From contig CAYVKP010000004.1 in assembly GCA_964452165.1 (NCBI GenBank), positions 5,333 through 69,332 on the forward strand: a stretch of DNA of 64,000 nt, read 5' to 3'. The translations under genes and the position numbers were made by a program. The notes beneath the pieces were generated by a model that was not told where the DNA came from, did no database searches, and worked only from the letters and a program-made list of their open reading frames with translations. How positions within the stretch are numbered: the first letter of the stretch is position 1; each line of letters starts with the position of its first letter. Origin of the DNA: an uncultured Gammaproteobacteria bacterium (GTDB lineage: Bacteria; Patescibacteriota; Microgenomatia; Levybacterales; GWA1-39-11). This document shows, in pieces, positions 1-64,000 of the stretch.

Positions 1-56
1 AAATGACAAGGGTGAAGACGAATTTGAAGAAATTGAGGTTTAGGAAATTGATTTTT

Positions 57-66
57 GTTGTATAAT
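57..66 (+). promoter_or_regulatory. Extended -10 promoter-like box (TTGTATAAT) 11 nt upstream of the ATG at 78; implies a near-leaderless transcript
   Basis: Sequence tttttgTTGTATAATcccc read directly; no -35 assessed. Confidence 0.35.
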
Positions 67-77
67 CCCCATTTACT

Positions 78-818
78 ATGTCAGAGAGGCTTATTCCAAG
101 AGTTCTTGGAAATACGATTACAAGATTTAGAGATGCAGCTGGTCTTAATAGATATCGAGAAATATATACAGAAGAAGACTCGAGTCATCCCCTCCCGCTT
201 AAACAAAACTATAAAAATGGCAAACTTATTGGAATGACGGTTACTGCGTATCCTTGGAGCGAGGATAAGAGACTTTTTACCGATTTTACTCCTTCCTTCG
301 CTGAAGGCCCATGTAGCGTTGTTGGGGGTGGAGCCTATAAAACGGCCATTGCGGATCAGGGTGGAAGAAGCGATAAGGTTATTCTTCTTTATAACTGGCA
401 CGTATATGAAAGGCGCGAGGAGGCAGTTGCGGCAGCGAATAAAATAGGAGCGGTTCTTGATATGGCAAGTCAAGTCGCGCCAGGATACGTCTTGCCGTTC
501 GAGATGAAAGTTGACGAAATAGAAAACGGGTTTATGGTTTGCGAGATCCAACAAAGAGCTGAACCATTATCTATCGATCTTTTCGATCCCAAAACTGCTG
601 AAAAACTTGAAAGAGAAGCCGAAGAAACTAACTTCGATGGAACTCAAAGGCTTTATGACAGATTATTTAACGCTGGAATATCCCAAGCTCAAAACCACTT
701 AACGAGGTCGCGCGACGACTACTCATTTACAGAAATCTGCTGGGATCTTATAACCAACCACTTGGTTTCCCTAGATGTAGTTGATGACGTAGAAACAGGA
801 TTCGAACAGGTTCAATAG
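78..818 (+). CDS. Hypothetical protein (246 aa)
   Basis: Long ORF in an AT-rich context with a promoter-like box upstream; no recognisable motif. Confidence 0.5.
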   Translation: MSERLIPRVLGNTITRFRDAAGLNRYREIYTEEDSSHPLPLKQNYKNGKLIGMTVTAYPWSEDKRLFTDFTPSFAEGPCSVVGGGAYKTAIADQGGRSDKVILLYNWHVYERREEAVAAANKIGAVLDMASQVAPGYVLPFEMKVDEIENGFMVCEIQQRAEPLSIDLFDPKTAEKLEREAEETNFDGTQRLYDRLFNAGISQAQNHLTRSRDDYSFTEICWDLITNHLVSLDVVDDVETGFEQVQ

Positions 819-825
819 TCAAAGT

Positions 826-834
826 TGGTATAAT
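826..834 (+). promoter_or_regulatory. Extended -10 box TGgTATAAT 6 nt upstream of the fmt ATG (leaderless-type start)
   Basis: aaagtTGGTATAATatcctaATG read directly. Confidence 0.35.
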
Positions 835-840
835 ATCCTA

Positions 841-1677
841 ATGAAAGAGAAAATTGTCTTTTTTGGTGCCGGACCTTATGTTATCCCCGTAATTGAAGCG
901 TTAAGTAAAAATTTCGAACTCGTGATGGTTGTGACCAGCGAACCCCAGGGACCAACCATTTCATATTGTCAATCAAATAAGATTAATTATGTTTTTGTAA
1001 AGAATTCCTCCGAAATTTTAAAACATGAAGCAGAATTCAAAGACATTTCAGTTGCGGCACTTGCTTACTTTGGGATAATAGTCTCGGGTGAAGTTTTAAA
1101 ACTGTTTCCACTTGGAATAATTAACATTCACCCTTCCCTCTTACCTGCTTACCGAGGCCCAACTCCCGGCCAAGCTGCGCTTTTGAATGGAGATAAAACA
1201 ACCGGAGTATCAATTATGAAAATCGATTCTAAGGTGGACCATGGACCAACACTCTCACAAGTCGAGGAAAAAATTGAACCTCAGGATGACTCCGAAACTC
1301 TATATGCCCGACTTTTCAAAATTGGAGCCAATCTTCTTGTTAAAACAATACCAAAATATATTTCAGGCGAACTCAAACCAAAGGAACAAGATCATTCAAG
1401 AGCAACCTATACTGAGCGCGATCTTAAACGCGAATCAGGTTTAATAAAATTGGATGAGTCACCAAATATCGAACGACTCGACAGAATGATCAGGGCGTAT
1501 TATCCTTGGCCCGGCGTTTGGTTTAAAGCAAAATTGAACGGTTCCGAACGGATTGTAAAATTATTACCCAATCAAAAAATTCAAGTGGAGGGTAAAAGCG
1601 TTATGAGTTTAAAAGATTTTGGCAACGGATATCCTGAAGGCAAAGAAATTTTAGACAAACTCCATCTTAATGACTGA
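841..1677 (+). CDS. fmt: Methionyl-tRNA formyltransferase
   Basis: N-terminal Rossmann-like KIVFFGAG, then the formyltransferase signature INIHPSLLPAYRGPTPGQAALLNGDKTTGVSIMKID (the HPSLLP..RG motif). Confidence 0.8.
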   Translation: MKEKIVFFGAGPYVIPVIEALSKNFELVMVVTSEPQGPTISYCQSNKINYVFVKNSSEILKHEAEFKDISVAALAYFGIIVSGEVLKLFPLGIINIHPSLLPAYRGPTPGQAALLNGDKTTGVSIMKIDSKVDHGPTLSQVEEKIEPQDDSETLYARLFKIGANLLVKTIPKYISGELKPKEQDHSRATYTERDLKRESGLIKLDESPNIERLDRMIRAYYPWPGVWFKAKLNGSERIVKLLPNQKIQVEGKSVMSLKDFGNGYPEGKEILDKLHLND

Positions 1678-2704
1678 AAGAAATTACGCAATTGATTTTA
1701 TTCGTCTTGCTTCCATTATTGGAGTTGTTGTAATTCATACATCAACTTACTACATTGATAGAACTCCCCCGTTTTCATTTAATTTTTATATTCTACACGC
1801 AGTTAACCAAGTTTTTAGATTTGCAGTTCCTGCGTTTTTTGGGATATCAGGATTTTTACTCGCCCTAAAATATTCAAATATAGAATCTCCTCTCAAGTTT
1901 TACAAAAAAAGATTTTCAAGAATTCTGGTTCCTTATTTAATATGGACTCTTTTCTATTTTTTGATAATTTTCCCAAATCCCATAAAGTTGGTCTTATCCA
2001 GAATATTTCTAAATGATCTAATAACGGGAGACGCTTCTTACCAACTTTATTTTATTCCTGCAATAATTGTTTTGTATCTTCTCTTTCCTCTCATCGTTTA
2101 TTTCAAAAAGATATTCTTAACTAAATGGTTTATTGTTTTTTTGGGAGTTATAGAAATAATAATTCTATCCTATGTCTATTTCTACGAACCGAAAATATCA
2201 ATTATATCTCCTTTACCTCTTGGTTTTTACAATTTACTCCCATTTGTTCTAGGGATATACTCTGCCACCAGAATAAAAGATTTTAAAAGATTTGTCATCA
2301 ATAATAAAATTATGTTCTGGATGGTATCGATAACTTCAGTCCTTGTAATTTATTTTGAATCAATTTTCATGTTCCACAAGACAGGTAAGCCAATGTATTT
2401 AAGAGATCAATGGAGACCTAGTGTTTACGCTTATGGACCTGCTACTGCGGGCATTATTTATTACAAGTACCAAGACCGTTGGAATAAGGTCGTATCTTAC
2501 CTATCAGGTTTTACTTTTGGAGTTTTTTTTGTTCATGCGGCAATTCTCCACAACCTCTTGATTATATTTTACAAATACAAACTGTATGGTTTGACTTCTT
2601 TTGTGGTTAGCCTGACAATAACAATAGCTCTTTCTTTCTTATTTTGTATAGTACTGTCTAGAGTAAAACTTGTAAATAATATTTTGGGGTTAAGAGGCAC
2701 TTAA
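1670..2704 (+). CDS. Acyltransferase family 3 (OafA-like) polytopic membrane protein
   Basis: N-terminus IDFIRLASIIGVVVIHT followed by about 10 predicted TM helices, typical of acyltransferase_3. Confidence 0.55.
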   Translation: MTERNYAIDFIRLASIIGVVVIHTSTYYIDRTPPFSFNFYILHAVNQVFRFAVPAFFGISGFLLALKYSNIESPLKFYKKRFSRILVPYLIWTLFYFLIIFPNPIKLVLSRIFLNDLITGDASYQLYFIPAIIVLYLLFPLIVYFKKIFLTKWFIVFLGVIEIIILSYVYFYEPKISIISPLPLGFYNLLPFVLGIYSATRIKDFKRFVINNKIMFWMVSITSVLVIYFESIFMFHKTGKPMYLRDQWRPSVYAYGPATAGIIYYKYQDRWNKVVSYLSGFTFGVFFVHAAILHNLLIIFYKYKLYGLTSFVVSLTITIALSFLFCIVLSRVKLVNNILGLRGT

Positions 2705-2926
2705 AGCGGCGACCACAGGAGCTTCTTTTGAAGCCTTAACTTTTTTAACTTTCTTAAGAGTTTTGATGCAATTTGCGCATAATTTTACGCTAATTTTTCT
2801 TCCATCAACTTCAATCCTTTTTTTTTGAATGTTGGGACGAAAAGCATGGTTGCTTCTATTTTTTGCATGGGAAACGCGGTGTCCCCAAGAAATCCCCTTT
2901 CCACAATTATCACACTTGAATGCCAT
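2690..2926 (-). CDS. rpmB: 50S ribosomal protein L28
   Basis: 78-aa basic protein; C-x2-C ... VSHAKNRSNHAFRPNIQ matches the L28 pattern; sits downstream of rplJ-rplL. Confidence 0.7.
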   Translation of the reverse strand: MAFKCDNCGKGISWGHRVSHAKNRSNHAFRPNIQKKRIEVDGRKISVKLCANCIKTLKKVKKVKASKEAPVVAALSAS

Positions 2927-2975
2927 AGGTAGTCATTATACTAATTTTGAACTCAAAATTCAATCTTCTCATATA

Positions 2976-3011
2976 AAAAGATCCTCCCGGAATTTCCAAA
3001 GAGGATCTTTT
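2976..3011 (-). terminator. Rho-independent terminator/attenuator hairpin between rplL and rpmB (11-bp perfect stem AAAAGATCCTC/GAGGATCTTTT)
   Basis: Inverted repeat read directly; on the minus strand the stem is followed by TTTTTATAT. Confidence 0.5.
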
Positions 3012-3034
3012 CACTAAACAAATGAAAACGAACT

Positions 3035-3427
3035 CTATTTGAGTTCTACTGTTGCGCCTGCGGCGGTAAGTTTTTCTTTTGCTTCATCTGCTGTTTTTTT
3101 ATTGACTGCTGTCAATACTTCTTTTGGAGCTGCATCAACCAAATCTTTTGCTTCTTTAAGTCCCAATGTAGGAGCCAATTCTCTAAGTGTTTTTATAACT
3201 CCGAGCTTGTTTGCTCCGCTTGCTTGAATCCATACATTAAATACTGTTTGCTCTTCTGCCGGTTCTCCAGCATCTGCTGTCCCGCCTTGCGGAGCTTGCA
3301 TAGCCGCCACTGGTGCTGCTGCTGTCACTCCGAACTTCTCCTCAAGAGCTTTGACTAATTCGGATAAATCCAAAACAGACATTTCTTCGATAGCTTTTAA
3401 TAAATCTTCTTTTGACATCTTTGCCAT
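3035..3427 (-). CDS. rplL: 50S ribosomal protein L7/L12
   Basis: [34 protein letters not shown], an Ala/Pro hinge, and the C-terminal domain ...[16 protein letters not shown]. Confidence 0.9.
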
Positions 3428-3428
3428 A

Positions 3429-4001
3429 TTAATTAGTCACCCCCTCACCTGTTTGCGAAGCGACCGGTGCAGGTGTTGCAATCGGTGCTGCCGCTTTTTT
3501 CTCCTCAATTGCTTTGAGCAATTGAGCGAGTTTCACGATGTTGGCGTTTAAGCCATAAACAAAATTTGAGATAGGTGCATTAAGCGTACCGAGTAATTTT
3601 GCGATCAAGACCTCTTTTGCCGGAAGTTTTGAAAGATCTCCTATCACAGATTCTTCAATAATTGAACCTTCAAAAACTCCGAACTTAATTTTTGGGAGTC
3701 CGTACTTTTTTACAAATGCGGTTAAAATTTTTGCCGTTTTAATTGGGTCAGCATATGAAAATAGTGTTGCGTATGGACCCTGAAGTCGCGCTTTTGCATC
3801 AATGCTTTTTTCCTGCAATGCCAAATTCATGAGAGTATTTTTGATAACTGCAATTTCTGAGTCATTGTCTTGAAGCTCACGACGTGCCTCCTCAAGCTGT
3901 TTGTGTGTAAGGCCTGCGTAGTCAACGAAAAACATGGCGGTAGCTTTTTCTACCTTCTGTTTTGCTAGATCTAAATTTTGTATGTTTTTCTGTGATGGCA
4001 T
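3429..4001 (-). CDS. rplJ: 50S ribosomal protein L10
   Basis: Immediately upstream of rplL; the N-terminus ...[25 protein letters not shown] is L10-like. Confidence 0.85.
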
Positions 4002-4157
4002 AAAAAAACGCTCCTTTTCGAGCGCAAATGCGAACCCTTATGTTCGCTTGCCTCGGTAGGTCTTATTTGTTAGTTCACATTGAGTGAAACAAACGTGCCT
4101 ACTGTCTTAGGAATAAAGTATTCTAACAAAACACCGAAGTTAAATCAACAAGCAAGA
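4002..4157 (-). promoter_or_regulatory. Structured 5' leader upstream of rplJ (candidate L10-leader autoregulatory element)
   Basis: 156-nt non-coding stretch with hairpins (cgagcgcaaatgcgaaccc...gttcgcttgcctcg) directly 5' of rplJ. The assignment is by position; no covariance model was run. Confidence 0.3.
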
Positions 4158-5702
4158 CTAAAAGATTTTTCCAAGAACCGGAAGTTTCTTATCAAATCCC
4201 GTAAAACGCTCAACATCTGCCCTTGAAATATTCATTAGATCGTCTTCTCTCTCGCCCTCGGGGCAAAATTGCTTATATAAAATAGGGAGAAGGATAGTCA
4301 TAAATTCTCCAATTGTTATTGACTTGGTAGCCTGAATTATGCGCCTCCAATTCTCAGGGTCTTGATAAAGATACATGTCCATGCCACTTGCTGAGACTCT
4401 TTCTCCCCCGGCCTCAACAAAAGCCAGATGGGGCCTAAAGAATACAAAATCATCGGTTACAACATCTTGAGATTCCTCATGAGACTGCGTATCACCGAGT
4501 TCCTCGGTCATCTTCATATAGGCTTCTTTCATATCTGTTAGATATGTCGTTTGACTCGCTCCTCCACCCAAAAGGAGACCGTAGTAGAAGGAGAGAACAA
4601 TGAAGGTTAAAAGAAGACTTGGAATTAGCTCTTTGTTACGAATCGCAGATTCAATTGCCTCAGGTGTCAGAGAAACCGAATATGATCCGTCTCTCGTGAT
4701 TAATTTGTCTCCATCTCTCCCAAGTTGCATTCTGTATCCCTCCTTATTTAATCCCCAGAACAAAAAAGTCCCTGTCTGTTTTTCAGATTTAAAAGCACCA
4801 ATTATTCCATCAAAATATTTCTCTATCAAGGCATGATAATTTTTATCAAAAATAAGCCGACTGATTGGAGTATCTGCGTGAATGTGATAATCGAGCAAAA
4901 GCTCTAGGAGCACCTTCTCTTGCGACAACATAATATAGTTTGGAATTTGGTCACTTGAGAACGACGGGAAAAGCTTCTTCCACAAATGGTAGTTGGTTAC
5001 TGTAAGCTGATCTACGTAATCAGATTCTGCAAATGCATGAGGATTCATATAAACATCTTCTATAAGTGACTTCATTTTCGAAACATTCACCTCAGACTCC
5101 CCTTCTTTTGCAAAAGTATCGATTCTTTTTCTCATCTCCTCTATGTCATCGAATGTATAGGCGGGTGCATACAAAACCATTCGTGGGTCAACACTTCTGC
5201 CAAAAAATGGAAGCTGCTCATCTTCAAGTTTTTCTCCTCTGTATGCATTGAATTGAAATCCTCTTGAGAACGACAAATCGTTATTAAACGATACACCAGA
5301 GCAAGCGAGAATAATTAAATTTCTGAAGCGAGGATCAGCGTTGTTAAACAATGGAACAGAGCTATGAAGACCGGCATTAAGCATATGAGCGGTACCGATT
5401 GGTGCGGTGTGCTCGGCTGTTGAAACGCTATCGTTTCGCTTTAACTGTTTCTCAACCTCATCTGCAAGCGCCGTGCCAAGCAGCCTTGTCACCTCTTTTT
5501 TAATAACTGCGATGATCTCTTTCTTGCGTTCCTGAAAATGCTTGCCGGGGTTTGTCCTATTTTTTTGCTTGACATATGAATAGTAAGACATCTGGCCATA
5601 TCTATCCTTGATTTTTCGAATCTGGGGACGATTCTCCATTATCTTTTCTTCCATGCGATTGAGCATGTCCAAATTAACAGCAGGGGAAGGATTTTGATTC
5701 AT
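4158..5702 (-). CDS. Hypothetical protein (514 aa), orphan
   Basis: Long uninterrupted ORF; no motif recognised. Confidence 0.5.
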   Translation of the reverse strand: MNQNPSPAVNLDMLNRMEEKIMENRPQIRKIKDRYGQMSYYSYVKQKNRTNPGKHFQERKKEIIAVIKKEVTRLLGTALADEVEKQLKRNDSVSTAEHTAPIGTAHMLNAGLHSSVPLFNNADPRFRNLIILACSGVSFNNDLSFSRGFQFNAYRGEKLEDEQLPFFGRSVDPRMVLYAPAYTFDDIEEMRKRIDTFAKEGESEVNVSKMKSLIEDVYMNPHAFAESDYVDQLTVTNYHLWKKLFPSFSSDQIPNYIMLSQEKVLLELLLDYHIHADTPISRLIFDKNYHALIEKYFDGIIGAFKSEKQTGTFLFWGLNKEGYRMQLGRDGDKLITRDGSYSVSLTPEAIESAIRNKELIPSLLLTFIVLSFYYGLLLGGGASQTTYLTDMKEAYMKMTEELGDTQSHEESQDVVTDDFVFFRPHLAFVEAGGERVSASGMDMYLYQDPENWRRIIQATKSITIGEFMTILLPILYKQFCPEGEREDDLMNISRADVERFTGFDKKLPVLGKIF

Positions 5703-5830
5703 ATTTTGTTTTGAGGCCGCTATACTCGCCTTGGAAAGAAGTTGATTTTTCTATGCGATAACGCTTTCGTAGTAAGACAATTATACAGCTTTTAAGGCTA
5801 AAAGTCCATATTGACAACCGGCGTAGTTCT

Positions 5831-5838
5831 TGTATAAT
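5831..5838 (+). promoter_or_regulatory. -10 box TGTATAAT 17 nt upstream of the tRNA-like gene
   Basis: tcTTGTATAATtcatcttcgtagttaat precedes GGAGGGG. Confidence 0.35.
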
Positions 5839-5855
5839 TCATCTTCGTAGTTAAT

Positions 5856-5948
5856 GGAGGGGTCGCATAGCCGGCCCATTGCACCCAACCGTTTTCGGGC
5901 AAGTGTTCCGCTTGACGGAATCCGTACGTTCGAATCGTACCCCCTCCG
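5856..5948 (+). ncRNA. tRNA-like gene (93 nt) with canonical acceptor, D- and T-arms but an aberrant anticodon domain (variant tRNA or tRNA pseudogene)
   Basis: Acceptor GGAGGGG/CCCCTCC (7 bp) with discriminator G. U8. D-stem GCA/TGC with A14 and G18G19 in the loop. T-arm GTACG-TTCGAAT-CGTAC. The 41 nt between the D- and T-arms cannot form a 5-bp stem with a 7-nt loop in the standard register (see findings). Confidence 0.45.
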
Positions 5949-6003
5949 CACGTTTTTACCCTTCACCTTGCCTAAAAATCCCTGACACTGTATTATTAAT
6001 TCT

Positions 6004-7110
6004 ATGCGTATCGCAATTGCCGCCAGTCTACTCAAGGCAATCACCTCTGGGAGCACGGGAGGCACTGAAGCCTTCGCCCATCTTCTTGCCGAAGGCCTAG
6101 TGAAACAGGGAGTTGATACTACGCTTTTTGCAACGTCCGACAGCAAGACAAGCGCAAAACTCGTATCGGTCTGTAGTTCCACCCAAACCACTGATGTATA
6201 TGAGGGAAATGTCGAAATAAGAATGCCCTATCAACTTTTGCAAAGCGCGGAAATCATAAAGCGCGAAAGCGAATTTGATATTATTCACAATAATTATTTT
6301 GGATTTTTTGCCATGACCGCATTCTCACAATTTACAAAGCTTCCCGTTGTCACTACTATGCATAATCATTTCTGGCAATATCCCAACCTAAAAAAGATTC
6401 TGACTGAGACTGTTGTTAAGGGAAAGGATATTGTAGTGTTTCCTTCTCGCGCTTCCCAAAATTACGACAAAGGCCTTTTTGACTCAGAAGTTATTCTTCA
6501 TGGAATAGACATCTCTCCTTTCCCTTTCAATGCAAAATCTGAGGATTATTTTTTATTTTTAAGTAGATTGGTACCTGGCAAGGGAATAAAAGACGCGATG
6601 GACGCAGCAACCGTTGGGAGATTCAAGCTTCTTGTTGCGGGAGGAAAAGCAATTCTACCTGATGACAAGGAATTTATTGAAAAGAATGTAGATCCTTATT
6701 TTTCAGAAAGCATAGTGTATGATGGGGTTCCGGATGATACTAAGCGTCTTGAGCTTTATCAAAACGCAAAAGCCTTAATTTTTCCAACTCGTCTTGAAGA
6801 ACAGTTTGGACTGGTTGCGGCAGAAGCAATGGCTTGCGGAACTCCTGTTATCGCGTACAACCATGGAGCCCTTGCTGAAGTTGTTGAGGATGGAAAAACC
6901 GGGTTTATTGTTGATCCCGATAACGAAGACCGCCCCGGAAAAGGGTCATGGATCATTAAAAAACAGGGCGTTGAGGGAATTGTTGAAGCAGTAAGTAGAA
7001 TTGGTGAGATCGATAGGAATACTTGTCGCAGACACGTCGAGGATAATTTTACGCAGGAAAGAATGATCAAAGACTATATTAAACTTTACGAACGGTTGTT
7101 AAATAAGTAG
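6004..7110 (+). CDS. Glycosyltransferase family 4 (GT1-type fold)
   Basis: C-terminal EQFGLVAAEAMACGTPVIAYNHGALAEVVEDGKTGFIV (E-x7-E motif of GT4). Confidence 0.75.
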   Translation: MRIAIAASLLKAITSGSTGGTEAFAHLLAEGLVKQGVDTTLFATSDSKTSAKLVSVCSSTQTTDVYEGNVEIRMPYQLLQSAEIIKRESEFDIIHNNYFGFFAMTAFSQFTKLPVVTTMHNHFWQYPNLKKILTETVVKGKDIVVFPSRASQNYDKGLFDSEVILHGIDISPFPFNAKSEDYFLFLSRLVPGKGIKDAMDAATVGRFKLLVAGGKAILPDDKEFIEKNVDPYFSESIVYDGVPDDTKRLELYQNAKALIFPTRLEEQFGLVAAEAMACGTPVIAYNHGALAEVVEDGKTGFIVDPDNEDRPGKGSWIIKKQGVEGIVEAVSRIGEIDRNTCRRHVEDNFTQERMIKDYIKLYERLLNK

Positions 7111-7116
7111 GTAAAA

Positions 7117-7518
7117 CTAGGCCAATTCTTCTGGCGCCCACTCACCTTTGTCTTTTTTCACGAAAACTCCAATTACTGGAACCTTGTTGCTTGTAAATTC
7201 TTTTATGAATTCTACGGCTCTCTGAATATCTTTTTTGTGAGTCGCATCATCCGTGGGATTACCAGCGCAATCCTGATGTCCGTCAACAATTATTCCTTTT
7301 GAACCATGCACGTTGATCGATAACAAAAGTTTTTCTTTGAGATCGTCAAAATATTCCGGATCCTGATTTTGAGCAATCATTTTCACAAAACCTGCATCGG
7401 AAATTTTATCCGGATATTTTGCTTTAAATTTTTCTTTTCCGAAGGTGGTTGTTGCTTCCTGAACGCGTCCGTCCATACAACCAATTACTGTAAAAAAAGA
7501 TTCATCTGCTTGCGACAC
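7117..7518 (-). CDS. Short beta-carbonic-anhydrase-like protein (133 aa)
   Basis: TVIGCMDGRV (Cys-x-Asp-x-Arg) and DGHQDCAGN (His-x2-Cys-x-Gly) mirror the two zinc-ligand motifs of beta-class CAs; the length is shorter than canonical. Confidence 0.4.
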   Translation of the reverse strand: MSQADESFFTVIGCMDGRVQEATTTFGKEKFKAKYPDKISDAGFVKMIAQNQDPEYFDDLKEKLLLSINVHGSKGIIVDGHQDCAGNPTDDATHKKDIQRAVEFIKEFTSNKVPVIGVFVKKDKGEWAPEELA

Positions 7519-7551
7519 AAGAACCTATTATATAAGTGCTAGTAACAACTT

Positions 7552-8649
7552 TCAATATTTTATGGTAAATTTTCCATTCGAACTGCTAATAATTCCCGCA
7601 AGTTCCATTCCGGATAATATTACTGAGAGTTGAGAGATTGGAATCTTTGTCTCGCGAATAAGTTCGTCTATTGTTTTTTCTTCACCTTCAAGAGCATCGA
7701 GCACTTTTCGTTCCTCTTTTGTAAGTTTTAAACTTTTAATTTTATCGATTTGTTCGGAATTTGATATTTGAGATTTGAGATTTAACGAGTTCAAAATGTC
7801 TTGAGCATTTTGAACGAGTACGGCTCCTTGCTTTAATAATTTCAATGCACCACGGGATTGTTGGGAGGTAATTGGACCCGGGACGGCAAAAACTGTTTTT
7901 CCTTGACTTATTGCATGCTCTGCCGTGATTAGCGAACCACTCTCTTCTGCTGCTTCCGTGATTAAGACTGCCATTGAGATGCCAGCGACAATTCTATTTC
8001 TTGCCGGAAAAGTTCCGGGGTTAGCAGGCATTCCTAATGGATACTCGGAAACTACCAAACCGCGAGAATCCAGAATCTCCTCATAAAGTCTGTCATTTTC
8101 TCGCGGATAAGGACAGTCTACTCCGCAACCAAGAACTGCAATCGTCTCACCCTTGTTCTCCATTGTAGTCTTGTGGGCAATTGCATCTATGCCCATTGCC
8201 ATTCCTGAAACGATTATGAAACCTGATAGAACAAGTTCGCTTACTAAAGTTTCCGTAACCTGAAATCCGTAAGAAGTTGTCTTTCGCGCCCCAACTACTC
8301 CGATTAGCTTTTTCCCAAGCAACAACTCTTTGTTACCTTTAATATAAAGCCCAATTGGAGGACTATCGATTTGTGAAAGGCGAACCGGATAGTATTTATC
8401 GCCGAAGGGAATAAATTCTACTTTTGCTTTTTTGAGCCGTGCCAAGTAATCTTTAATGTCAAATGTCTTTCTGAATGATTCGAACTTTTCATAATATGCC
8501 TTCCCTACTCCCGCCTCTTTATATCTTTCCTGAGAACTTTCCTGCCATGCTTTTGCCGGTGATCCAAACAAACGAATCAAGTTCTGATAACTTTTTGGTC
8601 CAACACCAGTTGAGTTTGAAAATGCCAGCGCCGCAGCTCTATCATCCAT
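7552..8649 (-). CDS. dprA: DNA processing protein DprA (Smf)
   Basis: LIGVVGARKTTSYG ... SGMAMGIDAIAHKTT ... RNRIVAGISMAVLITEAAEESGSLITAEHA ... and a C-terminal winged-helix tail. Confidence 0.85.
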   Translation of the reverse strand: MDDRAAALAFSNSTGVGPKSYQNLIRLFGSPAKAWQESSQERYKEAGVGKAYYEKFESFRKTFDIKDYLARLKKAKVEFIPFGDKYYPVRLSQIDSPPIGLYIKGNKELLLGKKLIGVVGARKTTSYGFQVTETLVSELVLSGFIIVSGMAMGIDAIAHKTTMENKGETIAVLGCGVDCPYPRENDRLYEEILDSRGLVVSEYPLGMPANPGTFPARNRIVAGISMAVLITEAAEESGSLITAEHAISQGKTVFAVPGPITSQQSRGALKLLKQGAVLVQNAQDILNSLNLKSQISNSEQIDKIKSLKLTKEERKVLDALEGEEKTIDELIRETKIPISQLSVILSGMELAGIISSSNGKFTIKY

Positions 8650-8762
8650 GAAATAAGAATAACATAAGCAGTTTTCTCTTTCATTTTTCTTACCTCATAG
8701 TGCAAGTTGTCTTAAGCAAATCAGCCATAATTGTGGCAGATATAAGAAAGGAGGTGCAAAAT

Positions 8763-8972
8763 ATGGCAACAGAAATAGTACACGAACATGATCATACAGC
8801 AGGAGGAGATAGCTCAGGCGCAGTAGTAGGAATAATCCTACTGGCCATTCTCGTCTTATTCTTGGTTTATGCTTTTGGATCAGGTGCCTTCCGAGGTATT
8901 CTGGGTAATGGTGGGACCAACGTCCAGATTCCTGACAAGGTAAACGTCAACGTTCAAGGACCAGGTAAATAA
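8763..8972 (+). CDS. Small membrane protein (69 aa)
   Basis: AAGGAGG 8 nt upstream of the ATG at 8763; one TM helix (GIILLAILVLFLVYAF). Confidence 0.4.
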   Translation: MATEIVHEHDHTAGGDSSGAVVGIILLAILVLFLVYAFGSGAFRGILGNGGTNVQIPDKVNVNVQGPGK

Positions 8973-9400
8973 TATGTTTGAGGGGTATCAACCCCTGCAA
9001 GGAAAGCCTGTATCAAGGGTCTTAGTAATTGAATTAACGATCATATTCGCAGGAATGATGATGGCGCTTTACGTCTTTGGCTTTTCCTACGGATTCAAGG
9101 ATACCGGCGCTGCTCTTTCTTTTCCGGGGGTAGTAAATCACAAGTAATATTGCAGTCACATAATTTTTGTGGAATACTTGAGAGGTGAAGATTGACGAGC
9201 TGCTTAACAGGGTTACTGATTTCATCCTTAACTTTATGCCAGAAAAGTATAAGGAGCAGGTGAAAATTGTAGTGATCGCAATCGCAACCCTTGGAGTTCT
9301 TATTATTCTAGGAGCCTTCAGCTTCTCCATGCTCCACCAATTCTAACCTACTCCCGCTGACTTCATTGACAAGCTGAGCCCAACCTGAAATACTTTATGG

Positions 9401-10549
9401 ATGGTAAGGTTTAAAAAATCAAAAAATCTAAATCCTGTTCTGGGGTGTGTTTTGCTTTTGTTTGTTCTTGTACTCTTGTTCCTATTTCCAAAATTAAAGA
9501 GTGGATTTGTACACTCACCAAGCAGGAATGTTTCAGCTGAATACTCCAACCATAAATTCGCATACACTAAAAGCGGTAAAGTATTTATCTATGATCCGGC
9601 AACTTCCCAAAACACACTAGCGTTTAACAACATCTCCAATGCTTTAGATGTTCAATGGTCTCCTGATGGAAAACTTTTGACCGTAGCAAATGATGCGGTG
9701 TATTTTTACGATCCGCTTTCAAAAACCCAAAAAAGAATTCTTGATAATTTTAAAGGAACTTTATGGGGATGGAAGTCTTCGAAGGAATTTATAACTTTAC
9801 GTGAATTCAATAACAAAGGAGAAATACATGTAATAGGAACAGGTGATGGTCCTCCCGATATGAGTAAAGATAAATACACTGTTGTTTCTTTAGACGGAAA
9901 AACACAGGAGATATCGCTTCAGCAAGAAATTGGTATTGCCCAAAATAAAACAATATTCCCTGATGTACATCACTCATTTAAAGCTATAAAAACTCCCCTA
10001 CCTAGCAATCCAATTCATATCAATCTTTTGGATATAAAGCGCAATACCGAATACCACTTAGACGACACGGTTTCATATATAAAATTATCTCCAGATAACT
10101 CTAGCGTCATTACGCTTGATTCTAGTGGGATGGGTTCGGACGAAATCTGGAAGGTGTGTAAATTTGAAAATATTATTGGAGCAAACAATTGCGAAGAACT
10201 TCCCGCAAGACACCTTACTATCAGACCTAATTACAAATGGATAGACAACCATACCCTAGCGTTTATGAGCCAGGCAGAAAAAAAGGACGAATACACTTTT
10301 AATTCATATGACATACAAACCAAAACGCAAAAAGCCATTGGGAAGCCGTTACATACGGTTTTCCCCGACTCCATAGTTTTTGAAATTGCACCTGATGGAA
10401 AAAACATAGTGTATACCTACGTAGAAACTTATTCTCCCGATGGCCACGAACAGCAGTATTTTATAGCAAAAGTTTCAATTGCGGACGGTGAAGAAACTCT
10501 GCGTATCCCAAATGACCTGACAAGGGTTTCAGATGACTTACCACTTTAA
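9401..10549 (+). CDS. Secreted or anchored beta-propeller (TolB/PD40-like repeats) protein
   Basis: N-terminal TM or signal; repeated WSPDGKLL, LSPDNSSV, IAPDGKNIVYTY, YSPDGHEQ motifs. Confidence 0.5.
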   Translation: MVRFKKSKNLNPVLGCVLLLFVLVLLFLFPKLKSGFVHSPSRNVSAEYSNHKFAYTKSGKVFIYDPATSQNTLAFNNISNALDVQWSPDGKLLTVANDAVYFYDPLSKTQKRILDNFKGTLWGWKSSKEFITLREFNNKGEIHVIGTGDGPPDMSKDKYTVVSLDGKTQEISLQQEIGIAQNKTIFPDVHHSFKAIKTPLPSNPIHINLLDIKRNTEYHLDDTVSYIKLSPDNSSVITLDSSGMGSDEIWKVCKFENIIGANNCEELPARHLTIRPNYKWIDNHTLAFMSQAEKKDEYTFNSYDIQTKTQKAIGKPLHTVFPDSIVFEIAPDGKNIVYTYVETYSPDGHEQQYFIAKVSIADGEETLRIPNDLTRVSDDLPL

Positions 10550-10551
10550 AT

Positions 10552-11709
10552 ATGGAAGAAAATAATCAAAGACCATCGTTAGTTCAAAATCCTTCGATAG
10601 AACAATCTCCTCCTCCTTCTCCTCACACCGAAAAACCAAAACTTAAACTCCCGATTTTGATTGCGGGTGTGGTTGTGGTCTCTATTTTGAGTGTTTACTC
10701 GATAATGCTGCTAGGTAGTAAAAAAGCGGTTGCATGCCCCACTGATGCAAAAGTTTGTCCGGATGGAACTACGGTTGGAAGAATTGGCGCGCATTGCGAA
10801 TTCGGCAAGTGCCCAGTCCCATCAATTTCTCCAGTATCAGCTGATCCAACCGCCAACTGGAAAATCTATTCAAATACCTTGAGCAATTTTTCTCTAAAAT
10901 ACCCAAGGGATTGGGGAGTAGGATATGAATCGGAAGACCTTGTCATGTTACGAAGAGCCGGGGCGCCATTTGTAGAATCACCAATTCAGCTGTGGATTTA
11001 TAAAAATACGGAAGGGCTTGATTTGCTAACGTATCTCAAAACAAAAATATTTCCTGGCCCGCTACCCGTTACTTCCACCGCAGACAAACTTACAAATATC
11101 AAGGTCGGCAGTATGGATGCAGTAAGGGCAGATGGTATTGTGGGCGGAAAAGGTGGGTTTGGTCCCGGAACATTTTTTGGTAATAATAAGGTAGTCGTGG
11201 GAATAGTCCTTGAAGATGCTGCGGGAAATCCGGCAATATTAAACCAAATTATCTCAACCTTTAAATTCACAAATAATAATCAGTTTGGTCCAAGTCCTAC
11301 CGTCACTACAAACACAAAAATCTATTCAAGTCAGTATATGACATTTCGATATCCTCAGCCTTGGAATCCCACTCCTTCACAATCCCTTGGAGGAGCCACT
11401 GCGGAAGCATTAAATCTTGGTATTCCCGGAAACAATGGCGATAATTCGATTGGTTTTTATTCTCCGGATTATTCTACGATACAAATTAATGACGCCGTTT
11501 CCCAAAAACCTATAACTATTGGTGGGAGAAGCGGAATGAAGTATATTCGTAAATCTACACTAAGCAATTCACTGATATATTCGTATGACTATATGACAAC
11601 AGGATATCAAAACACGGGGTCTTTTTCCCTTCACGTAAGCGTCCCCGCTTTAGATACAACTCTTGAAACACAATTAGATAATCTGGTTGCTACAATCGTG
11701 TTTAAATGA
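10552..11709 (+). CDS. MEENNQ/ILSTFKFT family surface protein, paralog 1 (two modules; 4-Cys block)
   Basis: Start MEENNQ, Pro-rich segment, TM helix, the block ACPTDAKVCPDGTTVGRIGAHCEFGKCP, modules PTANWKIYSN..FSLKYPRDW ... QIISTFKFTNN and ...IYSSQYMTFRYPQPW.... Confidence 0.6.
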   Translation: MEENNQRPSLVQNPSIEQSPPPSPHTEKPKLKLPILIAGVVVVSILSVYSIMLLGSKKAVACPTDAKVCPDGTTVGRIGAHCEFGKCPVPSISPVSADPTANWKIYSNTLSNFSLKYPRDWGVGYESEDLVMLRRAGAPFVESPIQLWIYKNTEGLDLLTYLKTKIFPGPLPVTSTADKLTNIKVGSMDAVRADGIVGGKGGFGPGTFFGNNKVVVGIVLEDAAGNPAILNQIISTFKFTNNNQFGPSPTVTTNTKIYSSQYMTFRYPQPWNPTPSQSLGGATAEALNLGIPGNNGDNSIGFYSPDYSTIQINDAVSQKPITIGGRSGMKYIRKSTLSNSLIYSYDYMTTGYQNTGSFSLHVSVPALDTTLETQLDNLVATIVFK

Positions 11710-11712
11710 ACC

Positions 11713-12888
11713 ATGGAAGAAAATAATCAAAACCAAAGCCAGCCGAATCAAGTAACTCCTCCACCTGTTCAGCCGACGGTCGAACAGAATGCTCCTGTCC
11801 CTCCGCCTCTCTCAAAAAAACCAAAACTTAAACTCCTGATTTCAATAGCCGTGGTTTTATTTTTTCTATTTGCTATTGGTAGCGCGTTGGCAGCTTATTT
11901 TTTTGTGCCTCGATGTCCAAACCCTCCAACTCAAAAGGATATATTCGGAGATGTTAGATCCCAGAATTCCATTTGTATTACATGGGGAGATACTACTAAA
12001 ACTGCCAAGAGAAATGGAACCTCTCAAAATCTACGGCCTCAGGTCTCTCACACTCCAACTCCCGATTCCACCGCCAATTGGAAAACATATACAAACGGTC
12101 AGTACGGGTTTTCAATAAAATACCCTGAAACATGGGAGGAAAAACCGGGGCCGTATTTGGATGGGTTTTATGCCCCACCTTCATCCGAATGTCTTCCGCC
12201 TCACGCCTGTGGAGGATCAACTATGGGTTTTAATATCGACGTACGGGATAACCTTTATAAATCCATTCAAGAACACATAAACAAATTCCCCGATATGTAT
12301 AGCCTTACACATTTTGTACCATATAATTCATTCGGCAACAAAGGGTGGATGATAGATAGAAATGGCTTAGGAGCAGGCGCAAATCAGCAAATATTAATTC
12401 CAATTGAGACATCAATAATCAGTGTAACGTGCTCTCTTTGCGATGACAAATTAACTGACCAAATCCTTTCAACCTTCAAAATAATCAATAAAGTATCTAA
12501 TATACAACAGGGGGAAGGCTTTTCTTTCGTACTTCCCTACGGATTTTCTGTCCATCAAAAATCTCCATCTGAAACGTCCTTTATTGGTAAAGGCTATACC
12601 AATCCCACAATTTTTTTAAAAAACCAATCAACCCCATTTATCAAACCTGTGGTTTCCGCAACTCCTGAAAAAGCGGGAGAAATAAGTGGGGTTGAAAAAT
12701 CTACAATAACTGTTGGCGGTAAGAATATAGAAAAATATATCGTCAGCTGCAACGCAGCAGATTGCTATTATGCAAAGGTGTATTTCAATGTTAACGGAAG
12801 ATATTATGAATTTCAAATGGATATTGCTGGAGGAGGCCTTATATTACGACTCGATGACATTATTCACTCTTTGAAATTTACAAATTAA
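11713..12888 (+). CDS. MEENNQ/ILSTFKFT family surface protein, paralog 2
   Basis: MEENNQ, Pro-rich, TM; STANWKTYTNGQYGFSIKYPETW ... QILSTFKIINK ... C-terminal LKFTN. Confidence 0.6.
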   Translation: MEENNQNQSQPNQVTPPPVQPTVEQNAPVPPPLSKKPKLKLLISIAVVLFFLFAIGSALAAYFFVPRCPNPPTQKDIFGDVRSQNSICITWGDTTKTAKRNGTSQNLRPQVSHTPTPDSTANWKTYTNGQYGFSIKYPETWEEKPGPYLDGFYAPPSSECLPPHACGGSTMGFNIDVRDNLYKSIQEHINKFPDMYSLTHFVPYNSFGNKGWMIDRNGLGAGANQQILIPIETSIISVTCSLCDDKLTDQILSTFKIINKVSNIQQGEGFSFVLPYGFSVHQKSPSETSFIGKGYTNPTIFLKNQSTPFIKPVVSATPEKAGEISGVEKSTITVGGKNIEKYIVSCNAADCYYAKVYFNVNGRYYEFQMDIAGGGLILRLDDIIHSLKFTN

Positions 12889-12890
12889 TT

Positions 12891-14108
12891 ATGGAAGAAA
12901 ATAATCAAACACCACCGATTCAAAGTCTACCAGCCGAACAAAACGTTCCAACTGCTTCACCTATTCAAAACGAAATACCGAAATCAAAATTTAGCATTAA
13001 AAAAACTGTGACAATTGTTTTTCTTTTTTTCGTAGGTATTATAATTCTATATATAGGTTTTAATCTGGTTTATTCGGCTTTGGGACTCAGGGGAGATAAT
13101 TACATTCCGCAGCTTAAACCTCTACCTACACAAACGGTATCTCCCACACCGGTCGACCTAACCGCCAACTGGGAAACATACTCTAATTCAGATCTGGGTG
13201 TCACATTTAACTATCCTAAAGGTTATGATATAAAAACAAACAAAGTTGAAGACCCAAAGGATGGTAGCGATGTTTTTTATGCAGGGTTTTTAATACCTAA
13301 AGATAATGCAAGCGTAGTAATAACTAGGGCAAGCCCAAATTTTTTAAGAGAAGTTCCATATAGTAAAACCTCTATCTCAGAGGAAGAATTTTATAACCCC
13401 GCAAATAACTTTTGGTTAAAAGGTAATATAGACAATGGAGCCGAGGGCACAATGTATGAAATACCGCAAATAATAAATGCTGGGGAAAATAAGTTTATAG
13501 TTCAAGCACGTAAGCCAATTAGGCCTTATCAGGGAGTAAAAGGAAATGAATTATACTATAACTATTACCATTGGCTAAGTAGTTCTGATGTTATTACGAT
13601 TGTGCTTTCAACAACTTCAGACAATCCAAAAAACGATGCCGCAAATCAAACTTTTCAACAAATCCTCTCAACCTTCAAATTTACAGAACAAAACCAGGCA
13701 GGCGACACTTCAACCTGGAAAACATTTACCAATAGCTATGCTCATTATTCGTTAAAATACCCTGCAAAAATGAAGCAAAGCTCAAACCAACGCGTAGATT
13801 CTTTTATTGCCGGCTACCAAACAGTCAGAGGCTTAGCAGGAGGACCAAATATGAATATTACATACTGGACAATTGAACAAGCAGCTTCTTTAGCTCTTCC
13901 AATTACCATTCCAACGCCTGGACCAAACAGAATAAAAATTGACGGTGATGATACAAATATATCATTTAGTCAGCTAGCAGGTATAACAATTGGTCCCTTT
14001 AAAAAGGGTGATTTTTATTACCAAATTGACTACTTTGATGATGGTGGTTTTACCTCTGTACCAACTGAACTTGACCAAATCCTCCCAACATTCAAATTCA
14101 CGAATTGA
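12891..14108 (+). CDS. MEENNQ/ILSTFKFT family surface protein, paralog 3 (two modules)
   Basis: MEENNQ, TM; LTANWETYSNSDLGVTFNYPKGY ... QQILSTFKFTEQ; TSTWKTFTNSYAHYSLKYP ... QILPTFKFTN. Confidence 0.6.
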   Translation: MEENNQTPPIQSLPAEQNVPTASPIQNEIPKSKFSIKKTVTIVFLFFVGIIILYIGFNLVYSALGLRGDNYIPQLKPLPTQTVSPTPVDLTANWETYSNSDLGVTFNYPKGYDIKTNKVEDPKDGSDVFYAGFLIPKDNASVVITRASPNFLREVPYSKTSISEEEFYNPANNFWLKGNIDNGAEGTMYEIPQIINAGENKFIVQARKPIRPYQGVKGNELYYNYYHWLSSSDVITIVLSTTSDNPKNDAANQTFQQILSTFKFTEQNQAGDTSTWKTFTNSYAHYSLKYPAKMKQSSNQRVDSFIAGYQTVRGLAGGPNMNITYWTIEQAASLALPITIPTPGPNRIKIDGDDTNISFSQLAGITIGPFKKGDFYYQIDYFDDGGFTSVPTELDQILPTFKFTN

Positions 14109-14110
14109 CT

Positions 14111-14872
14111 ATGGAAGAAAATAATCAAACAAAAAAAATAACTTCACAGGCCGAAGATTTGCATATGGAAGGAAATGCAGCTATTCCTGAAAAACCTAAG
14201 TCAAAATTTAAGCTCTCAATTATTATTGGTACCGTTTTGTTTTTAATACTACTCGTTACGACTTATACAACTTATGCATTCATGAAGGCACAAAAACAAA
14301 CTGCTTGCGCCACTGATGCAAAGGTCTGTCCTGATGGAGCGACCGTTGGAAGAATCGGCGCACATTGCGAATTCGGTAAGTGCCCCGTTCCCTCAATCTC
14401 CCCGACTCCCGCCCCCGTAGAAAATATAGATAATTTATTCTCAGTAACTCTACCTGATGGTTGGACAAAAACAATAGATTATGATCCATATGCTGGAAAG
14501 GACCATAATGTTTATTTTTTATCTCCCGATTTTAAACAGGGTGGACAAGATCAATCAACTGGAACACAAATATCTGTTCACGTAAAGGTGGGAACACCGA
14601 ATGAAGATTTAAAAACTGAAGCGAATAAGCTAGCTACATTTGATCCAAAAGGCTGCACGAGTACAGTGAAAGAGATAACTATCGGAGGCGTGAGAGGATA
14701 CGAAGGCATATGCGATAGAGTTGCGGGTAGATTTAATCCAGACTATAGCAGATACTATTTTTTTAAAAATGGTCAATATGTTTGGTCCATAATGACCTTT
14801 GCATACAAAGCTAATTCGGTATATTTTAATCAAATAGATCAAATCCTCTCAACCTTTAAATTCACGAAGTAA
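14111..14872 (+). CDS. MEENNQ/ILSTFKFT family surface protein, paralog 4 (4-Cys block)
   Basis: The real start is probably the ATG at 14111 (MEENNQ); the track start at 14105 is TTG. TM helix, the block ACATDAKVCPDGATVGRIGAHCEFGKCP, C-terminal QILSTFKFTK. Confidence 0.6.
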   Translation: MEENNQTKKITSQAEDLHMEGNAAIPEKPKSKFKLSIIIGTVLFLILLVTTYTTYAFMKAQKQTACATDAKVCPDGATVGRIGAHCEFGKCPVPSISPTPAPVENIDNLFSVTLPDGWTKTIDYDPYAGKDHNVYFLSPDFKQGGQDQSTGTQISVHVKVGTPNEDLKTEANKLATFDPKGCTSTVKEITIGGVRGYEGICDRVAGRFNPDYSRYYFFKNGQYVWSIMTFAYKANSVYFNQIDQILSTFKFTK

Positions 14873-14873
14873 T

Positions 14874-15905
14874 ATGGAAGAAAATAATTTAAGTCAGCCG
14901 AACCCTGCACCATCTGCTCAAAATCCTCCGGGGCAGAAAGATACCAACGACACAACCAATAAGGTTCTGAGAAGTATACTAGCGATTTGTTGCTTCGCGC
15001 TCGGCTCGCTTCAGTTGGTTATTCCTGCAGTTTTGGCGCTGTTGGTTTTACCTCAATTAATCAAACTTTATCACAACCTAAATCTTAGTATGCCCCCTTC
15101 AGCTTATATAGGTTATGTAATTTGCGCGGTTATCTTTATAGCCGGAATTGTAAATATTTACCTTGGAATAAAAGTGCTTAAGGGCTCGAGATATACCATA
15201 CAAGCGATTATATTTTTAATTGTTTCCTTTTTCTTGATGGGAGCACTTTCTGCCGGAGTTGTCCTTTCAGTTATAAATCCTATTTATAAATTGGTTGGGA
15301 ACATAGATAATTCAAGTGAAAATACCGCTATCTCCTCCACTCCAACACCTGACCCAACCACCAATTGGAAAACGTACTCTAACTCCGAATATAATTTCAG
15401 CTTTAAATATCCACCCATGTACGACTTGAGAATGGAAGGTAAAGCGCCTTATATATACAAAGACAGAGTACTTACAGACGCTGGAGGGTTTGCGGGAGGA
15501 AGTGTTCTAAAAAAGGGGGTGGTAATATTATTTGACGGTTATACAAACAAGGATATTTCGGAAAATGCATTAAAATCTGAATTCGGAACAGAAATATTGA
15601 TACGATCTAAAAGCTTAGGAGGGGAAAATGGTACGCTTGTCTCGATCCCTTCAAATCAATATGAACAAAGATTATTCATTCCTTATGGGAACAATAAAAC
15701 ACTTGCAATAACTCTTTCCTTTGGATTTGAAACTCCCAATGAAGAAAGAAAACTTTATGCAAAAGAGTTTGAACAAATTCTCTCGACCTTCAAATTCACC
15801 GATTCGAACCTGTCTCCTTCCCCAACTTGCACTCCTCGCCCTGCGTGTCTTGATGCTACTCCACGCTGTATGATACCGGAACTTGAAAGTTACTGTAAGA
15901 AATAA
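14874..15905 (+). CDS. MEENNQ/ILSTFKFT family surface protein, paralog 5 (polytopic N-terminus, Cys-rich C-terminal tail)
   Basis: MEENNLSQ, about 4 TM helices, PTTNWKTYSNSEYNFSFKYPPMY ... QILSTFKFTD, plus the tail SPTCTPRPACLDATPRCMIPELESYCKK. Confidence 0.6.
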   Translation: MEENNLSQPNPAPSAQNPPGQKDTNDTTNKVLRSILAICCFALGSLQLVIPAVLALLVLPQLIKLYHNLNLSMPPSAYIGYVICAVIFIAGIVNIYLGIKVLKGSRYTIQAIIFLIVSFFLMGALSAGVVLSVINPIYKLVGNIDNSSENTAISSTPTPDPTTNWKTYSNSEYNFSFKYPPMYDLRMEGKAPYIYKDRVLTDAGGFAGGSVLKKGVVILFDGYTNKDISENALKSEFGTEILIRSKSLGGENGTLVSIPSNQYEQRLFIPYGNNKTLAITLSFGFETPNEERKLYAKEFEQILSTFKFTDSNLSPSPTCTPRPACLDATPRCMIPELESYCKK

Positions 15906-16090
15906 CTATTTCTTCTCAAAACCTGCCGGCATGCAGGTAATCCAAGCCTTGAATATATCTCTCAATATACTCTTTATTGTCTAACGTCGTACGAATGTTG
16001 GATTGATAATGTTATAACATTTGTTATAACTTATGTAATTATGATTCTTAAGACTACGCAGTATTTAATAAGTATGATAGATCATACTAT

Positions 16091-17860
16091 TCACTTGTGT
16101 TCGAAGTAATCGGTTAATATTTTCTTGGCGATTGGGCCTGCAATACTTGACCCTTCTCCCCCATTCTCAACGAGAACGGTGACTGCAATTTCCGGTTTAT
16201 CAAATGGCGCGAATACCGTAATCCAAGCATCTGGATTTTTGTCTCCACCAACTTCAGCGGTTCCGGTTTTACATGCAACTTTGACCCGCGTCATCTGTGC
16301 AGAATCAGACGAGTCTTTAAAATAATCTTTATTGTCGATTGGTAAGTTTGTATTTTTTACTTTAAAACCGAAAAACGGCCAAGCAACTCCACCGGAATCA
16401 CAAGCATCTTCCATCCCTTGGCGTACCAAATTCATATTGGGGCTTTTTATAAAATCCTTCTTCAAGACTTTTCTCTGCCCCTGTAAAAGATGCGGCTGAT
16501 AGACGGTGCCACCATTTGCAAAAACGTCGGTAAACATATTTACCTGTAAGGGCGTTGTAAGTAAATACCCTTGCCCAATTCCGTAGTTGTAAGTATCTCC
16601 CAAATACCATTGCTCGCCAATTGTTTTCATTTTCCACTCAACGGTCGGTACAGTCCCCGTAGCCTCTCCCGGAAGATCGATATTGAATTTAGAACCAAGA
16701 CCAAAAGTTCTGGCCCAGGAAGAAACGTTATCAACCCCAGTTGCCTCGGCGGTTTTGTAGAAGAAAATATCGTTTGAGCGTTTGATTGCACCGACTATAT
16801 TAAGACTTCCTTCAGTCCTTCCGTATTGCAGGAAATACCAGTTACCAAAAGAGAATGTTCCGACTTTAAGAATTCCGGTGTCTTCAATTTGCGTGTCCGG
16901 TTTTATTGCGCCGTGTTCTAGAGCTGCTGTTGCTGCAATCAGTTTGAATGTTGAACCAGGAGGATAGACACCCGAGATTGCTCTATCTAAGAGCGGGCGG
17001 CGGTCAGAATCTGTCAAAATACTTTCTACTGTTTTGTAATCACCCTCAAGGTCTTGCGAGTCTTTTGCGGACGTCACAAAAACGTTAGGGTCAAAAGTTG
17101 GTTGTGAATACATTGCAAGAATTGATCCGTCCCTGGGGTCTGATACAACGACTGCTCCGTTTTGATTTTTCTCAAACGCATGAGATGCGGAGAGTTGAAT
17201 ATCCAGATCAAGCGTTGTCCGAAGACTTTGGCCCGTTATTGGCTCCTGTTGCCCTAGCTCTCGCGTATACTGCCCTCTTGAATCTACCTCAAATAACTTT
17301 TTCCCATTATTTCCGTGCAAAAGTTTTTCGTATTGCCGCTCAAGTCCAATTTGACCCACGGAATCATTGATGGAGTAGTCAGAAAATTCCGGCATGTTGA
17401 CTTGATCCGGAGAGATCTGACCTACATATCCCAGAACGTGAGCGAATGCGCTTTTGTAAAGATAGGTCCTTTGGGTTGCACTCACTACATCTTTTCCTTG
17501 AGAGATGAGAGACAGAGCTTGTTTCTCATCAATTTTTTTCAAATGTCCGTGATCGCTGACTTGAAAAGTTGCGCTGTTTGCTACTAAGGGTCTGCCACGT
17601 CTATCGTAGACTATTCCGCGTGGCGCCTGTACCACTTCAGTCCTGGTCCTATTATTGTCAGAAAGTCCTTTGTAATAAGAACCACGCAAGATCTGTACAT
17701 AAAAAAGTCTGACAAAGATAATTGACAGTAGAAGAATCAAAATAAAAAGAGGTAGCAGGTAGGCCGATCCCTGTGGCAATGAATAACCGAAATTTCTACC
17801 CCTACCCTTTCTATTTGTTGCGGAGACTGAGTCAAAAAAAGCGGGTCCGATTTTTACCAT
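16091..17860 (-). CDS. mrdA: Penicillin-binding protein 2 (peptidoglycan D,D-transpeptidase)
   Basis: S-x-x-K motif (PPGSTFKLIAATAALEHG), S-x-N and KTG (CKTGTAE) motifs; N-terminal TM; follows mreC-mreD. Confidence 0.85.
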   Translation of the reverse strand: MVKIGPAFFDSVSATNRKGRGRNFGYSLPQGSAYLLPLFILILLLSIIFVRLFYVQILRGSYYKGLSDNNRTRTEVVQAPRGIVYDRRGRPLVANSATFQVSDHGHLKKIDEKQALSLISQGKDVVSATQRTYLYKSAFAHVLGYVGQISPDQVNMPEFSDYSINDSVGQIGLERQYEKLLHGNNGKKLFEVDSRGQYTRELGQQEPITGQSLRTTLDLDIQLSASHAFEKNQNGAVVVSDPRDGSILAMYSQPTFDPNVFVTSAKDSQDLEGDYKTVESILTDSDRRPLLDRAISGVYPPGSTFKLIAATAALEHGAIKPDTQIEDTGILKVGTFSFGNWYFLQYGRTEGSLNIVGAIKRSNDIFFYKTAEATGVDNVSSWARTFGLGSKFNIDLPGEATGTVPTVEWKMKTIGEQWYLGDTYNYGIGQGYLLTTPLQVNMFTDVFANGGTVYQPHLLQGQRKVLKKDFIKSPNMNLVRQGMEDACDSGGVAWPFFGFKVKNTNLPIDNKDYFKDSSDSAQMTRVKVACKTGTAEVGGDKNPDAWITVFAPFDKPEIAVTVLVENGGEGSSIAGPIAKKILTDYFEHK

Positions 17861-18261
17861 AAAGGCTTCTTAAAAACGTAAGAAAATATTCCAGTAGCAA
17901 CCGCAAAGACCAAAATATAGATTACTAAGTTATCGTTGTAGGAAAAAGCTCTTGCAAAAGCGTAAGAAGCAAAGAATAAAACTAAAATAATTGGCCCTAT
18001 GCTTTTAAAATTTACCATCTTCTTTATGAATTCGATTGCGGCAAATGATCCCAGAATCACAACCGGAGTGATTCCGATCGGTGACACCTTGAGAGCATCA
18101 AGCAAGAGCCCAGCAAAAAAACATGCTATCACAACCACACCTTGCGGATAAAGAATATATGCAAGTAAAGAAAGAGCGAAGACAAGCGGAAATGGCAAAA
18201 TTGTTGTTTCAAGTATTAAAGCACCTAAAATCAGCGCAAAAATTAAATTCCTGGTGTTCAT
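17854..18261 (-). CDS. mreD: Rod shape-determining protein MreD (small polytopic membrane protein)
   Basis: 135 aa, 4-5 TM helices, located between mreC and the PBP2 gene; the call is based on position and topology. Confidence 0.5.
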   Translation of the reverse strand: MNTRNLIFALILGALILETTILPFPLVFALSLLAYILYPQGVVVIACFFAGLLLDALKVSPIGITPVVILGSFAAIEFIKKMVNFKSIGPIILVLFFASYAFARAFSYNDNLVIYILVFAVATGIFSYVFKKPLW

Positions 18262-19034
18262 TTTGAAGAAAGGATAACGAAAACTGTTGCAAGGTGGGCA
18301 AATGGAATACTGCTTTCAACTTTTGCGGTTTGGAAAGCGAGAGCATCATTTCTGTTAACTTTTGAGATTTTTCCGATCAGCAAATCCGCTGGGACTCCAA
18401 GACCATGCTCGTCAATTTGTCCTGCGGTCTTAACCCCTTCTCCTTCAATAATTTTGTCTTTTATAGCCACGTGGTCAAAAAGAATAAAATCATCTTGACC
18501 GTGAACAATGCCGGACGCATTATTTTCAACACTCACCGCGACCGTTGAAAAACCTGGTCCCGTTAGTAACTCCACCCGTGAATAAGCACTCTTAACGGAA
18601 GTTATCTTTCCAACCAAATTATCTCCGAAGATCACGGCCATTCCTTTTTTCACTCCGTCTTTTTCTCCCAGAGCAACTATAAGATACGAGGGCGATGGAC
18701 CGCTCCCCTGCGAACCGACAACCCGACCGGGTAGCAAATTGTAGCCTTGGGTTTGTGACGTCTCAAACTGACTACGCAATGCATCGTTGTCTTTTTTCAA
18801 ATTTTCATAGTTCACAAGCTTTTTCAGAATCCTTGAGTTATCATTTTTAAGTTTTTTTATCTCAGGACTATCTCCTCCCATTTTAGTTTTTATATCGTAA
18901 AGTGCGGATTTAGGCGGAGAGAATACGTTCTGGACGAGCGAGGAGATACCTTTAACCGGGGGGAAAGTGTTGTTTAGAAGAATCAAAAGGGCAATGACAA
19001 AAAAAACTGCGAGTACTAGATATGATTTTCGCAT
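18258..19034 (-). CDS. mreC: Rod shape-determining protein MreC
   Basis: N-terminal TM, coiled-coil (LKKDNDALRSQFE), C-terminal Gly-rich beta domain (VVGSQGSGPSPSYLIVALGEKDGVKKGMAVIFGDNLVGKITSV). Confidence 0.7.
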   Translation of the reverse strand: MRKSYLVLAVFFVIALLILLNNTFPPVKGISSLVQNVFSPPKSALYDIKTKMGGDSPEIKKLKNDNSRILKKLVNYENLKKDNDALRSQFETSQTQGYNLLPGRVVGSQGSGPSPSYLIVALGEKDGVKKGMAVIFGDNLVGKITSVKSAYSRVELLTGPGFSTVAVSVENNASGIVHGQDDFILFDHVAIKDKIIEGEGVKTAGQIDEHGLGVPADLLIGKISKVNRNDALAFQTAKVESSIPFAHLATVFVILSSK

Positions 19035-19134
19035 ATCCTCTATTCTACCCTTCGTTGTGACTCAGGGCAAGCCCCGAGCAGAAGCTTTTTCAAACTCAGT
19101 TTGAAATTGAAAAACCAATTGATATAATTCCTCC

Positions 19135-19797
19135 ATGACATTACCCAAAGACGTCCCGAATTCAGAAGCCGTCCCTTCTTGGCGAGAAACTTGGGCTGAG
19201 GCCAACTATCATGCAGCACTAGTAATCCCACGACTAGGAGGCCTACCGAACAGATTTGAGACAGGAGATTTTAGAGGTCAACATCACATAAAGAATGGTA
19301 TCTTTCTGTTCGATTTCCAACCCAAAATTGGCAAATATCCTTATTCCACTATATATCTTGATCACCCCATTGACGGATCCGGCTTTGATTTAGGACTCGT
19401 AAGCTTAAGAGTCCAAACAGACGAGACACACCGCTATGGTCTTAAATTTGGAACCTTGATTTATGCGGAGGAAAGAACTGACAAAAATGAGGACTATCCC
19501 CTCATCCGCTCTGTTTGGTCCGACGATGGCAAATGGAAGTCAACGGTCTTAAAATTATCAGAAACATCGGGAGGTGAATGGACGCCGGCAAGCCATTTAC
19601 CACAAATCCCGTGGGGAATGTCTAATATGAATTCGCTTCTTGAAATGGGCCTGACGGATCTTACTGATGTTGAACGTTACTTTGAACAAAATGTGCCAAG
19701 AACTATTGACTATGATGCAAAGGCAAGAGAAATACTTGATAGCTCTGGCTTACGGGAGTTTCAAACAGCGCTTCAAAGACCAGGTAATTACACCTAA
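19135..19797 (+). CDS. Hypothetical protein (220 aa)
   Basis: ORF only. Confidence 0.4.
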   Translation: MTLPKDVPNSEAVPSWRETWAEANYHAALVIPRLGGLPNRFETGDFRGQHHIKNGIFLFDFQPKIGKYPYSTIYLDHPIDGSGFDLGLVSLRVQTDETHRYGLKFGTLIYAEERTDKNEDYPLIRSVWSDDGKWKSTVLKLSETSGGEWTPASHLPQIPWGMSNMNSLLEMGLTDLTDVERYFEQNVPRTIDYDAKAREILDSSGLREFQTALQRPGNYT

Positions 19798-20672
19798 ATA
19801 CTTTTAGGTCGGGCGAACACTAGGGTACGTTTCCAGTCAGTACCCGGAGGCCAGCAAGTTTGCAGAATAAGGCGCTCTCCTTGCCCAAGTGCTGCATCAA
19901 CATAAGAAACATCTGATGCGTCAACAAGTTTTGTGTCATAAACTTCATAGTTATAGCGTTTGCCTTTGAAGAAAATATATACCTCATCTCCCAGTTTCAT
20001 ATCTTTTAGCAAATAAAACACGGCGTTGTAGCGGCCCACGTCCCAAAAGTTATCCGCAGAATGGGCAAACAAATAAGTAGTCCCATCTACTCCGGGATAT
20101 GCGGTCCCTTTTGCATGAGCAATACTGTGAATCAAAACACGGAGGTACTCTTCTTTGTTTGATGGATCAACGTTTGCTGTGATTGCCGATGCCGCGCCTA
20201 TTTTTGGAATTACTACAGAGAAGTCAATGTTTGGCGGAACCAAAACTTTTTCCTTATTATTTGAGACTATGTCGCCAAGACCCGGTCCTTGAGTCTTTAT
20301 CTGCTCGCCCTTATTGTATTGAGCGACTATTTTACCGAGTGCGGTGACCGAATTTGACTGTTGCACATCTTCTGCCAAGACGTATTTAACTCCTTTGATT
20401 TTACCAATCTGATAAGATGCCTCGTAGTAAGCAGAAGGACCAAAGGTTGCTCCGAATCCAAAGATTGTAAACAAAATCAGGAAGTTGCCGATTGTACGCA
20501 GAATCAGAATCCGCAGAACCGATCCTTTGCCGTGTGTCGAATGATGCGCCATGAATATATTATAGCCCATTTGGTTGATCTCGCGCCACGCTTGTTGGTA
20601 AAATAGATTTATGAGAACTGATTCAGAGCCCCAAAGAGGTGCTACGGGACAAGCCAATAATAAGGTTGACAA
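19794..20672 (-). CDS. Sortase-family transpeptidase
   Basis: N-terminal TM anchor; His segment (LFAHSADNF); catalytic TLxTC-like motif ERLILQTCWPPGTDWKRTLVFARP near the C-terminus. Confidence 0.6.
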   Translation of the reverse strand: MSTLLLACPVAPLWGSESVLINLFYQQAWREINQMGYNIFMAHHSTHGKGSVLRILILRTIGNFLILFTIFGFGATFGPSAYYEASYQIGKIKGVKYVLAEDVQQSNSVTALGKIVAQYNKGEQIKTQGPGLGDIVSNNKEKVLVPPNIDFSVVIPKIGAASAITANVDPSNKEEYLRVLIHSIAHAKGTAYPGVDGTTYLFAHSADNFWDVGRYNAVFYLLKDMKLGDEVYIFFKGKRYNYEVYDTKLVDASDVSYVDAALGQGERLILQTCWPPGTDWKRTLVFARPKSI

Positions 20673-21369
20673 AAACCGGGATCATATGAGGGATGATGCT
20701 TGGGGCGCATATGTAAAAACCAGGCAAAAACCTTTAGTTCATCCCCTGGTTGGCACGGGACTCGTAGCAGCGGGAGTTGTGGCGGCAGGAGCTGCGGCAG
20801 GAATTGCAATAAATACACTACGTGGAGGAAACGATAATCAACCAAAACCTGTTCTTGAATTTGTCCAACGCATGCCAGACGGAGATAGACTTCCGACAGA
20901 ACGTGCCACCGTTTTTTACACTGGAGAGATATTTGTGAATCCAGAACTCGTCAGTATTCGCGAAACTCCTAAGCTTGTAGAAAAAGCTAATCCCGGAGCA
21001 AAAAATAAAATATCGCTTTCTGATGATGACGAAATTGACGGTGTAAAAATGAAGGCAATCAGAGCTCGAGGTGGATTTAGGACTAGGAACGCAAAAATGG
21101 CGGAGGACGGAGACGACGTGGACGGTGATGGAAGAGGAAAAATGTGGATTGAGATCGAGGGCATTAGAGATGGTAAACCGTTCACCGGATATATAAGCAG
21201 AAGTCAGCAGACAGAAAAGGACAAGGCGGTTATTGTAGAAACCGTTGGAAGATTTGAACGAATAGTTAGGGCTAATGCTTCTAACGATCGTCGTGCGACA
21301 CTCTTACCCTCTGGTGGATTTAATGTAATGACTCCCCCTGCTACTTCTGATCTTTCTTTTGGGAAATAA
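20611..21369 (+). CDS. Hypothetical protein with Gly/Ala-rich TM segment
   Basis: ORF only; overlaps the sortase 5' end by about 60 nt. Confidence 0.35.
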   Translation: MRTDSEPQRGATGQANNKVDKNRDHMRDDAWGAYVKTRQKPLVHPLVGTGLVAAGVVAAGAAAGIAINTLRGGNDNQPKPVLEFVQRMPDGDRLPTERATVFYTGEIFVNPELVSIRETPKLVEKANPGAKNKISLSDDDEIDGVKMKAIRARGGFRTRNAKMAEDGDDVDGDGRGKMWIEIEGIRDGKPFTGYISRSQQTEKDKAVIVETVGRFERIVRANASNDRRATLLPSGGFNVMTPPATSDLSFGK

Positions 21370-21892
21370 TCATCAAGGCAATTATCAACGCGAATCCGGT
21401 TACTGCCATGAGAGGTATTGTTATGTAACCAAAATAACTTATTTGCTTGAACGCGCAGTTTGCCACCTCATCGCTACAAGGGAGGGGAATTGGTGACATC
21501 TGAAGAATATAATGATAAGTTCCGATTAACAAACCGACTATGCTGAGGGGCAAGATATATTTCTTGATTCCAAAATCATTTTTGACAGCAGCGATTCCCA
21601 AAAGCAACACTAACGGATACATGCAAATTCTCTGATACCAACATAATTTACATGGTACAAAGTGCGCAATCTCAGAGAAGAATAATGAACCAACCATTGC
21701 ACAAAGCGCTACCAAAAAGGCAAGACTCAAACTGTTGTCTGACAAAAATTTTGAAACTTTCTGAAGAGTTTTATTTTTTTTAATACTCTTTTTCATTATG
21801 AGAATAACCACGAGAAAAATGAGTGAAATCTGGCCCACCAAAACTAAATCTGCAAATATTCTAACTATGACAAGCGCTTCTTCCTTACCCAT
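21341..21892 (-). CDS. Disulfide bond formation protein B (DsbB/BdbC family)
   Basis: 4 TM helices; periplasmic loop with the pair HFVPCKLCWYQRICMYP (the C-x2-C...QR signature). Confidence 0.65.
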   Translation of the reverse strand: MGKEEALVIVRIFADLVLVGQISLIFLVVILIMKKSIKKNKTLQKVSKFLSDNSLSLAFLVALCAMVGSLFFSEIAHFVPCKLCWYQRICMYPLVLLLGIAAVKNDFGIKKYILPLSIVGLLIGTYHYILQMSPIPLPCSDEVANCAFKQISYFGYITIPLMAVTGFALIIALMIISQKKDQK

Positions 21893-21893
21893 A

Positions 21894-22613
21894 TTACAAA
21901 TTCGCTTGTATTAACTTCTTGAAGTCGCCGTAGGTTACGGGATTGTTTTCCACCTTTTTATTATTGAGGAAGAATGTGGGGGTTGACGCAACTCCAACAG
22001 AAATACCCTCACTTTGAGTCGCAGCAATTTTTGCCTCAGTCTCACTACTATCTATATCGCGATTGAATTGATCCATGGCAAGATTCATACTTTTTGCTGC
22101 GGCCACCATCTTGGCTTTAGCATCTGAGGCCGAAAGCGGCGCCCAACTGTCTTGGTTATCATAAAGCCAATCGTGCATTAGGTAAAATTTACCTTGATTG
22201 CCCGCTGCAACCGCAGCTTTCGCGGCAAGCATTGCGTTTGGATGAACGGAGGTTAGTGGAAAATTCTTGTAAATAAGTTTCAACTTTCCATCAAAATCCT
22301 TGAGGGCTTGACGAACAAAAGGTTCGTAAACTTTGCACGCCGGACATTGAAGATCTCCATACTCAACGAGAGTTGCCGATGCGCTTGACGCGCCGCGGAC
22401 AAAACCTGCAGAGCTGATTTTAACTGGCTTATTTTTGCTTTGCTTGATGGAGAAAATTAAGAAGCCAAAAAAGATGAGGAAGATGGCTACTCCTACTCCA
22501 AGTATTAACCATTTCGCAGTATCTGAGCCTGCGGTTGCTGCTCCCTGCGCAATTTTCTCAAGGCGTCTTGCTTCTTGTCTCTCGCGTTTTGTCATGGGAC
22601 GATTCTGATCCAT
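21894..22613 (-). CDS. DsbA-like thioredoxin-fold thiol:disulfide oxidoreductase
   Basis: N-terminal TM, thioredoxin active site YGDLQCPACKVYEP; adjacent to the DsbB-like gene. Confidence 0.7.
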   Translation of the reverse strand: MDQNRPMTKRERQEARRLEKIAQGAATAGSDTAKWLILGVGVAIFLIFFGFLIFSIKQSKNKPVKISSAGFVRGASSASATLVEYGDLQCPACKVYEPFVRQALKDFDGKLKLIYKNFPLTSVHPNAMLAAKAAVAAGNQGKFYLMHDWLYDNQDSWAPLSASDAKAKMVAAAKSMNLAMDQFNRDIDSSETEAKIAATQSEGISVGVASTPTFFLNNKKVENNPVTYGDFKKLIQANL

Positions 22614-22656
22614 GTGAAATATCTTAGGTTAAAACAATTAAATAGTCAATAATTTG

Positions 22657-22728
22657 TCGGGGTGGGGAGAATTGGACTCCCTGCCTCGCGAACCCGAATC
22701 GCGCGGTCTACCGATGACCTACACCCCG
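22657..22728 (-). tRNA. tRNA-Pro (anticodon CGG)
   Basis: Hand-folded from the reverse complement. C1:G72 pair with discriminator A73 (hallmark of bacterial tRNA-Pro). D-stem GGTC/GACC. Anticodon stem CGCGA/TCGCG, loop TTCGGGT (U33, CGG, G37). T-stem GGGAG/CTCCC with an atypical T-loop TCCAATT. Confidence 0.7.
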
Positions 22729-22750
22729 ATGTAACTTTTAACAATTGACC

Positions 22751-22789
22751 AATTAACAAAATTAACTAGAACCAAGTTAATTGTTAATT
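22751..22789. repeat. Inverted repeat of tandem AATTAAC heptamers (AATTAACAAAATTAAC ... GTTAATTGTTAATT) between the two tRNA genes
   Basis: Read directly; the context is very AT-rich with many TTAAC/CAATTG palindromes. Confidence 0.4.
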
Positions 22790-22816
22790 TGTTGTTTTCG
22801 TTAACTGTTAAATTTG

Positions 22817-22889
22817 CGTCCCCGAGTGGAGTCGAACCACCAGTCTCGCCCTTAGGACGGGCTTGCTCAATCCATTAAGCTACGGGGAC
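22817..22889 (-). tRNA. tRNA-Arg (anticodon CCU)
   Basis: Hand-folded. Acceptor GTCCCCG/CGGGGAC. D-stem GCTT/GAGC. Anticodon loop GTCCTAA (U33, CCT, A37). T-arm GGTGG-TTCGACT-CCACT. Discriminator G. Confidence 0.75.
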
Positions 22890-22971
22890 ATTAAGCTCAC
22901 AAAATTATATCATAGGAACAGTTTTATTGAGGATCCGGGGTTGACAGAAAGCTTTTTTTTCTGTTAATCTA

Positions 22972-23235
22972 TTGGCTATAATGGCACCTCGAAAAACTCC
23001 AAGAAAAATATCAGTAAAATCGCGTTCTACAAAGAAGGTTACATATAAGAGAGGCCCTACAAAAGTAGAAATTAAAAGAAGTTATAGAAGTCGAGTAATT
23101 TCATTCTTTATTGGAGTTGCAACTGTCGTGGCAATCGGGTTTATAATCTTCTCCTATGCGCAGAGCAATAATTACAAGCAGGTTCTAGGAGCAAGCACCA
23201 ATAATTTAAGAGTTACTCCAATCAGACTCAAATAA
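22972..23235 (+). CDS. Small basic protein with one TM helix (87 aa)
   Basis: ORF only. Confidence 0.35.
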   Translation: MAIMAPRKTPRKISVKSRSTKKVTYKRGPTKVEIKRSYRSRVISFFIGVATVVAIGFIIFSYAQSNNYKQVLGASTNNLRVTPIRLK

Positions 23236-23258
23236 TCCAAGGGGTTCGAACTGGAAAA

Positions 23259-23831
23259 CTAGAGGTCTTCGCCGTAGCGCTTATATGTGTGAATTTCTTC
23301 CGGAGTAAACCAAAGCATTTTTTCAACGTTTGCCTCCTCTATGGAGGCTGAAATGTGGACCAAATTCATAACACCTCTCTGCTCTATATTGGCGTATGCC
23401 GCCGAGTCAGTTGAAAAGTCTCCTCGAATTGTACCGGCAGGAGCAGTCACGGGCATTGTTGGGCCGGCCATATTCACAACATTTTCCACAGCATGGCGTC
23501 CTTCAATAACCATCGCAATAACTGGACCGGACTTAACATAATCAAACAACCATTTATTGACGAGCTTCCCAAGCTCGAGCGCGTCATCTGTCCCAAAATC
23601 TTTTTTGGCGTCTTTGCCGTATTTTGTATAAGTTGCAAGAGTTTTTTCTCCCCAACGTTTAAGAGTTGCTTCCTTATCGCTTTGGTAGTGTTTTAATAGA
23701 AGGTCTTCGGTTGCATGAACCATTTTCATCGCGACTATCTTGAGTCCCATTCGCTCAAAACGGTGAATGAGTTCGCCAACAATTCCGCGTTTGACGCCGT
23801 CCGGCTTTATCATTACAAATGTCTGTTCCAT
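23259..23831 (-). CDS. ndk: Nucleoside diphosphate kinase with C-terminal extension
   Basis: MEQTFVMIKPDGVKRGIVGELIHRFERMGLKIVAMK... and the NDK His-loop region; about 50 aa longer than canonical. Confidence 0.8.
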   Translation of the reverse strand: MEQTFVMIKPDGVKRGIVGELIHRFERMGLKIVAMKMVHATEDLLLKHYQSDKEATLKRWGEKTLATYTKYGKDAKKDFGTDDALELGKLVNKWLFDYVKSGPVIAMVIEGRHAVENVVNMAGPTMPVTAPAGTIRGDFSTDSAAYANIEQRGVMNLVHISASIEEANVEKMLWFTPEEIHTYKRYGEDL

Positions 23832-23901
23832 AACTTATTTATCTTAAAGGCAAATAGATTCAAAGTCAACAGCCGTTGGTTTGAATAAAATCTTGAAGTT
23901 T

Positions 23902-24393
23902 TTAGTTAAATTGAGCTGTTGATATAATTTCTTCAAGATGATTAACCCCTTCTCTTACAGCCCGTACACTAAGCATTCTCGTGGAATCTAGCTTAATAAT
24001 ATAATCGTTGTATATAGTCTTCAGAGCTGGCTTCCCATTTATTGTCATTATTTTGCCAGCACCATTAGGGTAATGCGTTTTAATTAATTCATCGAGTCCT
24101 CGGTCATCCATAGAGGCCTCTACCATAAGTACTTCGTTTCCTGCATAATCCCCGTAGGAATGGGCAGCCTTTGTTCCAACCAGGAAAAAGCTTATTCCAT
24201 TATCATCCGGGGCTTCAGCTGTTTTTTCATAATACCAGTTTTTGGGATATCGAAAACTAAAACCGTAGGTGCTATTTTTATATTCCTTTGTATCCCGCTG
24301 TATTTGTGTGTTTCTATGATAGTTCGGGGAAATAACAAAACCAACGATTGACAGAAACATAATAATTATGAGGGGAGCGATTTTTTTGAGCAT
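23902..24393 (-). CDS. Anchored extracytoplasmic protein, single-module member of the YxFSxKYP...ILSTxKF family
   Basis: N-terminal TM; KNSTYGFSFRYPKNWYYE ... C-terminal HLEEIISTAQFN resembles the module of the tandem array. Confidence 0.45.
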   Translation of the reverse strand: MLKKIAPLIIIMFLSIVGFVISPNYHRNTQIQRDTKEYKNSTYGFSFRYPKNWYYEKTAEAPDDNGISFFLVGTKAAHSYGDYAGNEVLMVEASMDDRGLDELIKTHYPNGAGKIMTINGKPALKTIYNDYIIKLDSTRMLSVRAVREGVNHLEEIISTAQFN

Positions 24394-24452
24394 TTTATTA
24401 ATATTTTAAGTATGCAATATCCAGCAAAATCAAGTCAACGAGTAAAAGGAGA

Positions 24453-25721
24453 CTAGACAAGGAGTTTTTTGAATGGAGCTTCTTTTTTAAAATCTCCGAT
24501 TATTGCAAGATTTAGAGGCTGGGAAAGAAATTCCTTTGCAACTTCCACAACATCTTCAAGAGTAACAGCATCAAACTTTTTAATTACCTCTTCAGGATTC
24601 TCAAGTTTTTTCTCAAAAATCCAATCTGATCCGTAAAAAATTGCTACGGATCTAGTATCTTCAAGCTCCAAAACAAAATGCCCCTTCATATATTCTTTTG
24701 CCTTTTTTAATTCCTCTTCCTTTATCTCGCCTGGCTTTAGGACTTTTTGATATTCGTCTTTGACAACAGTTATTGCATCATTAATTCTCTTGGGGTCTGC
24801 CCCAACAAAAGTTGTAAGGTGACCGCAATCAAGATAATTCTCCGAAACCGTTCGAACGTAATAGGCCAATCCTCTTTTTTCGCGAACTTCATGGAAAAGA
24901 CGTGAGGACATTCCTCCACCCAAAATTGCCGAAAGTACGCTTAGCGGATATTTTTTCTTATCGTCTGTTACGCCAACAGTTCTTACTCCAAGACCAAAAT
25001 GCGCTTGGTCGGTCTTTTTGTATCTTATTTTAACTTGTGAATCCTTCTGTCCTTCAATTACCGATTTATAACCTTCAGTTGTAAATGTGGGGTGAGAACC
25101 GAAATATTTATTTATCATCGCGAGACATTTTTTTTCGTCCACTTTTCCTGCAACTACAACCACCATGTTTGATGCTGAATATAGTTTTTTCATGTAAGCG
25201 ACAAAGTCCTTTTTATTGACCGAACTTATTACTTCCTTACGCCCCGCAATATCCCAACCCATAGGTGTATCTCCATACAAAAGTGATTCGTAAATATCAC
25301 CAATTTTTCTTGGAGGCGTATCTTCGTAAAGATTTATCTCCTCAGTTATTACTCCCCGCTCCTTATCAATTTCTTTTTGATCAAGTAGTAGATTTGCAAG
25401 CATGTCGGAGAGAATATCAAGAGATAGTTCAACGCGGTGCGCTGCAGACTTTATGTAATACCCTGTGTATTCTTTTCCGGTGAAGGCGTTGGATTCTGCT
25501 CCGGCTCCATCAACCAAAGATGCTATTTCAAGCGCGGTCGGTCTTTTCTTGGTTCCCTTGAAGGCCATATGCTCAAGGAAATGGGAAATTCCGTTATTTG
25601 ATCTATCCTCATAACGAGACCCCGCGCCCACCATTACCATAGTTGTTGCAGACTCTACTTCATTGACTGGAATGATAACTACGTTGAGGCCGTTTTTGAG
25701 TGTTGAATGATGAAAACGCAT
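24453..25721 (-). CDS. M16 family zinc peptidase (pitrilysin/insulinase-like)
   Basis: Inverted zinc motif GISHFLEHMAFKGT (HxxEH), downstream E; size is about one M16 unit with two domains. Confidence 0.8.
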   Translation of the reverse strand: MRFHHSTLKNGLNVVIIPVNEVESATTMVMVGAGSRYEDRSNNGISHFLEHMAFKGTKKRPTALEIASLVDGAGAESNAFTGKEYTGYYIKSAAHRVELSLDILSDMLANLLLDQKEIDKERGVITEEINLYEDTPPRKIGDIYESLLYGDTPMGWDIAGRKEVISSVNKKDFVAYMKKLYSASNMVVVVAGKVDEKKCLAMINKYFGSHPTFTTEGYKSVIEGQKDSQVKIRYKKTDQAHFGLGVRTVGVTDDKKKYPLSVLSAILGGGMSSRLFHEVREKRGLAYYVRTVSENYLDCGHLTTFVGADPKRINDAITVVKDEYQKVLKPGEIKEEELKKAKEYMKGHFVLELEDTRSVAIFYGSDWIFEKKLENPEEVIKKFDAVTLEDVVEVAKEFLSQPLNLAIIGDFKKEAPFKKLLV

Positions 25722-25764
25722 AATTTAAAATCTACTTTTGAACCTGAGACAGGGGTTTATTATC

Positions 25765-27474
25765 TCACATTCGCGCGACCGTTTCAATTCCAAGAAGAGC
25801 AAGACCATTCTTAACTACCTGTCCGGTTGCCGCGGTTAGCATTAGACGAAAAGCGCGAACCTCACGGTCTTTGGTATTTAAAATCTGATGTTTTTGATAG
25901 AAAAGATTGAATTTTTGGGCCAGGTCAAACAAATAATTAGCAATTAAATTCGGCGAGTAGGTGCTGGCAGCATTTTCCACAATCTCAGGAAAATGAACTA
26001 ATGCGCTGGCGACTTCTTTTTCCTCCTGTTCAAAATCCAGATTGTTCGCGATTTTTCCTTCAATACCCTCCTCTTTGACTTTTCCAAGAATACTTTGGGT
26101 TCTAACATAAGTATAGAGAATATATGGCCCGGAGTTTCCGTCAAGGGAGATACTCTCATCAAAAGAAAACTGAATATCAGAAGTTCTTCCGAAGCGGAGC
26201 AAGGAATATTTAACGGCTGCGACCGCAACAGTTTCCGCAATAGACGAACTCAATTCGGGGAAGTTTTTTTTGATTTTCTCCCGCGCTTCATCAAGCAACC
26301 ACTCTCCTCTTACAATATTTCCAAGTCTTGATGACATCTTTCCATCTTTAAGCTGGACAAATCCGTAGGGTAAATGTTTTTCTCGGCCGACGAATTTTGG
26401 ATCAACCGTTTCGAGTGCTTTAAAAACTACATCAAAATATCCTGCTTGCTCGGGCCCTACAACATGCAATGCCAGGTCAAACTTAAACTCAGAATATTGA
26501 AGCGGTCCAAGTCCCATTTCTTTGCCTTCATAAGTCGGATTGCCCTCGCCTGTTACAAAAACTCTATTGTGAAGGCCATATTTTTCTCCCGGAAAAATGA
26601 TTGCTCCTTGGTCTTGCACAAAAATCCCATCCTCAACATGGGAAAGGACGATTTTTTTCCCATTCTCATAAACCTCACTTTCAAAAAAAAGTCTGTCAAA
26701 ATGCGTCCCGACTCTTTCGTAAACAGTTTCGAAATATTCAAGACTCCAGACCCGAGTCTTTTCCCAGAGAGGCAAAACCTCGGGATCCTTAGCATATATT
26801 TGTTTATTTATTTTGACAATTTCTTTTTTTGCCCCTTCGTCTTCTTCATATTTTTTTGATCCAGCAGCATATGCTTTCCCTAAAATAGCCGCTTTCTCAA
26901 GACTTGAAAGCTTGTCGCTCTTTTCGATATCAATCTTTAAGTCCTGCAATCCATAAATTGCTTTTGCTACATGCATTCCCACATCTCCTTGATAATTTAC
27001 TCGCGATACCTTTGCGCCTTGCGCTGACAGCAGACGAACAATTGACTCTCCTGTTGTAATATTTCTCAGGTGTCCTATGTGAAATTCCTTGTGAGTATTT
27101 GGATGAGCAAACTCAACCATTATTTTTTTACCCGAAAGCAAACTTCCCTCTCCAAACTTATTACCCGCCGAGATAACATTCGTAAGGTTTTCCTGAAGAG
27201 CTTGAGCTGATAAGAAAAAATTTAAAAATCCGGGTCCGGCTGTCTCAACCTTCTCTACGTTTTTGTCATTTAGTTTTTCGTACTCTCTTTTAATTTGTTC
27301 GGCAATATCTTGAGGCTTTTTGCCAATAACCGAACTCAAACGCATCGCCAAGTTCGTTGAATAGTCTCCGTTTTGACTTCTTTCAGGAATTGAAAGAACA
27401 ATTTCAACCTCCTTACTAGTAAGCTCGCGAACAATTTTCTTAAGATTTTTTAAAATACTTTCTTTTATTTCCAT
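25765..27474 (-). CDS. argS: Arginine--tRNA ligase
   Basis: HIGH-type motif PNTHKEFHIGHLRN, KMSK-like GKMSSRLGN, C-terminal DALR anticodon-binding domain ending ...ARM. The track start at 27525 adds 17 implausible residues; MEIKESIL at 27474 fits ArgRS N-termini. Confidence 0.88.
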   Translation of the reverse strand: MEIKESILKNLKKIVRELTSKEVEIVLSIPERSQNGDYSTNLAMRLSSVIGKKPQDIAEQIKREYEKLNDKNVEKVETAGPGFLNFFLSAQALQENLTNVISAGNKFGEGSLLSGKKIMVEFAHPNTHKEFHIGHLRNITTGESIVRLLSAQGAKVSRVNYQGDVGMHVAKAIYGLQDLKIDIEKSDKLSSLEKAAILGKAYAAGSKKYEEDEGAKKEIVKINKQIYAKDPEVLPLWEKTRVWSLEYFETVYERVGTHFDRLFFESEVYENGKKIVLSHVEDGIFVQDQGAIIFPGEKYGLHNRVFVTGEGNPTYEGKEMGLGPLQYSEFKFDLALHVVGPEQAGYFDVVFKALETVDPKFVGREKHLPYGFVQLKDGKMSSRLGNIVRGEWLLDEAREKIKKNFPELSSSIAETVAVAAVKYSLLRFGRTSDIQFSFDESISLDGNSGPYILYTYVRTQSILGKVKEEGIEGKIANNLDFEQEEKEVASALVHFPEIVENAASTYSPNLIANYLFDLAQKFNLFYQKHQILNTKDREVRAFRLMLTAATGQVVKNGLALLGIETVARM

Positions 27475-27934
27475 GCTCTTAATTTTAAAGCTAAAGGTGG
27501 CAATTGTAAATTGCCATATTGACAACAGTTTCAGGAAGTAATAAAAATGGGCTATGGCCGTTCAACTGCACGAGACCAGTATATCTTCGGAAGATCAGCA
27601 ACGTTTCCAGAGTGCATTATCACGCCCGCTTGAACGCTGGACTCCTGACAAAGCCTCCCAGGAAGCAGATACAATCCTAGCTAAGCTGAGCACAACATCC
27701 TCGGCGCCTGTGAGCAAAAGCACTGTTCAAGGAGTAATACTGGGAGCAATGGAGACTTCAGAAGTACACGACTTTCTAGGTATTCTCGCTGAGAGAAGTC
27801 TGAAGGGGGATTTATGGACTCAGCCCGAACCCAAACCCGCTGAGCAACAACCCACTCACCATCTTCCTCTAAAAAGAGGAGTTCTTTCAAGACTTCCAAG
27901 GCCTCGCTTTTTCGGCAGAAGATAGACCAAGAAA

Positions 27935-27955
27935 AAAGGTCTCGCTTGAGAGACC
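27935..27955. terminator. Bidirectional rho-independent terminator hairpin GGTCTC-gcttga-GAGACC flanked by A-run (5') and T-run (3')
   Basis: gaaaaaaGGTCTCgcttgaGAGACCttttcc read directly; serves the convergent minus-strand gene ending at 27984. Confidence 0.6.
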
Positions 27956-27983
27956 TTTTCCCCTGAAAATTGCCTAACCAACC

Positions 27984-28730
27984 TTATGGTGTTGGTGTTG
28001 GAGTTGACGTTGGTTTTGGACCAAAATCTTTAATCTCTTTTACTTCTGTAATTGTGTTCGCAACACGATCCCACAAACCTCTAATACGAACTCTATCTCC
28101 GGTCTTAAGGTCTGCAAACGCAATCGTCCCTCCGCTTATGTTTATAAATTTAGTCGAGGAGCTAACGGTTACGGTTTGATTACCCCTTCCAATTGTTGAC
28201 ATAACAAATGTGTTTGAGCCAAGAGAGGTAACCTGACCAAAGAAAACTCCGTTTCTTTTTTGAATAGAAACATCTCGGACCAACTTTGCATTAATTGCAG
28301 TTTTGTTATCGTCTGTCCAGGTCCCCCAAACATTAACCTTATCGTTAACAGTTATTTCTGATAAAGATGAGCCTCCCCAGAAACGTCTACGGAACTTTGT
28401 GTTGGAATCAGTGTTAACAGTATAGGTCTTACCGTCTTTTGAAATTGTAAAAGACGAACCGTTAACAGCAGTCACCTGACCGCCAGTAATGTTCGCAACA
28501 TTTTTAAAGAGGGGGATCAGGTTCTTAATGTCTTGTTTAAGATCGTGTCTGTCATCTTTTATGTCTTTTCTAACCGCTTGACGGATTCCCTTAAAACCTC
28601 CATGGAGATTTCCCGGCGTAACAGTCACTGATGGAGTCGCTGTAGGACTCTCATCTGCGTAAGCTGCCGCAGGACTTAAGAATGACAAAATCAAAATTGA
28701 AAGTAAAACACTTTTCTTAATTTTATTCAT
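27984..28730 (-). CDS. Secreted protein with C-terminal PTSTPTPTP tail
   Basis: Signal peptide MNKIKKSVLLSILILSFLSPAAAYA; last gene of the ECF sigma operon. Confidence 0.5.
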   Translation of the reverse strand: MNKIKKSVLLSILILSFLSPAAAYADESPTATPSVTVTPGNLHGGFKGIRQAVRKDIKDDRHDLKQDIKNLIPLFKNVANITGGQVTAVNGSSFTISKDGKTYTVNTDSNTKFRRRFWGGSSLSEITVNDKVNVWGTWTDDNKTAINAKLVRDVSIQKRNGVFFGQVTSLGSNTFVMSTIGRGNQTVTVSSSTKFINISGGTIAFADLKTGDRVRIRGLWDRVANTITEVKEIKDFGPKPTSTPTPTP

Positions 28731-28752
28731 TAAAAATCACCCCCATTCTTAT

Positions 28753-29202
28753 TTATTGTGACGGCTGATACGTCACGACTATATCTTTTTCTGCTGAGTT
28801 ACCACTTTTATCGTTTGCGAGAATTAGAATTTCATTTTCCCCTTCGTCAAGTGAGACTTGAAAATAAAAGTTGCCCTGATTGTCCGCTCTACCTATCTGA
28901 TCATTTGCAAAAACTTCTGCCCCGGCGGTAGTTTTACCCGAAACAGAAACTGTGGGACTCGCGACCGTAGAATTACTGGCGGGAGATGATACTGTGAGAG
29001 GAATTTGAGACGCGGCAGTCTCAGCCGCAACATTCTCAATGGATCCGGGCCGTGAGTCATTAGTCGTATTCGCAGATAGTGTAGGTGCTTGACCATTATT
29101 TAATAAAGACGAACTTGAGATATGATTCTTTCCTTTTATCAAAACGTAGCCAAAGCCTAAAGCGGCAACGATTACTATTATAAACAGGAGCTCTTTTTTC
29201 AT
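28753..29202 (-). CDS. Secreted/anchored hypothetical protein (149 aa)
   Basis: N-terminal TM or signal; Ser/Thr-rich linker; beta-rich C-terminal domain. Confidence 0.45.
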   Translation of the reverse strand: MKKELLFIIVIVAALGFGYVLIKGKNHISSSSLLNNGQAPTLSANTTNDSRPGSIENVAAETAASQIPLTVSSPASNSTVASPTVSVSGKTTAGAEVFANDQIGRADNQGNFYFQVSLDEGENEILILANDKSGNSAEKDIVVTYQPSQ

Positions 29203-29295
29203 GCCTATATTAATATATACGGGCCATCTACCTAAATTGTTTCATTTCGCTTCGCTCAGTACCACGTTCTTTGAATGTGGCACGCTAAGATTAGA

Positions 29296-29679
29296 CTACT
29301 TTTTCTTAAGTGCACGAAGTCTATTTTTAATTTTCCCAAAGTTGCGGAGAACCAAAATCAAAACTGTTGCGAAAATTAAGATCAAAATTAAAAGCTCAAA
29401 CCCCAAGAATTTAGGGAATTCGGTCGTGAAAGTGTCGAAGACTTCTCCAAGATACTGATTTATTATCGAGCGGTCCTCCCCAAAAATCTGGAGAAGGTCC
29501 AGGGTTCCCTGACGATACAACATTTCATAGATTCTGACGACAGCGTAAACAATGAGTGCTCCAACTCCGCCAACAAGAATTATATATCTTAAAACGGTTA
29601 AGCTTGTTCGCTCCTTTTCGAACTTGTAAACTCTTTTTAAAATCTTCTGTTCCAAATTTTTATTTTCCTTTTTATTCAT
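29296..29679 (-). CDS. Putative membrane-bound anti-sigma factor
   Basis: Directly downstream of the ECF sigma factor, small (127 aa), single TM helix; the call is positional inference. Confidence 0.4.
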   Translation of the reverse strand: MNKKENKNLEQKILKRVYKFEKERTSLTVLRYIILVGGVGALIVYAVVRIYEMLYRQGTLDLLQIFGEDRSIINQYLGEVFDTFTTEFPKFLGFELLILILIFATVLILVLRNFGKIKNRLRALKKK

Positions 29680-29685
29680 AATTCA

Positions 29686-30195
29686 TCATTCTTTATTCAT
29701 AATTCGATTCTTTACTTGATCTTTGGCTCGCCTTATTAAGGTCTTTACCGTATTTATGGGTTTTTTGATTTCTCTTGAAATATCGTCATAAGAAAACCCG
29801 TCTTCAAAATATAATTTTAACACGCGGGCATAATCCGGTTTCAAGCCAAGCAGCAAAAACTTAAAATCCAGAGAGCTATCTTTTTCTTCTGCAACAATCT
29901 CGTCTGTTAGTTCTAAGTGTTTTTTATTCTTGCGATAAAATTCTATAATCTCATTTTTGATAATTGTGAAGAAGTATGGATAAAATTTTTTCTTGGAGTC
30001 AAAACGGTCAAGAGCTTTATACACTTTGATGAATGCATTCTGGACAATATCCTCAGCGTCCTGGCGGTTTTGATTGACACGAACTAAAACATAGTAATAG
30101 ACGACCTTTGAATATTTGTCGACAAAGTGTTCGAAGTAGTTAATTTCACCGTTCTGAATTTTCCGAATAATTTGCTCTTCGGACAAATCTTCCAT
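29686..30195 (-). CDS. ECF-type RNA polymerase sigma-70 factor
   Basis: Region 2 (EDIVQNAFIKVYKALDRFDSKKKFYPYFFTIIKNEIIEFYRKNKK) and region 4 HTH (FSYDDISREIKKPINTVKTLIRRAKDQVKN). Confidence 0.8.
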   Translation of the reverse strand: MEDLSEEQIIRKIQNGEINYFEHFVDKYSKVVYYYVLVRVNQNRQDAEDIVQNAFIKVYKALDRFDSKKKFYPYFFTIIKNEIIEFYRKNKKHLELTDEIVAEEKDSSLDFKFLLLGLKPDYARVLKLYFEDGFSYDDISREIKKPINTVKTLIRRAKDQVKNRIMNKE

Positions 30196-30230
30196 GAGAA
30201 TTATTATAGACTAATAGATCAAATCTAAGC

Positions 30231-31112
30231 CTATTCGAGGTTAAGTTCTTTTAGAAACTGCTTAAATTCGCCATTCATGTCAGGATGGCGAAGGGCAAAT
30301 TCCACAACCGTCTTAATATACTCAAGTTTATTTCCGGTATCATAATATTTTGCATCTTTAATTTCGACGGCATATACCGGGACTCCCTGCTCACGCAATA
30401 AGTTTATTCCATCAGTTATCCATATCTCTCCGCCCCTACCAGGCTTCAAGCTTTTAAAGGCGGCAAAAGCTTCCGGTGGCAAAATATACGCCCCGTGAGT
30501 TGCCAGATTGCTTGGGGCATTTTCAGGCTCCGGCTTCTCAGTGATTGATTTTATTTTAAATACATTTCCATCAACTGGCTCGATATCCGCAATTCCGTAG
30601 CGCTTTAAATCCTCTTTTTTATCAATCCTAATCCCCGAAATTACAATTCCTCCATATTTTTCATGAACGTCTATCATTTGCTTGAGCCTTGGCGGGTCGG
30701 AATAAATAAATTCATCTCCCCAAATGACAGCAAAGGGTTCATCTTCAATGGCTGGCTCTGCGGCGAGAACTGGTGTTCCGTTTCCGTATGCCCCCTTTTG
30801 CCTTATATATATGAAGTTAGCCATCTTGGCCAGCTTTTCTATCTGATCCAAAAGCTCTTCCTTACCTCCGGCCTTGAGATTTTGAACTAAATCCTCGTTT
30901 GGAGTATCAAAGTGGTCTTCGATTGCACGTTTGTTGGCTCCGGTCACAACAATTATATCCTCTATCCCCGAGCTCACAACCTCCTCAACAACGTACTGAA
31001 TAACGGGTTTGTCTACTATCGGCAACATTTCTTTAGGCATTGCCTTTGTTTGGGGGAGAAAGCGGGTTCCAAAACCGGCGGCGGGGATTACAGCTTTACG
31101 AATTTTACTCAT
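30231..31112 (-). CDS. galU: UTP--glucose-1-phosphate uridylyltransferase
   Basis: KAVIPAAGFGTRFLPQTKAMPKEMLPIVDKPVIQYVVEE is near-identical in pattern to GalU N-termini. Confidence 0.85.
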   Translation of the reverse strand: MSKIRKAVIPAAGFGTRFLPQTKAMPKEMLPIVDKPVIQYVVEEVVSSGIEDIIVVTGANKRAIEDHFDTPNEDLVQNLKAGGKEELLDQIEKLAKMANFIYIRQKGAYGNGTPVLAAEPAIEDEPFAVIWGDEFIYSDPPRLKQMIDVHEKYGGIVISGIRIDKKEDLKRYGIADIEPVDGNVFKIKSITEKPEPENAPSNLATHGAYILPPEAFAAFKSLKPGRGGEIWITDGINLLREQGVPVYAVEIKDAKYYDTGNKLEYIKTVVEFALRHPDMNGEFKQFLKELNLE

Positions 31113-31226
31113 GCTCCATCATTTTAGAATCTATCGAACAAAAAGTCAAAAACAGTTTTTATTTGGGCGTCCTCACCCATAATAATGCAAACAAATCCAA
31201 AGCACTTTACATAGCCTCAGGAATTG

Positions 31227-31235
31227 TGGTAAAAT
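31227..31235 (+). promoter_or_regulatory. Extended -10 box TGgTAAAAT 9 nt upstream of the secE ATG
   Basis: gaatTGTGGTAAAATgtgatctctATG read directly. Confidence 0.35.
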
Positions 31236-31244
31236 GTGATCTCT

Positions 31245-31418
31245 ATGTTCAGGTTTCTTGGGGAAGTAAGGTCAGAACTTGAGAAAGTAAGTTTTCCAAC
31301 AACAAGCGAGGCGGGAAGATTAACAGCTGTGGTAATAATAATAAGTCTAGTAGTTGGAATCTATCTTGGAGGAGCTGACTTTTTGTTCACCAAACTTCTG
31401 GGACTCCTGATAAGCTAA
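31245..31418 (+). CDS. secE: Preprotein translocase subunit SecE
   Basis: 57-aa single-TM protein (MFRFLGEVRSELEKVSFPT...TAVVIIISLVVGIYLG) immediately upstream of nusG; ATG at 31245 preferred over the track GTG at 31236. Confidence 0.7.
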   Translation: MFRFLGEVRSELEKVSFPTTSEAGRLTAVVIIISLVVGIYLGGADFLFTKLLGLLIS

Positions 31419-31425
31419 TTAAATT

Positions 31426-31965
31426 ATGGATAATTCAGAAAATCGCGCACGTTGGTTTATTGTTCACACATATTCCGGCCACGAAAATAAGGTTGCTAAG
31501 ACTCTCATGCAGAGAGTTGATGCTATGGGATTTAAAGAAAGAATCCTGGACGTTTTAGTGCCTACAAAAGAAATTGTCAAAGTCCGCTCCGGTAAAAAAG
31601 AGACTGTTAAAGAGAAAATATTCGCTGGTTACATTTTTGTAAAAATGATTCTTGATGATGAAGCATGGCTCTTGGTACGCACAACTCCGGGAGTAACTTC
31701 TTTTGTCGGAACAATGAACAAGCCTACCCCGGTCCGCGACGAAGAGGTCGATGCAATCTTGAAGTTTGTGGAGATGAAAGCACCCGTTTTCAAATCAGCA
31801 TTTTCAGCAGGTGAAGCTGTTAAAATTAATGATGGTCCGTTCTCAGATTTTCTTGGTAGCATTGAATCAATTGATGAAGAGAAAGGAAAGGTCAAAGTTC
31901 TAGTCTCGATTTTCGGCCGTGAAACACCGGTAGAACTTGACTTCTTGCAGGTCTCAAAGATCTAA
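31426..31965 (+). CDS. nusG: Transcription termination/antitermination factor NusG
   Basis: RWFIVHTYSGHENKV NGN domain and C-terminal KOW (GEAVKINDGPFSDFLGSIESID); secE-nusG-rplK-rplA synteny. Confidence 0.85.
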   Translation: MDNSENRARWFIVHTYSGHENKVAKTLMQRVDAMGFKERILDVLVPTKEIVKVRSGKKETVKEKIFAGYIFVKMILDDEAWLLVRTTPGVTSFVGTMNKPTPVRDEEVDAILKFVEMKAPVFKSAFSAGEAVKINDGPFSDFLGSIESIDEEKGKVKVLVSIFGRETPVELDFLQVSKI

Positions 31966-32164
31966 GCAGCTTTTATGAACAGGTTTGCTGCTGCCCGTGG
32001 GGGGCCATTTGCAAGAAATCGGGAGAGACAGTTCTTCACTTTGCAACAAGAAGGACAGAGAAGGAAGTTTGTAAGACAGGTTCGGGGAGAAGAGAGAATA
32101 GAAGGAAATCAAAATTTCATAGCAACTGACAGGGAAGGAAACAGAGAGTTAGTAACGCATCATT

Positions 32165-32587
32165 ATGGCAAAGAAAGTTAAAATTATAATAAAACTAAAC
32201 GTTAAAGGCGGAGAAGCAACTCCTGCTCCTCCTGTTGGAACAGCCTTGGGACCGCATGGGCTTCCAATCATGGATTTTGTAAAAGCCTTCAATGACAAAA
32301 CCGCGGATCAGAAAGGTACGGTTTTGCCTGTTGTGATAACAGTATATGAAGATAGAACCTTCTCCTTCATTGTTAAAAAACCGCCAATTGCAGAACTTAT
32401 CAAAAAAGAACTTAAAATTCAAAAGGGAGCAGGAAAGCCTGGACGAGAAGTTGCAGGAAAGATTACAAATGAACAGGCAAAAAGAGTTGCCGAGATTAAA
32501 TTAGAAGATTTGAATACAAAAAACGTTGACCAGGCAGCGAAAATAGTAAAGGGCGTAGCCCGCTCAATGGGAATTCAAACAGAATAA
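32165..32587 (+). CDS. rplK: 50S ribosomal protein L11
   Basis: MAKKVKIIIKLNVKGGEATPAPPVGTALGPHG.... Confidence 0.9.
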   Translation: MAKKVKIIIKLNVKGGEATPAPPVGTALGPHGLPIMDFVKAFNDKTADQKGTVLPVVITVYEDRTFSFIVKKPPIAELIKKELKIQKGAGKPGREVAGKITNEQAKRVAEIKLEDLNTKNVDQAAKIVKGVARSMGIQTE

Positions 32588-32609
32588 TATGCATATATCT
32601 TTAATCAAA

Positions 32610-32690
32610 GGAAGGAGAGCAGGCGCGGTCCGATGAAATCGCGATGAGGCTTTGCCTCAAGCGCCGTTGAGAGGAAACATAGTTGCCTCT
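32610..32690 (+). promoter_or_regulatory. GC-rich structured intergenic element between rplK and rplA (candidate L1-binding autoregulatory leader)
   Basis: gcaggcgcggtccgatgaaatcgcgatgaggctttgcctcaagcgccgttgagaggaaacatagttgcctctc is locally >55% GC in an AT-rich genome, with several complementary segments. Confidence 0.3.
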
Positions 32691-32704
32691 CAAAGACAAA
32701 GTTT

Positions 32705-33550
32705 ATGGGAAAAGTTAAAGTAAAAGTCATTGGAGACGAACAGGCTGAGCTTGATGCTCTCGCAGAACAAAAGAAAAAGCGCGAGGAAAAGGCTGCCAAA
32801 AAAGCTAATGTTAAAGGTGTAAATCTTGGTGGTGGAGAAAGAATCAACACGGTCGGAGTCTCAGAGGAAGAAATCGCAAAAGAGCTGGAAACTTCTTCAG
32901 AAAAAACAAGCGAAGCACAGTCCGCTTCTGGCGGAAAAGAAAAAAAGGCAAGGAGAAAAGTAGAAGTGAGGGTTCGCTCAAAGAGACACACGTCAAATTC
33001 TTCAATGGTGAGTGCGCAGCCCTACAAAGTAAATGAAGGAATTGTGGTTTTGAAAAAGTTTAAGAAAAGTAATTTTGATGAAACAGTGGAGCTACACATC
33101 AACGTCAAAGAAAAGGGAGTTTCAGGTACCGTCACTCTACCCCATGGAACCGGTAAAAAACTTAGAATTAAAATTGCCGACGATGCGTTAATTGCTGAGG
33201 TTGAAAAGGGAAAGATTGATTTTGACATTCTAGTTGCAGAGCCTTCCATGATGCCCAAACTTGCTAAGGTTGCAAGGGTCTTAGGTCCACGAGGTCTTAT
33301 GCCAAATCCAAAAGCAGGAACAATTACCGACAAGCCACAAGTAGCCGTTGAAAAGCTTTCGGCAGGACAAACATCTTACAAAACTGAGTCCGGCGCAGCA
33401 GTAATTCATGCATCGGTTGGAAAACTCTCCTTTGAAGATAAAATGCTTTCGGAAAATATAAACGCACTACTCACGTCAATTGGAGAAACAAAAATCGATA
33501 AAGTTGTTCTCAAGTCCAGTATGTCTCCCGCTGTCCAAATCCAGCTTTAA
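32705..33550 (+). CDS. rplA: 50S ribosomal protein L1 (with about 95-aa Lys/Glu-rich N-terminal extension, or alternative start at 33005)
   Basis: Core from about aa 101 (MVSAQPYKVNEGIVVLKK...LPHGTGKK...GPRGLMPNPKAGTIT) aligns to L1; the preceding 100 aa are low-complexity K/E-rich. Confidence 0.85.
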   Translation: MGKVKVKVIGDEQAELDALAEQKKKREEKAAKKANVKGVNLGGGERINTVGVSEEEIAKELETSSEKTSEAQSASGGKEKKARRKVEVRVRSKRHTSNSSMVSAQPYKVNEGIVVLKKFKKSNFDETVELHINVKEKGVSGTVTLPHGTGKKLRIKIADDALIAEVEKGKIDFDILVAEPSMMPKLAKVARVLGPRGLMPNPKAGTITDKPQVAVEKLSAGQTSYKTESGAAVIHASVGKLSFEDKMLSENINALLTSIGETKIDKVVLKSSMSPAVQIQL

Positions 33551-33615
33551 TCTTCTCGACTTTAGTTCAAGCACCCAGCTCTGCAAGAAAAACTAAAATA
33601 GTCTAAAATATTTTT

Positions 33616-34716
33616 ATGGCCGAACTTACTGCTGAAGGAATTACCGTTGCCAAACCTAACCAGGTAATTGAAGTGACTCCATCTCAATGGCTTGATTTTG
33701 CACTCAAAAAACAAGAGGTTCAAGATAGATACCTGATGGCAGACATCGGAGTCAAAACTCTTAGTGGAGAAAAACTCCTGGAACCGGATGGACGCTATCA
33801 TTTGGACGGTGACAAGCTCGGAATATTTGCGCCTGAAAAGGAAGCGAGAGAACGAATGGGCGTATTTTTTGAAGATTTGGTAAACGCAGGGCTTAATTTA
33901 TCAGAAAGAATTCACTCTGATAATTATCTACTAGAACCGCACCCAAGATATGGTACCAATCCGATTGGAGAAGTCCTAATAGCAAAAGCCGGGAGCGATA
34001 TCGATAAAAAGACAGGACAGTTTTTACTTGACGGGCAACGTGCTCCAGCTCCTGATGCATATGCCAGGAAAGTGGCGGATTTAGCAAGGCTTGAGAAATA
34101 TATGGGGTTGTCTGAAGTCGTTTTTGGACTGACAAAACTGACGGATATTCCGGACGATACTCCTACCAGCATGAGACAGTTTCGCACCATGAGACACAAT
34201 TATGAACTTGTCCGCGGGCCATCAAATCCCAGGGTCGGAAAGAGTTTTGATGTGGTACGGGGCGGTCGTGATCCGGATCTGAGGTTTAGTTTCCTACCTA
34301 ATTATTACTCCGCGTACGAAGGCTATTCTCATCTTAACGGTGCAGATCCCCAAGAAGCGGAAGAAATTCTACATCAAATGACAAGAAAAAGAGATGGAGC
34401 GGCAGATGTTAGAACAATAGTTGATAACGCAAAAAAGACAGCAGCCAAACCTTCCATGAGGGTGAGCGCCATTCGAGATGGGAAAGTTACCGGCTCAATC
34501 GGAGGAGACTTTATTGTAAATCCTGACGGTACTTTTGGATTTAACCTGAAGGCTGACGGCTTTCCGGAGCATTCAGAGTTTATAATGCGTGGGAAAAGGC
34601 AGCCGGGAAGAATGCAGGCAAAGCGTACAGAAAGTCCTTTTGCTCCGGTCAGTAGACTCATTGATGATTTTTCCAAAATGAGCATTAAGCCCTCTTATCA
34701 GTTTGTGAGGCGCTAA
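33616..34716 (+). CDS. Hypothetical protein (366 aa), locally GC-elevated orphan
   Basis: Long ORF, about 48-50% GC versus about 38% for its neighbours; no motif recognised. Confidence 0.45.
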   Translation: MAELTAEGITVAKPNQVIEVTPSQWLDFALKKQEVQDRYLMADIGVKTLSGEKLLEPDGRYHLDGDKLGIFAPEKEARERMGVFFEDLVNAGLNLSERIHSDNYLLEPHPRYGTNPIGEVLIAKAGSDIDKKTGQFLLDGQRAPAPDAYARKVADLARLEKYMGLSEVVFGLTKLTDIPDDTPTSMRQFRTMRHNYELVRGPSNPRVGKSFDVVRGGRDPDLRFSFLPNYYSAYEGYSHLNGADPQEAEEILHQMTRKRDGAADVRTIVDNAKKTAAKPSMRVSAIRDGKVTGSIGGDFIVNPDGTFGFNLKADGFPEHSEFIMRGKRQPGRMQAKRTESPFAPVSRLIDDFSKMSIKPSYQFVRR

Positions 34717-35606
34717 ACTCCTTTTCTGTAGTCCGCTTTCGAAAGCCTGATCTTTTCTTGGTCCTCTTCAAAGAAATGGGCTTTAATGAAGGCCATGGTG
34801 TCGTGGGGGTCTTGAGTATTAATAAAAATTCCCGTCGCCATTTCAAAACCTCCGGGGATTTTGGCACGCGGCATAATTCTTAAATACCAATCGCGCCTTG
34901 GATAAATATAAAAATTGTACGGAAAATCATGGCCATGGCGTGCCTCGAATATAAAAACGAGACGGCGCAAAACGTATGCCAGATTTTCCATCTCCTCGTA
35001 CGTCACTTCGCCAAATAATTTACCTCTTTCTTCGGGAACTATCCAAACCTCATCAGGCCATTGTGAATAAGGCGGGCAGACTATCTGAAAATCCTTGACC
35101 TTCAAGTACTCTCCTTTGTAATCTAAAAACTCCTCGAGCGACGGGACAACGATAGGCACCTCGGGAGGCACAACCGCAAGCTGGGAATGAGAATGATTAA
35201 TGCTCTCCCCCGCATCATGTCCGGAATTACTGAATATGCAAACCGTTCCCTGCTTAATATGAGCGTTAAAACGGTTAACAAAAGCCTCGATTACAAGCTT
35301 TACCTGCTCCAAAGACAACTCTGAAATACTGTGCGCATGTTGGGGTGTGTGGACAATTACTTCATGGATCGGCGCGAAGGGATATTTATTTTTCATGACG
35401 CGAACCGACCACTTGTCATCACCAGGCTCTCCCCCAATCCTAAAAACATCGGGGTCGTGTTTTTCATTTCCCGGACAGAAGGGGCAAAAATGCTCCTCTT
35501 TTTTAGCGTGAATATCCGGCCTCTTGGCTCGTCTTGGCGCCAAAATTATCCAATTCTCAAGCGATGGAATATGCGCAAACTTAAAGTCTGTCTTATTATC
35601 GGGCAT
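34713..35606 (-). CDS. galT: Galactose-1-phosphate uridylyltransferase (HIT-family, GalT)
   Basis: Zinc/active-site motifs HFCPFCPGNE and HSHSQL (HxHxQ). Confidence 0.8.
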   Translation of the reverse strand: MPDNKTDFKFAHIPSLENWIILAPRRAKRPDIHAKKEEHFCPFCPGNEKHDPDVFRIGGEPGDDKWSVRVMKNKYPFAPIHEVIVHTPQHAHSISELSLEQVKLVIEAFVNRFNAHIKQGTVCIFSNSGHDAGESINHSHSQLAVVPPEVPIVVPSLEEFLDYKGEYLKVKDFQIVCPPYSQWPDEVWIVPEERGKLFGEVTYEEMENLAYVLRRLVFIFEARHGHDFPYNFYIYPRRDWYLRIMPRAKIPGGFEMATGIFINTQDPHDTMAFIKAHFFEEDQEKIRLSKADYRKGV

Positions 35607-35638
35607 TAACTATATTAAGAGGAATTCTCAGCCGAAAA

Positions 35639-37399
35639 TCAAGGAGAGGGAGGTTTTTGTCTGAGATCCGGATTTAATACGGGCACTTTTACGTTATCGT
35701 TTGTGTGAACAAGCTCAAGCTGAGAATCTGTGTTGGGGTATCGTCTGGGATTATTTATCTTTTCAAGTCCATCATAAATCATTTCCGGCGTTAGAGGACT
35801 AAGATGCTGTTTATTTTGAGGAGATGTCGCATCGTCAATAAAATTTTTAAATTCCTTGTCTCTACTTGAGATCAACTGTCTGTTCTCGGGGATTAAAACC
35901 ATACATGCAATACCTTCGTAAATCTTAGGCACATCGAGTTTCCCCTCTGGTGTTAAATAAAAACCTAACCCATTCACTTCGATTAGCGCACGAGATAGAC
36001 TCTCGTTTTCCTTGATAGTGTAATCCCTTGTCTCGTCACACTTGAGTCTTGGATCCATCTCAGGAGCTTTCGGCGTGGGTGTTGGACTCTCTTCGGAAAA
36101 TACCGGAACATTTTCATATATTGCCGGAGGCGACATGGGAGGAACACTGGCCACATCAATACCTCCGCCAAAAACTGCTGGTCCTGTTGCTGCTAGCGTT
36201 ATAAGCGGACCCAGGCCAATTCCTTTTTTGGCTACCTTTTCCACAATAATATTATTACTGTTAATTCCTTGCGTTATGTATTTATGAAGCCTCAGGGTTG
36301 CTGCATCAGAACCATTGCGAAGAAATATATCTAAAGGGTTTGCATCAAGACCAGCAGGCGTCACTTCTTGTACCCGATCTCTTTGAGTTATTGTAAGCTT
36401 AGTCTCATCCCCCTCAATAATTACAGCATCTTTAAACTTTGGATCATTTAATAAGTCTTCAGATTTGCCGTGTAAAATTGATGTCAGATCTTCTATTCCG
36501 CCGGGGTTTTTTGGATCAAGGCTTAAAATGCGTAAATTTTTATAACTTTGTGCTAATTCACTTGGGTTATGATCCAATGGCAAAACTACTGCCATATGTC
36601 TGCCGCGGTCGCCATGATTTAATACATCTTGCGAATGATCACCATCATACACCTTAACTCCATGTACTTGATCCGGAATTTTTCTATTCGCATCCGCACT
36701 CATTTCGGATACCATACCCCCTTCAACCGGCGTTTTATCCCATTTTTGCTGATCGGTTGAGCTTGGGCTCGAAGTTTTTAAAGTAGCTGGCTCTACATTT
36801 GTTTTATGCATAACAATTCTGTTGAGTGCGGGGTCGAAATCTAAAATATCAACTCCAACAACGTGATCTAGATTTACAGTGAATTTTTCGGATCTGAGTT
36901 GATCTCGTGTCAAGCGAGTACCTGGAGCATCTATAGGATCTGTTGCTCTCTTTACCACAAGCGTGTCTCCGTCTTGTCTCATCACAACCGTACTTTCGAG
37001 TTGGCCAGGAGGTAACTCGGGAATATTTCTGGAGTCGTCTAGATTAACAACACGATCCGGATCTTTATTCGGGTCAAGTCCCGTATGTTCCATAGCCAGG
37101 GCAAATGACATACCTTGCTCGCCGGCCTTAAGTTGAAACGGCACTGCACGATCTTCTCCGTTTTCTCCCTCATTAAAGGTCTCCATCTTGTGCGCATCGC
37201 CTTGATAAACTTTGACCCCATGAATCTCCGAGGGTTTTTGACCATATTTTTCGGAGATTGGATTTGGAAACTCCTGAATGAGAGGTTTGGGTTCAGGCGG
37301 CGGGACCATTTTTTCCGGAACACGAGGGGCAACCTGAGGTAATTCAGAAGGTTCAATTGCCATACATATACTGTATGAGAAATTGCTTCTCGTTGTCAA
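35639..37399 (-). CDS. Hypothetical protein (586 aa) with two internal HGVKVY-GD repeats
   Basis: IHGVKVYQGDAHKMETFNEGENGEDR... and VHGVKVYDGDHSQDVLNHGDRGRH... repeat units; Pro-rich N-terminus. Confidence 0.45.
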   Translation of the reverse strand: MTTRSNFSYSICMAIEPSELPQVAPRVPEKMVPPPEPKPLIQEFPNPISEKYGQKPSEIHGVKVYQGDAHKMETFNEGENGEDRAVPFQLKAGEQGMSFALAMEHTGLDPNKDPDRVVNLDDSRNIPELPPGQLESTVVMRQDGDTLVVKRATDPIDAPGTRLTRDQLRSEKFTVNLDHVVGVDILDFDPALNRIVMHKTNVEPATLKTSSPSSTDQQKWDKTPVEGGMVSEMSADANRKIPDQVHGVKVYDGDHSQDVLNHGDRGRHMAVVLPLDHNPSELAQSYKNLRILSLDPKNPGGIEDLTSILHGKSEDLLNDPKFKDAVIIEGDETKLTITQRDRVQEVTPAGLDANPLDIFLRNGSDAATLRLHKYITQGINSNNIIVEKVAKKGIGLGPLITLAATGPAVFGGGIDVASVPPMSPPAIYENVPVFSEESPTPTPKAPEMDPRLKCDETRDYTIKENESLSRALIEVNGLGFYLTPEGKLDVPKIYEGIACMVLIPENRQLISSRDKEFKNFIDDATSPQNKQHLSPLTPEMIYDGLEKINNPRRYPNTDSQLELVHTNDNVKVPVLNPDLRQKPPSP

Positions 37400-37405
37400 G
37401 CCAAA

Positions 37406-38050
37406 CTAATTTGCCGACTCTGTGACGAGGCGGGCACGAGTTTTAAAATTCCTTACCGACTCAAAAAGCACAAGAACAAAAAGAACAGCTTGAATACCAA
37501 TTAGATATATATGGCTATGATTCTTTATAAACAGATTCGGATTGATGAGTATTAGACAGAAAAATATAAAGCTTATAAATGCTGCAGCCGGCATTAAAAA
37601 TTTCATTTCAAAAATCTGCCGGCCTAAAATGTGATTAAATAATTTTCGTTTCTCGGGTGTCTTAAATCGATCCTTCCTAACTAAGATCATTTTATAATCT
37701 ACGTAATAAGAAACCACTACAACCATGAAGAAAACTGTGACGAGCCCAAACCAAATAAGCGGATTCGTAAGATGGGAAAAAGCCATAACTTCAATAAATG
37801 AAGCGAGAAAATAAAGAAAGCTATGCGCAAGGTCTATTGGCCAATCAATGAAGGAAATTGCGTGAATTATTGCGACAGCCCAAAAACTTAAAATAATGAT
37901 GAACGAACAAATAATATACGGGTAATATTCAAATCTTAAGGACGCAACAGGATCCGATGCTGCTGTTGCTAAGGCCGCCAAAGCTACTCCCTGAACAACG
38001 CTGATGAGCAGAAACTCTAAGCTGAGACTAAATTCATTAAGCTTTTCCAT
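37406..38050 (-). CDS. Polytopic membrane protein (214 aa)
   Basis: About 6 TM helices. Confidence 0.45.
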   Translation of the reverse strand: MEKLNEFSLSLEFLLISVVQGVALAALATAASDPVASLRFEYYPYIICSFIIILSFWAVAIIHAISFIDWPIDLAHSFLYFLASFIEVMAFSHLTNPLIWFGLVTVFFMVVVVSYYVDYKMILVRKDRFKTPEKRKLFNHILGRQIFEMKFLMPAAAFISFIFFCLILINPNLFIKNHSHIYLIGIQAVLFVLVLFESVRNFKTRARLVTESAN

Positions 38051-38074
38051 TTCTTTGGAATTTTACCACAAGCA

Positions 38075-38887
38075 CTAAGTTGTGTCTCCGTCTAAAAATT
38101 CGTAATAAGAAAGAACAAAAACCGAGCCTATCAAGATGTAGAAAAATAGTTCCTCAAAGGGTAACTCCACTCCTGATATTCTAAATACCAACAAGAATTT
38201 TCCTCCGTAAAATGTCCAACCACCGAGTTTTAGTGCTACCATCTCGTCAACAAAAGAAACCACAGCTATATATGATGCGACTTTTGCAAATCTTGAAACG
38301 TATTTTGGATAAGATTTAAAGAAAAGAATTGTTGGTATTAAAGCTAAAATTACTCCCGAAACTAGATAATAATAAGGAATTTGTAAAAGTGCGGGATTAA
38401 GAAAAAGTGCCGCGAAAAACACAGCGAACGCTACCCCATTTACTAAGAACCAATACATAAACCTCTTCCCAAGCAAGCTTTTATTCCCAGTTTTAAAGTG
38501 AATTTCATAAAAAATTAGTATCAGATATATCCATAAAAATGCCCATATCAGATCTTCCACCGGAACTGCATTAAAAATCCTGAAAGGAAAAATAGTATCG
38601 ATAACAAACCACGCATGATTTAAAAACCCAAGATAATCAACCAAAAGAGAAAGCATGGTTGAGCCTAAAAATGCTGCGAGCAAAAGCCGTGGAATAATTT
38701 GCTTATTGTTCAAATGATTCGTTAGATATACAGACGGGAGCCCGAATATTATTAGAGTTGTAATAAAAAGATTTGTTTTAAAAGTCAAACAAAAGTATCC
38801 ACTTACAGCGGCGAGTAAATACAGAGGCAGTTGCTTCATGAATAAATTGTAGCATTTTTTAATTATCAGAATAAGCGCTGTTGACAA
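38075..38887 (-). CDS. Polytopic membrane protein (270 aa)
   Basis: About 8 TM helices. Confidence 0.45.
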   Translation of the reverse strand: MSTALILIIKKCYNLFMKQLPLYLLAAVSGYFCLTFKTNLFITTLIIFGLPSVYLTNHLNNKQIIPRLLLAAFLGSTMLSLLVDYLGFLNHAWFVIDTIFPFRIFNAVPVEDLIWAFLWIYLILIFYEIHFKTGNKSLLGKRFMYWFLVNGVAFAVFFAALFLNPALLQIPYYYLVSGVILALIPTILFFKSYPKYVSRFAKVASYIAVVSFVDEMVALKLGGWTFYGGKFLLVFRISGVELPFEELFFYILIGSVFVLSYYEFLDGDTT

Positions 38888-38937
38888 TTATCATTTTCTG
38901 ATGTAGAATATATTGAAATATTTAAATATATTAATAT

Positions 38938-39213
38938 ATGGCAGATGGAGTTGTAAAAATATTAGACGCACTTTCAGACGAAATCCGTGTGGAAATTATT
39001 AGAGATCTTTTAAACGGCCACCATTCCGTGTGTCCTGAAGTTAAGAAAAAGTTGGGTAAATCCCAACCTACTCTATCCCACCATATTGGTAAACTCGTAG
39101 ACTCGGGCGTTTTAACAGAAACTAAAAAAGGAGTTAATTGCTATTACAAAGTAGATGCGAAATATCTGAAAGACATAGGAATTGATATCAAAAAGTTAAT
39201 AGCAAAAAATTAA
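38938..39213 (+). CDS. ArsR-family winged-helix transcriptional regulator
   Basis: HTH segment SQPTLSHHIGKLVDSGVL (cf. ArsR/SmtB SQS.VSHHL..L...G). Confidence 0.65.
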   Translation: MADGVVKILDALSDEIRVEIIRDLLNGHHSVCPEVKKKLGKSQPTLSHHIGKLVDSGVLTETKKGVNCYYKVDAKYLKDIGIDIKKLIAKN

Positions 39214-39215
39214 TC

Positions 39216-39833
39216 ATGGATAATTGGACAAAAATACCATCAAAAGAAGTAATCGAACAAACCGTTGCGGCATTAAAGGCGAACAACATCGAAGCTTTCG
39301 TTGTTGAAAATGCGGAGGAAGCAAAAAAGAAAGTACTTAGTATAATTCCTGAGGGTTCCGAAGTCTTCCCGCAAACTTCAAAAACACTCGACGCTATTGG
39401 TATTCCCGCAATTTTGAACGAATCAGGAAAATATGATTCTGTTAGAACAAGACTTAATTCTATGGATCGGACTACTCAGTCCCGCGAAATGAGAAAATTA
39501 GGGGCGGCACCCGACTTTGCCATTGGCTCCGTGCATGCACTTACGCAAGACGGCAATGCTATGATTGCCTCAAATACTGGGAGCCAACTGCCGGCATATG
39601 TTTATGGTGCAGGTGTTGTAATTTGGGTTGTAGGCGCACAGAAAATTGTAAAAAACAAAGAAGAAGGAAACAAAAGAATTTACGAACACGTTCTACCGCT
39701 TGAGGCAGAGCGTGCAAACAAAGCTTACAACATAACCACGGGAAGCTTCGTTTCAAAGCTCTTAATTGTAAATCGTGAAGTAAATCCTGAGAGGATTAAA
39801 ATAATAATCGTCAAAGAAGTCCTAGGCTTTTAA
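39216..39833 (+). CDS. LUD-domain (LutC/YkgG-like) protein
   Basis: About 200-aa alpha/beta protein directly co-transcribed with ArsR; weak resemblance to the lactate-utilisation LUD domain. Low confidence. Confidence 0.35.
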   Translation: MDNWTKIPSKEVIEQTVAALKANNIEAFVVENAEEAKKKVLSIIPEGSEVFPQTSKTLDAIGIPAILNESGKYDSVRTRLNSMDRTTQSREMRKLGAAPDFAIGSVHALTQDGNAMIASNTGSQLPAYVYGAGVVIWVVGAQKIVKNKEEGNKRIYEHVLPLEAERANKAYNITTGSFVSKLLIVNREVNPERIKIIIVKEVLGF

Positions 39834-40669
39834 TTTGCCCTCAATCCCTTCGTCTCTATCTGATCTGCCACCATTTCTGTACGTGCACGGCCAATCCATT
39901 TAGAATCTGTGACCGGATCAAAAAGATTCATTGACGGTAACCCTTTATCCGGGGTTTTTAAAATGACTCTTCTCATGACAACCGAATGGTTCCAGTCTTC
40001 CTTGCTTACTTTTCCATATTGTGGATCTACAAGTTTGACTGCCTCTTCTCTCATTATTTCCTTAACTTTTGAATAGTCACCGCTCATGGTGCTCCAAAGT
40101 ACACTTCTTAGATCTCCGATTAGTGGATCCCATTTGTTTGAAGCCGCCTCATACCCCATTTTACGCTGATCTGATTTTCTCTGATCCTCTCTTGCAGTCA
40201 AGAAAAGCAGTAATAATTCGACAGAAGCTTTCTGGGCACTATAAGGCTGGAGCTTTTTAATAGATCCCACTCCATTCATCAAAGTGGAAAACTCATCATT
40301 CACATTAGGCTGTAATCTAATGGCATCTGCACTATTTAGATGTGTGTCTCTTTGAATTACCCGGAGAGTTCTTACTTTCATTCTTCCTCTATTTTCCATT
40401 AAGACAGCTTGACTATTGTTTTCTGCTATAACTCCCGAATCATAATATACTTTTTGTTCGAGTAAGTTAGTTATCAGGGCTCCCCCAAAAAGTGCTGCTG
40501 CTGCCATAGGGTCACCGTTTGCAACTTCGTAGCCGGCTCCAATAGCTTCCACTGTCTTTAGTCCCCCTGCCATCATACCTTTCCATCCTAAAGGTTCCGC
40601 TCTTCTACCGGCCTCTACTCTTCTTGATATATTTTGAACACCCTGGCGGGCTCTTTCTATTGCGCTCAT
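39830..40669 (-). CDS. Hypothetical protein (279 aa)
   Basis: ORF only. Confidence 0.4.
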   Translation of the reverse strand: MSAIERARQGVQNISRRVEAGRRAEPLGWKGMMAGGLKTVEAIGAGYEVANGDPMAAAALFGGALITNLLEQKVYYDSGVIAENNSQAVLMENRGRMKVRTLRVIQRDTHLNSADAIRLQPNVNDEFSTLMNGVGSIKKLQPYSAQKASVELLLLFLTAREDQRKSDQRKMGYEAASNKWDPLIGDLRSVLWSTMSGDYSKVKEIMREEAVKLVDPQYGKVSKEDWNHSVVMRRVILKTPDKGLPSMNLFDPVTDSKWIGRARTEMVADQIETKGLRAN

Positions 40670-41499
40670 TCTTCTATCTCCACGCTTAGCTCGAGAAATA
40701 TTCGCTGTCCTGTTGCTACCTCAAGCTCTTTGCGACTCATACTTCCAATTATTTTGATTTTTGACCCTCCGGATCCAATTATCATTTTTCTGTATCTTTT
40801 ATCAGTTGTTATAATGCGTGCCTTAATGTAATACAAACCTTTCTCTCTGGGTTTGACATCATCAACCACCACTCGAATTTTATAAGGAAGTTCGTCTCGT
40901 AAAACAAGGAACGCTTTTTCACGAATATTTTCTGCAATATAAAGTCGCGAGTCCAAATTCATTGCCGGGGTCGGCATATCTTCCCGGATGACGGTCTTTT
41001 CTCCATCTTTAAGGTACTTCAAAATCTCTTCAATAAGGGTCGGAAGATGCTTGCCTTTTAATGCCGAGACCTCTACAGCAGCATCAAACTCGTCCTCAAG
41101 AAACTTATATTCCTCAAGGTAACTAGGCGTTTTTAGATCAACTTTATTGATCACTAAAATCTTTGGCTTATTAACTTTTCTAAGGATTCCAAGTATTCTA
41201 TTCTCCTCTATTCCGCGGCGCCTTGTGTGATCTACTATATATAATACGGCGTCTATGTCATGCTTGAGGGTTCGCTCAGCCTCAAGGTTTATGTCCTTAT
41301 TTATGGCTTTTGCAAATATTCCAGGCGTATCTACAAATATAATTTGAGCCTCGGGAGATTCGTAAACAGCCTGCATTGAAAACTGCGTTGTTTGAGGCTT
41401 AGGCGAGGTTATTGCCACCTTTTGACCCACCAGATTATTAATTAGTGTGGATTTTCCGGAATTTGGCCTCCCGACGAGCGCTACCGTGCCTACTTTCAT
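40666..41499 (-). CDS. era: GTPase Era
   Basis: G1 GRPNSGKSTL, G3 DTPGI, NKVD, C-terminal KH domain. The track start at 41673 adds 58 junk residues and would run over the tRNA-Trp gene; MKVGTVALVGRPN at 41499 is the real start. Confidence 0.85.
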   Translation of the reverse strand: MKVGTVALVGRPNSGKSTLINNLVGQKVAITSPKPQTTQFSMQAVYESPEAQIIFVDTPGIFAKAINKDINLEAERTLKHDIDAVLYIVDHTRRRGIEENRILGILRKVNKPKILVINKVDLKTPSYLEEYKFLEDEFDAAVEVSALKGKHLPTLIEEILKYLKDGEKTVIREDMPTPAMNLDSRLYIAENIREKAFLVLRDELPYKIRVVVDDVKPREKGLYYIKARIITTDKRYRKMIIGSGGSKIKIIGSMSRKELEVATGQRIFLELSVEIEE

Positions 41500-41637
41500 T
41501 GCCTTGATTATACCACTATAGGTGTAATGGGGCCAGCTTTTGAAGCTGTCGGAACACGTTGTCCGATTGAATCGAAAGCTCAATTCAAATATAATTGAAA
41601 CGTAAATGGGCCCGCCCTGAGGAGGCGTAGCCAGCGA

Positions 41638-41708
41638 AGGGGTGTAGTGAAATGGTATCACAGCAGTCTCCAAAACTGCTTTTCAGAGTTCGAATCTCTG
41701 CGCCCCTG
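41638..41708 (+). tRNA. tRNA-Trp (anticodon CCA)
   Basis: Hand-folded. Acceptor AGGGGTG/CGCCCCT (two G-U pairs). U8. D-arm GTGA-AATGGTA-TCAC. Anticodon arm GCAGT-CTCCAAA-ACTGC (U33, CCA, A37). 4-nt variable loop. T-arm CAGAG-TTCGAAT-CTCTG. Discriminator G. Confidence 0.8.
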
Positions 41709-41759
41709 CAAACGGGAATCGAACTTGATTTCCTCGTCGCTTTCTTGAATAATTAAAGC

Positions 41760-42257
41760 ATGGAAGTAGAACAAAATTTGGACCAAACGTCTAACATAGA
41801 CCCAATATCTAAAACTACTGTTCAAAATTCCACCGCACCGCGAACCTTCAAACCAATGTCTAAACTTGATCTTTTCTTGGCAACTCTTCTTTCACTGTTC
41901 TGGAGCTTAGTACCATACTCTTTTGTGAGTAAGTTTCCGATATTAGATTCGATTAATAGTTTTATTGCATGTGCAATTCTTCGTTGTGAAAATGATAGGT
42001 GCGGAGGGGAAATTCTTGGCTTTTTAGTATTTACTCCTAATATCATAGTTTATTTATTAATAACATTAGTAATTGCATTTGGCCTTTACAAGCTCTTTAT
42101 CCGAATTGACAGCAAGGCAATAAAAATTCTTTTACTTATTCTTGCTGGTCCAGTCGCTTTTGTTGCCATCAATGTGGTATTGCATTCGTTAGGGTTTGGA
42201 GTAGGAGATCTTCAAATACCAAGATTAAATCGTTTCTGCTCGGAGATTGAATTTTGA
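41760..42257 (+). CDS. Membrane protein (165 aa)
   Basis: 3-4 TM helices. Confidence 0.4.
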   Translation: MEVEQNLDQTSNIDPISKTTVQNSTAPRTFKPMSKLDLFLATLLSLFWSLVPYSFVSKFPILDSINSFIACAILRCENDRCGGEILGFLVFTPNIIVYLLITLVIAFGLYKLFIRIDSKAIKILLLILAGPVAFVAINVVLHSLGFGVGDLQIPRLNRFCSEIEF

Positions 42258-42341
42258 CACCCTAATGAAACTTGCTCGCTAGACTTGCACATAATAGGTT
42301 CCAACATAGTTGCTTAGTCCCTGCAGATAAGTTTTAGAAAT

Positions 42342-42632
42342 ATGAAGAGAGAACAATTCGCAAAGAAAATACACTGGGCTAAAATCATTTGGATAGTTAG
42401 TGTCATAAACCCCTTAATGATACTTCCTCAATTCATTCAAATTTGGCAAACTCATCAAACTGCAGGATTATCAATAGGTTTTCTTGTGATACTCGTTCTA
42501 ATCCAATATGGATTTGCTTTACACGGATTTTTTACAAGAGACCGTTTTATTATGGGGAGTAATGGTTTAGCAGGAACCATGAGTCTTTTAACACTGCTGT
42601 CTACGCTGTACTTCCGTAGTATGGGTTATTAA
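42342..42632 (+). CDS. SemiSWEET / PQ-loop family small transporter
   Basis: 96 aa, 3 TM helices, PQ motif in TM1 (NPLMILPQFIQIWQTHQ). Confidence 0.5.
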   Translation: MKREQFAKKIHWAKIIWIVSVINPLMILPQFIQIWQTHQTAGLSIGFLVILVLIQYGFALHGFFTRDRFIMGSNGLAGTMSLLTLLSTLYFRSMGY

Positions 42633-42760
42633 CAATATAAGTTCCGGGGTTGCTTGCGCTGTTTAAGGAATGGTTGAGTCGTGAATTTGAACCGGGCGAG
42701 ATAAATGGAATTTTTTGGACAGAACGTCGTGCACCATCTGCAACAATCCCTTCCAAATAC

Positions 42761-43285
42761 TTAAAAGCCGGCTCTTTTTCCTATGATGAGGCCGATTATA
42801 AGTCCGATTGCAATTCCCGGAACACCGAAAACTAGACTTGGCCTGCCTTGAACAGCGGGCGAACTCGCAATCTGCTGTGGTTGAACTAAGAAGCCCACTT
42901 CCCTCTCATCACCTTCAACCTGAGGAAATTCAAGTTCAATATCATAAATTTTCGCTGTCGGAAATTTATATTGAAATTCGACTGAACCGTTCTCATCGCT
43001 TTTTACTTTTTTGTCGATCAAAACTTTGTCATGGTCTTCGTTCTGATCTCCTGTTTCCTTAACTCGCAGTTCTCCTTCATAACCTACCAACTTCTCTCCG
43101 TTGTTTTTATCATTCAGCAGGAAAGTAATCGTGGTTGTTTGTCCGACAACCGGCAAAAGAGGATTCATATAAAAAGTCGCTGTAACATTACCAACGCTGT
43201 TCTGAACTCCACCATGAGCAAAAATTGAAGATGTCGAACAAATTAAGATCGCTACGGAGAAAACTAATATTAAAAAGTTCTTCAT
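42761..43285 (-). CDS. Secreted protein with C-terminal hydrophobic anchor
   Basis: Signal peptide; C-terminal GVPGIAIGLIIGLIIGKRAGF. Confidence 0.45.
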   Translation of the reverse strand: MKNFLILVFSVAILICSTSSIFAHGGVQNSVGNVTATFYMNPLLPVVGQTTTITFLLNDKNNGEKLVGYEGELRVKETGDQNEDHDKVLIDKKVKSDENGSVEFQYKFPTAKIYDIELEFPQVEGDEREVGFLVQPQQIASSPAVQGRPSLVFGVPGIAIGLIIGLIIGKRAGF

Positions 43286-43303
43286 TCCACCTAATATAAC
43301 AAA

Positions 43304-44284
43304 TTAACTCCCTGGGACAAAATAGTTATAAACCGCCTTTGAAATGTTGGCGATTCTTGCGTTTGCTAAAGCCGGAAAATCACTTTCCGACAAAACTACA
43401 ATAATATAGTCTCCATTCGTTGAATAAACGATTCCGGCATCATGAGTAAAATCTTCAAGCTCTCCTGTTTTGTGGGCAACAATTACGCCGTCCGGAAGAT
43501 ATTTAGGAAGTTTATCGTTAAGTTTTTGCTGTTTTAGGAGATCAAGCATTTTTGCCGTGTAGGTATCGTCGGCAAGGCTACCGTCATAAAGTTTTTCAAA
43601 AAATAAAGCTATATCTGAGGGTGTTGTTGTTGGAGCCCCGCCATTTGTGCCGACTTTCGATTCCGAGAAACCGTTTAGTGAAAGAAATGACGCGATACTT
43701 GAAAGCCCAATTTTATCAGTTAGAAGAAGTGCTGAATAGTTGTCCGAAATCGTAATCATATTATACAAAAGATCGCTTATTGCGCCCTCCTCTGTCCCAT
43801 CCGTTTTTTCAGCACCTTCCGGGTCAATATCAAATTCATCGTTCAGATCCACAACATCACGACTCAAAATCTGATCTTCAGAGAGCGCGCCTGACTTTAT
43901 CTTTGCATAGGTCTGCCCCATTACCCAAAGCTTATAAAGACTCCCGGACTCAAAAGGTGAGTGTCCGTTTTGAGCAAAACTCTCACCTGTTTTCAAATTC
44001 CTGACGACAACTCCATATGTCCCGTGAGTTCCGGCCAAAGCACTCTTGACCGCATCTGCCAACGAGGAACTACTTGAGGTTCGGCTCAAAATCGGGGTAG
44101 GAGTGGGTTCCGCGGTCGCGGTGGGAACTATAGTGACCGCCGAAATGATTCTGGGAGGATCTTTTTTAACTGGCGAGAAGAAGAACTTGGCTGCAAACAT
44201 AATAAAGGGTATGATGGCGAATAAAATAAGGATTGTAAATAGTTTATTTGAGGAACGTCTTCTGATCCTATCGAGCCTTGACAT
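43304..44284 (-). CDS. Class A beta-lactamase-like serine hydrolase (PBP-like fold)
   Basis: S-x-x-K (ESGSLYKLW), SDN (ISDNYSALLL) and KTG (VAHKTGEL) motifs in the canonical order; N-terminal TM. Confidence 0.6.
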   Translation of the reverse strand: MSRLDRIRRRSSNKLFTILILFAIIPFIMFAAKFFFSPVKKDPPRIISAVTIVPTATAEPTPTPILSRTSSSSSLADAVKSALAGTHGTYGVVVRNLKTGESFAQNGHSPFESGSLYKLWVMGQTYAKIKSGALSEDQILSRDVVDLNDEFDIDPEGAEKTDGTEEGAISDLLYNMITISDNYSALLLTDKIGLSSIASFLSLNGFSESKVGTNGGAPTTTPSDIALFFEKLYDGSLADDTYTAKMLDLLKQQKLNDKLPKYLPDGVIVAHKTGELEDFTHDAGIVYSTNGDYIIVVLSESDFPALANARIANISKAVYNYFVPGS

Positions 44285-44380
44285 AATTTATAAAATCCAA
44301 AAATATTATACGCTGTTATTTTCAAGATACCATATGAAAAATAGCTGAGTATTTGACTCTAAAATCATTATGTGTGATAA

Positions 44381-46033
44381 TTGCTTTTCACTATGAAAAA
44401 GACCCTTCTGGGATCACTTGTTTTCGTAGTAATCTACAACGTTTTCTTTTTCCCAACTCTTCCGGGTGCAGGAATTCCTATACTTTTTGGCTTATTCCAT
44501 TTATATCTTTTTTTAGTTCGTGGTAAAGATTCTAAGAATGTTAACTTCGGGGTTCTACTTTCTGTCTTAAGCGTACTTTTTGCCGCCGGATCAGCTTACA
44601 GGGCGAACATGGAAGTCCAGGCGATTGATTTTCTTGTCACTCTTTTCCTGACTTTCGCGGCCGCTTTCATGTACAAGAAAATCTCTTCTTTCTCGCTCGA
44701 TCTACCGTCCTTTATTCTGTCACCCTTAACAGTTTTTGGCCGCGGCCTTGTCTCAATCAATAACTTTTTCTCTCAAAACAAAACGAAGATTTCAACTGAA
44801 AAACACACGGATTTGTACAACGCAATTTTCAGAGGAGTCGTAATAACAGTGCCTATTCTATTCATTTTATTTATTCTTCTGACGGGAGCCGATCCAATTT
44901 TCAAAACTCTTGCCAGTAAGATTTCTTTTTCTATCAGCGACCAAGCAATATTCACAGTTATTGTTTTTGTGATGTGTTTTTTCTGGGGCTTGGCAACTAT
45001 AAAAGATAAGATCTTGCCCCACAGAGAAGAAAAAAAAGATAGCGAAAAATTGGCGATTGAAGCAATTATTGCAACCGGTGGGGCCGCCATTCTTTTCGGT
45101 ATTTTTCTTTTGATTCAGCTCCGCTATCTCTTCCTACACGTCCCCGAGACCGAACTTCATAATCTTGGAATCAACGTTGCGACATATTCTGAATACGTAA
45201 GACAGGGATTCTTTAATCTGCTTATTGCCTCGGCAATTTCTACTTCAATAATTGCCTATGTCCTACAACGACTGCAAACCAACATCAAGAACGGTGTCTA
45301 TCTTAGGATAAGCACCGCCGCGCTTGCTCTTGAAACACAACTTCTCCTTGTTTCAGCCGGAAAGAGATTGTATTTGTACGAACAATTCCATGGATTCACG
45401 AGGTCAAGAATTTATGGAATAGTCTTCCTTCTTTGGTTAAGCCTTTTGCTGATTGTTCTTCTGATCGCTGTAATTAAGAAAGCAAAACACGGGTATCTTT
45501 TCATAACAACTTTCATAATAACGCTTGTCGCGCTTGCTAGTTTTAACATTATTCCGATTGATAGACTAATTGCTGAGAAGTTTCCGCCCACAATAAATCA
45601 TGAGATTGATAATGTCTACATAAGCTTACTTTCTGAAGAGGCCGCATCCTCATGGCCGGGCATTGTTCGGGAGGCGCAGATCAGAGTAGAACAATTTGAT
45701 AATACCCAGAAACCTAGCGCTGAAGATTACAGGAGAGTTTACGACGCGCGAATGGTACTTTTTGATATCGGCAAAAAAGTATACTATCTAGATCGAAAAT
45801 ACACTCCCAGTGAAAAACAGTATATTAAGATGGATCCAAATAACCTCTGGCACATAAACCCTGTTCAGAAAAGGTGGCAAGCATTTAACAAGAGCGAATA
45901 CGACGCTTATCTTGTGGTTGAAAACAATCGTGAATTATTCGCAAAAATTGGAGGCTTACTCAAGCGAATTGATGACAAGATAACTGCATTATCTACCACT
46001 CCAACTCCAACCCCCTCTCCCATTCAGCAATAA
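44381..46033 (+). CDS. Large polytopic membrane protein (550 aa)
   Basis: At least 10 TM helices; C-terminal soluble domain ending TPTPTPSPIQQ. Confidence 0.5.
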   Translation: MLFTMKKTLLGSLVFVVIYNVFFFPTLPGAGIPILFGLFHLYLFLVRGKDSKNVNFGVLLSVLSVLFAAGSAYRANMEVQAIDFLVTLFLTFAAAFMYKKISSFSLDLPSFILSPLTVFGRGLVSINNFFSQNKTKISTEKHTDLYNAIFRGVVITVPILFILFILLTGADPIFKTLASKISFSISDQAIFTVIVFVMCFFWGLATIKDKILPHREEKKDSEKLAIEAIIATGGAAILFGIFLLIQLRYLFLHVPETELHNLGINVATYSEYVRQGFFNLLIASAISTSIIAYVLQRLQTNIKNGVYLRISTAALALETQLLLVSAGKRLYLYEQFHGFTRSRIYGIVFLLWLSLLLIVLLIAVIKKAKHGYLFITTFIITLVALASFNIIPIDRLIAEKFPPTINHEIDNVYISLLSEEAASSWPGIVREAQIRVEQFDNTQKPSAEDYRRVYDARMVLFDIGKKVYYLDRKYTPSEKQYIKMDPNNLWHINPVQKRWQAFNKSEYDAYLVVENNRELFAKIGGLLKRIDDKITALSTTPTPTPSPIQQ

Positions 46034-46172
46034 CTTTTTTGATTTTTGATTGATACGCTTTGATATCCTCCGGCCCACCTGCTATAATCGTACCCACTGC
46101 CCCTTTAAATCTTACACTTATGTGACGTTTATCTAACAAAGATAAGCAAATCGATATATAAGATCAAATCAA

Positions 46173-46772
46173 ATGAATACGTCTAAGTTTATTTTAGGTC
46201 TGCTCACGGTTTTTATATTCCTGCTTCTTGTCGTAGGCTTCTATTCGGTTATAAGCAAAAAGAGCTCGATAAAAACTGTCACGACAAAAGCCACAGAGAC
46301 AAGTATTGTACTCGGAGAATTTAAAACATACAAAGATCCTGCCGGATCCTTCACTCTTTCTTATCCTAAGGATTATGAAATTGAATATTTAGATGAAGGA
46401 CGACAAACCCAATTCAGTAAAATTGGCCGCGGTGCAAGAATCAATGACCCATACAACGGCGTCTCTATGGTGATTGAGCCCGTTGGACTAAGCGGCTTGA
46501 GTTTGGCGAACTGGACTGATGCGTACGTTGGAAACAGAATCAGTGATGGGACTTTTGAGATGATTGACCCTAAAAAGAAAGTTGAGATTAATGAAAATTA
46601 CGGATTCACTTTCACCATCAGAAATGAACAAATATCAAGAGTTTATGTCTTGCAGAAAAGTGAAAAATCGCAGTACGCCCTTGTTGTAACAGCCACAGTT
46701 TACGATCCTCTCAATTTTGGTTTCCAAAAACAGGTAGATCAAGTCCTCTCCTCGCTCGCCATTTTAAAATAA
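46173..46772 (+). CDS. Anchored extracytoplasmic protein, single-module member of the YxFSxKYP...ILSTxKF family
   Basis: N-terminal TM; FKTYKDPAGSFTLSYPKDYEIE ... C-terminal QVDQVLSSLAILK. Confidence 0.45.
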   Translation: MNTSKFILGLLTVFIFLLLVVGFYSVISKKSSIKTVTTKATETSIVLGEFKTYKDPAGSFTLSYPKDYEIEYLDEGRQTQFSKIGRGARINDPYNGVSMVIEPVGLSGLSLANWTDAYVGNRISDGTFEMIDPKKKVEINENYGFTFTIRNEQISRVYVLQKSEKSQYALVVTATVYDPLNFGFQKQVDQVLSSLAILK

Positions 46773-46775
46773 AGC

Positions 46776-47411
46776 TTAGTAGTGTACGTTGAGAATTACA
46801 TTAGAGTGCGGACCTGATACAAAAGGTATTGTCTGCAAGGCTTTTTCGCCATCTATTTTGAATGTCACAGTATCTCCGTTTTTTCCGCAACCCGCCCTGC
46901 TCTCCACCGGTTCAACTTCCATGTAGAAATTGGTAGTCAGCTCTGTTTTTGTTAAGGTCGTTGTTGAAGCGCATACCACATCTCCTATAAATGCTTCGAC
47001 TTTTGTTCCACCGGGTGCAATGTCTCCTGCTTTGATTTGCGCTGATCCGTTGAAGCTCATTGGAAGAGCTTTCGGCGTAGGAGTTATGGGTACTACGGTT
47101 GCTGCTGGCGTTGAGGTTGGAGTTGGCTCTGATGTGGGCGTGGGAGGAATAATGGTTGGAGTTGGCATGGGCGTTGGAGCGGAAACGGGTTTTTTTGTCA
47201 TTTTCATCATCGCAAATGTTCCAAGCCCCAAAAGCAGGACTAGAACTACGGCAACAAGTGCTATGAAAAGACTTTTGTTTGGAACATTAGGACGAGGAGG
47301 AGTAGGAATGGCCGGAATGGAATTACTGTCAGATGACGGTGCAGGGGGAGGTTGGACGGGAGGTACAACTGTTGCCTCCGGACTAATGGGTTGATCAGGA
47401 TTATTTTCCAT
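46776..47411 (-). CDS. Pro-rich anchored protein with C-terminal beta-sandwich-like domain
   Basis: Pro-rich N-terminus, TM, PTP repeats. Confidence 0.45.
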   Translation of the reverse strand: MENNPDQPISPEATVVPPVQPPPAPSSDSNSIPAIPTPPRPNVPNKSLFIALVAVVLVLLLGLGTFAMMKMTKKPVSAPTPMPTPTIIPPTPTSEPTPTSTPAATVVPITPTPKALPMSFNGSAQIKAGDIAPGGTKVEAFIGDVVCASTTTLTKTELTTNFYMEVEPVESRAGCGKNGDTVTFKIDGEKALQTIPFVSGPHSNVILNVHY

Positions 47412-47499
47412 GAGTAAAGTATTTCAGTATTCTTTCGGCTTGTCAACAAATCCAAGGGTTTTGGTTGACTCCTCAGAAAAAAATTGATTAGATAAGGGA

Positions 47500-48660
47500 A
47501 TGAGTGAACATGTTCCCGAAGGACTCCCAACCGTTGACTCCGTCGCTTTTGGAGACAGAGCTACTACCGCTCGCTTATCTGACCCATTAGAACCTGCAGG
47601 AAACGAAAAGCCCAGAAGCATAAAAGAGAAAAAGGCGGATCTTTTAAGAGAATTTAAATTACATGCAAGAGATAACGCAAGGCACGGTTCAACGAGTATC
47701 CTATTAAATGAAGATGATTTTGCGGTTAATGATGAAGACCCATCGCAAAATGAAGATATTCTGTGCACCGTTTCCCTTTACTCCAGAGAACCGACGGATA
47801 GGCCTCCAAGTGATACTTTTGCCAGAACCTATTATACGGACGTACCTAATAGAATTAGGGGCAGCCATAGTCCTCATGGTGAAGTTAATTACGCTGTCGC
47901 TGAGCTCAGAATAAAAAACGATAAAGAGTATTCTGTTGAGCAAACCATTAATCCGGGAGATGCAATATCTGATATTTCAACTGATGAAGGCGGAGGTGGT
48001 CTCGACGTTGAGAAAGACCAAATTACGTTAAGAAGTTCTATCCCACTCCCTGATAGGACTATCACGGAGGAAGATGGACAAGCCCCTTATGGGAAATGGG
48101 ACGGCTTTCAGGCTGATTATGACAGGGCCAGCGGGCAATTTAAGACCATTGCCTTGGATCCGTGGAGCAGTGGAGAGTTGCGTCTGGGACCAAATTTTGT
48201 TGAAGAACTTAGCCAAAGCTGCCCTAGGCTTCCTGACGGAACCTTTGTTTATGAAGGCATGGGCAATCGTAAATTTGAAATTAAAGATGAACCGGACCAT
48301 GTAAGAGTCTTAGCAACAAAAGCAAACTCGGGCGCTTTCATGATAATCCCAAAAATGATCGATTTGAAAGATGTTGAAGACAAACTTTTTCCGGACGCTG
48401 AACCCACCTCAAAAGCAGAAAGAATAGAAATGGGCAAGACACGGGCAAAGGGGGAAGATAATGTGGTCTACGAAAGAAGATCTCTTTTTAGAAATCCTGC
48501 TATTTCGCGAAGGGAATTCCCCATTGACCCGGCAACGGGAAAACCTAAAGATCTCGATTCCTGGCGCGGGACATCTATCATGAAGTTGGTGGGCGCTGTA
48601 ATTCGCCCTGAAAAACCCCAGCCAACAGCAACTATTCCCCGACCTCGCAGCAGATATTAA
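47500..48660 (+). CDS. Hypothetical acidic protein (386 aa)
   Basis: ORF only. Confidence 0.45.
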   Translation: MSEHVPEGLPTVDSVAFGDRATTARLSDPLEPAGNEKPRSIKEKKADLLREFKLHARDNARHGSTSILLNEDDFAVNDEDPSQNEDILCTVSLYSREPTDRPPSDTFARTYYTDVPNRIRGSHSPHGEVNYAVAELRIKNDKEYSVEQTINPGDAISDISTDEGGGGLDVEKDQITLRSSIPLPDRTITEEDGQAPYGKWDGFQADYDRASGQFKTIALDPWSSGELRLGPNFVEELSQSCPRLPDGTFVYEGMGNRKFEIKDEPDHVRVLATKANSGAFMIIPKMIDLKDVEDKLFPDAEPTSKAERIEMGKTRAKGEDNVVYERRSLFRNPAISRREFPIDPATGKPKDLDSWRGTSIMKLVGAVIRPEKPQPTATIPRPRSRY

Positions 48661-48672
48661 TCTTGGGAAACC

Positions 48673-49083
48673 CTAGCTCTTAAGCAGTTCCTCAATGGTA
48701 ACTATATTCTCATTTAAAAATACCTGGGTAGCTTCGGCGAGAGTGAGCGTTGAAAGCTCATTTAGAGTAAAAAAGTCAAGTCTTTGCCCTTGTCTTCTTT
48801 CCATAATGTTAACATCATTATCCGTTAACTCTACGTGATAAACGCATTTTTCCGCTGAGCCAGAAAAAGGCGAAGAAAGATCCTTAGTTGTCACATCAAG
48901 ACTTGTTGTGTATTTTATTTTTCTATAAATCGTATCGCTGTTTGATTCCTCGATGTTCTTATTTCCTCCTACTAAACACCATAAAGGTTTTTTAGTCGAG
49001 CCTGGATCCATTTCAGGACCTAAAAGTAGTAGCTTATTCTTATAGGTTAAAAGTGCAGAGCTAGAGGAAAAATCATTGGCCAC
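48673..49083 (-). CDS. Hypothetical protein (136 aa), degenerate Nudix-like box
   Basis: VGGNKNIEESNSDTIYRKIKY loosely resembles GG-x5-E-x7-R but lacks the EE pair. Confidence 0.35.
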   Translation of the reverse strand: MANDFSSSSALLTYKNKLLLLGPEMDPGSTKKPLWCLVGGNKNIEESNSDTIYRKIKYTTSLDVTTKDLSSPFSGSAEKCVYHVELTDNDVNIMERRQGQRLDFFTLNELSTLTLAEATQVFLNENIVTIEELLKS

Positions 49084-49117
49084 GAATAAATTATACCATA
49101 TCCACCAATCATTTCCC

Positions 49118-49126
49118 TGTTATAAT
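49118..49126 (+). promoter_or_regulatory. Extended -10 box TGtTATAAT 7 nt upstream of the obg ATG (leaderless-type)
   Basis: ccTGTTATAATataggatATG read directly. Confidence 0.35.
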
Positions 49127-49133
49127 ATAGGAT

Positions 49134-50105
49134 ATGTCATTGATCGACGATGTAACAATAAGAGTAAAAGCCGGAAAGGGAGGAGATGGCGGAAGGTCAT
49201 TTCACCAAAATTACGGCAGCGTTAAGAGCTCTGCAGACGGAGGAAGTGGTGGCCGCGGCGGAGATATTTATTTTGAGGGCACTTCTAATCTGAGTGACTT
49301 GAGTGAATTTAAGTTCAAAAAGGTGGTTGAGGCGCCGGACGGCGCGCGTGGAATGAATAAAAATCTCGATGGGAAAAGAGGAGAAAGCATAACGGTTTTG
49401 GTTCCGCTCGGAACAACTATCATAGACAACAAGACTCAGGAAACCGTTGAAATATTGGAATCGAACATGCCGGTTCTACTTGCTCGGGGAGGACAAGGAC
49501 AAACAGGAAATCACGACCGGACAGACAATCTAAACCGTTTTGAAGAAGCACGAGCTATCGCGCAAAACGGAGAAGAAAAAGAATTACACCTAATCCTTAA
49601 ATTAATTGCTGATGTTGGATTAATTGGACTTCCAAATGCCGGAAAAAGCTCGCTTCTAAAAACTTTGACTGCAGCAACTCCAAAAATAGGCAACTACCCT
49701 TTCACTACACTTGAACCCAATCTTGGAGTTATTCCCGGTGAAAAAATTGTAATCGCAGACATTCCGGGTCTTGTTGAGGGCGCATCGCGCGGAAAAGGTC
49801 TTGGAATCCAATTTTTAAAACATATTCAAAAAACCAAAATCCTTTTCCATTGCATTGACTCGCTCTCTGAAAATCCGCTGGAAACTTATATGACTGTGCG
49901 ACGCGAATTTGAAGAATATAACCCTGAGATTCTTGAGAAAGATGAGATAATTTTGCTTACAAAAATTGATCTAGCGCAAGACTCGCAAATAGCGAAACAA
50001 AAAATGGCACTCAAAAAAACCAAACGAAAAATTGTTACAGTCTCAATTTATGATGAGGAAAGCATCGGGCGCCTTCGTGATGTTATAATAAATTCCAGAA
50101 TATAA
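49134..50105 (+). CDS. obg: GTPase Obg/CgtA
   Basis: Obg N-terminal Gly-rich fold (KAGKGGDGGRS...GGSGGRGGDIYFEG) and G domain (ADVGLIGLPNAGKSSLL, DIPGL, TKID). Confidence 0.85.
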   Translation: MSLIDDVTIRVKAGKGGDGGRSFHQNYGSVKSSADGGSGGRGGDIYFEGTSNLSDLSEFKFKKVVEAPDGARGMNKNLDGKRGESITVLVPLGTTIIDNKTQETVEILESNMPVLLARGGQGQTGNHDRTDNLNRFEEARAIAQNGEEKELHLILKLIADVGLIGLPNAGKSSLLKTLTAATPKIGNYPFTTLEPNLGVIPGEKIVIADIPGLVEGASRGKGLGIQFLKHIQKTKILFHCIDSLSENPLETYMTVRREFEEYNPEILEKDEIILLTKIDLAQDSQIAKQKMALKKTKRKIVTVSIYDEESIGRLRDVIINSRI

Positions 50106-50212
50106 TCCTTGGAAAACCCCAACCGACAGTTACCATCTCTCACAACACACAAGGTATTGACACATCACAACCGGCTGCAGCCTAAATTCTTTTTGATATA
50201 ATTGTCAGCATA

Positions 50213-50878
50213 ATGAGAGATGCTGGAAGCTTTAACCCCGAACAAAAAGGAGCGATAGCTTCAGATATATATTCGACGTTACAACGTCAGAGAGGGTTCA
50301 CTTCCTTGACAGGTCCTGGATCTGGTGAGGTTATACGCGCAGACATGGGAAGAAGAATTAAAGTAGCCTGGCACAACGTTGACACTGAATATAGAGACTA
50401 TAACAGAATGTTATTGCATAAAAAGGGGTTCGAAGACCCGGACATAGATGCCGGGGTACTTCTCATGACGGAAGCACAGTTTAAGAATCCTAACTGGCCG
50501 GAAACAACTTTTATAACGCCGGAGCCACATGTAGCAACGTTTAATGTAAGTGGAACCGGAAAGATACTTAGACGAAATGGGGAGACCTTCGAACCTTCAA
50601 CACTTGAGACTCATCACCTTGATGCTCTCGCAAGACTTGCCACTCTTTCTGTTGTACCAAGACAAATCATTCAGACTTTTGGCTCGTATGAGAATTTTAC
50701 TGCTCTCTTGGGAGAGGTGGATATGGCGGGTATTGAATTTCCTGAAAAAAAACCGTACCGAGCTTTATATGATGGCGGTCTTTCCAAATTTGTCAAAGAA
50801 CTCGAGGTAAGTGAAGAAACGGAGACCGGGGAAAATAGACTCTCGCAGCTCTGGCAAACTCTTTCTCGCAGACAATGA
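50213..50878 (+). CDS. Hypothetical protein (221 aa)
   Basis: ORF only. Confidence 0.45.
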   Translation: MRDAGSFNPEQKGAIASDIYSTLQRQRGFTSLTGPGSGEVIRADMGRRIKVAWHNVDTEYRDYNRMLLHKKGFEDPDIDAGVLLMTEAQFKNPNWPETTFITPEPHVATFNVSGTGKILRRNGETFEPSTLETHHLDALARLATLSVVPRQIIQTFGSYENFTALLGEVDMAGIEFPEKKPYRALYDGGLSKFVKELEVSEETETGENRLSQLWQTLSRRQ

Positions 50879-51369
50879 AGAACAAAATCGGACTCGTTAT
50901 TGGGCGGTTTCAACCATTTCATCTGGGACATCTTTATCTGATCCAAAAAGCTCTTGAGAACGCTGAGAAAATTATTATTGCGGTAGGATCTTCAAATGTT
51001 CACGATTCCGATAACCCTCTTTCTTATGAAGCCCGAGTCGAGATTATTGAAAAAGTTATCGAAGAGGAAAAACTGTCGAACAAAGTTTTGAAAATTGTCC
51101 CCTCACCTGATGACCCAAGCGATAATGAGTGGCTTAAAAAATTAGTTGAACAAACAGGTAGATTCGATATTGAAATAGGCAACAACGACTGGACAAACAA
51201 TATCCTAGAGCAAGCCGGCTACAAAGTGCTCCGAATTCCCTATTTTGAACGTGACATTCACCAGGGAGTTTTAATTCGCCAAATCATAGAGCAAGACGGA
51301 CTCTGGCAAGAAAGAGTCCCAAAATATTTAGTCCCACAAATCAAGAAAGCATTTGAATCCGCGCAGTAG
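50875..51369 (+). CDS. nadM: Nicotinamide-nucleotide adenylyltransferase, archaeal NadM-type
   Basis: IGLVIGRFQPFHLGHLYLIQKALE (the RFQPFHxGH signature) and overall length about 165 aa. Confidence 0.7.
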   Translation: MKNKIGLVIGRFQPFHLGHLYLIQKALENAEKIIIAVGSSNVHDSDNPLSYEARVEIIEKVIEEEKLSNKVLKIVPSPDDPSDNEWLKKLVEQTGRFDIEIGNNDWTNNILEQAGYKVLRIPYFERDIHQGVLIRQIIEQDGLWQERVPKYLVPQIKKAFESAQ

Positions 51370-51387
51370 TAAGTTATAGAATTAACT

Positions 51388-52725
51388 ATGACCCTCACTT
51401 ACTTTGATTCCGTAGGAATCGTAATTTATCTTTTCATCGCGGCTTTTATTTACAAAAAGGCTTGGTTTTATTCTTTTTATTCATTCTTCAAGTTTATTTT
51501 AGTTTTCATTCTGACGCTTGTCGTAAGTCTTATGCTTGCTGCGCACACCCCAAAACTGCCGCTCACAAAACTTGAGCAGTCCCTAGTTATACAGTGGCTT
51601 CTATTCATAATTTTATGGAGAATTATTTCTTTCAAAACCATTTTTTTTGCCGTAACAGATGGGAAATTCAGCCTAAACAGATTTTTGTTCATGCATCATA
51701 TCGACCGATATATGAGCCTGGCGCCCTCCCTTGTCGCATCTTTTTTCATAACTTTTTCCCTGTTCACAGTGCTTGTTAGCGCAAGTACGGGAAACCTTGC
51801 TCTTCAACGACAAATTGAAACTTCTCAAATTGTTAAACCGCTTTCTTACAAAATTTATTTTGCAGCCGCATCAACCGGCGCAAATCTTTTTCAGGGCGTT
51901 GCATACAAACTTACACCGGTTTATGAGCCGACTAATCAGGTTGCTCCTGTTCCACAAAATTATGAGGCCGTTAATTCTTTCAAAGAAAAGGTTAACGAGC
52001 AAAGACAAGATATTGGTCTTACCCCGGTTGGAGATTTGGGAACTTTTATACCTACTAACGTTTATGTTTCCCCCAACGGAGCAGCTCCAGACAACGGAGC
52101 ACCCACGCCTGTCCAAGTTGACACTCAAATATTCGTCCCGGCGCAACTACCAAGTCCTACCCCAACTCCTTTCCCAACGCCAACGTTGGCGAGCCAACCC
52201 AACCAGCAATTTCCTATCTTTCCAATCGCAAATCCCTTCCAACAAGCTACTCAACCCCAACAGCCCACCCCAACATCTGCTCCTGCACCAACAGAAGAAC
52301 CCGCCCATTCCTTCACTATTCCCTTTGTTGCTCCCCAGGCAGATATCTCACAGGCCGAGCAGGACATTCTGAGATTAACGAATCAACAACGAGCGCAAAA
52401 TGGCTTAGGGCCACTTACAATTGATCCTGCAATTTCAGCAGTTGCACGCGCTCATAGCCGGGACATGTCAGTAAGAGGTTTTTTTGACCACATAAATCCT
52501 GACGGACTCTCCCCTTTTGACAGAATGAGAATTGGTGGAATTTCTTTCACAACTGCCGGCGAAAATATTGCGGGCGGTCCAACATCCGATATCATTATGA
52601 CTAACTGGATGAACTCTCCCGGACACCGTGCCAATATTTTGAGGAATACTTTTGGAAGAATCGGAATTGGAGTCGTTCAGGACTCAACCTACGGACTCAT
52701 GGCCACTCAGGACTTTGCAAATTGA
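51388..52725 (+). CDS. Membrane-anchored CAP/SCP (PR-1-like, YkwD-type) domain protein
   Basis: C-terminal HSRDMSVRGFFDHINPDG ... NIAGG ... WMNSPGHRANIL ... IGIGV; N-terminal TM helices and a Pro/Gln-rich linker. Confidence 0.65.
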   Translation: MTLTYFDSVGIVIYLFIAAFIYKKAWFYSFYSFFKFILVFILTLVVSLMLAAHTPKLPLTKLEQSLVIQWLLFIILWRIISFKTIFFAVTDGKFSLNRFLFMHHIDRYMSLAPSLVASFFITFSLFTVLVSASTGNLALQRQIETSQIVKPLSYKIYFAAASTGANLFQGVAYKLTPVYEPTNQVAPVPQNYEAVNSFKEKVNEQRQDIGLTPVGDLGTFIPTNVYVSPNGAAPDNGAPTPVQVDTQIFVPAQLPSPTPTPFPTPTLASQPNQQFPIFPIANPFQQATQPQQPTPTSAPAPTEEPAHSFTIPFVAPQADISQAEQDILRLTNQQRAQNGLGPLTIDPAISAVARAHSRDMSVRGFFDHINPDGLSPFDRMRIGGISFTTAGENIAGGPTSDIIMTNWMNSPGHRANILRNTFGRIGIGVVQDSTYGLMATQDFAN

Positions 52726-52796
52726 CATTTATTTGAACCTTCAAAATAGTTAATTGTCACATGTCAAAGGCGTTCTTCCTTGATATAATTTAATTA

Positions 52797-53255
52797 ATGA
52801 AGGTTCATAGGATTGTAATCGAACACATTCAACACGCCCACAAAATCAACAAACTTTCCCACCTTATAGTTCTCCTGAGTTTTCTTACAACTTTCGTTGT
52901 TACAAGGATAGTAGTTGGACTTCAAAATACAAATCTTCTCCCGACACCCCAGATTCAGCCTCATATTCACCACCTTGTCCCTGGAATTATTTTACTTTTG
53001 GTCGCAGGATACTTAGCAATTGCTTTCTGGGAAAATAAAAAATTTCATCTTTACATGTCGGCGCTTTTTGGAATTGGCTCGGCACTAACTCTTGACGAAT
53101 GTGCATTGTGGTTTTATCTCAGGGATGTTTATTGGGAAAAAGGGAGATTCGGTTTTGATGCTATAGTGATTGTGGCGACCTTGCTCTTTGTTACTTATGT
53201 CGTAGGCGAAGTTCACGCTTCAAAACGCCGGGCGGAAAAAAATGAAGTTTTCTAA
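52797..53255 (+). CDS. Membrane protein (152 aa)
   Basis: 4 TM helices. Confidence 0.45.
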   Translation: MKVHRIVIEHIQHAHKINKLSHLIVLLSFLTTFVVTRIVVGLQNTNLLPTPQIQPHIHHLVPGIILLLVAGYLAIAFWENKKFHLYMSALFGIGSALTLDECALWFYLRDVYWEKGRFGFDAIVIVATLLFVTYVVGEVHASKRRAEKNEVF

Positions 53256-53269
53256 TTGGCTTTTGCTTT

Positions 53270-54013
53270 TTGTTTGTTATAAAATGCCATATGGAAGAAA
53301 AAACCGGCGAAACAAAAGTCGAGACCGTTGAACACAAAACTGAACCCCCAATGAATAAAAAAGATCCTTTTTCGATTGTAGGGAAAGTTGCGGTCCTCTT
53401 GATAGTTGCTGCTCTTCTTGTTGGCGGCGGACTTTATCTTGGCAAAAGCATGAATAAAAATTCAAATTCGAACAATTCCGTAATGCCAAGCCCAACAGTA
53501 GAACAAGCAATGGAGGAATCGCCAACCGCCTCTCCCACCCCTTCAACAAGCTCGGGGCAGGCGCAAATGAAAACTGTTGTTGCCGGGCCTGCAAAAGGGA
53601 CAAGTTTTGGAGCTTACTCAATCGATATTCCAAGCGGTTGGACTGACAAACACGAAGTAACTGACATAACAGACAAGCTCACTATCACAAAAGGGGCGTA
53701 CGAGCTTTCAATTTACCAGGCGCCAATTGGAGGCGGAGGATGCCGCTACCCTGGACAATCTGATGCTCCAATGTCACAAAGATTTACGGAGTTTAAGGAA
53801 ATAGATGGAACAACTGGAAACATGATAAGAAGCTGGAACAAAACTGGAAATCCTGCGGGACAGATTGTCTACACGATTTGTCAGGGCGGAATCGGAGACA
53901 TATCCAGCTCCCCAACCTCATTTGGTGCTATCTCTGCAAAGTCTCCTGACCCGGCGGACGCGGCAACAATGAAAGATATTGATTCTATGATCTCCTCCAT
54001 CACCACAAAGTAG
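53270..54013 (+). CDS. Anchored extracytoplasmic protein (247 aa)
   Basis: TM, Ser/Pro linker, beta-rich C-terminal domain. Confidence 0.45.
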   Translation: MFVIKCHMEEKTGETKVETVEHKTEPPMNKKDPFSIVGKVAVLLIVAALLVGGGLYLGKSMNKNSNSNNSVMPSPTVEQAMEESPTASPTPSTSSGQAQMKTVVAGPAKGTSFGAYSIDIPSGWTDKHEVTDITDKLTITKGAYELSIYQAPIGGGGCRYPGQSDAPMSQRFTEFKEIDGTTGNMIRSWNKTGNPAGQIVYTICQGGIGDISSSPTSFGAISAKSPDPADAATMKDIDSMISSITTK

Positions 54014-54016
54014 AGC

Positions 54017-54253
54017 TTAAGACTGTCTTTTTTCGTGTCTTCTAATACCCATTGTTATATCTGCAAATATTATTCCACCCTTCTCCTTGAATATCTGCTC
54101 AACATTTTGTCTTCTCTGAGCTTGCAAATGAGCGAATGCTGCTTCTTTCTGGTTTAATTTTTCCTGAGTTATGATATTGAACGGGGTTTCGCTTGAAAGT
54201 CTAATGTCCGTTTTGGGATCGAGTTTTATAGCTTTTTGCTTCTCGGGTCTCAC
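54017..54253 (-). CDS. Small hypothetical protein (78 aa)
   Basis: AT-rich ORF; last host-like gene before the compositional shift. Confidence 0.3.
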   Translation of the reverse strand: MRPEKQKAIKLDPKTDIRLSSETPFNIITQEKLNQKEAAFAHLQAQRRQNVEQIFKEKGGIIFADITMGIRRHEKRQS

Positions 54254-54360
54254 GAGATCATTATATCATTAGGATCAAACTCGCCTGAATTACCCTAACT
54301 TATTATTATCATATACAGATTGGGGCAAGCTTATAGTTATTGCTACTCTACCCTCATTTT

Positions 54361-54526
54361 TGATATAATTTTCGTCTAGTTTCCCGGAGGTGACACAACC
54401 TCGGCATTTGCTTGCCGAAAAAGTGTCCTCTGAGACACTTTTTTCCTTCCAAGACGGAAGAGTCGACGAAGCAATTTGCAAGCTTTTGTTCGAAGCCAAG
54501 TCAAAAGAAGGTCGCACCTGAACAAT
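54361..54526 (+). promoter_or_regulatory. Regulatory cassette copy A: extended -10 (TGaTATAAT, 54361-54369), hairpin GTGTC-ctctga-GACAC plus T6 (54424-54445), conserved tail ...GGTCGCACCTGAACAA
   Basis: Read directly; homologous to copy B at 61849-62018. Confidence 0.55.
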
Positions 54527-54597
54527 CCGGGAATTAACATTTTTTAAAAAACTTTAAACAATTATTAGCTCGCACGATACTGAAAGGAGGCGGTCCC

Positions 54598-55107
54598 ATG
54601 ACGACAATTCTACTTCTGGTACTTGCGGGCATAGCAATCATCGTGATTGCTCGTTTCGCAGTATTACGCAAGAATAAATCCAAGCCTCAACCCATTGTCC
54701 ACGAGGTGGACGATCGTAACTGGGAGGAAGATATCGAAAACTTTATGGATACTGCTCTCAAAAGCAGCACGCTTGTTACGCATCTTCATGCTCAGTGGGA
54801 ATTCGCCCACAGACGGATGATAGCAGGGGGTGTATCCAAAAAGTTCGATCTCAAGCTCGGCGAAAAACCTGAGTGGATGACTTGGCCCGACATGCTCGTG
54901 GTCCAAGAAGGAGATCGATTTGACGTCAACGCATACTTCAAGCGCGCTAGGATCGGCGATGAATTAATCGTCGTTAACCGACGTGTCAGAATATTCGCGC
55001 TTCGCCGCCGTAAACAATACGGCTTTCGCGATGACGAGATAACTGTCCGCCGTCCCTACGCGGGAGATTTTCCTTACTTACTTGGTCCCTACAAGGCTAA
55101 GGATTAG
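54598..55107 (+). CDS. Island ORF 1: membrane-anchored hypothetical protein (169 aa)
   Basis: AGGAGG 7 nt upstream; N-terminal TM; GC-rich. Confidence 0.5.
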   Translation: MTTILLLVLAGIAIIVIARFAVLRKNKSKPQPIVHEVDDRNWEEDIENFMDTALKSSTLVTHLHAQWEFAHRRMIAGGVSKKFDLKLGEKPEWMTWPDMLVVQEGDRFDVNAYFKRARIGDELIVVNRRVRIFALRRRKQYGFRDDEITVRRPYAGDFPYLLGPYKAKD

Positions 55108-55140
55108 ACCGCGAAAGCGGATCCTCACGAAAGGAGGAAC

Positions 55141-55476
55141 ATGGCTTATAAGCCCAGATACGGATTGTCGCTAGAGGCTGAAGTTTGGGCATTTGCCATG
55201 CTTGTCATCCTCTCGATCGTGTTGCTCTGTGCGGTTATTTTCACTCTACTCGCCTATCAGAATCGCATCTCCGAAGAACGGGCCCTGCCTGTGCTTCGTC
55301 AGATCGCGAAAACCGAACGCGTGTATGTGACAAGCCACACCAACAACATACCGATCACCGGGCATCCGGGCGACGTTACATTCGAACTCACTGTAGACGG
55401 AAAGCAAGCTCGTGGCCACTGCACTAAGTACGACAAGGGCAGAAAGGTTACATGCACGCTTACCTACTACGAGTGA
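55141..55476 (+). CDS. Island ORF 2: membrane-anchored hypothetical protein (111 aa)
   Basis: AGGAGG RBS; one TM. Confidence 0.5.
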   Translation: MAYKPRYGLSLEAEVWAFAMLVILSIVLLCAVIFTLLAYQNRISEERALPVLRQIAKTERVYVTSHTNNIPITGHPGDVTFELTVDGKQARGHCTKYDKGRKVTCTLTYYE

Positions 55477-55512
55477 CTAGCAAGCGCATCAAGCGCGGGA
55501 GGAAACAGACAC

Positions 55513-55752
55513 ATGAATCGCATTTCCGATCCCGATAAGAAGTTTCCGGCACTCGCGGCCCAAAAGAAAAAGCCGCTGCTGGACGCCATCAAGGCCAACT
55601 TCACTCAGGATGAACTCGAGAGAGTTCTGAAAGACAGAAGCCGAACGATCGAAGTAACTATTCTGCTTGGAAACAAGCTTGGTAGTACCGCGACCGCAAC
55701 GGTGAGTCTTGACAGAGAAGACTTAGAGCGTAGAATAGCTCGAAAGTCATAG
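55513..55752 (+). CDS. Island ORF 3: hypothetical protein (79 aa)
   Basis: GGGAGGA RBS. Confidence 0.45.
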   Translation: MNRISDPDKKFPALAAQKKKPLLDAIKANFTQDELERVLKDRSRTIEVTILLGNKLGSTATATVSLDREDLERRIARKS

Positions 55753-55764
55753 CGCGGAGGAAAC

Positions 55765-56223
55765 ATGGAAACAAAGACGATTTCGTTCCAGCTGACCCAC
55801 GGCACGGCCGAGGTCTGCTACTACGTCAACGGCTACGGTGTTTACTTCACTGTGGTGACCAAGGGAGCTTCCCCTGTCATCCATGCGAAGAGCATCATCG
55901 AAGCCATCAAGGAGGACAACGTCGAGATTCAGCTCTGGCCCCGTCACTACACGTTCTACTGCCTGCAAACGCGGCGGTCGAACGAATATCGCGAGAAAGG
56001 CTATTTCTGTCTCGACGAGCTCTCCACGGAATATCACGGCGCGTTCCCGTTCCTAACGTGGAAACCAATCGCGATGTCCGAGGGAGAGAAACGCTTACGT
56101 AGCGAGGACACCATTCGTAAGGTGAGACCGCTTCGCAAGCACGTGAGAGAGGCATTCGCCAACTTCCTGGAGGAAGAAGAGAACGAGCCTCTACCCAAAC
56201 GGGATTGGCAACCACCGCACTAA
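55765..56223 (+). CDS. Island ORF 4: hypothetical protein (152 aa)
   Basis: GGAGGA RBS. Confidence 0.5.
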   Translation: METKTISFQLTHGTAEVCYYVNGYGVYFTVVTKGASPVIHAKSIIEAIKEDNVEIQLWPRHYTFYCLQTRRSNEYREKGYFCLDELSTEYHGAFPFLTWKPIAMSEGEKRLRSEDTIRKVRPLRKHVREAFANFLEEEENEPLPKRDWQPPH

Positions 56224-56247
56224 ACGCGGAAGAAAAGGAGCATCGCC

Positions 56248-56412
56248 ATGGAACCCCGCGAAAAAGAGAACAACCGACCGTTGCACAAGAAGATTTCGAT
56301 CTTCAACCTGATTTGTGCAATCGTGTCGATTACGCTCGCAGCATACCTGCTGATTCCGCGGATATTTTCTCGTCCCGAAAGCGACGAAGATAAACCTCCC
56401 GGTGGTAAATAA
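56248..56412 (+). CDS. Island micro-ORF: 54-aa single-TM peptide
   Basis: AAGGAG RBS; ISIFNLICAIVSITLAAYLLIP TM; below the 60-aa track cutoff. Confidence 0.35.
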   Translation: MEPREKENNRPLHKKISIFNLICAIVSITLAAYLLIPRIFSRPESDEDKPPGGK

Positions 56413-56480
56413 GCCCACCGAAATCAACCCATCAACTCTCGCTCGCAAGCGGGATACAAACACAACGAGGAGTAACAACG

Positions 56481-56837
56481 ATGAACTTCTTCGACCCCAG
56501 GGACAGCAGGACAGCACGATTCCGGGACTCGGAGGACGACGGTCAAAGCCCGCAGGCCCGACCTCGCACCCCGCGATCCGGAAACGCGATCAAGGAGCCG
56601 ACTCGCGCCGAAAAGATTCGGGCGATACTCGTGTTCTACACGAGAGGCGAACTCCAGACCATGTTCGAACGACTCCAAGCAAGAGGAAGTCGCACTAAAA
56701 GCGTCGAGATTGCGCTGGTACCATGGATTGGAACTGATCCGGGTGGCGGTGTGAACTCGCGGAAGGTCTCACTATCCCGAAAGGACTTGGAGCGAATCCT
56801 GAACGGCCAATGGATGGCAGGTTCAGTCCGAGGTTAG
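56481..56837 (+). CDS. Island ORF: basic hypothetical protein (118 aa)
   Basis: GAGGAG RBS. Confidence 0.45.
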   Translation: MNFFDPRDSRTARFRDSEDDGQSPQARPRTPRSGNAIKEPTRAEKIRAILVFYTRGELQTMFERLQARGSRTKSVEIALVPWIGTDPGGGVNSRKVSLSRKDLERILNGQWMAGSVRG

Positions 56838-56874
56838 GATACAAGACGGCTTTACCCCGCCGAAGGAGGCAATC

Positions 56875-57105
56875 ATGCCAGAAGACCGAGCAAAGGCTTG
56901 GATTCCAAGCGCAGAACTCGCTGGGGAAAACCTCGATGAGTATCTGAGCAAAGTCCCTAAAGGATCGGAAGTCCAATGCTGGAGCGCTGCTCAAATCACC
57001 CGAGTCTACACTTCTCGTCATTACAGGGTTCGCGACTTGCGAAGTCACATACCCGACAAGAAGGAGCTTGAGGAGCACGCCAAGCTGAAGGACAAAGCAT
57101 CATGA
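56875..57105 (+). CDS. Island ORF: hypothetical protein (76 aa)
   Basis: AAGGAGG RBS. Confidence 0.4.
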   Translation: MPEDRAKAWIPSAELAGENLDEYLSKVPKGSEVQCWSAAQITRVYTSRHYRVRDLRSHIPDKKELEEHAKLKDKAS

Positions 57106-57254
57106 AGACCGCAGGCCAAAAGGCGCTTACCGGTATCAAAATCCTGGTGGAAGTTGCGGTAGCAGTCTCGGCGGCACTAGTCGTCTTGGCTCTACTCGAT
57201 TCCATCATGGATGACGAGGCCGAAGAACGCCAAACCGGCACCTACGGAAAATAA
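57102..57254 (+). CDS. Island micro-ORF: 50-aa single-TM peptide (ATGA-coupled)
   Basis: Start overlaps the upstream stop (ATGA); ILVEVAVAVSAALVVLALL TM. Confidence 0.3.
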   Translation: MKTAGQKALTGIKILVEVAVAVSAALVVLALLDSIMDDEAEERQTGTYGK

Positions 57255-57291
57255 CCAGCGCTAGTGCGCTAGGAAAAGAAAGAGGACAACC

Positions 57292-57702
57292 ATGCACGTT
57301 GAAATCACGGCCACTGTCGCTCAGTGGTTCTACGACAATTATCGCGAAAAAGCGCTGTTCGACAACCTACGGGAAGCATGGCAACAAGCTGTCACTGACA
57401 AGCTGATTCATTCCAAAGACGAGTACGAGGTAGCAACCACCTTCCTACCCGCCAGCCTAAGCGCCGGTCGGCTTCTATCACTCAAGATAGACTGCTACGG
57501 AGTGTGGCCGTTCATGGCGGGCACCGGATTCATGGAGCACCTTGGAAGAGTTACCTCGGACGCGGTCCGAAGATACCATACGGGCTCCAACAGCCTGAAG
57601 ATGAGGGTGATAGTCGAGTCTCACCGTGAGGCAACAGTCGCACCCAACATCCCGCTCGAACTCGCTGAACCCGTCACACAGGGCAATCCTGAGAAAGGTT
57701 AA
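57292..57702 (+). CDS. Island ORF: hypothetical protein (136 aa), paralog of 58122..58538
   Basis: AAGAGGA RBS; MHVEITATV... is similar to MYVKITAEV.... Confidence 0.5.
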   Translation: MHVEITATVAQWFYDNYREKALFDNLREAWQQAVTDKLIHSKDEYEVATTFLPASLSAGRLLSLKIDCYGVWPFMAGTGFMEHLGRVTSDAVRRYHTGSNSLKMRVIVESHREATVAPNIPLELAEPVTQGNPEKG

Positions 57703-57754
57703 ATCGCGGTGCGCGGTTACCTAACGATCCCGCCTAGTTAGAAGGAGAATTCTC

Positions 57755-58108
57755 TTGGAGATCGATGTCTGCACCACTAAGTCCGGACGCTGCGTCCGCT
57801 ACCGCGCGTATTGGGCAAGCCGGGAATTCACGGACCTTTTCTTCCAGTGGGGAGAGGAGTTCCGGGATACCGACAGCGTCGACGTCAGCGAGGCCATCGA
57901 GGCAATCGTTGTGTCTGCGGGAATTGGGATTCATGATTACCAGTTCCTACAGGTCCTACCTGCCAGCGACCCCCGCCTAGCTCTGGTGGCATATATGGTG
58001 GTGGTCCAACAAGGGCCGCAAGGCATCATCGCTACGCGAACGAAGGAGGGACATTCAGTCCCTGCGATGGTCGTGAGCGAATTTCTGGCCAGCGTCGACG
58101 CGGCCTAA
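57755..58108 (+). CDS. Island ORF: hypothetical protein (117 aa, TTG start)
   Basis: AAGGAG 7 nt upstream of the TTG at 57755. Confidence 0.45.
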   Translation: MEIDVCTTKSGRCVRYRAYWASREFTDLFFQWGEEFRDTDSVDVSEAIEAIVVSAGIGIHDYQFLQVLPASDPRLALVAYMVVVQQGPQGIIATRTKEGHSVPAMVVSEFLASVDAA

Positions 58109-58121
58109 AGAAGGAGACAGA

Positions 58122-58538
58122 ATGTACGTCAAGATCACGGCTGAAGTGGACCGTAACTTCGTCAAGGCCCTGGGCGAAAACGACTTCATCCGGCTAAACG
58201 CAGGACTGATAACCAGCTGGAAAAGCGCCGTCGCAAAGGACTTCGGAATCCACACCGGAGACATCGACGCATCCATGTTCGAAGTCTACGCGTTCGGCGG
58301 ACAGCTCATGACGATCACGGTCCAACGAATCCTGTCTGTTGTCGGTGACGAAGACTTTGCAGACAGTCACGCCAAGCTGGCAGAAGTGCTTGAGAAGGAA
58401 ACCGCAGGGATCCTTCAACCGCACATGCCTGAGAGAAGAAACAGCACGGTCATGGTTATCATCGACCCGTTGCTCATTGCTCATGTCCACAAACTCGATG
58501 TCCGCAGCTGGTCCGCGGAGGGCGTCAGAGTCAACTAG
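58122..58538 (+). CDS. Island ORF: hypothetical protein (138 aa), paralog of 57292..57702
   Basis: AAGGAG RBS. Confidence 0.5.
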   Translation: MYVKITAEVDRNFVKALGENDFIRLNAGLITSWKSAVAKDFGIHTGDIDASMFEVYAFGGQLMTITVQRILSVVGDEDFADSHAKLAEVLEKETAGILQPHMPERRNSTVMVIIDPLLIAHVHKLDVRSWSAEGVRVN

Positions 58539-58574
58539 CCGGCCCCTTGGCCGAGAAACCGAAAGGTAACGAAC

Positions 58575-59444
58575 ATGGCAACAACTTACAAAGAGCCCGT
58601 TCGTGTGGGCATCAACGGTTTCGGCGACGTGGGGCGATGGGCCTTCCACGAAATCCGCGATCGATATGGCGAGCAGATCAAGGTCGTCGCCATTAACGAC
58701 GCCGACATAGAAACCGACCGGGAAGTAATCATGGCGGCACTTCTCGCGCGCTACCAGGGTGAACTCCCTTCCTGGCTCAACTACAACAGCCACGGCGGAC
58801 TGTCGGTTGACGGCGTCTACGTCTGGCTTTCAAGCTGGGACAAACCCGAGTTAATCCCTTGGGACAACTACGGAGTCCAGATCGTCGTTGACTGCACGGG
58901 CAAGTTCTCGAGCCGCGACAAGGCTTTCCGTCACTTGCACGGTGGTACCGTAGTCAAAAAAGTCATCTGCGTGATGCCGGCAGAAGACATGGACATGCTG
59001 GTCAGGGTGGGGACTGATCACATGCTTTACAAGCCGGAGAGCCAACACCTGATCGGCCAGGACATGGGCGGCATGAGCACCTCCCGTGAGTGCGGCGAAA
59101 ACCTCGCTCACCTGACGGCACTCGTGGCAAGAAAGGGATGGGAACCAATCCCTGTCATGTCGCGACCAAGCGATTACACCACGACATACCCAACGGTGTT
59201 GACGGGCTCTTTCGGGAGTGGGGAAGGCGGAAAACCCCCGATGGCGACTTGCCCAGTCGACGATGAACCCCTCGTCGCTACGCTGGAGTTCGACGGCTTC
59301 GAGTTCATATGCGTAGTCTGCGATGAGAAGTACGGCTTCTTCGCCCCCAAACCGGCGACGTGGACCCAAGAGCTACAGACTCGGTACGACGAGCTGCAGG
59401 AAAGATACCTGGCAGAACGAGAAAAAAGACAAGCCGGCTCGTAG
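58575..59444 (+). CDS. GAPDH-derived NAD-binding pseudo-enzyme with C-terminal Cys-rich (zinc-ribbon-like) tail
   Basis: VRVGINGFGDVGRWAFHEI...KVVAIND matches the GAPDH GINGFGRIGR...IVAIND. Collinear through DNYGVQIVVDCTGKFSSRDKAFRHLHGGTVVKKVICV (cf. DEVGVDVVAEATGLF..HITAGAKKVVMT). Active-site SCTTNC is replaced by STSREC, so the catalytic Cys is lost. C-terminal CPVDDEP...ICVVCDEKYGFF. Confidence 0.55.
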   Translation: MATTYKEPVRVGINGFGDVGRWAFHEIRDRYGEQIKVVAINDADIETDREVIMAALLARYQGELPSWLNYNSHGGLSVDGVYVWLSSWDKPELIPWDNYGVQIVVDCTGKFSSRDKAFRHLHGGTVVKKVICVMPAEDMDMLVRVGTDHMLYKPESQHLIGQDMGGMSTSRECGENLAHLTALVARKGWEPIPVMSRPSDYTTTYPTVLTGSFGSGEGGKPPMATCPVDDEPLVATLEFDGFEFICVVCDEKYGFFAPKPATWTQELQTRYDELQERYLAEREKRQAGS

Positions 59445-59481
59445 CAAGCTGCCCTGACTTACGTCGGAGAAGGATAAAGAG

Positions 59482-59757
59482 GTGGTATCCGAAGACTCTG
59501 GGGACAGTCGCAGCTTCACCATAAATGACGGACCTGATACGGAGGTGGAAAACAGGATCCGTGCAACACTTCTTGGGATTAGACAAAGAGGACTCAAGGG
59601 CTGCTGGCTCTTTATTCCTCCTCGTCTCGAGAAGTTGGCGCAAGACACGCGCAAAGATCTTGAGATGACGACGTGGGAGGCATCGTTCTCCTATCTACCG
59701 GGAACCAAGCGGGAGAAACCCGAGCAAGATCAACCAACGGAGGGAGGTGAAGAATGA
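59482..59757 (+). CDS. Island ORF: hypothetical protein (91 aa, GTG start)
   Basis: SD-like AGGATAAAGAGG upstream. Confidence 0.4.
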   Translation: MVSEDSGDSRSFTINDGPDTEVENRIRATLLGIRQRGLKGCWLFIPPRLEKLAQDTRKDLEMTTWEASFSYLPGTKREKPEQDQPTEGGEE

Positions 59758-60221
59758 GAACTAACACTAGCGCGATCCTGTTCACGGGAACGATCGACGC
59801 ATGCTGCGTATACCTGGCTTATTCGGGAATGAAAACCCCGTACCGGCCGGAGCCCTTCCTAACAGCAGCAGTAGTCAGCGCCCTGTTTGGTTACCTGACA
59901 GGCAAAATGCTCGTCGTGGAGCAACCCTCTAACGGAGACCACGCTGATTGGATGGGCCTAGCCGCTCTGGTCACGATGATCCTCTGCTGCTTGGGAGCCC
60001 TAGCATTGCTGCGATGGCAACCTTTCAGCGAGCTCAAGCTGACCATCATGGAGACCGTCTTTTGGTTTACGGGACTTGCCCTGTGGCCGATTGCGGGTTT
60101 CCTGATCACCGACGCCAAGGTTATCACCGACAACAACAGGAGGAAGACGGATGAAGCTACTGCTTACGGGAGCTGTGCTCGGCCTCATGACAGCCCTGTT
60201 CATCTCCATCGGCAAAACTGA
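59754..60221 (+). CDS. Island ORF: polytopic membrane protein (155 aa; C-terminal 35 aa dubious)
   Basis: ATGA-coupled start; GGAGG RBS; 4 TM helices; the tail overlaps the micro-ORF at 60151. Confidence 0.45.
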   Translation: MRTNTSAILFTGTIDACCVYLAYSGMKTPYRPEPFLTAAVVSALFGYLTGKMLVVEQPSNGDHADWMGLAALVTMILCCLGALALLRWQPFSELKLTIMETVFWFTGLALWPIAGFLITDAKVITDNNRRKTDEATAYGSCARPHDSPVHLHRQN

Positions 60222-60258
60222 GAGCAAGCAGCCCGTCAACGCTGCTATGACAATGTGA
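60151..60258 (+). CDS. Island micro-ORF: 35-aa TM peptide overlapping the previous gene's 3' end in another frame
   Basis: AGGAGG 7 nt upstream; MKLLLTGAVLGLMTALFISIG. Confidence 0.25.
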   Translation: MKLLLTGAVLGLMTALFISIGKTESKQPVNAAMTM

Positions 60259-60268
60259 GGAGAACGAC

Positions 60269-60997
60269 ATGAGCAACGATTGGCGTAGCCAAGCAAGGCG
60301 ACAACAAGGCCGTCCGCGCCGCGTAGAACCGGCTCAACCGGCAGACGCGCAAGCGCCTGAACAAACCGAAGGCCTGGCCTTCGAAGACACGACAGTGTTC
60401 GAGGAACACGACACTAAGCCAGACCAGACCGAAGGGCCTGTCTTGGCAAACGCACTCGAGTGCGACATCGTCGAAGCCGATGACAAGGTCCACGTCTTCG
60501 TAGAGGACGCGGAGACTGACACGTCCTACGACAGACTGGAGGAACTGATCGCAGGAATTCCTGACGAATCTGGCCACATCGTCGTGGTCTACAACAACGT
60601 CCAACGAGGCACAGCTCTCAACCTCGCCAGGCAGTTCGGTCGCAAATGGCCATTGGACGTGGACATTCGCCCACGACCACTCAAGGCAGTCGACCCATCT
60701 GACAATAAGGTCCACTACCTGGACTCTGGCGTCACAATAAGAGGCAACGCGTACGGCCCTCTGACTGACATCATCAGGACGATTCCGGATGAGGAAAGCC
60801 ACACGCTCTTCGTCAACAACATCGTACAGCGCGGTATCGCTGTCGCTGTTGCGATAGATCTCGGTCGTAAGCATGACCTAGACGTCCGAGTCCGCCCAAC
60901 GGAAGGCGAAACCTTGCGTGAAGCGGCAGAGCAAGCGGGTCTGACAGTCGGCGTCGAGATCGATTCGAAAGACGGTCTTACCAACCCGCTCAACTAG
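60269..60997 (+). CDS. Island ORF: acidic protein (242 aa) with tandem duplicated about 85-aa domain
   Basis: IPDESGHIVVVYNNVQRGTALNLARQFGRKWPLDVDIRPRP and IPDEESHTLFVNNIVQRGIAVAVAIDLGRKHDLDVRVRPTEG repeats; GAGGAG RBS. Confidence 0.5.
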   Translation: MSNDWRSQARRQQGRPRRVEPAQPADAQAPEQTEGLAFEDTTVFEEHDTKPDQTEGPVLANALECDIVEADDKVHVFVEDAETDTSYDRLEELIAGIPDESGHIVVVYNNVQRGTALNLARQFGRKWPLDVDIRPRPLKAVDPSDNKVHYLDSGVTIRGNAYGPLTDIIRTIPDEESHTLFVNNIVQRGIAVAVAIDLGRKHDLDVRVRPTEGETLREAAEQAGLTVGVEIDSKDGLTNPLN

Positions 60998-61054
60998 TAG
61001 AAATCTGAGAGGTCGAAGTTCGACACTCCAGTGAAGTTAACAAGGAGAACACGG

Positions 61055-61561
61055 ATGACAATTCAAGTTTCACCTGCGCAGCACGCTGCCGACGCCGTGA
61101 AGTTCTGGGCCACCCACATCCTGGGTATCATCAACGCCTCTGATGGTCGTCTCTACGGCGCCCGCGTGCTTGTGGTTCACAGCGATGAGCCCATCGAGAA
61201 GCGCGACGCTCCGGACAAGGAGAAGACCGCGGAAGGCCTGGAGAAACTCATCGTTCTCGAATGGACGCTGGGCGAGGAAGACGCCGACTTCAACAAGCAA
61301 GCTCGGAACAGGGCCCTTCGTTCTTACCAGAACGGCCGGCCAAGCCGAGAAGATACGGGACAAGGCCCAAACGATGCAGGACAAGGCCCCGGCGCCATTA
61401 TCACAGATGAATACGACATCGTCTCCGTCTGCGGTCTTGGCTTTACCGGCAACGAACCCGTCGCAACGCGCATCGGCGAGCGCATTTCTTATCTGAGGGC
61501 GCAAGCCGCTGGCAACACCAAAGTAGCTGGCAGCAGCGATAAGGAAGACGGCGCCAACTAA
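61055..61561 (+). CDS. Island ORF: hypothetical protein (168 aa)
   Basis: AAGGAG 8 nt upstream of the ATG at 61055; the track start at 61031 is an upstream GTG. Confidence 0.45.
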   Translation: MTIQVSPAQHAADAVKFWATHILGIINASDGRLYGARVLVVHSDEPIEKRDAPDKEKTAEGLEKLIVLEWTLGEEDADFNKQARNRALRSYQNGRPSREDTGQGPNDAGQGPGAIITDEYDIVSVCGLGFTGNEPVATRIGERISYLRAQAAGNTKVAGSSDKEDGAN

Positions 61562-61848
61562 TTCCCGGAGCAACACAACTGAATATCAGGTGCGGAAACA
61601 ACGCTAAGACGATCTGATCGATCGAAGCGTTCGCGGAAGAGATGCGAGATATGTATAGTGTAGGAGGCTCACGCCTTTCTACTTTAGTCAATTAATTTTG
61701 ACATATACCTCTACCTCCATCTCTTCCGCCCACACCATAAATTTGAAAATCTAAACTTAAATTTACAATTTTTAATTATTTCTTCTTATCAATCCAGAAT
61801 ATAATCTTCGTACTAAATTCTTACTCTTTTGCGACGTGGATTTCCTTT

Positions 61849-62018
61849 TGTTATAATCCAGATCAAGTAGTTCTCTGTGACGGCGCGAATCACGACTTTT
61901 GCTTGTCTTGATATAGTGCCCCACAACGGGACACTTTTTTCTTTGGAAGACGTGACGTCCAGAAGCAAACGCAAGCTTCAAAGACTACTCGCCTGAAGAA
62001 GAGATCGCACCTGAACAA
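61849..62018 (+). promoter_or_regulatory. Regulatory cassette copy B: -10 boxes (TGtTATAAT 61849-61857; TTGATATAGT 61907-61916), hairpin GTGCCCC-acaac-GGGACAC plus T6 (61916-61940), conserved tail ...GATCGCACCTGAACAA
   Basis: Read directly; sits in a roughly 500-nt AT-rich non-coding gap inside the GC-rich island. Confidence 0.55.
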
Positions 62019-62056
62019 AAGGAACTTATACAAATTCATGGAAGGACGGTACCCTC

Positions 62057-62347
62057 ATGGCACGAATAAAAACCGTTCTTGTTGCTGACAACGACATACC
62101 TGGTGACTACGTCATCTTCCCAATTCGTTGGGTCTACAAAATCGACCCCATGCGAGGACAGGAAGTTGACGCGGCCGTATTACTCGGTCTCACCAATTTG
62201 GTCAACGGTAACAAACGTAAGATGATCTATTCCACCAGGAAGAGAGACGCCCAACGAATGAAGAGGCGAATCGAAAGCCTAGCGAGAAAAATCCCACCTA
62301 GGAGAAAACGGAGAAGGAGGAAAGAAGAAACTCAACCCGCCAACTAA
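62057..62347 (+). CDS. Island ORF: hypothetical protein with Arg/Lys-rich tail (96 aa)
   Basis: First gene after cassette B; C-terminal PPRRKRRRRKEE. Confidence 0.45.
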   Translation: MARIKTVLVADNDIPGDYVIFPIRWVYKIDPMRGQEVDAAVLLGLTNLVNGNKRKMIYSTRKRDAQRMKRRIESLARKIPPRRKRRRRKEETQPAN

Positions 62348-62370
62348 ACCAACAGGAGGAGGACACGAGC

Positions 62371-62580
62371 GTGACGAACAGCGGTTACGAATATGACGAC
62401 GAGCGTCCTAGAGAGGATCCACCTCGCCAACCTTTTGGTGGCGCCGTGAGACCTAAGAATCGCAGACCGGTTGGTGATAGCCAATCCGGCATTTTGGCCG
62501 ACCCGGACTGCGAGGACTGCGACGGTTCAAGTGTCAACAAGTACACAGGCCAACGCTGTCACTGCACTCGCAACATCTAG
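62371..62580 (+). CDS. Island ORF: small Cys-rich protein (69 aa, GTG start)
   Basis: AGGAGGAGG RBS; DPDCEDCDGSSVNKYTGQRCHC. Confidence 0.35.
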   Translation: MTNSGYEYDDERPREDPPRQPFGGAVRPKNRRPVGDSQSGILADPDCEDCDGSSVNKYTGQRCHCTRNI

Positions 62581-62626
62581 TCCCGCTCGAAAGAGCTTTC
62601 AACCCAACATGGGAGGAGGTGATGAA

Positions 62627-62749
62627 ATGAACACAACGGCGAGTAAGTTCGTCCAGAGACACTGGATCAAGATCGCGATCTTCGCGTCCTTGGTTTGGAT
62701 GCTCTCGGGTATCGGTAAGTATTTCGACGGCTCACCGCCTTCGAACTAG
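62627..62749 (+). CDS. Island micro-ORF: 40-aa single-TM peptide
   Basis: GGGAGGAGG RBS; WIKIAIFASLVWMLSGIG TM. Confidence 0.3.
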   Translation: MNTTASKFVQRHWIKIAIFASLVWMLSGIGKYFDGSPPSN

Positions 62750-62798
62750 GGATTCCATCAACTAACTACTGGCACGATTCGATTCGGAGGGAAGATCC

Positions 62799-63065
62799 TT
62801 GAAGCAGCAGAGGCAGACAGAGCAGCGGTATCAAGGTACCACGCGAGACAGATCTCGCAGTCCACAACCGCAGCAACCTGCCCGAAGCGCTATCAGGATA
62901 CCCGACCACCATTTCAGCGAAGAGCTGGATAGAGCCCTGATTCAGGTGAAAAGGACAGGCGTTCCGCTTGTCGTAAAGACCTACGAGCAGGAAATGGAAG
63001 CCAGAAGGAGGGCTAGAGAGAGGTACGGAATCACCGGCACCATAGACGTTACCGTCAAGGGTTAA
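62799..63065 (+). CDS. Island ORF: hypothetical protein (88 aa, TTG start)
   Basis: GGAGGG 7 nt upstream. Confidence 0.4.
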   Translation: MKQQRQTEQRYQGTTRDRSRSPQPQQPARSAIRIPDHHFSEELDRALIQVKRTGVPLVVKTYEQEMEARRRARERYGITGTIDVTVKG

Positions 63066-63123
63066 TCCCCAACACGAGCGTCATCAACCCAACTACTGGG
63101 AGTTCACATGGAGGAACCACGAG

Positions 63124-63366
63124 TTGAAACAAGATACACGAGACCACGCCCCTGGTGAAGACTGGTACATTGGACCGGATCTTCTGGACTGGCCAAGACG
63201 CATAAAGAGCATTCTGGCTAAGGTCAGCATCAGGCTCGGCGAACATGTCTACGTGTCTCAAGAACCACACCAGCTAATGGACGTGGTCCTGGAGGAAGCC
63301 AAGTCCTTCCCCCACCTGATAGAACACGACCGAATCCATTCCGCTCCTGCCCAAGTCGCGGCATGA
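63124..63366 (+). CDS. Island ORF: hypothetical protein (80 aa, TTG start)
   Basis: GGAGGA upstream. Confidence 0.35.
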   Translation: MKQDTRDHAPGEDWYIGPDLLDWPRRIKSILAKVSIRLGEHVYVSQEPHQLMDVVLEEAKSFPHLIEHDRIHSAPAQVAA

Positions 63367-63418
63367 GCACCGTATCAACCATCAACCCAGACCCCTGGGA
63401 AAAGGAGTAGCCCCCGCC

Positions 63419-63736
63419 ATGACGCAAACAGTAGTAGAATTTCACGACGCCTTCAGCATGAAGGAGGTCAAGCTCCGGGGTTGTCCAAAAGGATGCAAGC
63501 ATCCCAAGGCCGGCACCATCGAGCCCGACACTGAGTTGACACCCAACAACTGTGAGTACATCCAGATGTACCACGATCACATCGACTGCGGTGCCAACTT
63601 CGTCGTGATGCCCACGGAGGGAGTCGAGCGAGTGAAGTCAGCCTTCCTGCCCGACGTCGAGTATCGACTCGTCCCACACCCTCTGCTGGCCCAAGCAAGC
63701 GATCAACTGCCGACGGCAACGAGTCCGCTGGCATGA
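63419..63736 (+). CDS. Island ORF: hypothetical protein (105 aa) with C-x3-C and C-x..C residues
   Basis: AAGGAG RBS. Confidence 0.4.
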   Translation: MTQTVVEFHDAFSMKEVKLRGCPKGCKHPKAGTIEPDTELTPNNCEYIQMYHDHIDCGANFVVMPTEGVERVKSAFLPDVEYRLVPHPLLAQASDQLPTATSPLA

Positions 63737-64000
63737 CCACGGCAACAACGTCTACCGCGCTGGTCGACGAGATCGTCAAACAACACGTCCGAGTGTACAT
63801 ACGGCGCCAAGCCAAGCGCAACACGCCGTGCGGTTACATTCTCGGAGAGCCGATGCGGACGATAGGACCTGTGACCCTTTACGTATGTGGTCGCTGTGCA
63901 CCGATTCTTCCGGTCGACGCCATTTTCGGCTTGATTGACGACCCGGACACCGCTCTGCCCGAGGATCTTGACCTCGAGTTTGAGTTAATGCCGGTACACC
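63734..64000 (+). CDS. Island ORF, 3'-truncated by the window end (ATGA-coupled)
   Basis: ATG overlaps the upstream TGA; the ORF is open to position 64000. Confidence 0.4.

What the first reader, a model, noticed from the sequence alone, without database searches (positions are those of the whole stretch)
5829..5950. Promoter-equipped tRNA-like gene with perfect acceptor, D- and T-arms but a non-canonical anticodon region
A TGTATAAT box sits 17 nt upstream of GGAGGGG. The acceptor (GGAGGGG/CCCCTCC), U8, the A14/G18G19 D-loop, the GTACG-TTCGAAT-CGTAC T-arm and the discriminator G are all canonical. The 41 nt between the D-stem and T-stem (ACCCAACCGTTTTCGGGCAAGTGTTCCGCTTGACGGAATCC) cannot form a standard 5-bp stem with a 7-nt loop in register. 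In fold 1 the segment TTCCG-CTTGA-CGGAA is a long (class II) variable arm and the anticodon arm is unpaired apart from a CCG-TTTT-CGG mini-hairpin. In fold 2 a 17-nt arm GTTCC-GCTTGAC-GGAAT is preceded by a 21-nt insertion, carries an UUG anticodon but has C33 instead of U33 and only a 2-nt variable loop. The gene may be a structurally deviant tRNA (CPR genomes are known for odd tRNAs), a tRNA-derived regulatory RNA or a decaying pseudogene. It sits directly upstream of a glycosyltransferase.
Basis: seen in the sequence. Interest (0 to 1): 0.55.

Follow-up and report, generated by a model that had tools for sequence, protein, structure and literature searches.

The report
Anticodon-less serine-tRNA-like RNA gene
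A group of ultra-small (CPR) bacteria keeps a small RNA gene that retains every part of a serine tRNA needed to fold and be loaded with serine, but a plain capped hairpin replaces its codon-reading loop; it sits beside a gene for a BshC-like, tRNA-synthetase-fold enzyme, which suggests a tRNA retired from translation to serve that enzyme.

Summary
Window 5856-5948 (+) encodes a 93-nt RNA with a perfect tRNA acceptor stem, class-II D arm, long variable arm, T arm and G73, behind a 12/12 consensus promoter. It has no 5-bp stem with a 7-nt anticodon loop. ARAGORN calls it 'tRNA-???', and Rfam tRNA, tRNA-Sec and tmRNA models give no hit at E<=10.

It is not a decaying pseudogene. Six further distinct homologues lie in related CPR contigs whose neighbouring proteins are only 36-66% identical. 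Their acceptor, D and T stems are invariant, the variable arm covaries, and six of the seven have a consensus -10 box. In all seven the anticodon arm is a 3-8 bp hairpin with a short cap: UUUU, UUUA, GUUU, GUAA or AUAUU.

The 5' 28 nt and the acceptor equal those of 89 canonical bacterial tRNA-Ser genes, so serine identity elements are intact. The T stem GUACG/CGUAC (A51-U63) is unique to the family.

The RNA lies within 1.4 kb of a no-Pfam 514-aa protein in four different gene orders. AlphaFold models of that protein match BshC, then class I LysRS.

Best reading: a non-decoding tRNA-Ser paralogue, probably serylated and used off the ribosome with this enzyme. The enzyme link and the mechanism are inferred.

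The parts
5811..5816 (+). -35 box TTGACA of the RNA gene's own promoter
   Evidence: Promoter scan scores 12/12 with a 16-nt spacer. TTGACA-16-TATAAT also precedes the RNA in L003, L004, L006 and L132.
5833..5838 (+). -10 box TATAAT (preceded by TG), 17 nt before the mature 5' end
   Evidence: Implies a short 5' leader to be removed, presumably by RNase P (inference).
5856..5948 (+). tRNA-Ser-derived, anticodon-less RNA gene (G1 to discriminator G73; CCA not encoded)
   Evidence: ARAGORN 'tRNA-???'. No Rfam hit. The covariance model R1, built from 7 homologues that include this sequence, scores it 102.9 bits; this match is by construction. Same G73-C-A 3' context as the window's tRNA-Pro, tRNA-Arg and tRNA-Trp.
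5856..5862 (+). Acceptor stem 5' strand GGAGGGG, pairing with 5941-5947 CCCCTCC
   Evidence: Invariant in 7/7 homologues. Identical to the acceptor of most of the 89 canonical tRNA-Ser genes in the comparison set; the rest differ only at base 3 and its partner. G1-C72 and G2-C71 are conserved in bacterial tRNA-Ser (PMC9976931).
5865..5882 (+). Class-II D arm: 3-bp stem GCA/TGC with loop TAGCCGGCCCAT (A14, G15, G18G19, A21)
   Evidence: Stem invariant in 7/7. The string TCGCATAGC..TGC is shared with canonical tRNA-Ser. G15 and C48 (5923) are invariant, matching the Levitt pair.
5884..5899 (+). Replacement of the anticodon arm: CCCAA-CCG-UUUU-CGG-G (mini-hairpin 5889-5898). No 7-nt loop, no U33, no anticodon
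   Evidence: Homologues: CCG-UUUA-CGG (L132), CCG-GUUU-CGG (L006), CCCG-AUAUU-CGGG (L003), 8 bp + UUUA (L134), 8 bp + GUAA (L136).
5905..5921 (+). Long variable arm: stem (G)TTCCG / CGGAA(T), loop CTTGA
   Evidence: 3 of 5 pairs show compensatory double changes across the 7 homologues. No shuffle out of 500 reaches the observed covariation score. The size of this arm is the main serine identity element (PMC9976931).
5924..5940 (+). T arm GTACG-TTCGAAT-CGTAC, with family-specific stem and A51-U63
   Evidence: Invariant except one C-to-U change giving a G-U pair in L136. Never seen among 89 canonical tRNA-Ser genes, which all have G51-C63.
5953..5957 (+). T-run directly after the RNA; likely transcription stop
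   Evidence: L132 and L134 have strong hairpin + T-run terminators at the same place, and L006 has a T-run.
4158..5702 (-). Divergent neighbour: 514-aa protein with no Pfam/NCBIfam family and a BshC-like / class-I-aaRS-like fold
   Evidence: No family hits. AlphaFold pLDDT 94.6. Foldseek PDB top hit is BshC 4wbd, E 5.4e-7. Replicated with homologue P0075: BshC E 1.5e-7, then class I LysRS E 9e-3. The RNA lies within 1.4 kb of this gene in 7 of 8 loci of its clade.
5780..5808 (-). Promoter-like site (TGGACT-17-TATAAT) for the BshC-like gene, back-to-back with the RNA promoter
   Evidence: scoring 10/12. This is a consensus match only.
6004..7110 (+). Downstream GT4 glycosyltransferase
   Evidence: Pfam Glycos_transf_1 / Glyco_transf_4. 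Best NCBIfam hit is BshA, but at 63 bits against a cutoff of 274. Best PDB relatives are small-molecule GT4 enzymes. It is a conserved neighbour in 5 of 7 RNA-bearing loci.

Best explanation
The locus encodes an independently transcribed, functional paralogue of tRNA-Ser that has left decoding. The argument has three layers, with decreasing support.

**Layer 1 (shown).** The RNA keeps everything needed to fold as an L-shaped class-II tRNA. It also keeps what is needed for processing at both ends and for recognition by seryl-tRNA synthetase:
- G1-C72, G2-C71, C11-G24 and G73;
- the 3-bp D stem with an enlarged D loop;
- a long variable arm;
- the G15-C48, U8-A14, G18G19 and T-loop tertiary nucleotides.

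A simple hairpin with a 4-5-nt cap replaces the anticodon stem-loop. That hairpin cannot present an anticodon.

**Layer 2 (inferred from genome context).** The RNA works together with the adjacent 514-aa enzyme, which has a BshC-like, class-I-synthetase-like fold. In most members a GT4 glycosyltransferase is also adjacent.

**Layer 3 (inferred mechanism).**
1. SerRS, which does not read the anticodon, charges the RNA with serine.
2. The missing anticodon keeps the charged RNA out of translation. The family-specific T stem (A51-U63) may also weaken EF-Tu binding.
3. The BshC-like enzyme uses the seryl-RNA as its activated amino-acid donor. It transfers the aminoacyl group to an acceptor, possibly an amino-sugar conjugate made by the GT4 enzyme. 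This parallels the BshA-BshC logic of bacillithiol synthesis.

Relatives outside the clade pair or fuse the same enzyme with an ATP-grasp amino-acid ligase instead of the RNA.
For: **Layer 1: a functional, non-decoding tRNA-Ser derivative.**
- ARAGORN finds a cloverleaf without a valid anticodon.
- Rfam tRNA-clan models fail at E<=10 for three members.
- Seven distinct homologues were found.
- The acceptor, D and T stems are invariant, and the variable arm has 3 of 5 covarying pairs.
- RNA identity averages 0.82, against 0.55 for the flanks.
- TTGACA-16-TATAAT promoters precede the RNA in 5 of 7 loci, and terminators or T-runs follow it.
- Every member has a short-capped hairpin in place of the anticodon loop.
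- 89 canonical tRNA-Ser genes share the first 16 nt (GGNGGGGTCGCATAGC), the D stem, the acceptor and G73. Unlike the family, they all have 7-nt loops with T33/A37 and Ser anticodons.
- Serine identity is anticodon-independent and rests on the variable arm, G73 and the first acceptor pairs (PMC9976931).

**Layer 2: link to the enzyme.**
- The RNA is within 1.4 kb of the protein gene in 7 of 8 loci of a monophyletic clade.
- It keeps that proximity in four different gene orders: between the protein and GT4; downstream of GT4; beside the protein without GT4; and separated by alr.
- Two outgroup loci carry a canonical tRNA-Ser 23 nt and about 1 kb from the gene.
- None of 120 unrelated tRNA-Ser loci encodes this protein.

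**Layer 3: mechanism.**
- Two independent AlphaFold models (pLDDT 94-95) have BshC as their only strong PDB match, followed by class I LysRS or ArgRS.
- The BshC reaction has never been reconstituted and is thought to need an unidentified activated amino acid (PMC5790435).
- BshA is a GT4 enzyme (PMC5790435), and the neighbouring GT4's best NCBIfam hit is BshA.
- Outgroup homologues are fused or adjacent to ATP-grasp amino-acid ligases.
- A51-U63 costs about 1.1 kcal/mol of EF-Tu binding relative to G51-C63 (PMC3239215, Table 2).
Against: - There is no expression, processing or aminoacylation data.
- Only seven distinct RNA sequences were obtained, because one collection scan was wasted and the other was saturated by canonical tRNA-Ser.
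- The RNA-protein association could be inherited synteny in small, slowly rearranging genomes. Three of twelve protein loci have no tRNA-Ser-type gene within 10 kb.
- The BshC similarity is structural only, with TM 0.41-0.45. No BshC HMM matches any of 53 family members.
- The GT4 enzyme scores far below the BshA cutoff, and no deacetylase was seen among the 20 window proteins scanned.
- The predicted EF-Tu effect is modest.
- The T loop keeps the canonical TTCRAAT, unlike the staphylococcal non-proteogenic tRNAs.
- In the window's subgroup the replacement hairpin has only 3 bp, with an unexplained conserved CCC 5' of it.
- Serine as the transferred residue does not fit a thiol product.
Confidence: 0.45

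Rival explanations
1. The RNA is a regulatory or decoy tRNA-like RNA. It is functional and non-decoding, but it acts by binding rather than by carrying an amino acid. Possible roles: titrating SerRS, a tRNA-modifying or processing enzyme, or a tRNA-targeting toxin; or signalling, like the B. cereus pseudo-tRNA tRNA-Other. Its position next to the BshC-like gene would then be inherited synteny.
For: - The RNA is conserved and has its own promoter.
- There is a precedent for a non-translating pseudo-tRNA with cell-wall and antibiotic-resistance phenotypes (PMC3399842).
- Three of twelve protein loci lack any tRNA-Ser-type neighbour.
- No direct evidence of charging exists.
Against: - The complete serine identity set and an intact acceptor end with G73 are invariant. 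A pure decoy would not need all of them.
- Proximity to the protein survives four different rearrangements.
- The hairpin cap is unconstrained, so it is not a sequence-specific antisense element.
Confidence: 0.22
2. The RNA and the protein form a dedicated synthetase-like pair. The BshC-like protein has a class-I-aaRS fold and itself acylates or otherwise modifies the 3' end of this RNA. SerRS would not be involved. The invariant acceptor and T stem would then be this protein's identity elements.
For: - The protein's structural matches after BshC are class I LysRS and ArgRS.
- The family-specific invariant T stem GUACG/CGUAC is not needed for SerRS.
- The family has a glycine-rich conserved motif, LGGGxxQ. 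BshC was crystallised with ADP (title of entry 4wbd).
Against: - The acceptor stem, G73 and D arm are identical to those of canonical tRNA-Ser, not distinct from them. SerRS would therefore charge the RNA anyway.
- No HIGH or KMSKS-type family signature was detected by any HMM.
- Outgroup homologues work with ATP-grasp partners and without a special RNA.
Confidence: 0.15
3. The RNA is a decaying pseudogene of a tRNA-Ser gene that once stood next to this protein gene.
For: - Outgroup loci have a canonical tRNA-Ser at that place.
- The anticodon arm of the window RNA looks like a damaged CCCGA-CUCGAAA-UCGGG arm of tRNA-Ser(CGA).
Against: - Seven lineages, whose neighbouring proteins are only 36-66% identical, keep 52 of 94 positions invariant.
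- All stems except the anticodon arm are intact, and the variable arm shows compensatory changes.
- Promoters and terminators are kept.
- The flanks have diverged to background.
- The L134 and L136 arms are perfect 8-bp hairpins, which is not decay.
Confidence: 0.04
4. The RNA is an unusual but decoding tRNA. Examples would be a frameshift suppressor, a tRNA with a 6- or 8-nt loop, one whose loop is restored by splicing or editing, or a tRNA-Sec or allo-tRNA type.
For: ARAGORN proposes 2-, 3- or 4-base 'anticodons' (gt, gat, gtaa) in different members.
Against: - Loop size (4-5 nt in the best folds) and sequence differ between members. There is no U33 or R37 and no shared triplet.
- The arm is 16-20 nt long, which leaves no room for an intron.
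- The acceptor/T geometry is 7/5, not the 8/5, 9/4, 8/4 or 9/3 of tRNA-Sec and allo-tRNAs.
- Rfam tRNA and tRNA-Sec models do not match.
Confidence: 0.03
5. The RNA is a cis-acting processing or punctuation element for the glycosyltransferase mRNA: a tRNA-like structure cleaved by RNase P or RNase Z.
For: It lies 55 nt upstream of the GT4 gene and in the same orientation in the window, L003 and L006.
Against: - It lies downstream of GT4 in L004 and L136, and there is no GT4 gene in L132 or L134.
- Strong terminators follow it in L132 and L134.
- A separate promoter-like site lies between the RNA and GT4 in the window.
Confidence: 0.03

Closest known systems
Canonical bacterial tRNA-Ser (class II tRNA, Rfam RF00005)
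   Same: - Identical acceptor stem GGAGGGG/CCCCTCC and G73.
- The same 3-bp D stem and D-loop string.
- A long variable arm and the T loop TTCRAAT.
- No encoded CCA, like the other tRNAs of the window.
   Different: - It has no 5-bp stem with a 7-nt anticodon loop and no anticodon.
- Its T stem is GUACG/CGUAC with A51-U63, whereas all 89 canonical genes have G51-C63.
- It scores below any reportable threshold with the Rfam tRNA model.
Non-proteogenic tRNA-Gly isoacceptors NP1-3 of Staphylococcus (donors for FmhB/FemA/FemB; PMC7826273)
   Same: - It is a paralogue of a normal isoacceptor that keeps its synthetase identity.
- It carries lineage-specific changes in the T stem, the region that governs EF-Tu binding.
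- It is proposed here to feed a non-ribosomal transferase.
   Different: - The staphylococcal tRNAs still have an anticodon arm and a UCC anticodon, and they deviate in the T loop (UGC/UGU). This RNA keeps the T loop and has lost the anticodon loop entirely.
- The partner enzyme is not Fem/GNAT-type but BshC-like.
- No biochemistry exists for this RNA.
tRNA-Other, the pseudo-tRNA of Bacillus cereus (PMC3399842)
   Same: It is a tRNA-derived gene that does not function in translation yet is retained and has a cellular role.
   Different: - tRNA-Other is a species-level oddity flanking a genomic island and acts through regulation.
- This RNA is conserved across a deep CPR clade, keeps a full aminoacylation identity set, and has a constant enzyme neighbour.
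tRNA-Sec
   Same: It has a long variable arm and G73. It is charged by SerRS, and changes to the tRNA body keep it away from EF-Tu (PMC9976931).
   Different: tRNA-Sec has 8/5 (bacterial) acceptor/T geometry, a 6-bp D stem and a UCA anticodon, and it decodes UGA. None of this applies here.
tRNA-like domain of tmRNA and viral tRNA-like structures
   Same: Both have a chargeable acceptor-T module without a functional anticodon.
   Different: - Those are parts of larger RNAs, have alanine, valine, histidine or tyrosine identities, and depend on pseudoknots or SmpB.
- This RNA is a free-standing 93-nt cloverleaf with a normal D arm. The Rfam tmRNA model does not match it.
BshC (bacillithiol cysteine-adding enzyme), compared with the neighbouring protein
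   Same: - BshC is the only strong PDB structural match for two family members.
- The neighbouring protein is associated with a GT4 glycosyltransferase, as BshC is with BshA (PMC5790435).
   Different: - There is no detectable sequence similarity, and no Pfam or NCBIfam BshC hit in 53 members.
- TM-score is only 0.41-0.45.
- No BshB-type deacetylase was seen nearby.
- The organisms are CPR bacteria, which a 2025 RefSeq survey of the validly published phyla does not list among those reported to carry the BSH pathway (PMC12719100).

Membership tests
tRNA (Rfam RF00005) / decoding tRNA-Ser | 7-bp acceptor stem, D arm with A14/G18G19, and T arm with the TPsiC-type loop | tested here: met
   The sequence shows all of these. 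ARAGORN finds a cloverleaf. These elements are invariant in 7 homologues.
tRNA (Rfam RF00005) / decoding tRNA-Ser | 5-bp anticodon stem with a 7-nt loop, U33, a purine at 37 and a serine anticodon | tested here: not met
   ARAGORN reports a 6-nt loop with a 2-base 'anticodon'. Folds give 3-8-bp hairpins with 4-5-nt caps of varying sequence. All 89 canonical relatives have the feature.
tRNA (Rfam RF00005) / decoding tRNA-Ser | Score at or above the Rfam gathering threshold (29 bits) | tested here: not met
   No tRNA-clan match at E<=10 for the window, L134 or L136. The window's Pro, Arg and Trp tRNAs score 50-64 bits.
tRNA (Rfam RF00005) / decoding tRNA-Ser | Serine identity set for SerRS: long variable arm, G73, G1-C72, G2-C71 and class-II core | tested here: met
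   Present and invariant at the sequence level (identity rules from PMC9976931). Actual serylation cannot be tested with these tools.
Non-proteogenic tRNA (Staphylococcus tRNA-Gly NP type) | Paralogue of a canonical isoacceptor that retains synthetase identity | tested here: met
Non-proteogenic tRNA (Staphylococcus tRNA-Gly NP type) | T-stem or T-loop changes that lower EF-Tu affinity | tested here: inconclusive
   A51-U63 replaces the G51-C63 seen in 89 of 89 canonical genes. The predicted cost is +1.1 kcal/mol (PMC3239215, Table 2). The T loop is canonical, and binding was not measured.
Non-proteogenic tRNA (Staphylococcus tRNA-Gly NP type) | Aminoacyl form is the preferred donor of a non-ribosomal transferase | not testable with these tools
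   The only support is gene proximity to a BshC-like protein.
tRNA-Sec / allo-tRNA | 8/5, 9/4, 8/4 or 9/3 acceptor/T-stem geometry, and a UCA or other anticodon | tested here: not met
   The geometry is 7/5 and there is no anticodon loop. No Rfam tRNA-Sec hit.
tmRNA | tRNA-like domain plus a tag-encoding ORF and pseudoknots | tested here: not met
   ARAGORN and Rfam find no tmRNA at this locus. The RNA is 93 nt long.
BshC family (neighbouring 514-aa protein) | BshC fold: Rossmann core with class-I-aaRS-like connective elements | tested here: met
   Foldseek matches 4wbd at E 5.4e-7 and 1.5e-7, probability 1.00, for two models with pLDDT 94-95. Next come class I LysRS and ArgRS. TM-score is only 0.41-0.45.
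BshC family (neighbouring 514-aa protein) | Match to the BshC sequence models (Pfam / NCBIfam) | tested here: not met
   No hit at E<=10 in 53 members or at E<=1 in NCBIfam. No PDB sequence hit.
BshC family (neighbouring 514-aa protein) | Co-occurrence with BshA (GT4) and a BshB deacetylase | tested here: inconclusive
   A GT4 neighbour is present in 5 of 7 loci. Its best NCBIfam hit is BshA, but at 63-123 bits against a cutoff of 274. No deacetylase was found among the 20 window proteins scanned.

The most novel reading that the evidence does not exclude
A tRNA has been permanently retired from the genetic code to become a dedicated aminoacyl carrier for a BshC-family enzyme. The anticodon-less seryl-RNA would be the 'activated amino acid' substrate of the class-I-synthetase-fold ligase. 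Together with the GT4 enzyme, that ligase would build an amino-acid-sugar conjugate in CPR bacteria. By extension, BshC-family enzymes in general would be aminoacyl-tRNA-dependent transferases. That would explain why the bacillithiol BshC reaction has resisted reconstitution with free cysteine and ATP.
Probability: 0.18. Interest if true: 0.9.

Novelty: new variant of a known kind. Interest (0 to 1): 0.72.

Why it matters
tRNAs that leave translation are very rare. The production of extra non-proteogenic tRNAs for peptidoglycan synthesis has so far been detected only in Staphylococcus aureus and S. epidermidis (PMC7826273), and those tRNAs still carry an anticodon.

This RNA is a free-standing cloverleaf that keeps a complete aminoacylation identity but has replaced the anticodon loop with a plain hairpin. 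It is conserved over a deep bacterial clade. If the reading is right, it would be the most extreme known case of a tRNA turned into a pure amino-acid carrier or tRNA mimic.

There are also practical consequences:
- tRNA finders mislabel it (as tRNA-???, as tRNA-Ile, or not at all), and gene callers place ORFs over it.
- It must not be counted in the tRNA-Ser complement or used in codon-usage inferences for these genomes.
- Its constant neighbour belongs to a large protein family without any annotation (1260 clusters at 50% identity). That family's only structural relative is BshC, whose reaction is a long-standing unsolved problem (PMC5790435).

The pairing offers a concrete hypothesis that can be tested in vitro: aminoacyl-tRNA as the missing activated substrate.

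Tried and rejected
- **Genome scan.** My pattern had one N too many after GTTCRAATC. No survey of GTDB genomes was therefore possible.
- **Metagenome scan.** The corrected pattern was too permissive. These loci still served as the comparison set.
- **Viral contigs.** The family-specific T-arm pattern and the protein profile found nothing.
- **Sequence searches for the 514-aa protein.** Pfam, NCBIfam and PDB sequence searches found nothing. The best 150 of 1260 representative hits were all same-family proteins, so the distant tail, where BshC might appear, could not be seen.
- **Cluster look-up.** It gave no organism names.
- **Literature.** Searches for a tRNA-like RNA in CPR/Patescibacteria, and for BshC with tRNA, found no prior description.
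- **Intron, permuted or split tRNA.** Considered and rejected because the arm is only 16-20 nt long.
- **Minus-strand gene.** Rejected because the promoter, the T-loop orientation and the T-run all fit the plus strand. The weak minus-strand Rfam hit (Plastid-psbl-rps4, E 0.18) is noise.
- **ORFs overlapping the RNA.** ORFs 5781-6191(-) and 5879-6100(+) were treated as spurious.
Full report
**1. The observation**

Window 5856-5948 (+) reads:

GGAGGGG-UC-GCA-UAGCCGGCCCAU-UGC-A-CCCAACCGUUUUCGGG-CAAGUGUUCCGCUUGACGGAAUCC-GUACG-UUCGAAU-CGUAC-CCCCUCC-G.

The scan adds a perfect -35 box, giving TTGACA-16-TATAAT with 12 of 12 matches at 5811-5838. A run of five T follows the gene at 5953-5957.

ARAGORN reports 'tRNA-???' with a two-base 'anticodon' in a six-base loop. 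Rfam finds the window's tRNA-Pro, tRNA-Arg and tRNA-Trp at 50-64 bits. It finds nothing from the tRNA clan at this locus, even at E<=10 in a 401-nt search.

**2. It is a serine tRNA by descent**

A metagenome scan with a pattern built from the two ends of the RNA returned 120 loci. Nearly all are ordinary bacterial tRNA-Ser genes. They share:
- the acceptor stem GGAGGGG/CCCCTCC (in most; a minority differ at base 3 and its partner);
- the discriminator G73;
- the string UCGCAUAGC...UGC of a three-base-pair class-II D stem.

Among 89 distinct such genes, all have seven-base loops with T33 and A37 and the anticodons GCU, GGA, UGA, CGA (plus a few AGA and one ACU). All have G51-C63 in the T stem.

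The window RNA is therefore a tRNA-Ser paralogue that differs in two places:
- The anticodon arm is replaced.
- The T stem is GUACG/CGUAC with A51-U63, a sequence never seen in the 89 canonical genes.

The tertiary-interaction nucleotides U8, A14, G15 and C48, G18G19, A21, and T54 to A58 are all present and invariant. Like the three bona fide tRNA genes of the window, it does not encode CCA. Its discriminator is followed by C-A, as theirs are.

**3. It is conserved, so it is not a pseudogene**

The divergent neighbour (4158-5702, minus strand, 514 aa) has homologues in CPR/Patescibacteria metagenome bins. The named ones are Levybacteria, Magasanikbacteria and Liptonbacteria. I fetched the DNA around twelve of these proteins.

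Six further distinct copies of the RNA appeared, beside proteins 36-66% identical to the window's:

| Locus | Coordinates |
|---|---|
| L003 | 3661-3755 |
| L004 | 2653-2744 |
| L006 | 1491-1586 |
| L132 | 9739-9830 |
| L134 | 1714-1804 |
| L136 | 11619-11710 |

Conservation across the seven sequences:
- 52 of 94 positions are invariant.
- The acceptor and D stems never vary. The T stem varies once, C to U, keeping a G-U pair.
- Three of five variable-arm pairs show compensatory double changes. No shuffle out of 500 reaches the observed covariation score.
- Pairwise identity of the RNA averages 0.82, against 0.55 for flanking DNA. The latter is about what this scoring gives for unrelated AT-rich sequence.

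TTGACA-16-TATAAT precedes the RNA in five of seven loci. Strong hairpin + T-run terminators (L132, L134) or bare T-runs (window, L006) follow it.

On a neighbour-joining tree of the proteins, the seven RNA-bearing loci form one clade. This points to a single origin followed by long maintenance.

**4. It cannot decode**

Each homologue's middle segment folds into two hairpins. The second is the long variable arm, with 4-8 bp. The first stands where the anticodon arm should be:

| Locus | First hairpin |
|---|---|
| window, L004 | CCG-UUUU-CGG |
| L132 | CCG-UUUA-CGG |
| L006 | CCG-GUUU-CGG |
| L003 | CCCG-AUAUU-CGGG |
| L134 | CCAGUUUA-UUUA-UAAACUGG |
| L136 | CGCAAAGC-GUAA-GUUUUGUG (a GNRA cap) |

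Cap size and sequence are unconstrained. There is no U33 or R37 and no shared triplet. The segment is 16-20 nt long, which leaves no room for an intron.

The 8-bp + tetraloop versions are about as long as a normal anticodon arm, so the L shape is probably kept while the reading head is gone. ARAGORN's differing calls (gt, gat, gtaa, or no gene at all) reflect this. Rfam also fails on L134 and L136.

In the window's subgroup the hairpin has only 3 bp and is preceded by a conserved CCC. That CCC could alternatively pair with the 3' GGG. I cannot explain this detail.

**5. What it keeps tells what it can still do**

According to the identity literature:
- Serine identity is independent of the anticodon.
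- It relies primarily on the size of the variable arm.
- It is helped by G73 and the first acceptor pairs. G1-C72 and G2-C71 are conserved in bacterial tRNA-Ser, and G73 also repels LeuRS and TyrRS (PMC9976931).

All of these features are invariant here. Charging by SerRS is therefore the natural expectation, but it remains an inference.

The family-specific A51-U63 is predicted to weaken EF-Tu binding by about 1.1 kcal/mol relative to G51-C63 (PMC3239215, Table 2). The effect is modest, and it runs in the same direction as in the staphylococcal non-proteogenic tRNA-Gly species (PMC7826273).

**6. The constant neighbour**

The RNA lies within 1.4 kb of the 514-aa protein gene in seven of eight loci of the clade, in four different arrangements:
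- between the protein gene and the GT4 gene, divergent from the former (window, L003, L006);
- downstream of GT4 (L004, and L136 on the other side of the protein gene);
- beside the protein with no GT4 (L132);
- separated from it by alanine racemase (L134).

Two outgroup loci carry a canonical tRNA-Ser instead:
- tRNA-Ser(GCU) ends 23 nt before the protein gene's start codon in a Magasanikbacteria genome (L139/L140).
- tRNA-Ser(CGA) lies about 1 kb downstream in L137.

Three loci (L135, L141, L142) have none within 10 kb. Conversely, none of the 120 unrelated tRNA-Ser loci (0.72 Mb) encodes this protein. I read this as suggestive of a functional link, with a probability of roughly one half. 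Conserved synteny in small genomes remains a fair alternative.

**7. What the neighbour is**

The protein has no Pfam, NCBIfam or PDB sequence match, singly or across 53 members. It nevertheless belongs to a large family of 1260 clusters at 50% identity.

AlphaFold models are confident:

| Protein modelled | pLDDT | pTM |
|---|---|---|
| window protein | 94.6 | 0.93 |
| P0075 (32% identical) | 94.3 | 0.94 |

Foldseek against the PDB gives one strong hit for each model: BshC of Bacillus subtilis (4wbd).

| Model | BshC E-value | Probability | TM-score | Next hit |
|---|---|---|---|---|
| window protein | 5.4e-7 | 1.00 | 0.41 | ArgRS, E 0.9 |
| P0075 | 1.5e-7 | 1.00 | 0.45 | class I LysRS, E 9e-3, probability 0.96 |

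BshC is the putative cysteine-adding enzyme of bacillithiol synthesis. [quoted passage not shown] Its pathway partner BshA is a GT4 glycosyltransferase (same paper).

The GT4 next to the RNA is a conserved neighbour in five of seven loci. Its best NCBIfam hit is BshA, though far below the cutoff. Its closest solved relatives are small-molecule glycosyltransferases.

In the outgroup clades the BshC-like gene is fused to, or adjacent to, an ATP-grasp ligase resembling those of cyanophycin synthetase, GshAB and RimK. No such gene is in the window.

**8. Synthesis**

- **Shown:** this is a conserved, separately transcribed tRNA-Ser derivative that retains its folding and serine-identity features but has no anticodon loop.
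- **Inferred from context:** it works with the BshC-like enzyme.
- **Inferred mechanism:** SerRS charges it, and its missing anticodon and altered T stem keep it out of translation. The BshC-like enzyme then uses the seryl-RNA as its activated donor, in a pathway that also uses the GT4 enzyme. In sister clades an ATP-grasp ligase may supply the activation step instead.

Rivals, in order of weight:
- a binding-only decoy or regulator, with incidental synteny;
- the BshC-like protein acting as a private synthetase for this RNA;
- pseudogene, odd decoder, and mRNA punctuation element, all of which the comparative data largely exclude.

**9. Novelty and limits**

No Rfam family matches the RNA, and full-text searches found no description of such an RNA in CPR bacteria or of a tRNA link for BshC.

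It is a new variant of a known kind: tRNA paralogues or mimics outside translation. It is more extreme than the staphylococcal non-proteogenic tRNAs.

Limits:
- only seven sequences were obtained;
- there is no expression or charging data;
- one collection scan was lost to my own pattern error;
- the BshC link is structural only;
- I could not check whether the same genomes keep a full set of normal tRNA-Ser genes.

Noticed in passing
window 4158-5702 (-), and proteins P0087, P0150, P0163, P0165; loci L137 8801-9991, L139 11418-12605, L142 11517-12617: The unannotated BshC-like family is large: 1260 clusters at 50% identity. In clades outside the RNA-bearing one it is repeatedly fused to, or adjacent to, an ATP-grasp amino-acid ligase resembling those of cyanophycin synthetase, GshAB and RimK. 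This is a two-gene module of unknown product.
   Followed up: partly
L139/L140 9889-9978 (+); L137 12579-12664 (+) and 2096-2185 (+): Canonical tRNA-Ser genes sit next to the BshC-like gene in two outgroup lineages. tRNA-Ser(GCU) ends 23 nt before the start codon in L139/L140, and tRNA-Ser(CGA) lies about 1 kb downstream in L137. This hints that the association with tRNA-Ser predates the loss of the anticodon.
   Followed up: partly
window 5780-5838: Two promoter-like sites lie back to back, with their -35 boxes 2 bp apart. One faces the BshC-like gene (TGGACT-17-TATAAT, minus strand) and one faces the RNA (TTGACA-16-TATAAT, plus strand). This arrangement would allow co-regulation.
   Followed up: no
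window 9401-15905 (+): Six tandem ORFs of 253-405 aa lie in the same orientation. Several have weak PsbP_2 or beta-propeller Pfam hits, and at least two of them (10552-11709 and 14111-14872) are similar to each other. This is probably an array of secreted or cell-surface proteins.
   Followed up: no
window 22656-22728, 22816-22889, 41638-41709, 5856-5948: None of the tRNA-type genes in the window encodes CCA. In each, the discriminator is followed by C-A (A). All therefore depend on a CCA-adding enzyme.
   Followed up: partly
L003 3660-3755; L132 9673-9810; L006, L132, L134: These are annotation pitfalls. ARAGORN labels the L003 copy tRNA-Ile(GAU) and misses the L006, L132 and L134 copies altogether. 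The JGI gene caller placed a 45-aa ORF over the RNA in L132. In the window, ORFs 5781-6191(-) and 5879-6100(+) overlap the RNA.
   Followed up: yes
L007-L011, L026, L061, L082: Archaeal tRNA-Leu genes from Nitrososphaerales, Nanoarchaeia and Methanosarcinales share the D-arm string GGGGTCGCATAGC with bacterial tRNA-Ser. They carry extra sequence, probably an intron, 3' of the anticodon. ARAGORN in bacterial mode misses most of them.
   Followed up: no
L132 15122-15194 and 19374-19447; L135 3964-4037 and 5002-5075: A tRNA-Ile(GAU) and tRNA-Cys(GCA) pair recurs a few kb from the BshC-like gene in two loci. This is probably plain synteny, but a tRNA-Cys gene near a BshC-like gene is worth a second look.
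   Followed up: no

Follow-up and report, generated by a model that had tools for sequence, protein, structure and literature searches.

The five consecutive genes at 10552-15905 of the window, the 64,000-nucleotide (64 kb) stretch of DNA analysed here, are a tandem expansion, specific to this lineage, of the Pfam PsbP_2 family (PF18933), encoding membrane-anchored proteins with ectodomains made up of one or two Mog1/PsbP-fold modules on a Pro/Thr-rich or Cys-rich stalk. The best explanation, to which we give a probability of roughly 0.55, is that these are non-catalytic, fast-turnover surface binding modules contacting external partners. The array does not represent a new type of system. Its family is already catalogued and very large, and the array is a local expansion within a chromosomal slot that is strain-variable in relatives. 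The genes (G1 to G5) lie head to tail with intergenic gaps of 3, 2, 2 and 1 nt, in the following setting (parts of a gene are on the strand of that gene).

7552-8649, - strand: dprA, left border of the variable slot by synteny (Pfam DNA_processg_A, E = 8.8e-75)
9401-10549, + strand: upstream gene, 382 aa, N-terminal TM helix and beta-propeller-like ectodomain; not a family member
10552-11709, + strand: G1, 385 aa; MEENNQ tail, TM helix, four-Cys linker (10731-10832), PsbP-like modules a (10837-11289) and b (11290-11706)
11713-12888, + strand: G2, 391 aa; MEENNQ tail, TM helix, module a (12058-12501) and divergent module b (12502-12885)
12891-14108, + strand: G3, 405 aa; MEENNQ tail, TM helix, modules a (13149-13697) and b (13698-14105)
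14111-14872, + strand: G4, 253 aa; MEENNQ tail, TM helix, four-Cys linker (14302-14403), one module (14396-14869)
14874-15905, + strand: G5, 343 aa; MEENNL tail, three TM helices, one module (15345-15812), C-terminal four-Cys tail (15813-15902)
16091-19034, - strand: pbp2-mreD-mreC, right border of the slot by synteny, convergent with G5 (Pfam Transpeptidase, PBP_dimer, MreC)
23902-24393, - strand: extra single-module family gene found by module-profile hmmsearch, 163 aa, ending EEIISTAQFN
46173-46772, + strand: extra single-module family gene found by the same search, 199 aa, ending VDQVLSSLAILK

Each array protein joins a Pro/Gln/Asn-rich tail and a TM segment to one or two modules, and the five ORFs, the TM predictions and the eight modules identified (two each in G1-G3, one each in G4 and G5, 130-180 aa long and 15-34% identical in pairwise comparison) bear out the original prediction of paralogous membrane-anchored proteins with ectodomains built of a repeated module. 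The genome is small and of symbiont type, with a Patescibacteria/Microgenomates-like context. The original prediction also gave every gene a MEENNQ start and a single TM helix, which holds for G1-G4 but not for G5, and a near-invariant C-terminal ILSTFKFT. This motif is present, but in some of the proteins it is altered or lies away from the C-terminus: LVATIVFK ends G1, which has QIISTFKFT internally, G2 ends IIHSLKFTN, G3 ends QILPTFKFTN, and G5 continues beyond the motif with the 31-aa tail and its four Cys. The 15-mer ATGGAAGAAAATAAT stands at the starts of all five genes and nowhere else in the window (5 exact matches against 0.05 expected; five were reached in 0 of 100 shuffles), and outside the array the window has no repeat of at least 50 nt. 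The start of G4 was set at the ATG at 14111 in preference to a TTG at 14105. G1 and G4 share the 34-aa four-Cys linker (102 nt, 84% nt identity); recent gene conversion is unlikely here, as the peptide is nearly identical and many differences are apparently synonymous, judged from the alignment and not from a formal dS, and the nucleotide identity is high because the peptide is conserved. Promoter and terminator scans gave matches no more frequent than in shuffles. On inspection of the sequences positive residues are concentrated N-terminal of the TM helix, and the proteins are probably of type II (N-in, C-out) with a short disordered cytoplasmic tail.

Only G2 reaches the PsbP_2 gathering cut-off (28.1 bits against 27), with G1 (23.9 bits) and G5 (20.8 bits) under it and G3 and G4 giving no match, and the array proteins are divergent members of the family. 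PsbP_2 is matched by 23 of 30 close relatives (best E = 4.4e-18) and by 95 of the 99 top representatives (best E = 2.1e-63). Related loci were searched for with a three-module alignment as query; at E <= 1e-3 the family takes in 11,361 representative clusters (50% identity), distributed throughout Patescibacteria, with 1-6 matched stretches per protein. The tail-TM-module architecture is general, an N-terminal TM helix being found in 202 of 206 relatives, of which 100 begin ME or MD.

The fold was approached through AF2 models and profile comparison, and the earlier guess of a PsbP-like fold proved right. A single-module model (pLDDT 86.5) has the Mog1/PsbP alpha-beta-alpha sandwich, with fold matches to CyanoP, PsbP, PNSL1, LpqN and DcrB, and in the model of G1 a disordered tail (1-32), TM helix (35-55) and Cys mini-domain (62-90) precede two beta-sheet modules, each closed by a C-terminal helix, with PsbP as a Foldseek match. 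CyanoP (PDB 2xb3, 2lnj) is the solved relative of PsbP_2, which Pfam describes as 'PsbP-like protein', and the family profile aligns with residues 9-162 of the 165 in 2xb3 (E = 0.007), pairing KTYtnseYGFsFkYPsnW with QAYVDSYDGYEFLYPRGW and FdqILSTF with FKTIVSSF; the PsbP N-terminal hairpin and C-terminal helix motifs are both found in the profile. The two sequence anchors are the fold core, i.e. the beta1-beta2 hairpin and the C-terminal helix plus strand, and the region between them is free to vary. They are not the special signature of the array that they had been taken for, as the same hairpin and helix of the PsbP superfamily are common to thousands of proteins. Conservation within the modules is confined to fold-core positions, and neither a ligand-binding residue set nor a catalytic or enzyme motif is conserved among them. 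With a non-enzymatic fold and a locus that varies among relatives and sister-species strains, the array does not fit the case that had been named as refuting the original view, an ordinary housekeeping family of enzymes conserved without variation.

The array proteins differ from each of the characterised systems with which they might be compared. CyanoP is a single-domain lipoprotein of photosystem II, whereas the array organisms are non-photosynthetic (the annotated window neighbours are dprA, pbp2, mreC and a glycosyltransferase, with no photosystem gene among them), the proteins are anchored by an N-terminal TM helix that follows a Pro/Gln-rich cytoplasmic tail, each protein carries 1-2 copies of the module (up to 6 in relatives), and the genes form variable tandem arrays. 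Nor do they belong to PsbP proper (PF01789), the photosystem II/NDH extrinsic subunit, as the best score, 17.7 bits for G3, lies under the cut-off of 23.5 and covers the N-terminal hairpin only, as does the weak NCBIfam PSII_PsbP match (20.3 against a cut-off of 60). Mycobacterial LpqN and enterobacterial DcrB are PsbP-fold envelope lipoproteins with a lipobox; each is conserved as a single copy and has a defined partner (MmpL3/11 for LpqN, the lipoprotein maturation pathway for DcrB). In contrast, the array proteins are multi-copy, fast-evolving and below the Pfam thresholds, with a 30-40 aa tail ahead of the TM helix and no lipobox (L-x-x-C) at its end; Pfam DcrB and Lpp-LpqN match no window protein, and DcrB matches 1 of 99 relatives. 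The Mycobacterium tuberculosis antigens Apa (fibronectin-binding) and MTC28 are Pro-rich and secreted, encoded by single genes with a cleaved signal peptide, whereas the array proteins are TM-anchored and have no detectable sequence relationship to them. Membership of a known anti-phage defence system was rejected, G1-G5 and the upstream gene matching no family among the PADLOC models at E <= 0.01, and a phage origin was likewise set aside, with no relative among IMG/VR viral contigs.

The content of the pbp2-dprA slot changes both between relatives and between strains. It holds no family gene in relatives with a PBP2 40-52% identical to that of the window, one where the PBP2 is 57-67% identical, four in a Levybacteria population (contigs L037, L094 and L095) and five in the window. 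The window and L037 arrays have no 1:1 orthologues, and in the nearest relative PBP2 and DprA are 66% and 64% identical to their window counterparts, the family genes at most 33%. Contigs L091 and L088 of a sister species agree with 0 mismatches over the 10.85 kb that run to the end of pbp2, and beyond it carry alleles of 275 aa (one TM, one module) and 504 aa (three TM, two modules), with 86% nt identity over the shared part. This evidence of turnover comes from relatives and from the sister-species and Levybacteria contigs, not from strains of the window species: two Logan contigs match the window at 100% identity, a database protein (P0032, from a 75,687-bp NCBI contig) is identical to G4, and neither the Logan contigs nor the 90% clusters held a strain variant of the array. 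The databases searched contain no close relative of this genome; G1, G2, G4 and G5 are each the sole member of their 90% cluster, and the only co-member of G3 is an unrelated 55-aa TARA fragment (P0069), a clustering artefact.

The divergence of the array had been read as diversifying selection. dN/dS among the five paralogs was rejected as a measure, synonymous sites being saturated at 15-35% aa identity, and the one usable allele pair, from the sister species and not from the window array, has a dN/dS of 0.20 (dS 0.53). Positive selection is therefore unsupported, and this pair indicates that family genes are maintained under purifying selection. Six SNPs separate members of the Levybacteria population; 4 of them lie within family genes, and 3 of these 4 are nonsynonymous.

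In the reading we prefer, the modules would be non-catalytic binding domains tethered, given the predicted topology, on the outer face of the cytoplasmic membrane, with each paralog offering a different binding surface. The set would most likely mediate external contacts, with the host cell surface or host-derived macromolecules, and not a housekeeping reaction; a role in host interaction is what we infer for the array. The conserved gene junctions (..ILSTFKFT-stop-ATGGAAGAAAATAAT..) and module junctions would supply homology for unequal recombination, by which genes and modules could be gained or lost. The PsbP fold also occurs in proteins of a cell's own envelope complexes (CyanoP, PsbP, LpqN, DcrB) and in immunity proteins (Tli4, Tsi3), and an external partner is therefore not implied by the fold. 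Against such a partner there is, further, the allele dN/dS, which gives no codon-level sign of an arms race, and the family gene kept beside pbp2 down to about 57% PBP2 identity, which could instead reflect a link with cell-wall synthesis.

A link of this kind underlies a competing view, which we consider doubtful, that the modules dock on the extracytoplasmic face of membrane complexes belonging to the cell itself, perhaps of the PBP2/MreC/MreD elongasome encoded next to the array, and aid their assembly or regulation. CyanoP, PsbP, PNSL1, LpqN and DcrB, which share the fold, are membrane-tethered or membrane-docked extracytoplasmic adaptors; a family gene adjoins pbp2 in 18 of 72 PBP2-anchored loci, and the allele dN/dS of 0.20 points to purifying selection. 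However, pbp2 and dprA are adjacent with no family gene between them in the 40-52% relatives, and where a family gene is present it is convergent with pbp2, not co-transcribed. Copy number (0, 1, 4, 5) and domain make-up vary, even next to the identical 10.85 kb flank, and this, together with the missing 1:1 orthologues and the heterogeneous neighbours of family genes elsewhere, is not the pattern of a conserved machine's fixed partner.

The same heterogeneity bears on the upstream gene, whose stop lies 2 nt ahead of the G1 start and which is probably in the same operon as the array. Its beta-propeller, PD40 and TolB matches are all weak. We reject it as a conserved operon partner, since a homologue adjoins family genes in 0 of 152 other loci and the genes directly flanking family genes in 80 loci, 149 in all, are a mixed set with no conserved partner gene among them.

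It is unlikely that the array is an orphan immunity or inhibitor array, in which diversified paralogs would neutralise different exogenous wall- or membrane-degrading enzymes, i.e. toxins of competitors or hosts. The T6SS immunity proteins Tli4/TplEi (5h7y), Tsi3 (4luq) and PA3488 (7wdk) have the fold alone in common with the array modules, which match no Pfam immunity family (e.g. Tli4_C). The context contains no T6SS and no adjacent effector, the neighbours being the beta-propeller protein, PBP2 and DprA, and hydrolase or lipase families are absent from the 25 commonest among the 149 neighbours. Less probable again is capture of lipids or other hydrophobic ligands, an LpqN- or START-type uptake of host lipids or lysolipids by an organism unable to synthesise them: the modules conserve fold-core positions and no ligand-binding set, extreme sequence divergence with gain and loss from strain to strain is hard to reconcile with uptake of a few common lipids, and no transporter recurs among the neighbours. 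Programmed hypervariation, by a DGR or cassette-based antigenic variation, is largely refuted: DGRs are abundant in Patescibacteria and the array ends are conserved with variable middles, but the window has no template/variable repeat pair, inverted repeats or other suitable repeats (those of at least 50 nt are conserved in-array segments of 53-102 nt, 60-84% identical), the paralogs differ throughout with no confined variable region, and the dS of 0.53 between sister-species alleles signifies old divergence and no ongoing mutagenesis.

To our knowledge few surface components of Patescibacteria have been characterised, and our literature search found no function reported for PsbP_2 and no paper connecting PsbP or PF18933 with CPR/Patescibacteria. 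The present analysis places a very abundant set of membrane proteins, until now hypothetical, in the defined PsbP/Mog1 fold, used elsewhere in bacteria only for non-catalytic binding, identifies their conserved motifs as fold core rather than functional sites, and documents turnover of copy number and domain architecture at one fixed slot in the chromosome, seen even between near-identical strains. The family thereby becomes a definite candidate for tests by binding assay, Tn-seq and population genomics. More tentatively, PsbP_2 may serve Patescibacteria as their main variable repertoire for surface recognition, a very large set of membrane-tethered modules reshuffled by unequal recombination at the conserved gene and module junctions. 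Strain-specific sets would then decide to which host cells or host-derived molecules (possibly lipids) an epibiont can attach, or which of them it can exploit; if so, the five-gene array would be one repertoire locus caught in an expanded state. Five genes in a row had been called a large investment, and the array is indeed at the high end, though not a unique case of such investment: arrays of 2-3 family genes are common among relatives, and in 80 other loci the longest run is 1 (50 loci), 2 (19) or 3 (10).

The window carries a tandem array of five + strand genes (G1 to G5, 10552-15905), which are separated by gaps of 3, 2, 2 and 1 nt and preceded by a sixth reading frame whose stop codon lies 2 nt before G1:

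9401-10549: sixth ORF, with a TM helix and a beta-propeller-like domain
10552-11709 (+): G1, 385 aa
11713-12888 (+): G2, 391 aa
12891-14108 (+): G3, 405 aa
14111-14872 (+): G4, 253 aa, counted from the ATG at 14111
14874-15905 (+): G5, 343 aa

The same 15-mer, ATGGAAGAAAATAAT, opens each of the five genes and is absent elsewhere in the window (5 matches where 0.05 would be expected, five being reached in 0 of 100 shuffles). Hydropathy indicates one TM helix each in G1 to G4 and three in G5, preceded by a Pro/Gln/Asn-rich tail (30-40 aa) and a Lys-rich patch. Beyond the membrane are eight modules of ~130-180 aa, two per gene in G1 to G3 and a single one in G4 as in G5, alignable end to end at an identity of just 15-34%, with conserved blocks at their start (T-x-N-W-K-T-Y...F-S-x-K-Y-P) and end (Q-I-L-S-T-F-K-F-T). 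The reading frames, TM helices, shared 15-mer and eight modules thus confirm the original prediction of a five-gene array of module-built membrane proteins; the array is real, is no chance pattern and clearly exemplifies lineage-specific expansion. The MEENNQ start ascribed to all five holds for G1 to G4, G5 beginning MEENNL, and the supposedly near-invariant ILSTFKFT end is degenerate in G1 and G2 and in G5 is followed by a 31-aa four-Cys tail. A profile search of the window found two family genes beyond the array (23902-24393, - strand; 46173-46772, + strand).

Sequence matches and structural models both bear on the fold of the module. In Pfam, G2 matches PsbP_2 (PF18933) at 28.1 bits (cut-off 27), G1 and G5 match it below threshold and G3 is a weak PsbP match; the same family is matched by 23 of 30 close relatives and by 95 of 99 representatives (the longest among the top 150; best E 2.1e-63). 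A 45-module profile, run against the PDB, aligns over nearly the full length of cyanobacterial PsbP (2xb3, E = 0.007), with the two anchor motifs falling on the PsbP hairpin signature (QAYVDSYDGYEFLYPRGW) and C-terminal helix (FKTIVSSF). The AlphaFold2 model of the G5 module (pLDDT 86.5, pTM 0.81) has the following structural relatives.

Structural relatives of the module, with the value listed for each
TplEi/Tli4 (T6SS immunity): 11.4
BT_1490: 11.3
CyanoP: 10.7
LpqN: 10.1
Tsi3 (T6SS immunity): 9.9
Mog1: 9.4
PsbP: 8.5-9.2
Apa: 8.7
MTC28: 8.6
DcrB: 7.4

In the full-length G1 model a disordered tail (1-32) leads into a TM helix (35-55), after which come a small beta mini-domain rich in Cys (62-90) and a pair of modules of like strand and helix order; the Foldseek match of this model is again PsbP. 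Since profile, Pfam and structural-model matches agree, the module is identified, at the level of sequence and predicted structure, as a Mog1/PsbP-fold domain, as had been guessed at the outset. The anchors are the structural core of the fold and are not peculiar to this array. Family membership, fold and domain architecture of the array proteins are established at this level: they fall within a known Pfam family of undescribed function and represent no new system.

A 34-aa linker with four Cys (C-x6-C-P-D-G-x12-C-x4-C-P) separates the TM helix from the first module in both G1 and G4. This mini-domain (window 10731-10832 and 14302-14403; also at 13987-15183 of L037, from a Levybacteria population, and 4398-5333 of L084, the nearest relative) is kept across species with the consensus C-x6-C-P-D-G-x2-V-G-R-x-G-x2-C-E-F-x2-C-P, is modelled as small beta-hairpins (pLDDT ~76-83) and has no match in Pfam. 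Behind the last module, at the G5 C-terminus (15813-15902), stands a second conserved motif with four Cys, T-C-x-P-R-P-x-C-L-D-A-x-P-x-C-(M/L)-x-P-E-x4-C, which recurs in L084, in L152 and in the family gene that comes first in L037. Its identity between distant relatives reaches 63%, against ~30% for the modules. The Lys-rich flank N-terminal to the TM helix, together with the Cys-rich segments beyond it, suggests an N-in/C-out topology.

The array occupies a slot between two conserved borders:

7552-8649 (-): dprA, left border
16091-19034 (-): pbp2-mreD-mreC, right border

The order mreC-mreD-pbp2-[slot]-dprA is conserved in 72 PBP2-anchored metagenome loci and in genome loci, and the content of the slot varies. 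Relatives with a PBP2 40-52% identical to that of the window mostly have no family gene there, pbp2 and dprA being directly adjacent in 13 loci; those at 57-67% have one, convergent with pbp2; the Levybacteria population (L037/L094/L095) has four, and the window five. The single slot gene of L084 combines a MEENNQ-type tail, TM helix, Cys linker, one module and C-terminal Cys tail, and likely represents an ancestral form. In the window these features are divided, the linker residing in G1 and G4 and the tail in G5, a distribution consistent with in-place duplication followed by divergence. Identity between window and L084 is 66% for PBP2, 64% for DprA, 43% for MreC and 41% for MreD, and ~33% for the best family-gene match; no gene of the window array has a 1:1 orthologue in that of L037. 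The junction between array genes (..TTYAAATTYACN-stop-ATGGAAGAAAAYAAY..) is more uniform within arrays than between species, and such homology could serve as a substrate for unequal crossing-over. Beside dprA, a small His-rich single-TM protein (..HEHDHTAGGDSSGAVVGIILLAILVLFLVY..) is encoded at 8700-8972 (+), and a similar peptide, MDNHSYHGHSSGSEMGFLLGGMLLAIVLFLLFY, in the equivalent place upstream of the L088 family gene of a sister species.

This sister species, represented by seven contigs (L086-L092) with identical mreC, mreD, pbp2 and dprA, shows the slot varying within a population. L091 and L088 have 0 mismatches across 10.85 kb as far as the end of pbp2, after which the L091 slot gene encodes 504 aa with three TM helices, the Cys linker and two modules, as against 275 aa with one TM helix, the Cys linker and one module in the alternative allele. 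The shared part of the alleles is 86% identical in nucleotides, and homology resumes upstream of the gene (90%). In the ectodomain common to both, dS is 0.53, dN 0.107 and dN/dS 0.20; the alleles are accordingly old, kept by purifying selection, and exchanged or sorted as blocks. They do not demonstrate an excess of amino-acid substitution, and the diversifying selection suggested for the array is not borne out. The Levybacteria population has six SNPs over 15.3 kb, four of them within family genes and three of these four nonsynonymous, a pattern that is suggestive only. No variant of the window's own array was present in the data searched (90% clusters and Logan contigs). The 90% cluster of G3 (P0068/P0069; L083) proved a clustering artefact, its representative being a 55-aa TARA Oceans fragment with no similarity to the window.

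Both Logan contigs containing G5 (SRR9179560 and SRR9179563) match the window at 100% up to a nearly identical end point at about 16619-16625, inside the PBP2 gene, which may reflect an assembly break from population variation or coverage. In L086-L092 a small coiled-coil-like protein is encoded between pbp2 and the family gene (e.g. L088 11768-12262, +), with 7-aa (21-nt) DVSDLKK/DVSGLKV repeats whose number varies among contigs with identical flanking genes; the pbp2-to-family-gene spacing ranges over 375-552 nt, a VNTR adjoining the variable slot. L088 and L091, identical otherwise, diverge in a second patch at positions 1-913, with 85% identity over ~470 nt and, further on, a cluster of 25 mismatches at 712-913; the ORFs in this patch are small and have no relation to the family.

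Searched exhaustively with HMMER, 1.84 billion representatives gave 11,361 family proteins at E <= 1e-3, of which 1,166 reach E <= 1e-10; each has one to six matched stretches. Named matches and genome records are overwhelmingly Patescibacteria, including Davies-, Levy-, Woese-, Gottesman-, Shapiro-, Roizman- and Blackburnbacteria, Berkelbacteria, Doudnabacteria, Saccharibacteria, several Parcubacteria groups and WWE3; the literature searched yielded no description of the PsbP_2 family in Patescibacteria. An N-terminal TM helix is present in 202 of 206 relatives, and 100 of the 206 begin with ME or MD; tails are P/Q/N/E-rich and the C-terminus is mostly TFKFT followed by N, K or Q. Family genes are frequently clustered, with up to six per 20 kb in 80 genome loci, where the longest consecutive same-strand run is one in 50 loci, two in 19 and three in 10. 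Five in a row, first viewed as a large investment, is therefore the upper end of a pattern that is itself common.

The 45-sequence alignment contains no conserved catalytic motif, the nearly invariant positions being T5, W8, Y11 and P23 at the hairpin end and L146, S147, T148, F149, K150 and F151 at the C-terminal end. To our knowledge all characterised proteins of the Mog1/PsbP fold are binders or adaptors, and by this analogy the array proteins are probably non-catalytic binders. The pattern of turnover further suggests an accessory role aimed at external partners. The array proteins would work like other membrane-tethered PsbP-fold adaptors. They are members neither of PsbP proper nor of the DcrB/LpqN lipoprotein families or the T6SS immunity families. 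Family genes share no conserved partner gene, the 149 genes immediately beside them being heterogeneous (commonest Pfam families PIN with 6, Fic with 5, and transketolase domains and AAA ATPases with 4 each; rarer ones AbiEii 3 and HEPN 2). Neither PADLOC matches, DGR-like repeats in the window nor relatives in IMG/VR viral contigs were found. Alternatively, the array proteins could be adaptors of an envelope machine. As a further alternative they could be immunity or inhibitor proteins. In one family member, P0021, the PsbP-like module is followed at the C-terminus by a chagasin-type peptidase inhibitor domain (I42), the clearest of few extra-domain matches in ~130 relatives scanned (four other single matches are marginal). 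Lastly, they might capture lipids, Patescibacteria being without lipid synthesis and with no known uptake route (PMC11665869). The array would gain in significance if the PsbP_2 family proved to be a host-recognition repertoire of Patescibacteria epibionts.

Elsewhere, 54500-64000 stands out by its composition: G+C is 0.53-0.56 where the remaining window has ~0.40, and the + strand is strongly skewed towards A over T. The region may stem from foreign DNA, from a prophage or from chimeric assembly. Neither rRNA nor a tandem repeat was found there, and its ORFs, all small and on the + strand, have no family matches except one at 58575-59444 to a PHROG of unknown function, with an N-terminus resembling the GAPDH NAD-binding motif. 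The protein encoded at 53270-54013 (+) has an internal MEEK start, a TM helix, a Ser/Pro/Thr-rich linker and the end DIDSMISSITTK; although without a match to the module profile, it may be a far-diverged relative that shares the array architecture.

Follow-up and report, generated by a model that had tools for sequence, protein, structure and literature searches.

A duplicated cassette heads both gene blocks of the island

The 64,000-nucleotide stretch of DNA analysed here (the window) carries an otherwise unrecognisable, foreign gene island with two co-directional gene blocks on the plus strand. Gene block 1 (54598–61561) comprises 16 tightly packed ORFs with gaps of at most 68 nt and a GC content of 55%, almost all of them without a family assignment in family scans; its first gene encodes 169 amino acids. 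Gene block 2 (62057–64000) has at least six ORFs, runs past the end of the window and opens with a gene for a 96-residue protein with an arginine-rich C-terminus, which gave no family match and an AlphaFold model with a pLDDT of 43. Relatives of the ~20 visible island proteins were found in none of 50,697 phage or 72,556 plasmid records and are almost absent among 5.8 billion metagenomic protein clusters.

Each block is headed by one of two diverged copies of a ~200-nt cassette, copy A at 54340–54533 and copy B at 61829–62026, which occupy the only two large non-coding gaps of the island. Both copies present, in the same order, a strong bacterial promoter, a short hairpin RNA with a terminator-like U-run and a conserved structured leader, an arrangement at the head of two co-directional gene blocks that the original prediction had proposed and that is borne out here. 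The positions it gave for the two copies are correct, as are the distances of 72 nt (after A) and 39 nt (after B) to the next gene. Local alignment of the two intergenic regions (54358–54525 and 61846–62018) yields a score of 35, well beyond the 11.3 ± 1.5 (maximum 18) obtained from 500 dinucleotide shuffles (z ~16). A and B, which differ by indels and agree in 75% of alignment columns, are old duplicates. The conserved unit extends from ~−15 to +160, which is nearly all transcribed sequence, and the string GACACTTTTTTC-TT--AAGACG is common to both copies at fixed spacing. No reading frame on either strand is both open and conserved across A and B. The description of both copies as AT-rich islands inside GC-rich DNA holds for B, whereas A lies at the boundary between blocks of ~41% and 55% GC.

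A profile HMM built from the copies matches the window exactly twice, and genome, metagenome and viral scans of public collections returned no true cassette copies. The search for further copies that had been suggested did yield a third, orthologous one (A'), upstream of a homolog of the first island gene (61% identity); the organism is a related one known from metagenomes, and the chromosomal locus is the same. Homologs beyond A' were not found, which gives three sequences in all, two paralogs and one ortholog. A dispersed repeat or MITE is ruled out because the window holds two copies and public collections none; moreover, the end-pairing strands differ between A (UUCCCGGA/UCCGGGAA) and B (AGUUCU/GGAACU).

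Promoters

Promoter A (54340–54369, plus strand) reads TTGCTA-18 nt-TATAAT with a TG-extended −10 (TGaTATAAT) and matches 10 of 12 consensus positions in addition to the TG. Promoter B (61829–61857, plus strand) reads TTGCGA-17 nt-TATAAT, also with a TG-extended −10 (TGtTATAAT), and in A' a direct reading gives TTGATA-17-TGgTATAAT. All three are near-consensus sigma-70 promoters although their spacers differ, and the conservation of A and B does not extend to the −35/−10 spacer. The TGnTATAAT boxes first noticed in both copies are therefore parts of full promoters; the second −10-like box pointed out in B, TTGATATAGT at 61909–61918, lies within the hairpin region and does not align with the −10 of A. 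Neither promoter calls nor direct reading revealed a conserved second promoter between the putative terminator and the gene in A, B or A'. Transcription probably starts where predicted from sequence, ~7 nt past the TATAAT boxes.

A predicted long 5' hairpin abuts the U-run

In A, B and A', the predicted transcript begins with a long imperfect hairpin of ~62–72 nt, whose 5' end falls at +2/+3 of the predicted start. In copy A (54378–54439, plus strand; MFE −25.1 kcal/mol), it extends from +3 to the first U of the U-run in four tiers: the 5' terminus with GACACU, CGGAGG/CCUCUG, ACAC/GUGU and an apical UCGGCA/UGCCGA closed by the loop UUUGCU. In copy B (61865–61936, plus strand; −24.8 kcal/mol), the tiers are AAGU+GUUCU/GGGAC+ACUU, UGUG/CACA, GGCGC/GUGCC and an apical AUCA+GAC/GUC+UGAU with the loop UUUUGCUU. 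The stability of the hairpin stands out in all copies, with z-scores of −3.94 for A (1 of 1000 shuffles), −3.37 for A' (2 of 1000) and −3.33 for B (4 of 1000), and in copy A its 5' boundary stays the same if the folded stretch is lengthened upstream. Folding energies of the whole leaders are unexceptional (z −1.1 and −2.3). The four-tier architecture is the same in all three copies with different stem sequences, so that the comparison of folds proposed for detecting compensatory change finds stems that differ between copies yet still pair; the covariation is anecdotal, because there are just three sequences and the helices are also shifted by indels. The plus strand folds better than the minus strand in A' and B, which carry 3–4 G-U pairs (the minus strand of B reaches only z −1.75 for the hairpin region), whereas the hairpin of copy A is equally stable on either strand.

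The small terminator-like hairpin that drew attention to the locus is present in both copies, followed by T6, but is another way in which the 3' arm of this much longer hairpin can fold. In copy A (54419–54444, plus strand; T6 at 54439–54444), it pairs AAAAGUGUC with GACACUUUU (−11.1 kcal/mol), with a pair probability of 0.997 in the full-length domain. In copy B (61915–61940, plus strand; T6 at 61935–61940), it pairs AGUGCCC with GGG-A-CACU (−9.0 kcal/mol). In A and B alike, a stable stem-loop is followed straight away by U6, as in an intrinsic (Rho-independent) terminator, and the ~−25 kcal/mol alternative likewise ends at the U-run. Both stems escaped a simple terminator scanner, that of A because A/U pairs extend it and that of B because it is bulged. 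The U-tract of A' is degenerate (UUAUCUUU), and its sequence suggests that termination there may be weak. No classical antiterminator structure was found: whichever of its two folds the 5' module adopts, a stem remains beside the U-run.

The 3' leader module, the invariant tail and helix P1

Beyond the U-run, folding of copy A gives a 3' leader module (54446–54511, plus strand) with two hairpins, CUUCC/GGAAG (54446–54460) and UCGA+GAAGC/GCUUU+UCGA (54463–54493), and the purine tract AAAAGAAGG. The module of copy B (61941–62004, plus strand) has the hairpin GUC+GAAGC/GCUUC+GAC (61957–61985) and the purine tract GAAGAAGAG. The 14-nt tail that follows, TCGCACCTGAACAA, is identical in A (54512–54525, plus strand) and B (62005–62018, plus strand) and reads TCGCACCTTTACAA in A'; pairing does not account for these 12–14 invariant nucleotides.

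Once polymerase has read through, the 5' arm is predicted to exchange its partner for the segment directly behind the tail and so form a helix that we call P1. In copy A, its 5' strand UUCCCGGA (54381–54388, plus strand) also belongs to the long hairpin and is therefore a switch strand; the 3' strand UCCGGGAA (54526–54533, plus strand) lies directly 3' of the tail, and the helix has a probability of 0.86. In copy B, AGUUCU (61869–61874, plus strand) pairs with GGAACU (62021–62026, plus strand) with a probability of 0.93. P1 appears independently in all three MFE folds, and the state that contains it is the MFE of the full leader by 3.0–8.4 kcal/mol (probability 0.86–0.96). Given an unbiased MAFFT alignment, RNAalifold also recovers the helix, in which both partners of two base pairs have changed. 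Because P1 can form only after polymerase has left the terminator behind, control of that terminator in cis by P1 is excluded.

Conservation of A and A'

Four-fold degenerate (synonymous) sites, which serve as the neutral benchmark, are 50% identical between A and A'. By computation, the 3' strand of P1 together with TTAACA is identical at 14 of 14 positions, and a reading of both sequences shows that the 5' strand TTTCCCGGA is identical too; identity is 81% from the U-run to AAGAC and ~77% across the 3' leader module. These values lie far above the synonymous benchmark. The comparison shows that P1, the 3' module and the tail are under selection, and it is there, downstream of the putative terminator, that selection is strongest.

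A proposed promoter-proximal terminator and leader for two operons

From the observed repeat, promoters, predicted structures with their statistics, ortholog and selection, we infer termination at the hairpin and U-run and regulated read-through in A and B. The explanation we tentatively favour, at somewhat less than an even chance, is that the cassette, a promoter-proximal intrinsic terminator plus leader, controls entry into both operons and gives off a short RNA. Transcription would start at the near-consensus sigma-70 promoter with its extended −10, and the first 62–72 nt would form a single long, imperfect hairpin with the U-tract directly at its base, or the 3' arm could fold on itself into the small hairpin. 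An intrinsic terminator is expected because either fold puts a stem directly before the U-run; hairpin and U-run would then act close to the promoter and release a hairpin RNA of ~65–75 nt. Polymerases that read through would transcribe the ~85-nt conserved leader with its two hairpins, purine tract and invariant 14-nt tail, to which something may bind. The segment past the tail would then capture the 5' arm as P1, and the leader would refold into a closed multi-hairpin domain before the first gene. Since the same cassette heads both operons, one signal could gate both. This signal may be the read-through level, set by a factor that recognises the invariant sequences, or may be no more than a terminator that leaks to a fixed degree. 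Such control is most likely of an ordinary kind, and the RNA carrying it out previously undescribed.

If this holds, the cassettes would represent an undescribed leader RNA motif without an Rfam family that co-ordinates two long operons, and another case of promoter-proximal termination control outside model phages. They would also provide an experimental handle on an opaque element. The gain would be incremental, the control being familiar, unless the switch proved factor-independent or ligand-sensing.

Alternative explanations

The cassettes may instead be genes for trans-acting small RNAs, an unlikely alternative, in which the terminated ~65–75-nt hairpin RNA is the product, pairs with RNA elsewhere or with its own read-through leader, like the phage P4 CI RNA or P1 c4 immunity, and the operons are merely downstream. 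Antisense and immunity RNAs typically take the form of one long hairpin with bulges and a U tail. The predicted transcript from start site to U-run is one such statistically stable hairpin, so that the short regulatory RNA offered as an alternative in the original prediction fits, and the apical loop UUUGCUUG is conserved at 8 of 8 positions between A and B in spite of different stems. However, the loop of A' reads AAAGCAAG, and complementarity of the loop to the translation-initiation regions of the 22 island genes or to its own downstream leader was matched by 84–420 of 300–500 shuffles. A free-standing gene also leaves selection downstream of the terminator without explanation, and a second promoter that would serve the operon from there is not conserved.

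A further step beyond the gated terminator would be a cis-acting RNA switch, self-contained and of a new class, whose 5' arm toggles between the terminator hairpin and the P1-closed leader while a ligand or factor sets read-through into two operons; we regard this as rather improbable. In that case the ligand or factor would read the invariant tail or the apical loop, making the cassette a riboswitch-like or put-like antitermination RNA, a proposal in which we place equally little confidence.

Processive antitermination of the nut/boxA or put type is likewise rather improbable. Here the tail, with or without adjacent hairpins, would load host Nus factors or an island factor on RNA polymerase, so that long GC-rich operons are transcribed without Rho termination, and the copies would be paired as nutL/nutR or putL/putR. 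Each of two long operons has a copy just 3' of its promoter, the tail is invariant beyond what pairing explains, and an arginine-rich segment is present in the small protein encoded by the gene that follows B. The published gamma-proteobacterial boxA consensus is GYTCTTTAANA, in which combined mutation of C4 and T6 abolishes function (PMC5725501). The tail GCACCTGAACA in A and B, and that of A', agree with 7 of the 10 specified positions (C4 and T6 included in GCACCTGAACA) of this consensus, which is gamma-proteobacterial and may not be the host's, the window containing no rRNA leader, but such a match is insignificant after post-hoc choice of the motif. The hairpin loops differ (CCUCUGA, CUUCCAA, CCACAAC) and so provide no conserved boxB-like loop, and the terminator upstream of the site is left unexplained. 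The original prediction had suggested looking for a Q-like or repressor protein in the element; Pfam, PHROGs and NCBIfam recognise no Q, N, NusG/RfaH or other antiterminator family and no repressor among the ~20 island ORFs in the window. The 168-residue ORF immediately upstream of promoter B, the classical place of a Q gene, matches no family, and its AlphaFold model is unusable (pLDDT 39).

Still less probable is the absence of any RNA function, with a duplicated promoter/operator or small repeat kept as DNA (for example, as repressor operators) or by recent descent. Proteins might just as well recognise the invariant tail as DNA, the structure is apparent from three sequences, and for copy A the hairpin has the same stability on both strands. 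Yet duplicates as old as A and B keep the same fold through different stems, the G-U pairs of A' and B favour the plus-strand fold, conservation between A and A' exceeds the neutral benchmark in specific segments, and the conserved unit is nearly all transcribed.

The lambda Q/qut switch named in the original prediction, in which a DNA-binding Q-like protein loads on a paused polymerase and carries it through the terminator, is very improbable. A hairpin and U-run do lie within ~70 nt of a strong promoter, and in a direct reading A (TAGTTT) and A' (TAAGTT) show a −10-like TANNNT hexamer at ~+2 to +7. The hexamer of B (TAGTTC) lacks the key T6, and a pause element after the start is present only ambiguously. 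No Q family protein was found among the island ORFs of the window, A and B differ in the promoter spacer where Q would be expected to bind, and the ~85 nt of selected sequence 3' of the terminator go unexplained. Neither two copies per element nor such a selected stretch past the terminator is a known feature of qut sites.

Comparison with known systems

Nothing in Rfam 15 overlaps the cassettes at the gathering score, and searches at E ≤ 10 per copy return noise alone. A retron ncRNA (msr-msd) was rejected: a closing helix is present, but the downstream genes (169 and 96 aa) have neither an RT domain nor a Pfam match.

At phage lambda pR'-tR', which produces 6S RNA and is controlled by Q, a promoter-proximal intrinsic terminator lies at ~+194, with one copy per element. 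The cassettes resemble this system in their strong, constitutive-looking promoter, near terminator, short RNA and a downstream operon that needs read-through. They differ in having no detectable Q protein or Q-binding element, two copies per element, a terminator at ~+45 to +70 and ~85 nt under selection past the terminator that re-pair with the 5' end.

Leader-encoded immunity RNAs are known from phage P4 (CI RNA) and P1/P7 (c4), and antisense-controlled attenuators from plasmids of the pT181/pIP501 type. As in these, a short stable RNA with a long hairpin arises from the untranslated leader of the operon behind it, and a 5' segment has two alternative partners in the same leader. Unlike these, the cassette has a loop without significant complementarity to gene starts or to the leader, it showed no promoter for a counter-transcript, and its partner order, terminator arm and then P1 strand, does not suit pre-emptor/terminator logic.

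Paired leader elements occur in lambdoid early operons as lambda nutL/nutR (boxA and boxB) and HK022 putL/putR. The cassettes depart from them in a terminator that lies inside rather than downstream, in loops that are not conserved and offer no boxB equivalent, in the lack of a recognisable N-like protein or Rfam family match, and in a tail with just 7 of 10 boxA positions of a consensus that is gamma-proteobacterial and may not be the host's (PMC5725501). Like these pairs, they are two diverged RNA copies 3' of two promoters, serving two long operons of one mobile element, with a short invariant single-sequence motif beside hairpins.

Architecture and distribution of the cassette

Two diverged promoter-leader cassettes, copy A (54340-54533) and copy B (61829-62026), lie ahead of gene blocks 1 and 2 of the island. 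The corresponding intergenic regions align at 54358-54525 versus 61846-62018 with a z of ~16 against dinucleotide shuffles, both contain the same 14-nt tail, TCGCACCTGAACAA (A 54512-54525; B 62005-62018), and a profile-HMM scan of the window detects these two copies and no more, which bears out the two-copy repeat of the original prediction. Each has a complete sigma-70-type promoter that includes an extended -10 box. We tentatively favor a four-part reading based on modeled folds, to which we give slightly less than an even chance: a strong promoter would start transcription, an early intrinsic terminator would free a short hairpin RNA, the leader of read-through transcripts would refold around a closing helix, P1, and both operons would be gated by this one type of cassette.

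Six-frame translation revealed no frame open and conserved in both copies on either strand, and the cassette is thus considered non-coding. Rfam contains no family for it, even at E<=10. Searches for further copies by DNA pattern returned 34 matches in genome contigs and 33 in metagenome contigs, all attributable to chance, and nothing real in viral contigs; a marginal profile match in another contig, L007, is an unrelated coding region. Among 5.8 billion protein clusters, the 96-aa protein encoded after B has no relative, and the 169-aa protein encoded just after A has a single one, P0002 (61% identity). The P0002 gene resides on a 1.7-kb JGI metagenomic contig, L038, with an orthologous cassette, A', upstream, an additional copy of the kind the original prediction had proposed to look for in related contigs. 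A' consists of a promoter (TTGATA-17-TGgTATAAT), a hairpin, a degenerate U-run (TTATCTTT), the 3' module (the leader between U-run and tail), and the tail TCGCACCTTTACAA. By these searches the cassette family is very rare, and all comparison is based on three sequences.

At its opposite end, L038 codes for the C-terminus of a CAP-domain protein homologous to the one in the window (78% amino-acid identity), which places the cassette and the first island gene in the same chromosomal neighborhood of a related organism. The genes between CAP gene and cassette are unrelated, with ORFs of 152, 247 and 78 aa in the window (52534-54340) and one 180-aa ORF in L038 (1-800), and the two sequences become homologous again only ~48 nt ahead of the predicted start. 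This arrangement points either to an old island passed on vertically or to related elements that target the same site.

Direct reading of the sequences gave no sigma-54, ECF or second sigma-70 promoter candidate with conserved spacing in or after the tail, and the promoter region lacks the long inverted-repeat partner of an Frpo-like single-strand promoter. Inside its long hairpin, copy B contains a second extended -10-like box (TTGATATAGT, 61909-61918, + strand) to which nothing in A or A' corresponds; a start from this box would fall inside the small hairpin described below, bypassing the terminator. An AT-only near-palindrome, TTAACATTTTTTAAAAAACTTTAA (54534-54557, + strand), sits between the P1 strand of A and the ribosome-binding site; it is missing from B and shortened in A'.

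The 5' module: a predicted long hairpin ending at the U-run

For A, A' and B, the leader sequence between the predicted start (7 nt beyond the -10 box) and the U-run (54439-54444 in A; 61935-61940 in B) was folded, and the predicted architecture is alike in all three. The first leader nucleotides (AGUU..) pair with the 3' strand of the stem originally called the terminator, the next segment pairs with the loop of that hairpin (CGGAGG/CCUCUG in A, GGA/UCC in A', UGUG/CACA in B), and an upstream box pairs with its 5' strand (ACAC/GUGU in A, GGUAC/GUGCC in A', GGCGC/GUGCC in B), with a small hairpin at the apex. Together, these pairings make a long imperfect hairpin of 62-72 nt and approximately -25 kcal/mol that ends directly at the U-run and is far stabler than shuffled sequences (z -3.94, -3.37 and -3.33). 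Adding up to 20 nt of upstream sequence leaves its 5' boundary at +2/+3 relative to the predicted start; with 30 nt it is lost in A'. In A' and B, where it includes 3-4 G-U pairs, the long hairpin is clearly better on the + strand.

The hairpin of the original prediction, whose stem does abut the U-tract, is an alternative fold of the 3' arm of this longer structure; in the short RNA, the two are iso-energetic in A, and the small hairpin is 7-10 kcal/mol worse in A' and B. Because a stem abuts the U-tract in either fold, we interpret the module as an intrinsic terminator close to the promoter, from which a short hairpin RNA would be released. The pairing of the upstream box with the terminator 5' strand and loop, considered in A, A' and B as a classical antiterminator, was rejected since a stem still adjoins the U-run in the extended fold.

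The apical loop is UUUGCUUG in A (54409-54416) and B (61899-61906) and AAAGCAAG in A' (L038 868-880), a difference that a small inversion at the tip of the hairpin could explain, as AAGCAA and UUGCUU are reverse complements. Pairing of this loop with the conserved GAAGCAA/GCAAGC blocks, noticed by eye, is no better than with shuffled loops, and of the three copies only A' shows significant duplexes between its 5' and 3' halves. The released RNA could alternatively act in trans as an sRNA, for which its shape is suitable; however, the conserved loop is no more complementary to its own leader or to the starts of island genes than are shuffled controls, and we regard this role as unlikely, though the most credible of the alternatives.

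The predicted read-through leader and its invariant tail

In the minimum-free-energy folds of the full leaders of A, A' and B, the long hairpin is replaced by P1, in which the 5' arm pairs with the segment immediately 3' of the tail. The strands are UUCCCGGA/UCCGGGAA in A, an 11-bp extension of the same helix in A', and AGUUCU/GGAACU plus UGU/ACA in B. The P1 state is ahead of the state retaining the long hairpin by 4.2, 8.4 and 3.0 kcal/mol, with pair probabilities of 0.86-0.96, and RNAalifold on an ordinary MAFFT alignment recovers the helix with two pairs changed on both sides. P1 encloses the apical hairpin and the small hairpin, together with two further hairpins that persist although their sequences differ; the outer stem of one of these two is UCGA/UCGA in A and A' but GUC/GAC in B. 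By the time P1 can form, its own terminator has already been passed, too late for control in cis; it could serve, on these models, in mRNA stabilization, tail presentation or an effect on downstream termination.

The tail is only partly unpaired, in a pattern that differs from copy to copy, so that its invariance is not explained by pairing and suggests sequence-specific recognition. One form this could take is a nut/boxA or put-like loading site: the tail (UCGCACCUGAACAA) matches 7/10 positions of the published boxA consensus GYTCTTTAANA (PMC5725501), which is gamma-proteobacterial and may not be that of the host. This match is not significant, however, and no boxB or N equivalent was found in the window, making such a site improbable. 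A near-copy of the tail, GCGCCTGAACAA, with one mismatch (14/16 versus copy A including the following CCG), occurs at 60353-60384 (+ strand), 84 nt into a 242-aa ORF, with a 7-8-bp GC-rich hairpin (CCGAAGGCC-UGG-CCUUCG) directly after it. About 0.02 such matches are expected on the + strand of the island and ~0.3 in the whole window. In the ORF frame it encodes APEQ, the peptide that the cassette tails would specify in one frame.

Selection on the transcribed region

At 4-fold degenerate sites of the adjacent gene, the window and L038 are only 50% identical. Against this benchmark, A and A' are identical in the P1 5' strand and at 14/14 positions of the P1 3' strand plus TTAACA, 81% identical from the U-run to AAGAC, and 77% identical in the 3' module, whereas the 5' hairpin interior and the DNA upstream of the -35 box are near a gap-inflated baseline. 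The promoter hexamers are kept and the spacer is not. Since these segment identities lie far over the benchmark and the hexamers persist without the spacer, the pattern argues for function in the transcribed region, against mere recent duplication. Segment-specific selection and the strand asymmetry of the fold speak against a DNA-level operator or a plain duplication, leaving this explanation a slim chance.

The island and its candidate regulators

The bacterial chromosome in the window is ~41% GC and encodes a penicillin-binding protein, ArgRS, Obg and tRNAs. From ~54,600 to the end of the window extends a 55% GC block of ~22 small, tightly packed ORFs, all on the + strand, with gaps of <=68 nt and a single exception of 495 nt. 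The cassettes occupy the sole two sizeable non-coding regions of the island, 54254-54597 for A (39.8% GC) and 61562-62056 for B (40.8% GC). The island ORFs have no match in Pfam, PHROGs or NCBIfam except for a GAPDH-like NAD-binding domain in a 289-aa protein, tblastn of the concatenated island proteome against phage (50,697) and plasmid (72,556) records gave no match, and DNA searches for island relatives are also without match; these results leave the island without an assigned type.

In the 289-aa protein (58575-59444, + strand), the N-terminal domain is of the GAPDH NAD-binding type (Pfam PF00044, E 1.6e-16; phrog_21942) and is fused to an unrelated C-terminal half that carries Cys motifs (CPVDD...CVVCDEKYGFF); as a query it found no relative in viral contigs. 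In block 1, weak similarity links the 79-aa and 118-aa ORFs (55513-55752 and 56481-56837; BLASTP E 6e-5) and the 136-aa and 138-aa ORFs (57292-57702 and 58122-58538; E 0.011), which suggests internal gene duplication in the island. Elsewhere in the window, ARAGORN calls a 94-nt 'tRNA-???' at 5856-5949 (+ strand) with a two-base anticodon (gt), which the Rfam tRNA model does not report at its gathering score.

Known regulator families were found neither among the island ORFs in the window nor in a 78-aa ORF that lies upstream of A in divergent orientation; of the 75.7-kb source contig, this search covered the part of the island within the window. The 78-aa ORF (54017-54253, - strand) reads away from promoter A, an arrangement typical of repressor genes in phage immunity regions, and its sole match, to the GreA/GreB N-terminal coiled coil, is insignificant (E 0.06). 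The 96-aa protein, the first after B (62057-62347, + strand), has a strongly Arg-rich C-terminal half (RKRDAQRMKRRIESLARKIPPRRKRRRRK). AlphaFold models of the 168-aa and 96-aa ORFs, in Q-like and N-like positions, reached pLDDT values of 39 and 43 and are unusable.

Comparison with known systems

The original prediction had likened the cassette to the lambda pR'-tR'/qut switch or, alternatively, to a short RNA or operator shared by two operons. A promoter-proximal terminator or a short RNA common to both operons agrees with the evidence. A Q/qut mechanism has no Q protein among the island ORFs in the window, no conserved spacer and an ambiguous pause element, and is the least probable of the explanations weighed. 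In the four-part reading of promoter, early terminator with short RNA, P1 leader and shared gating, control would be of a well-known kind; the RNA, as far as computation on three sequences indicates, is undescribed and very rare.
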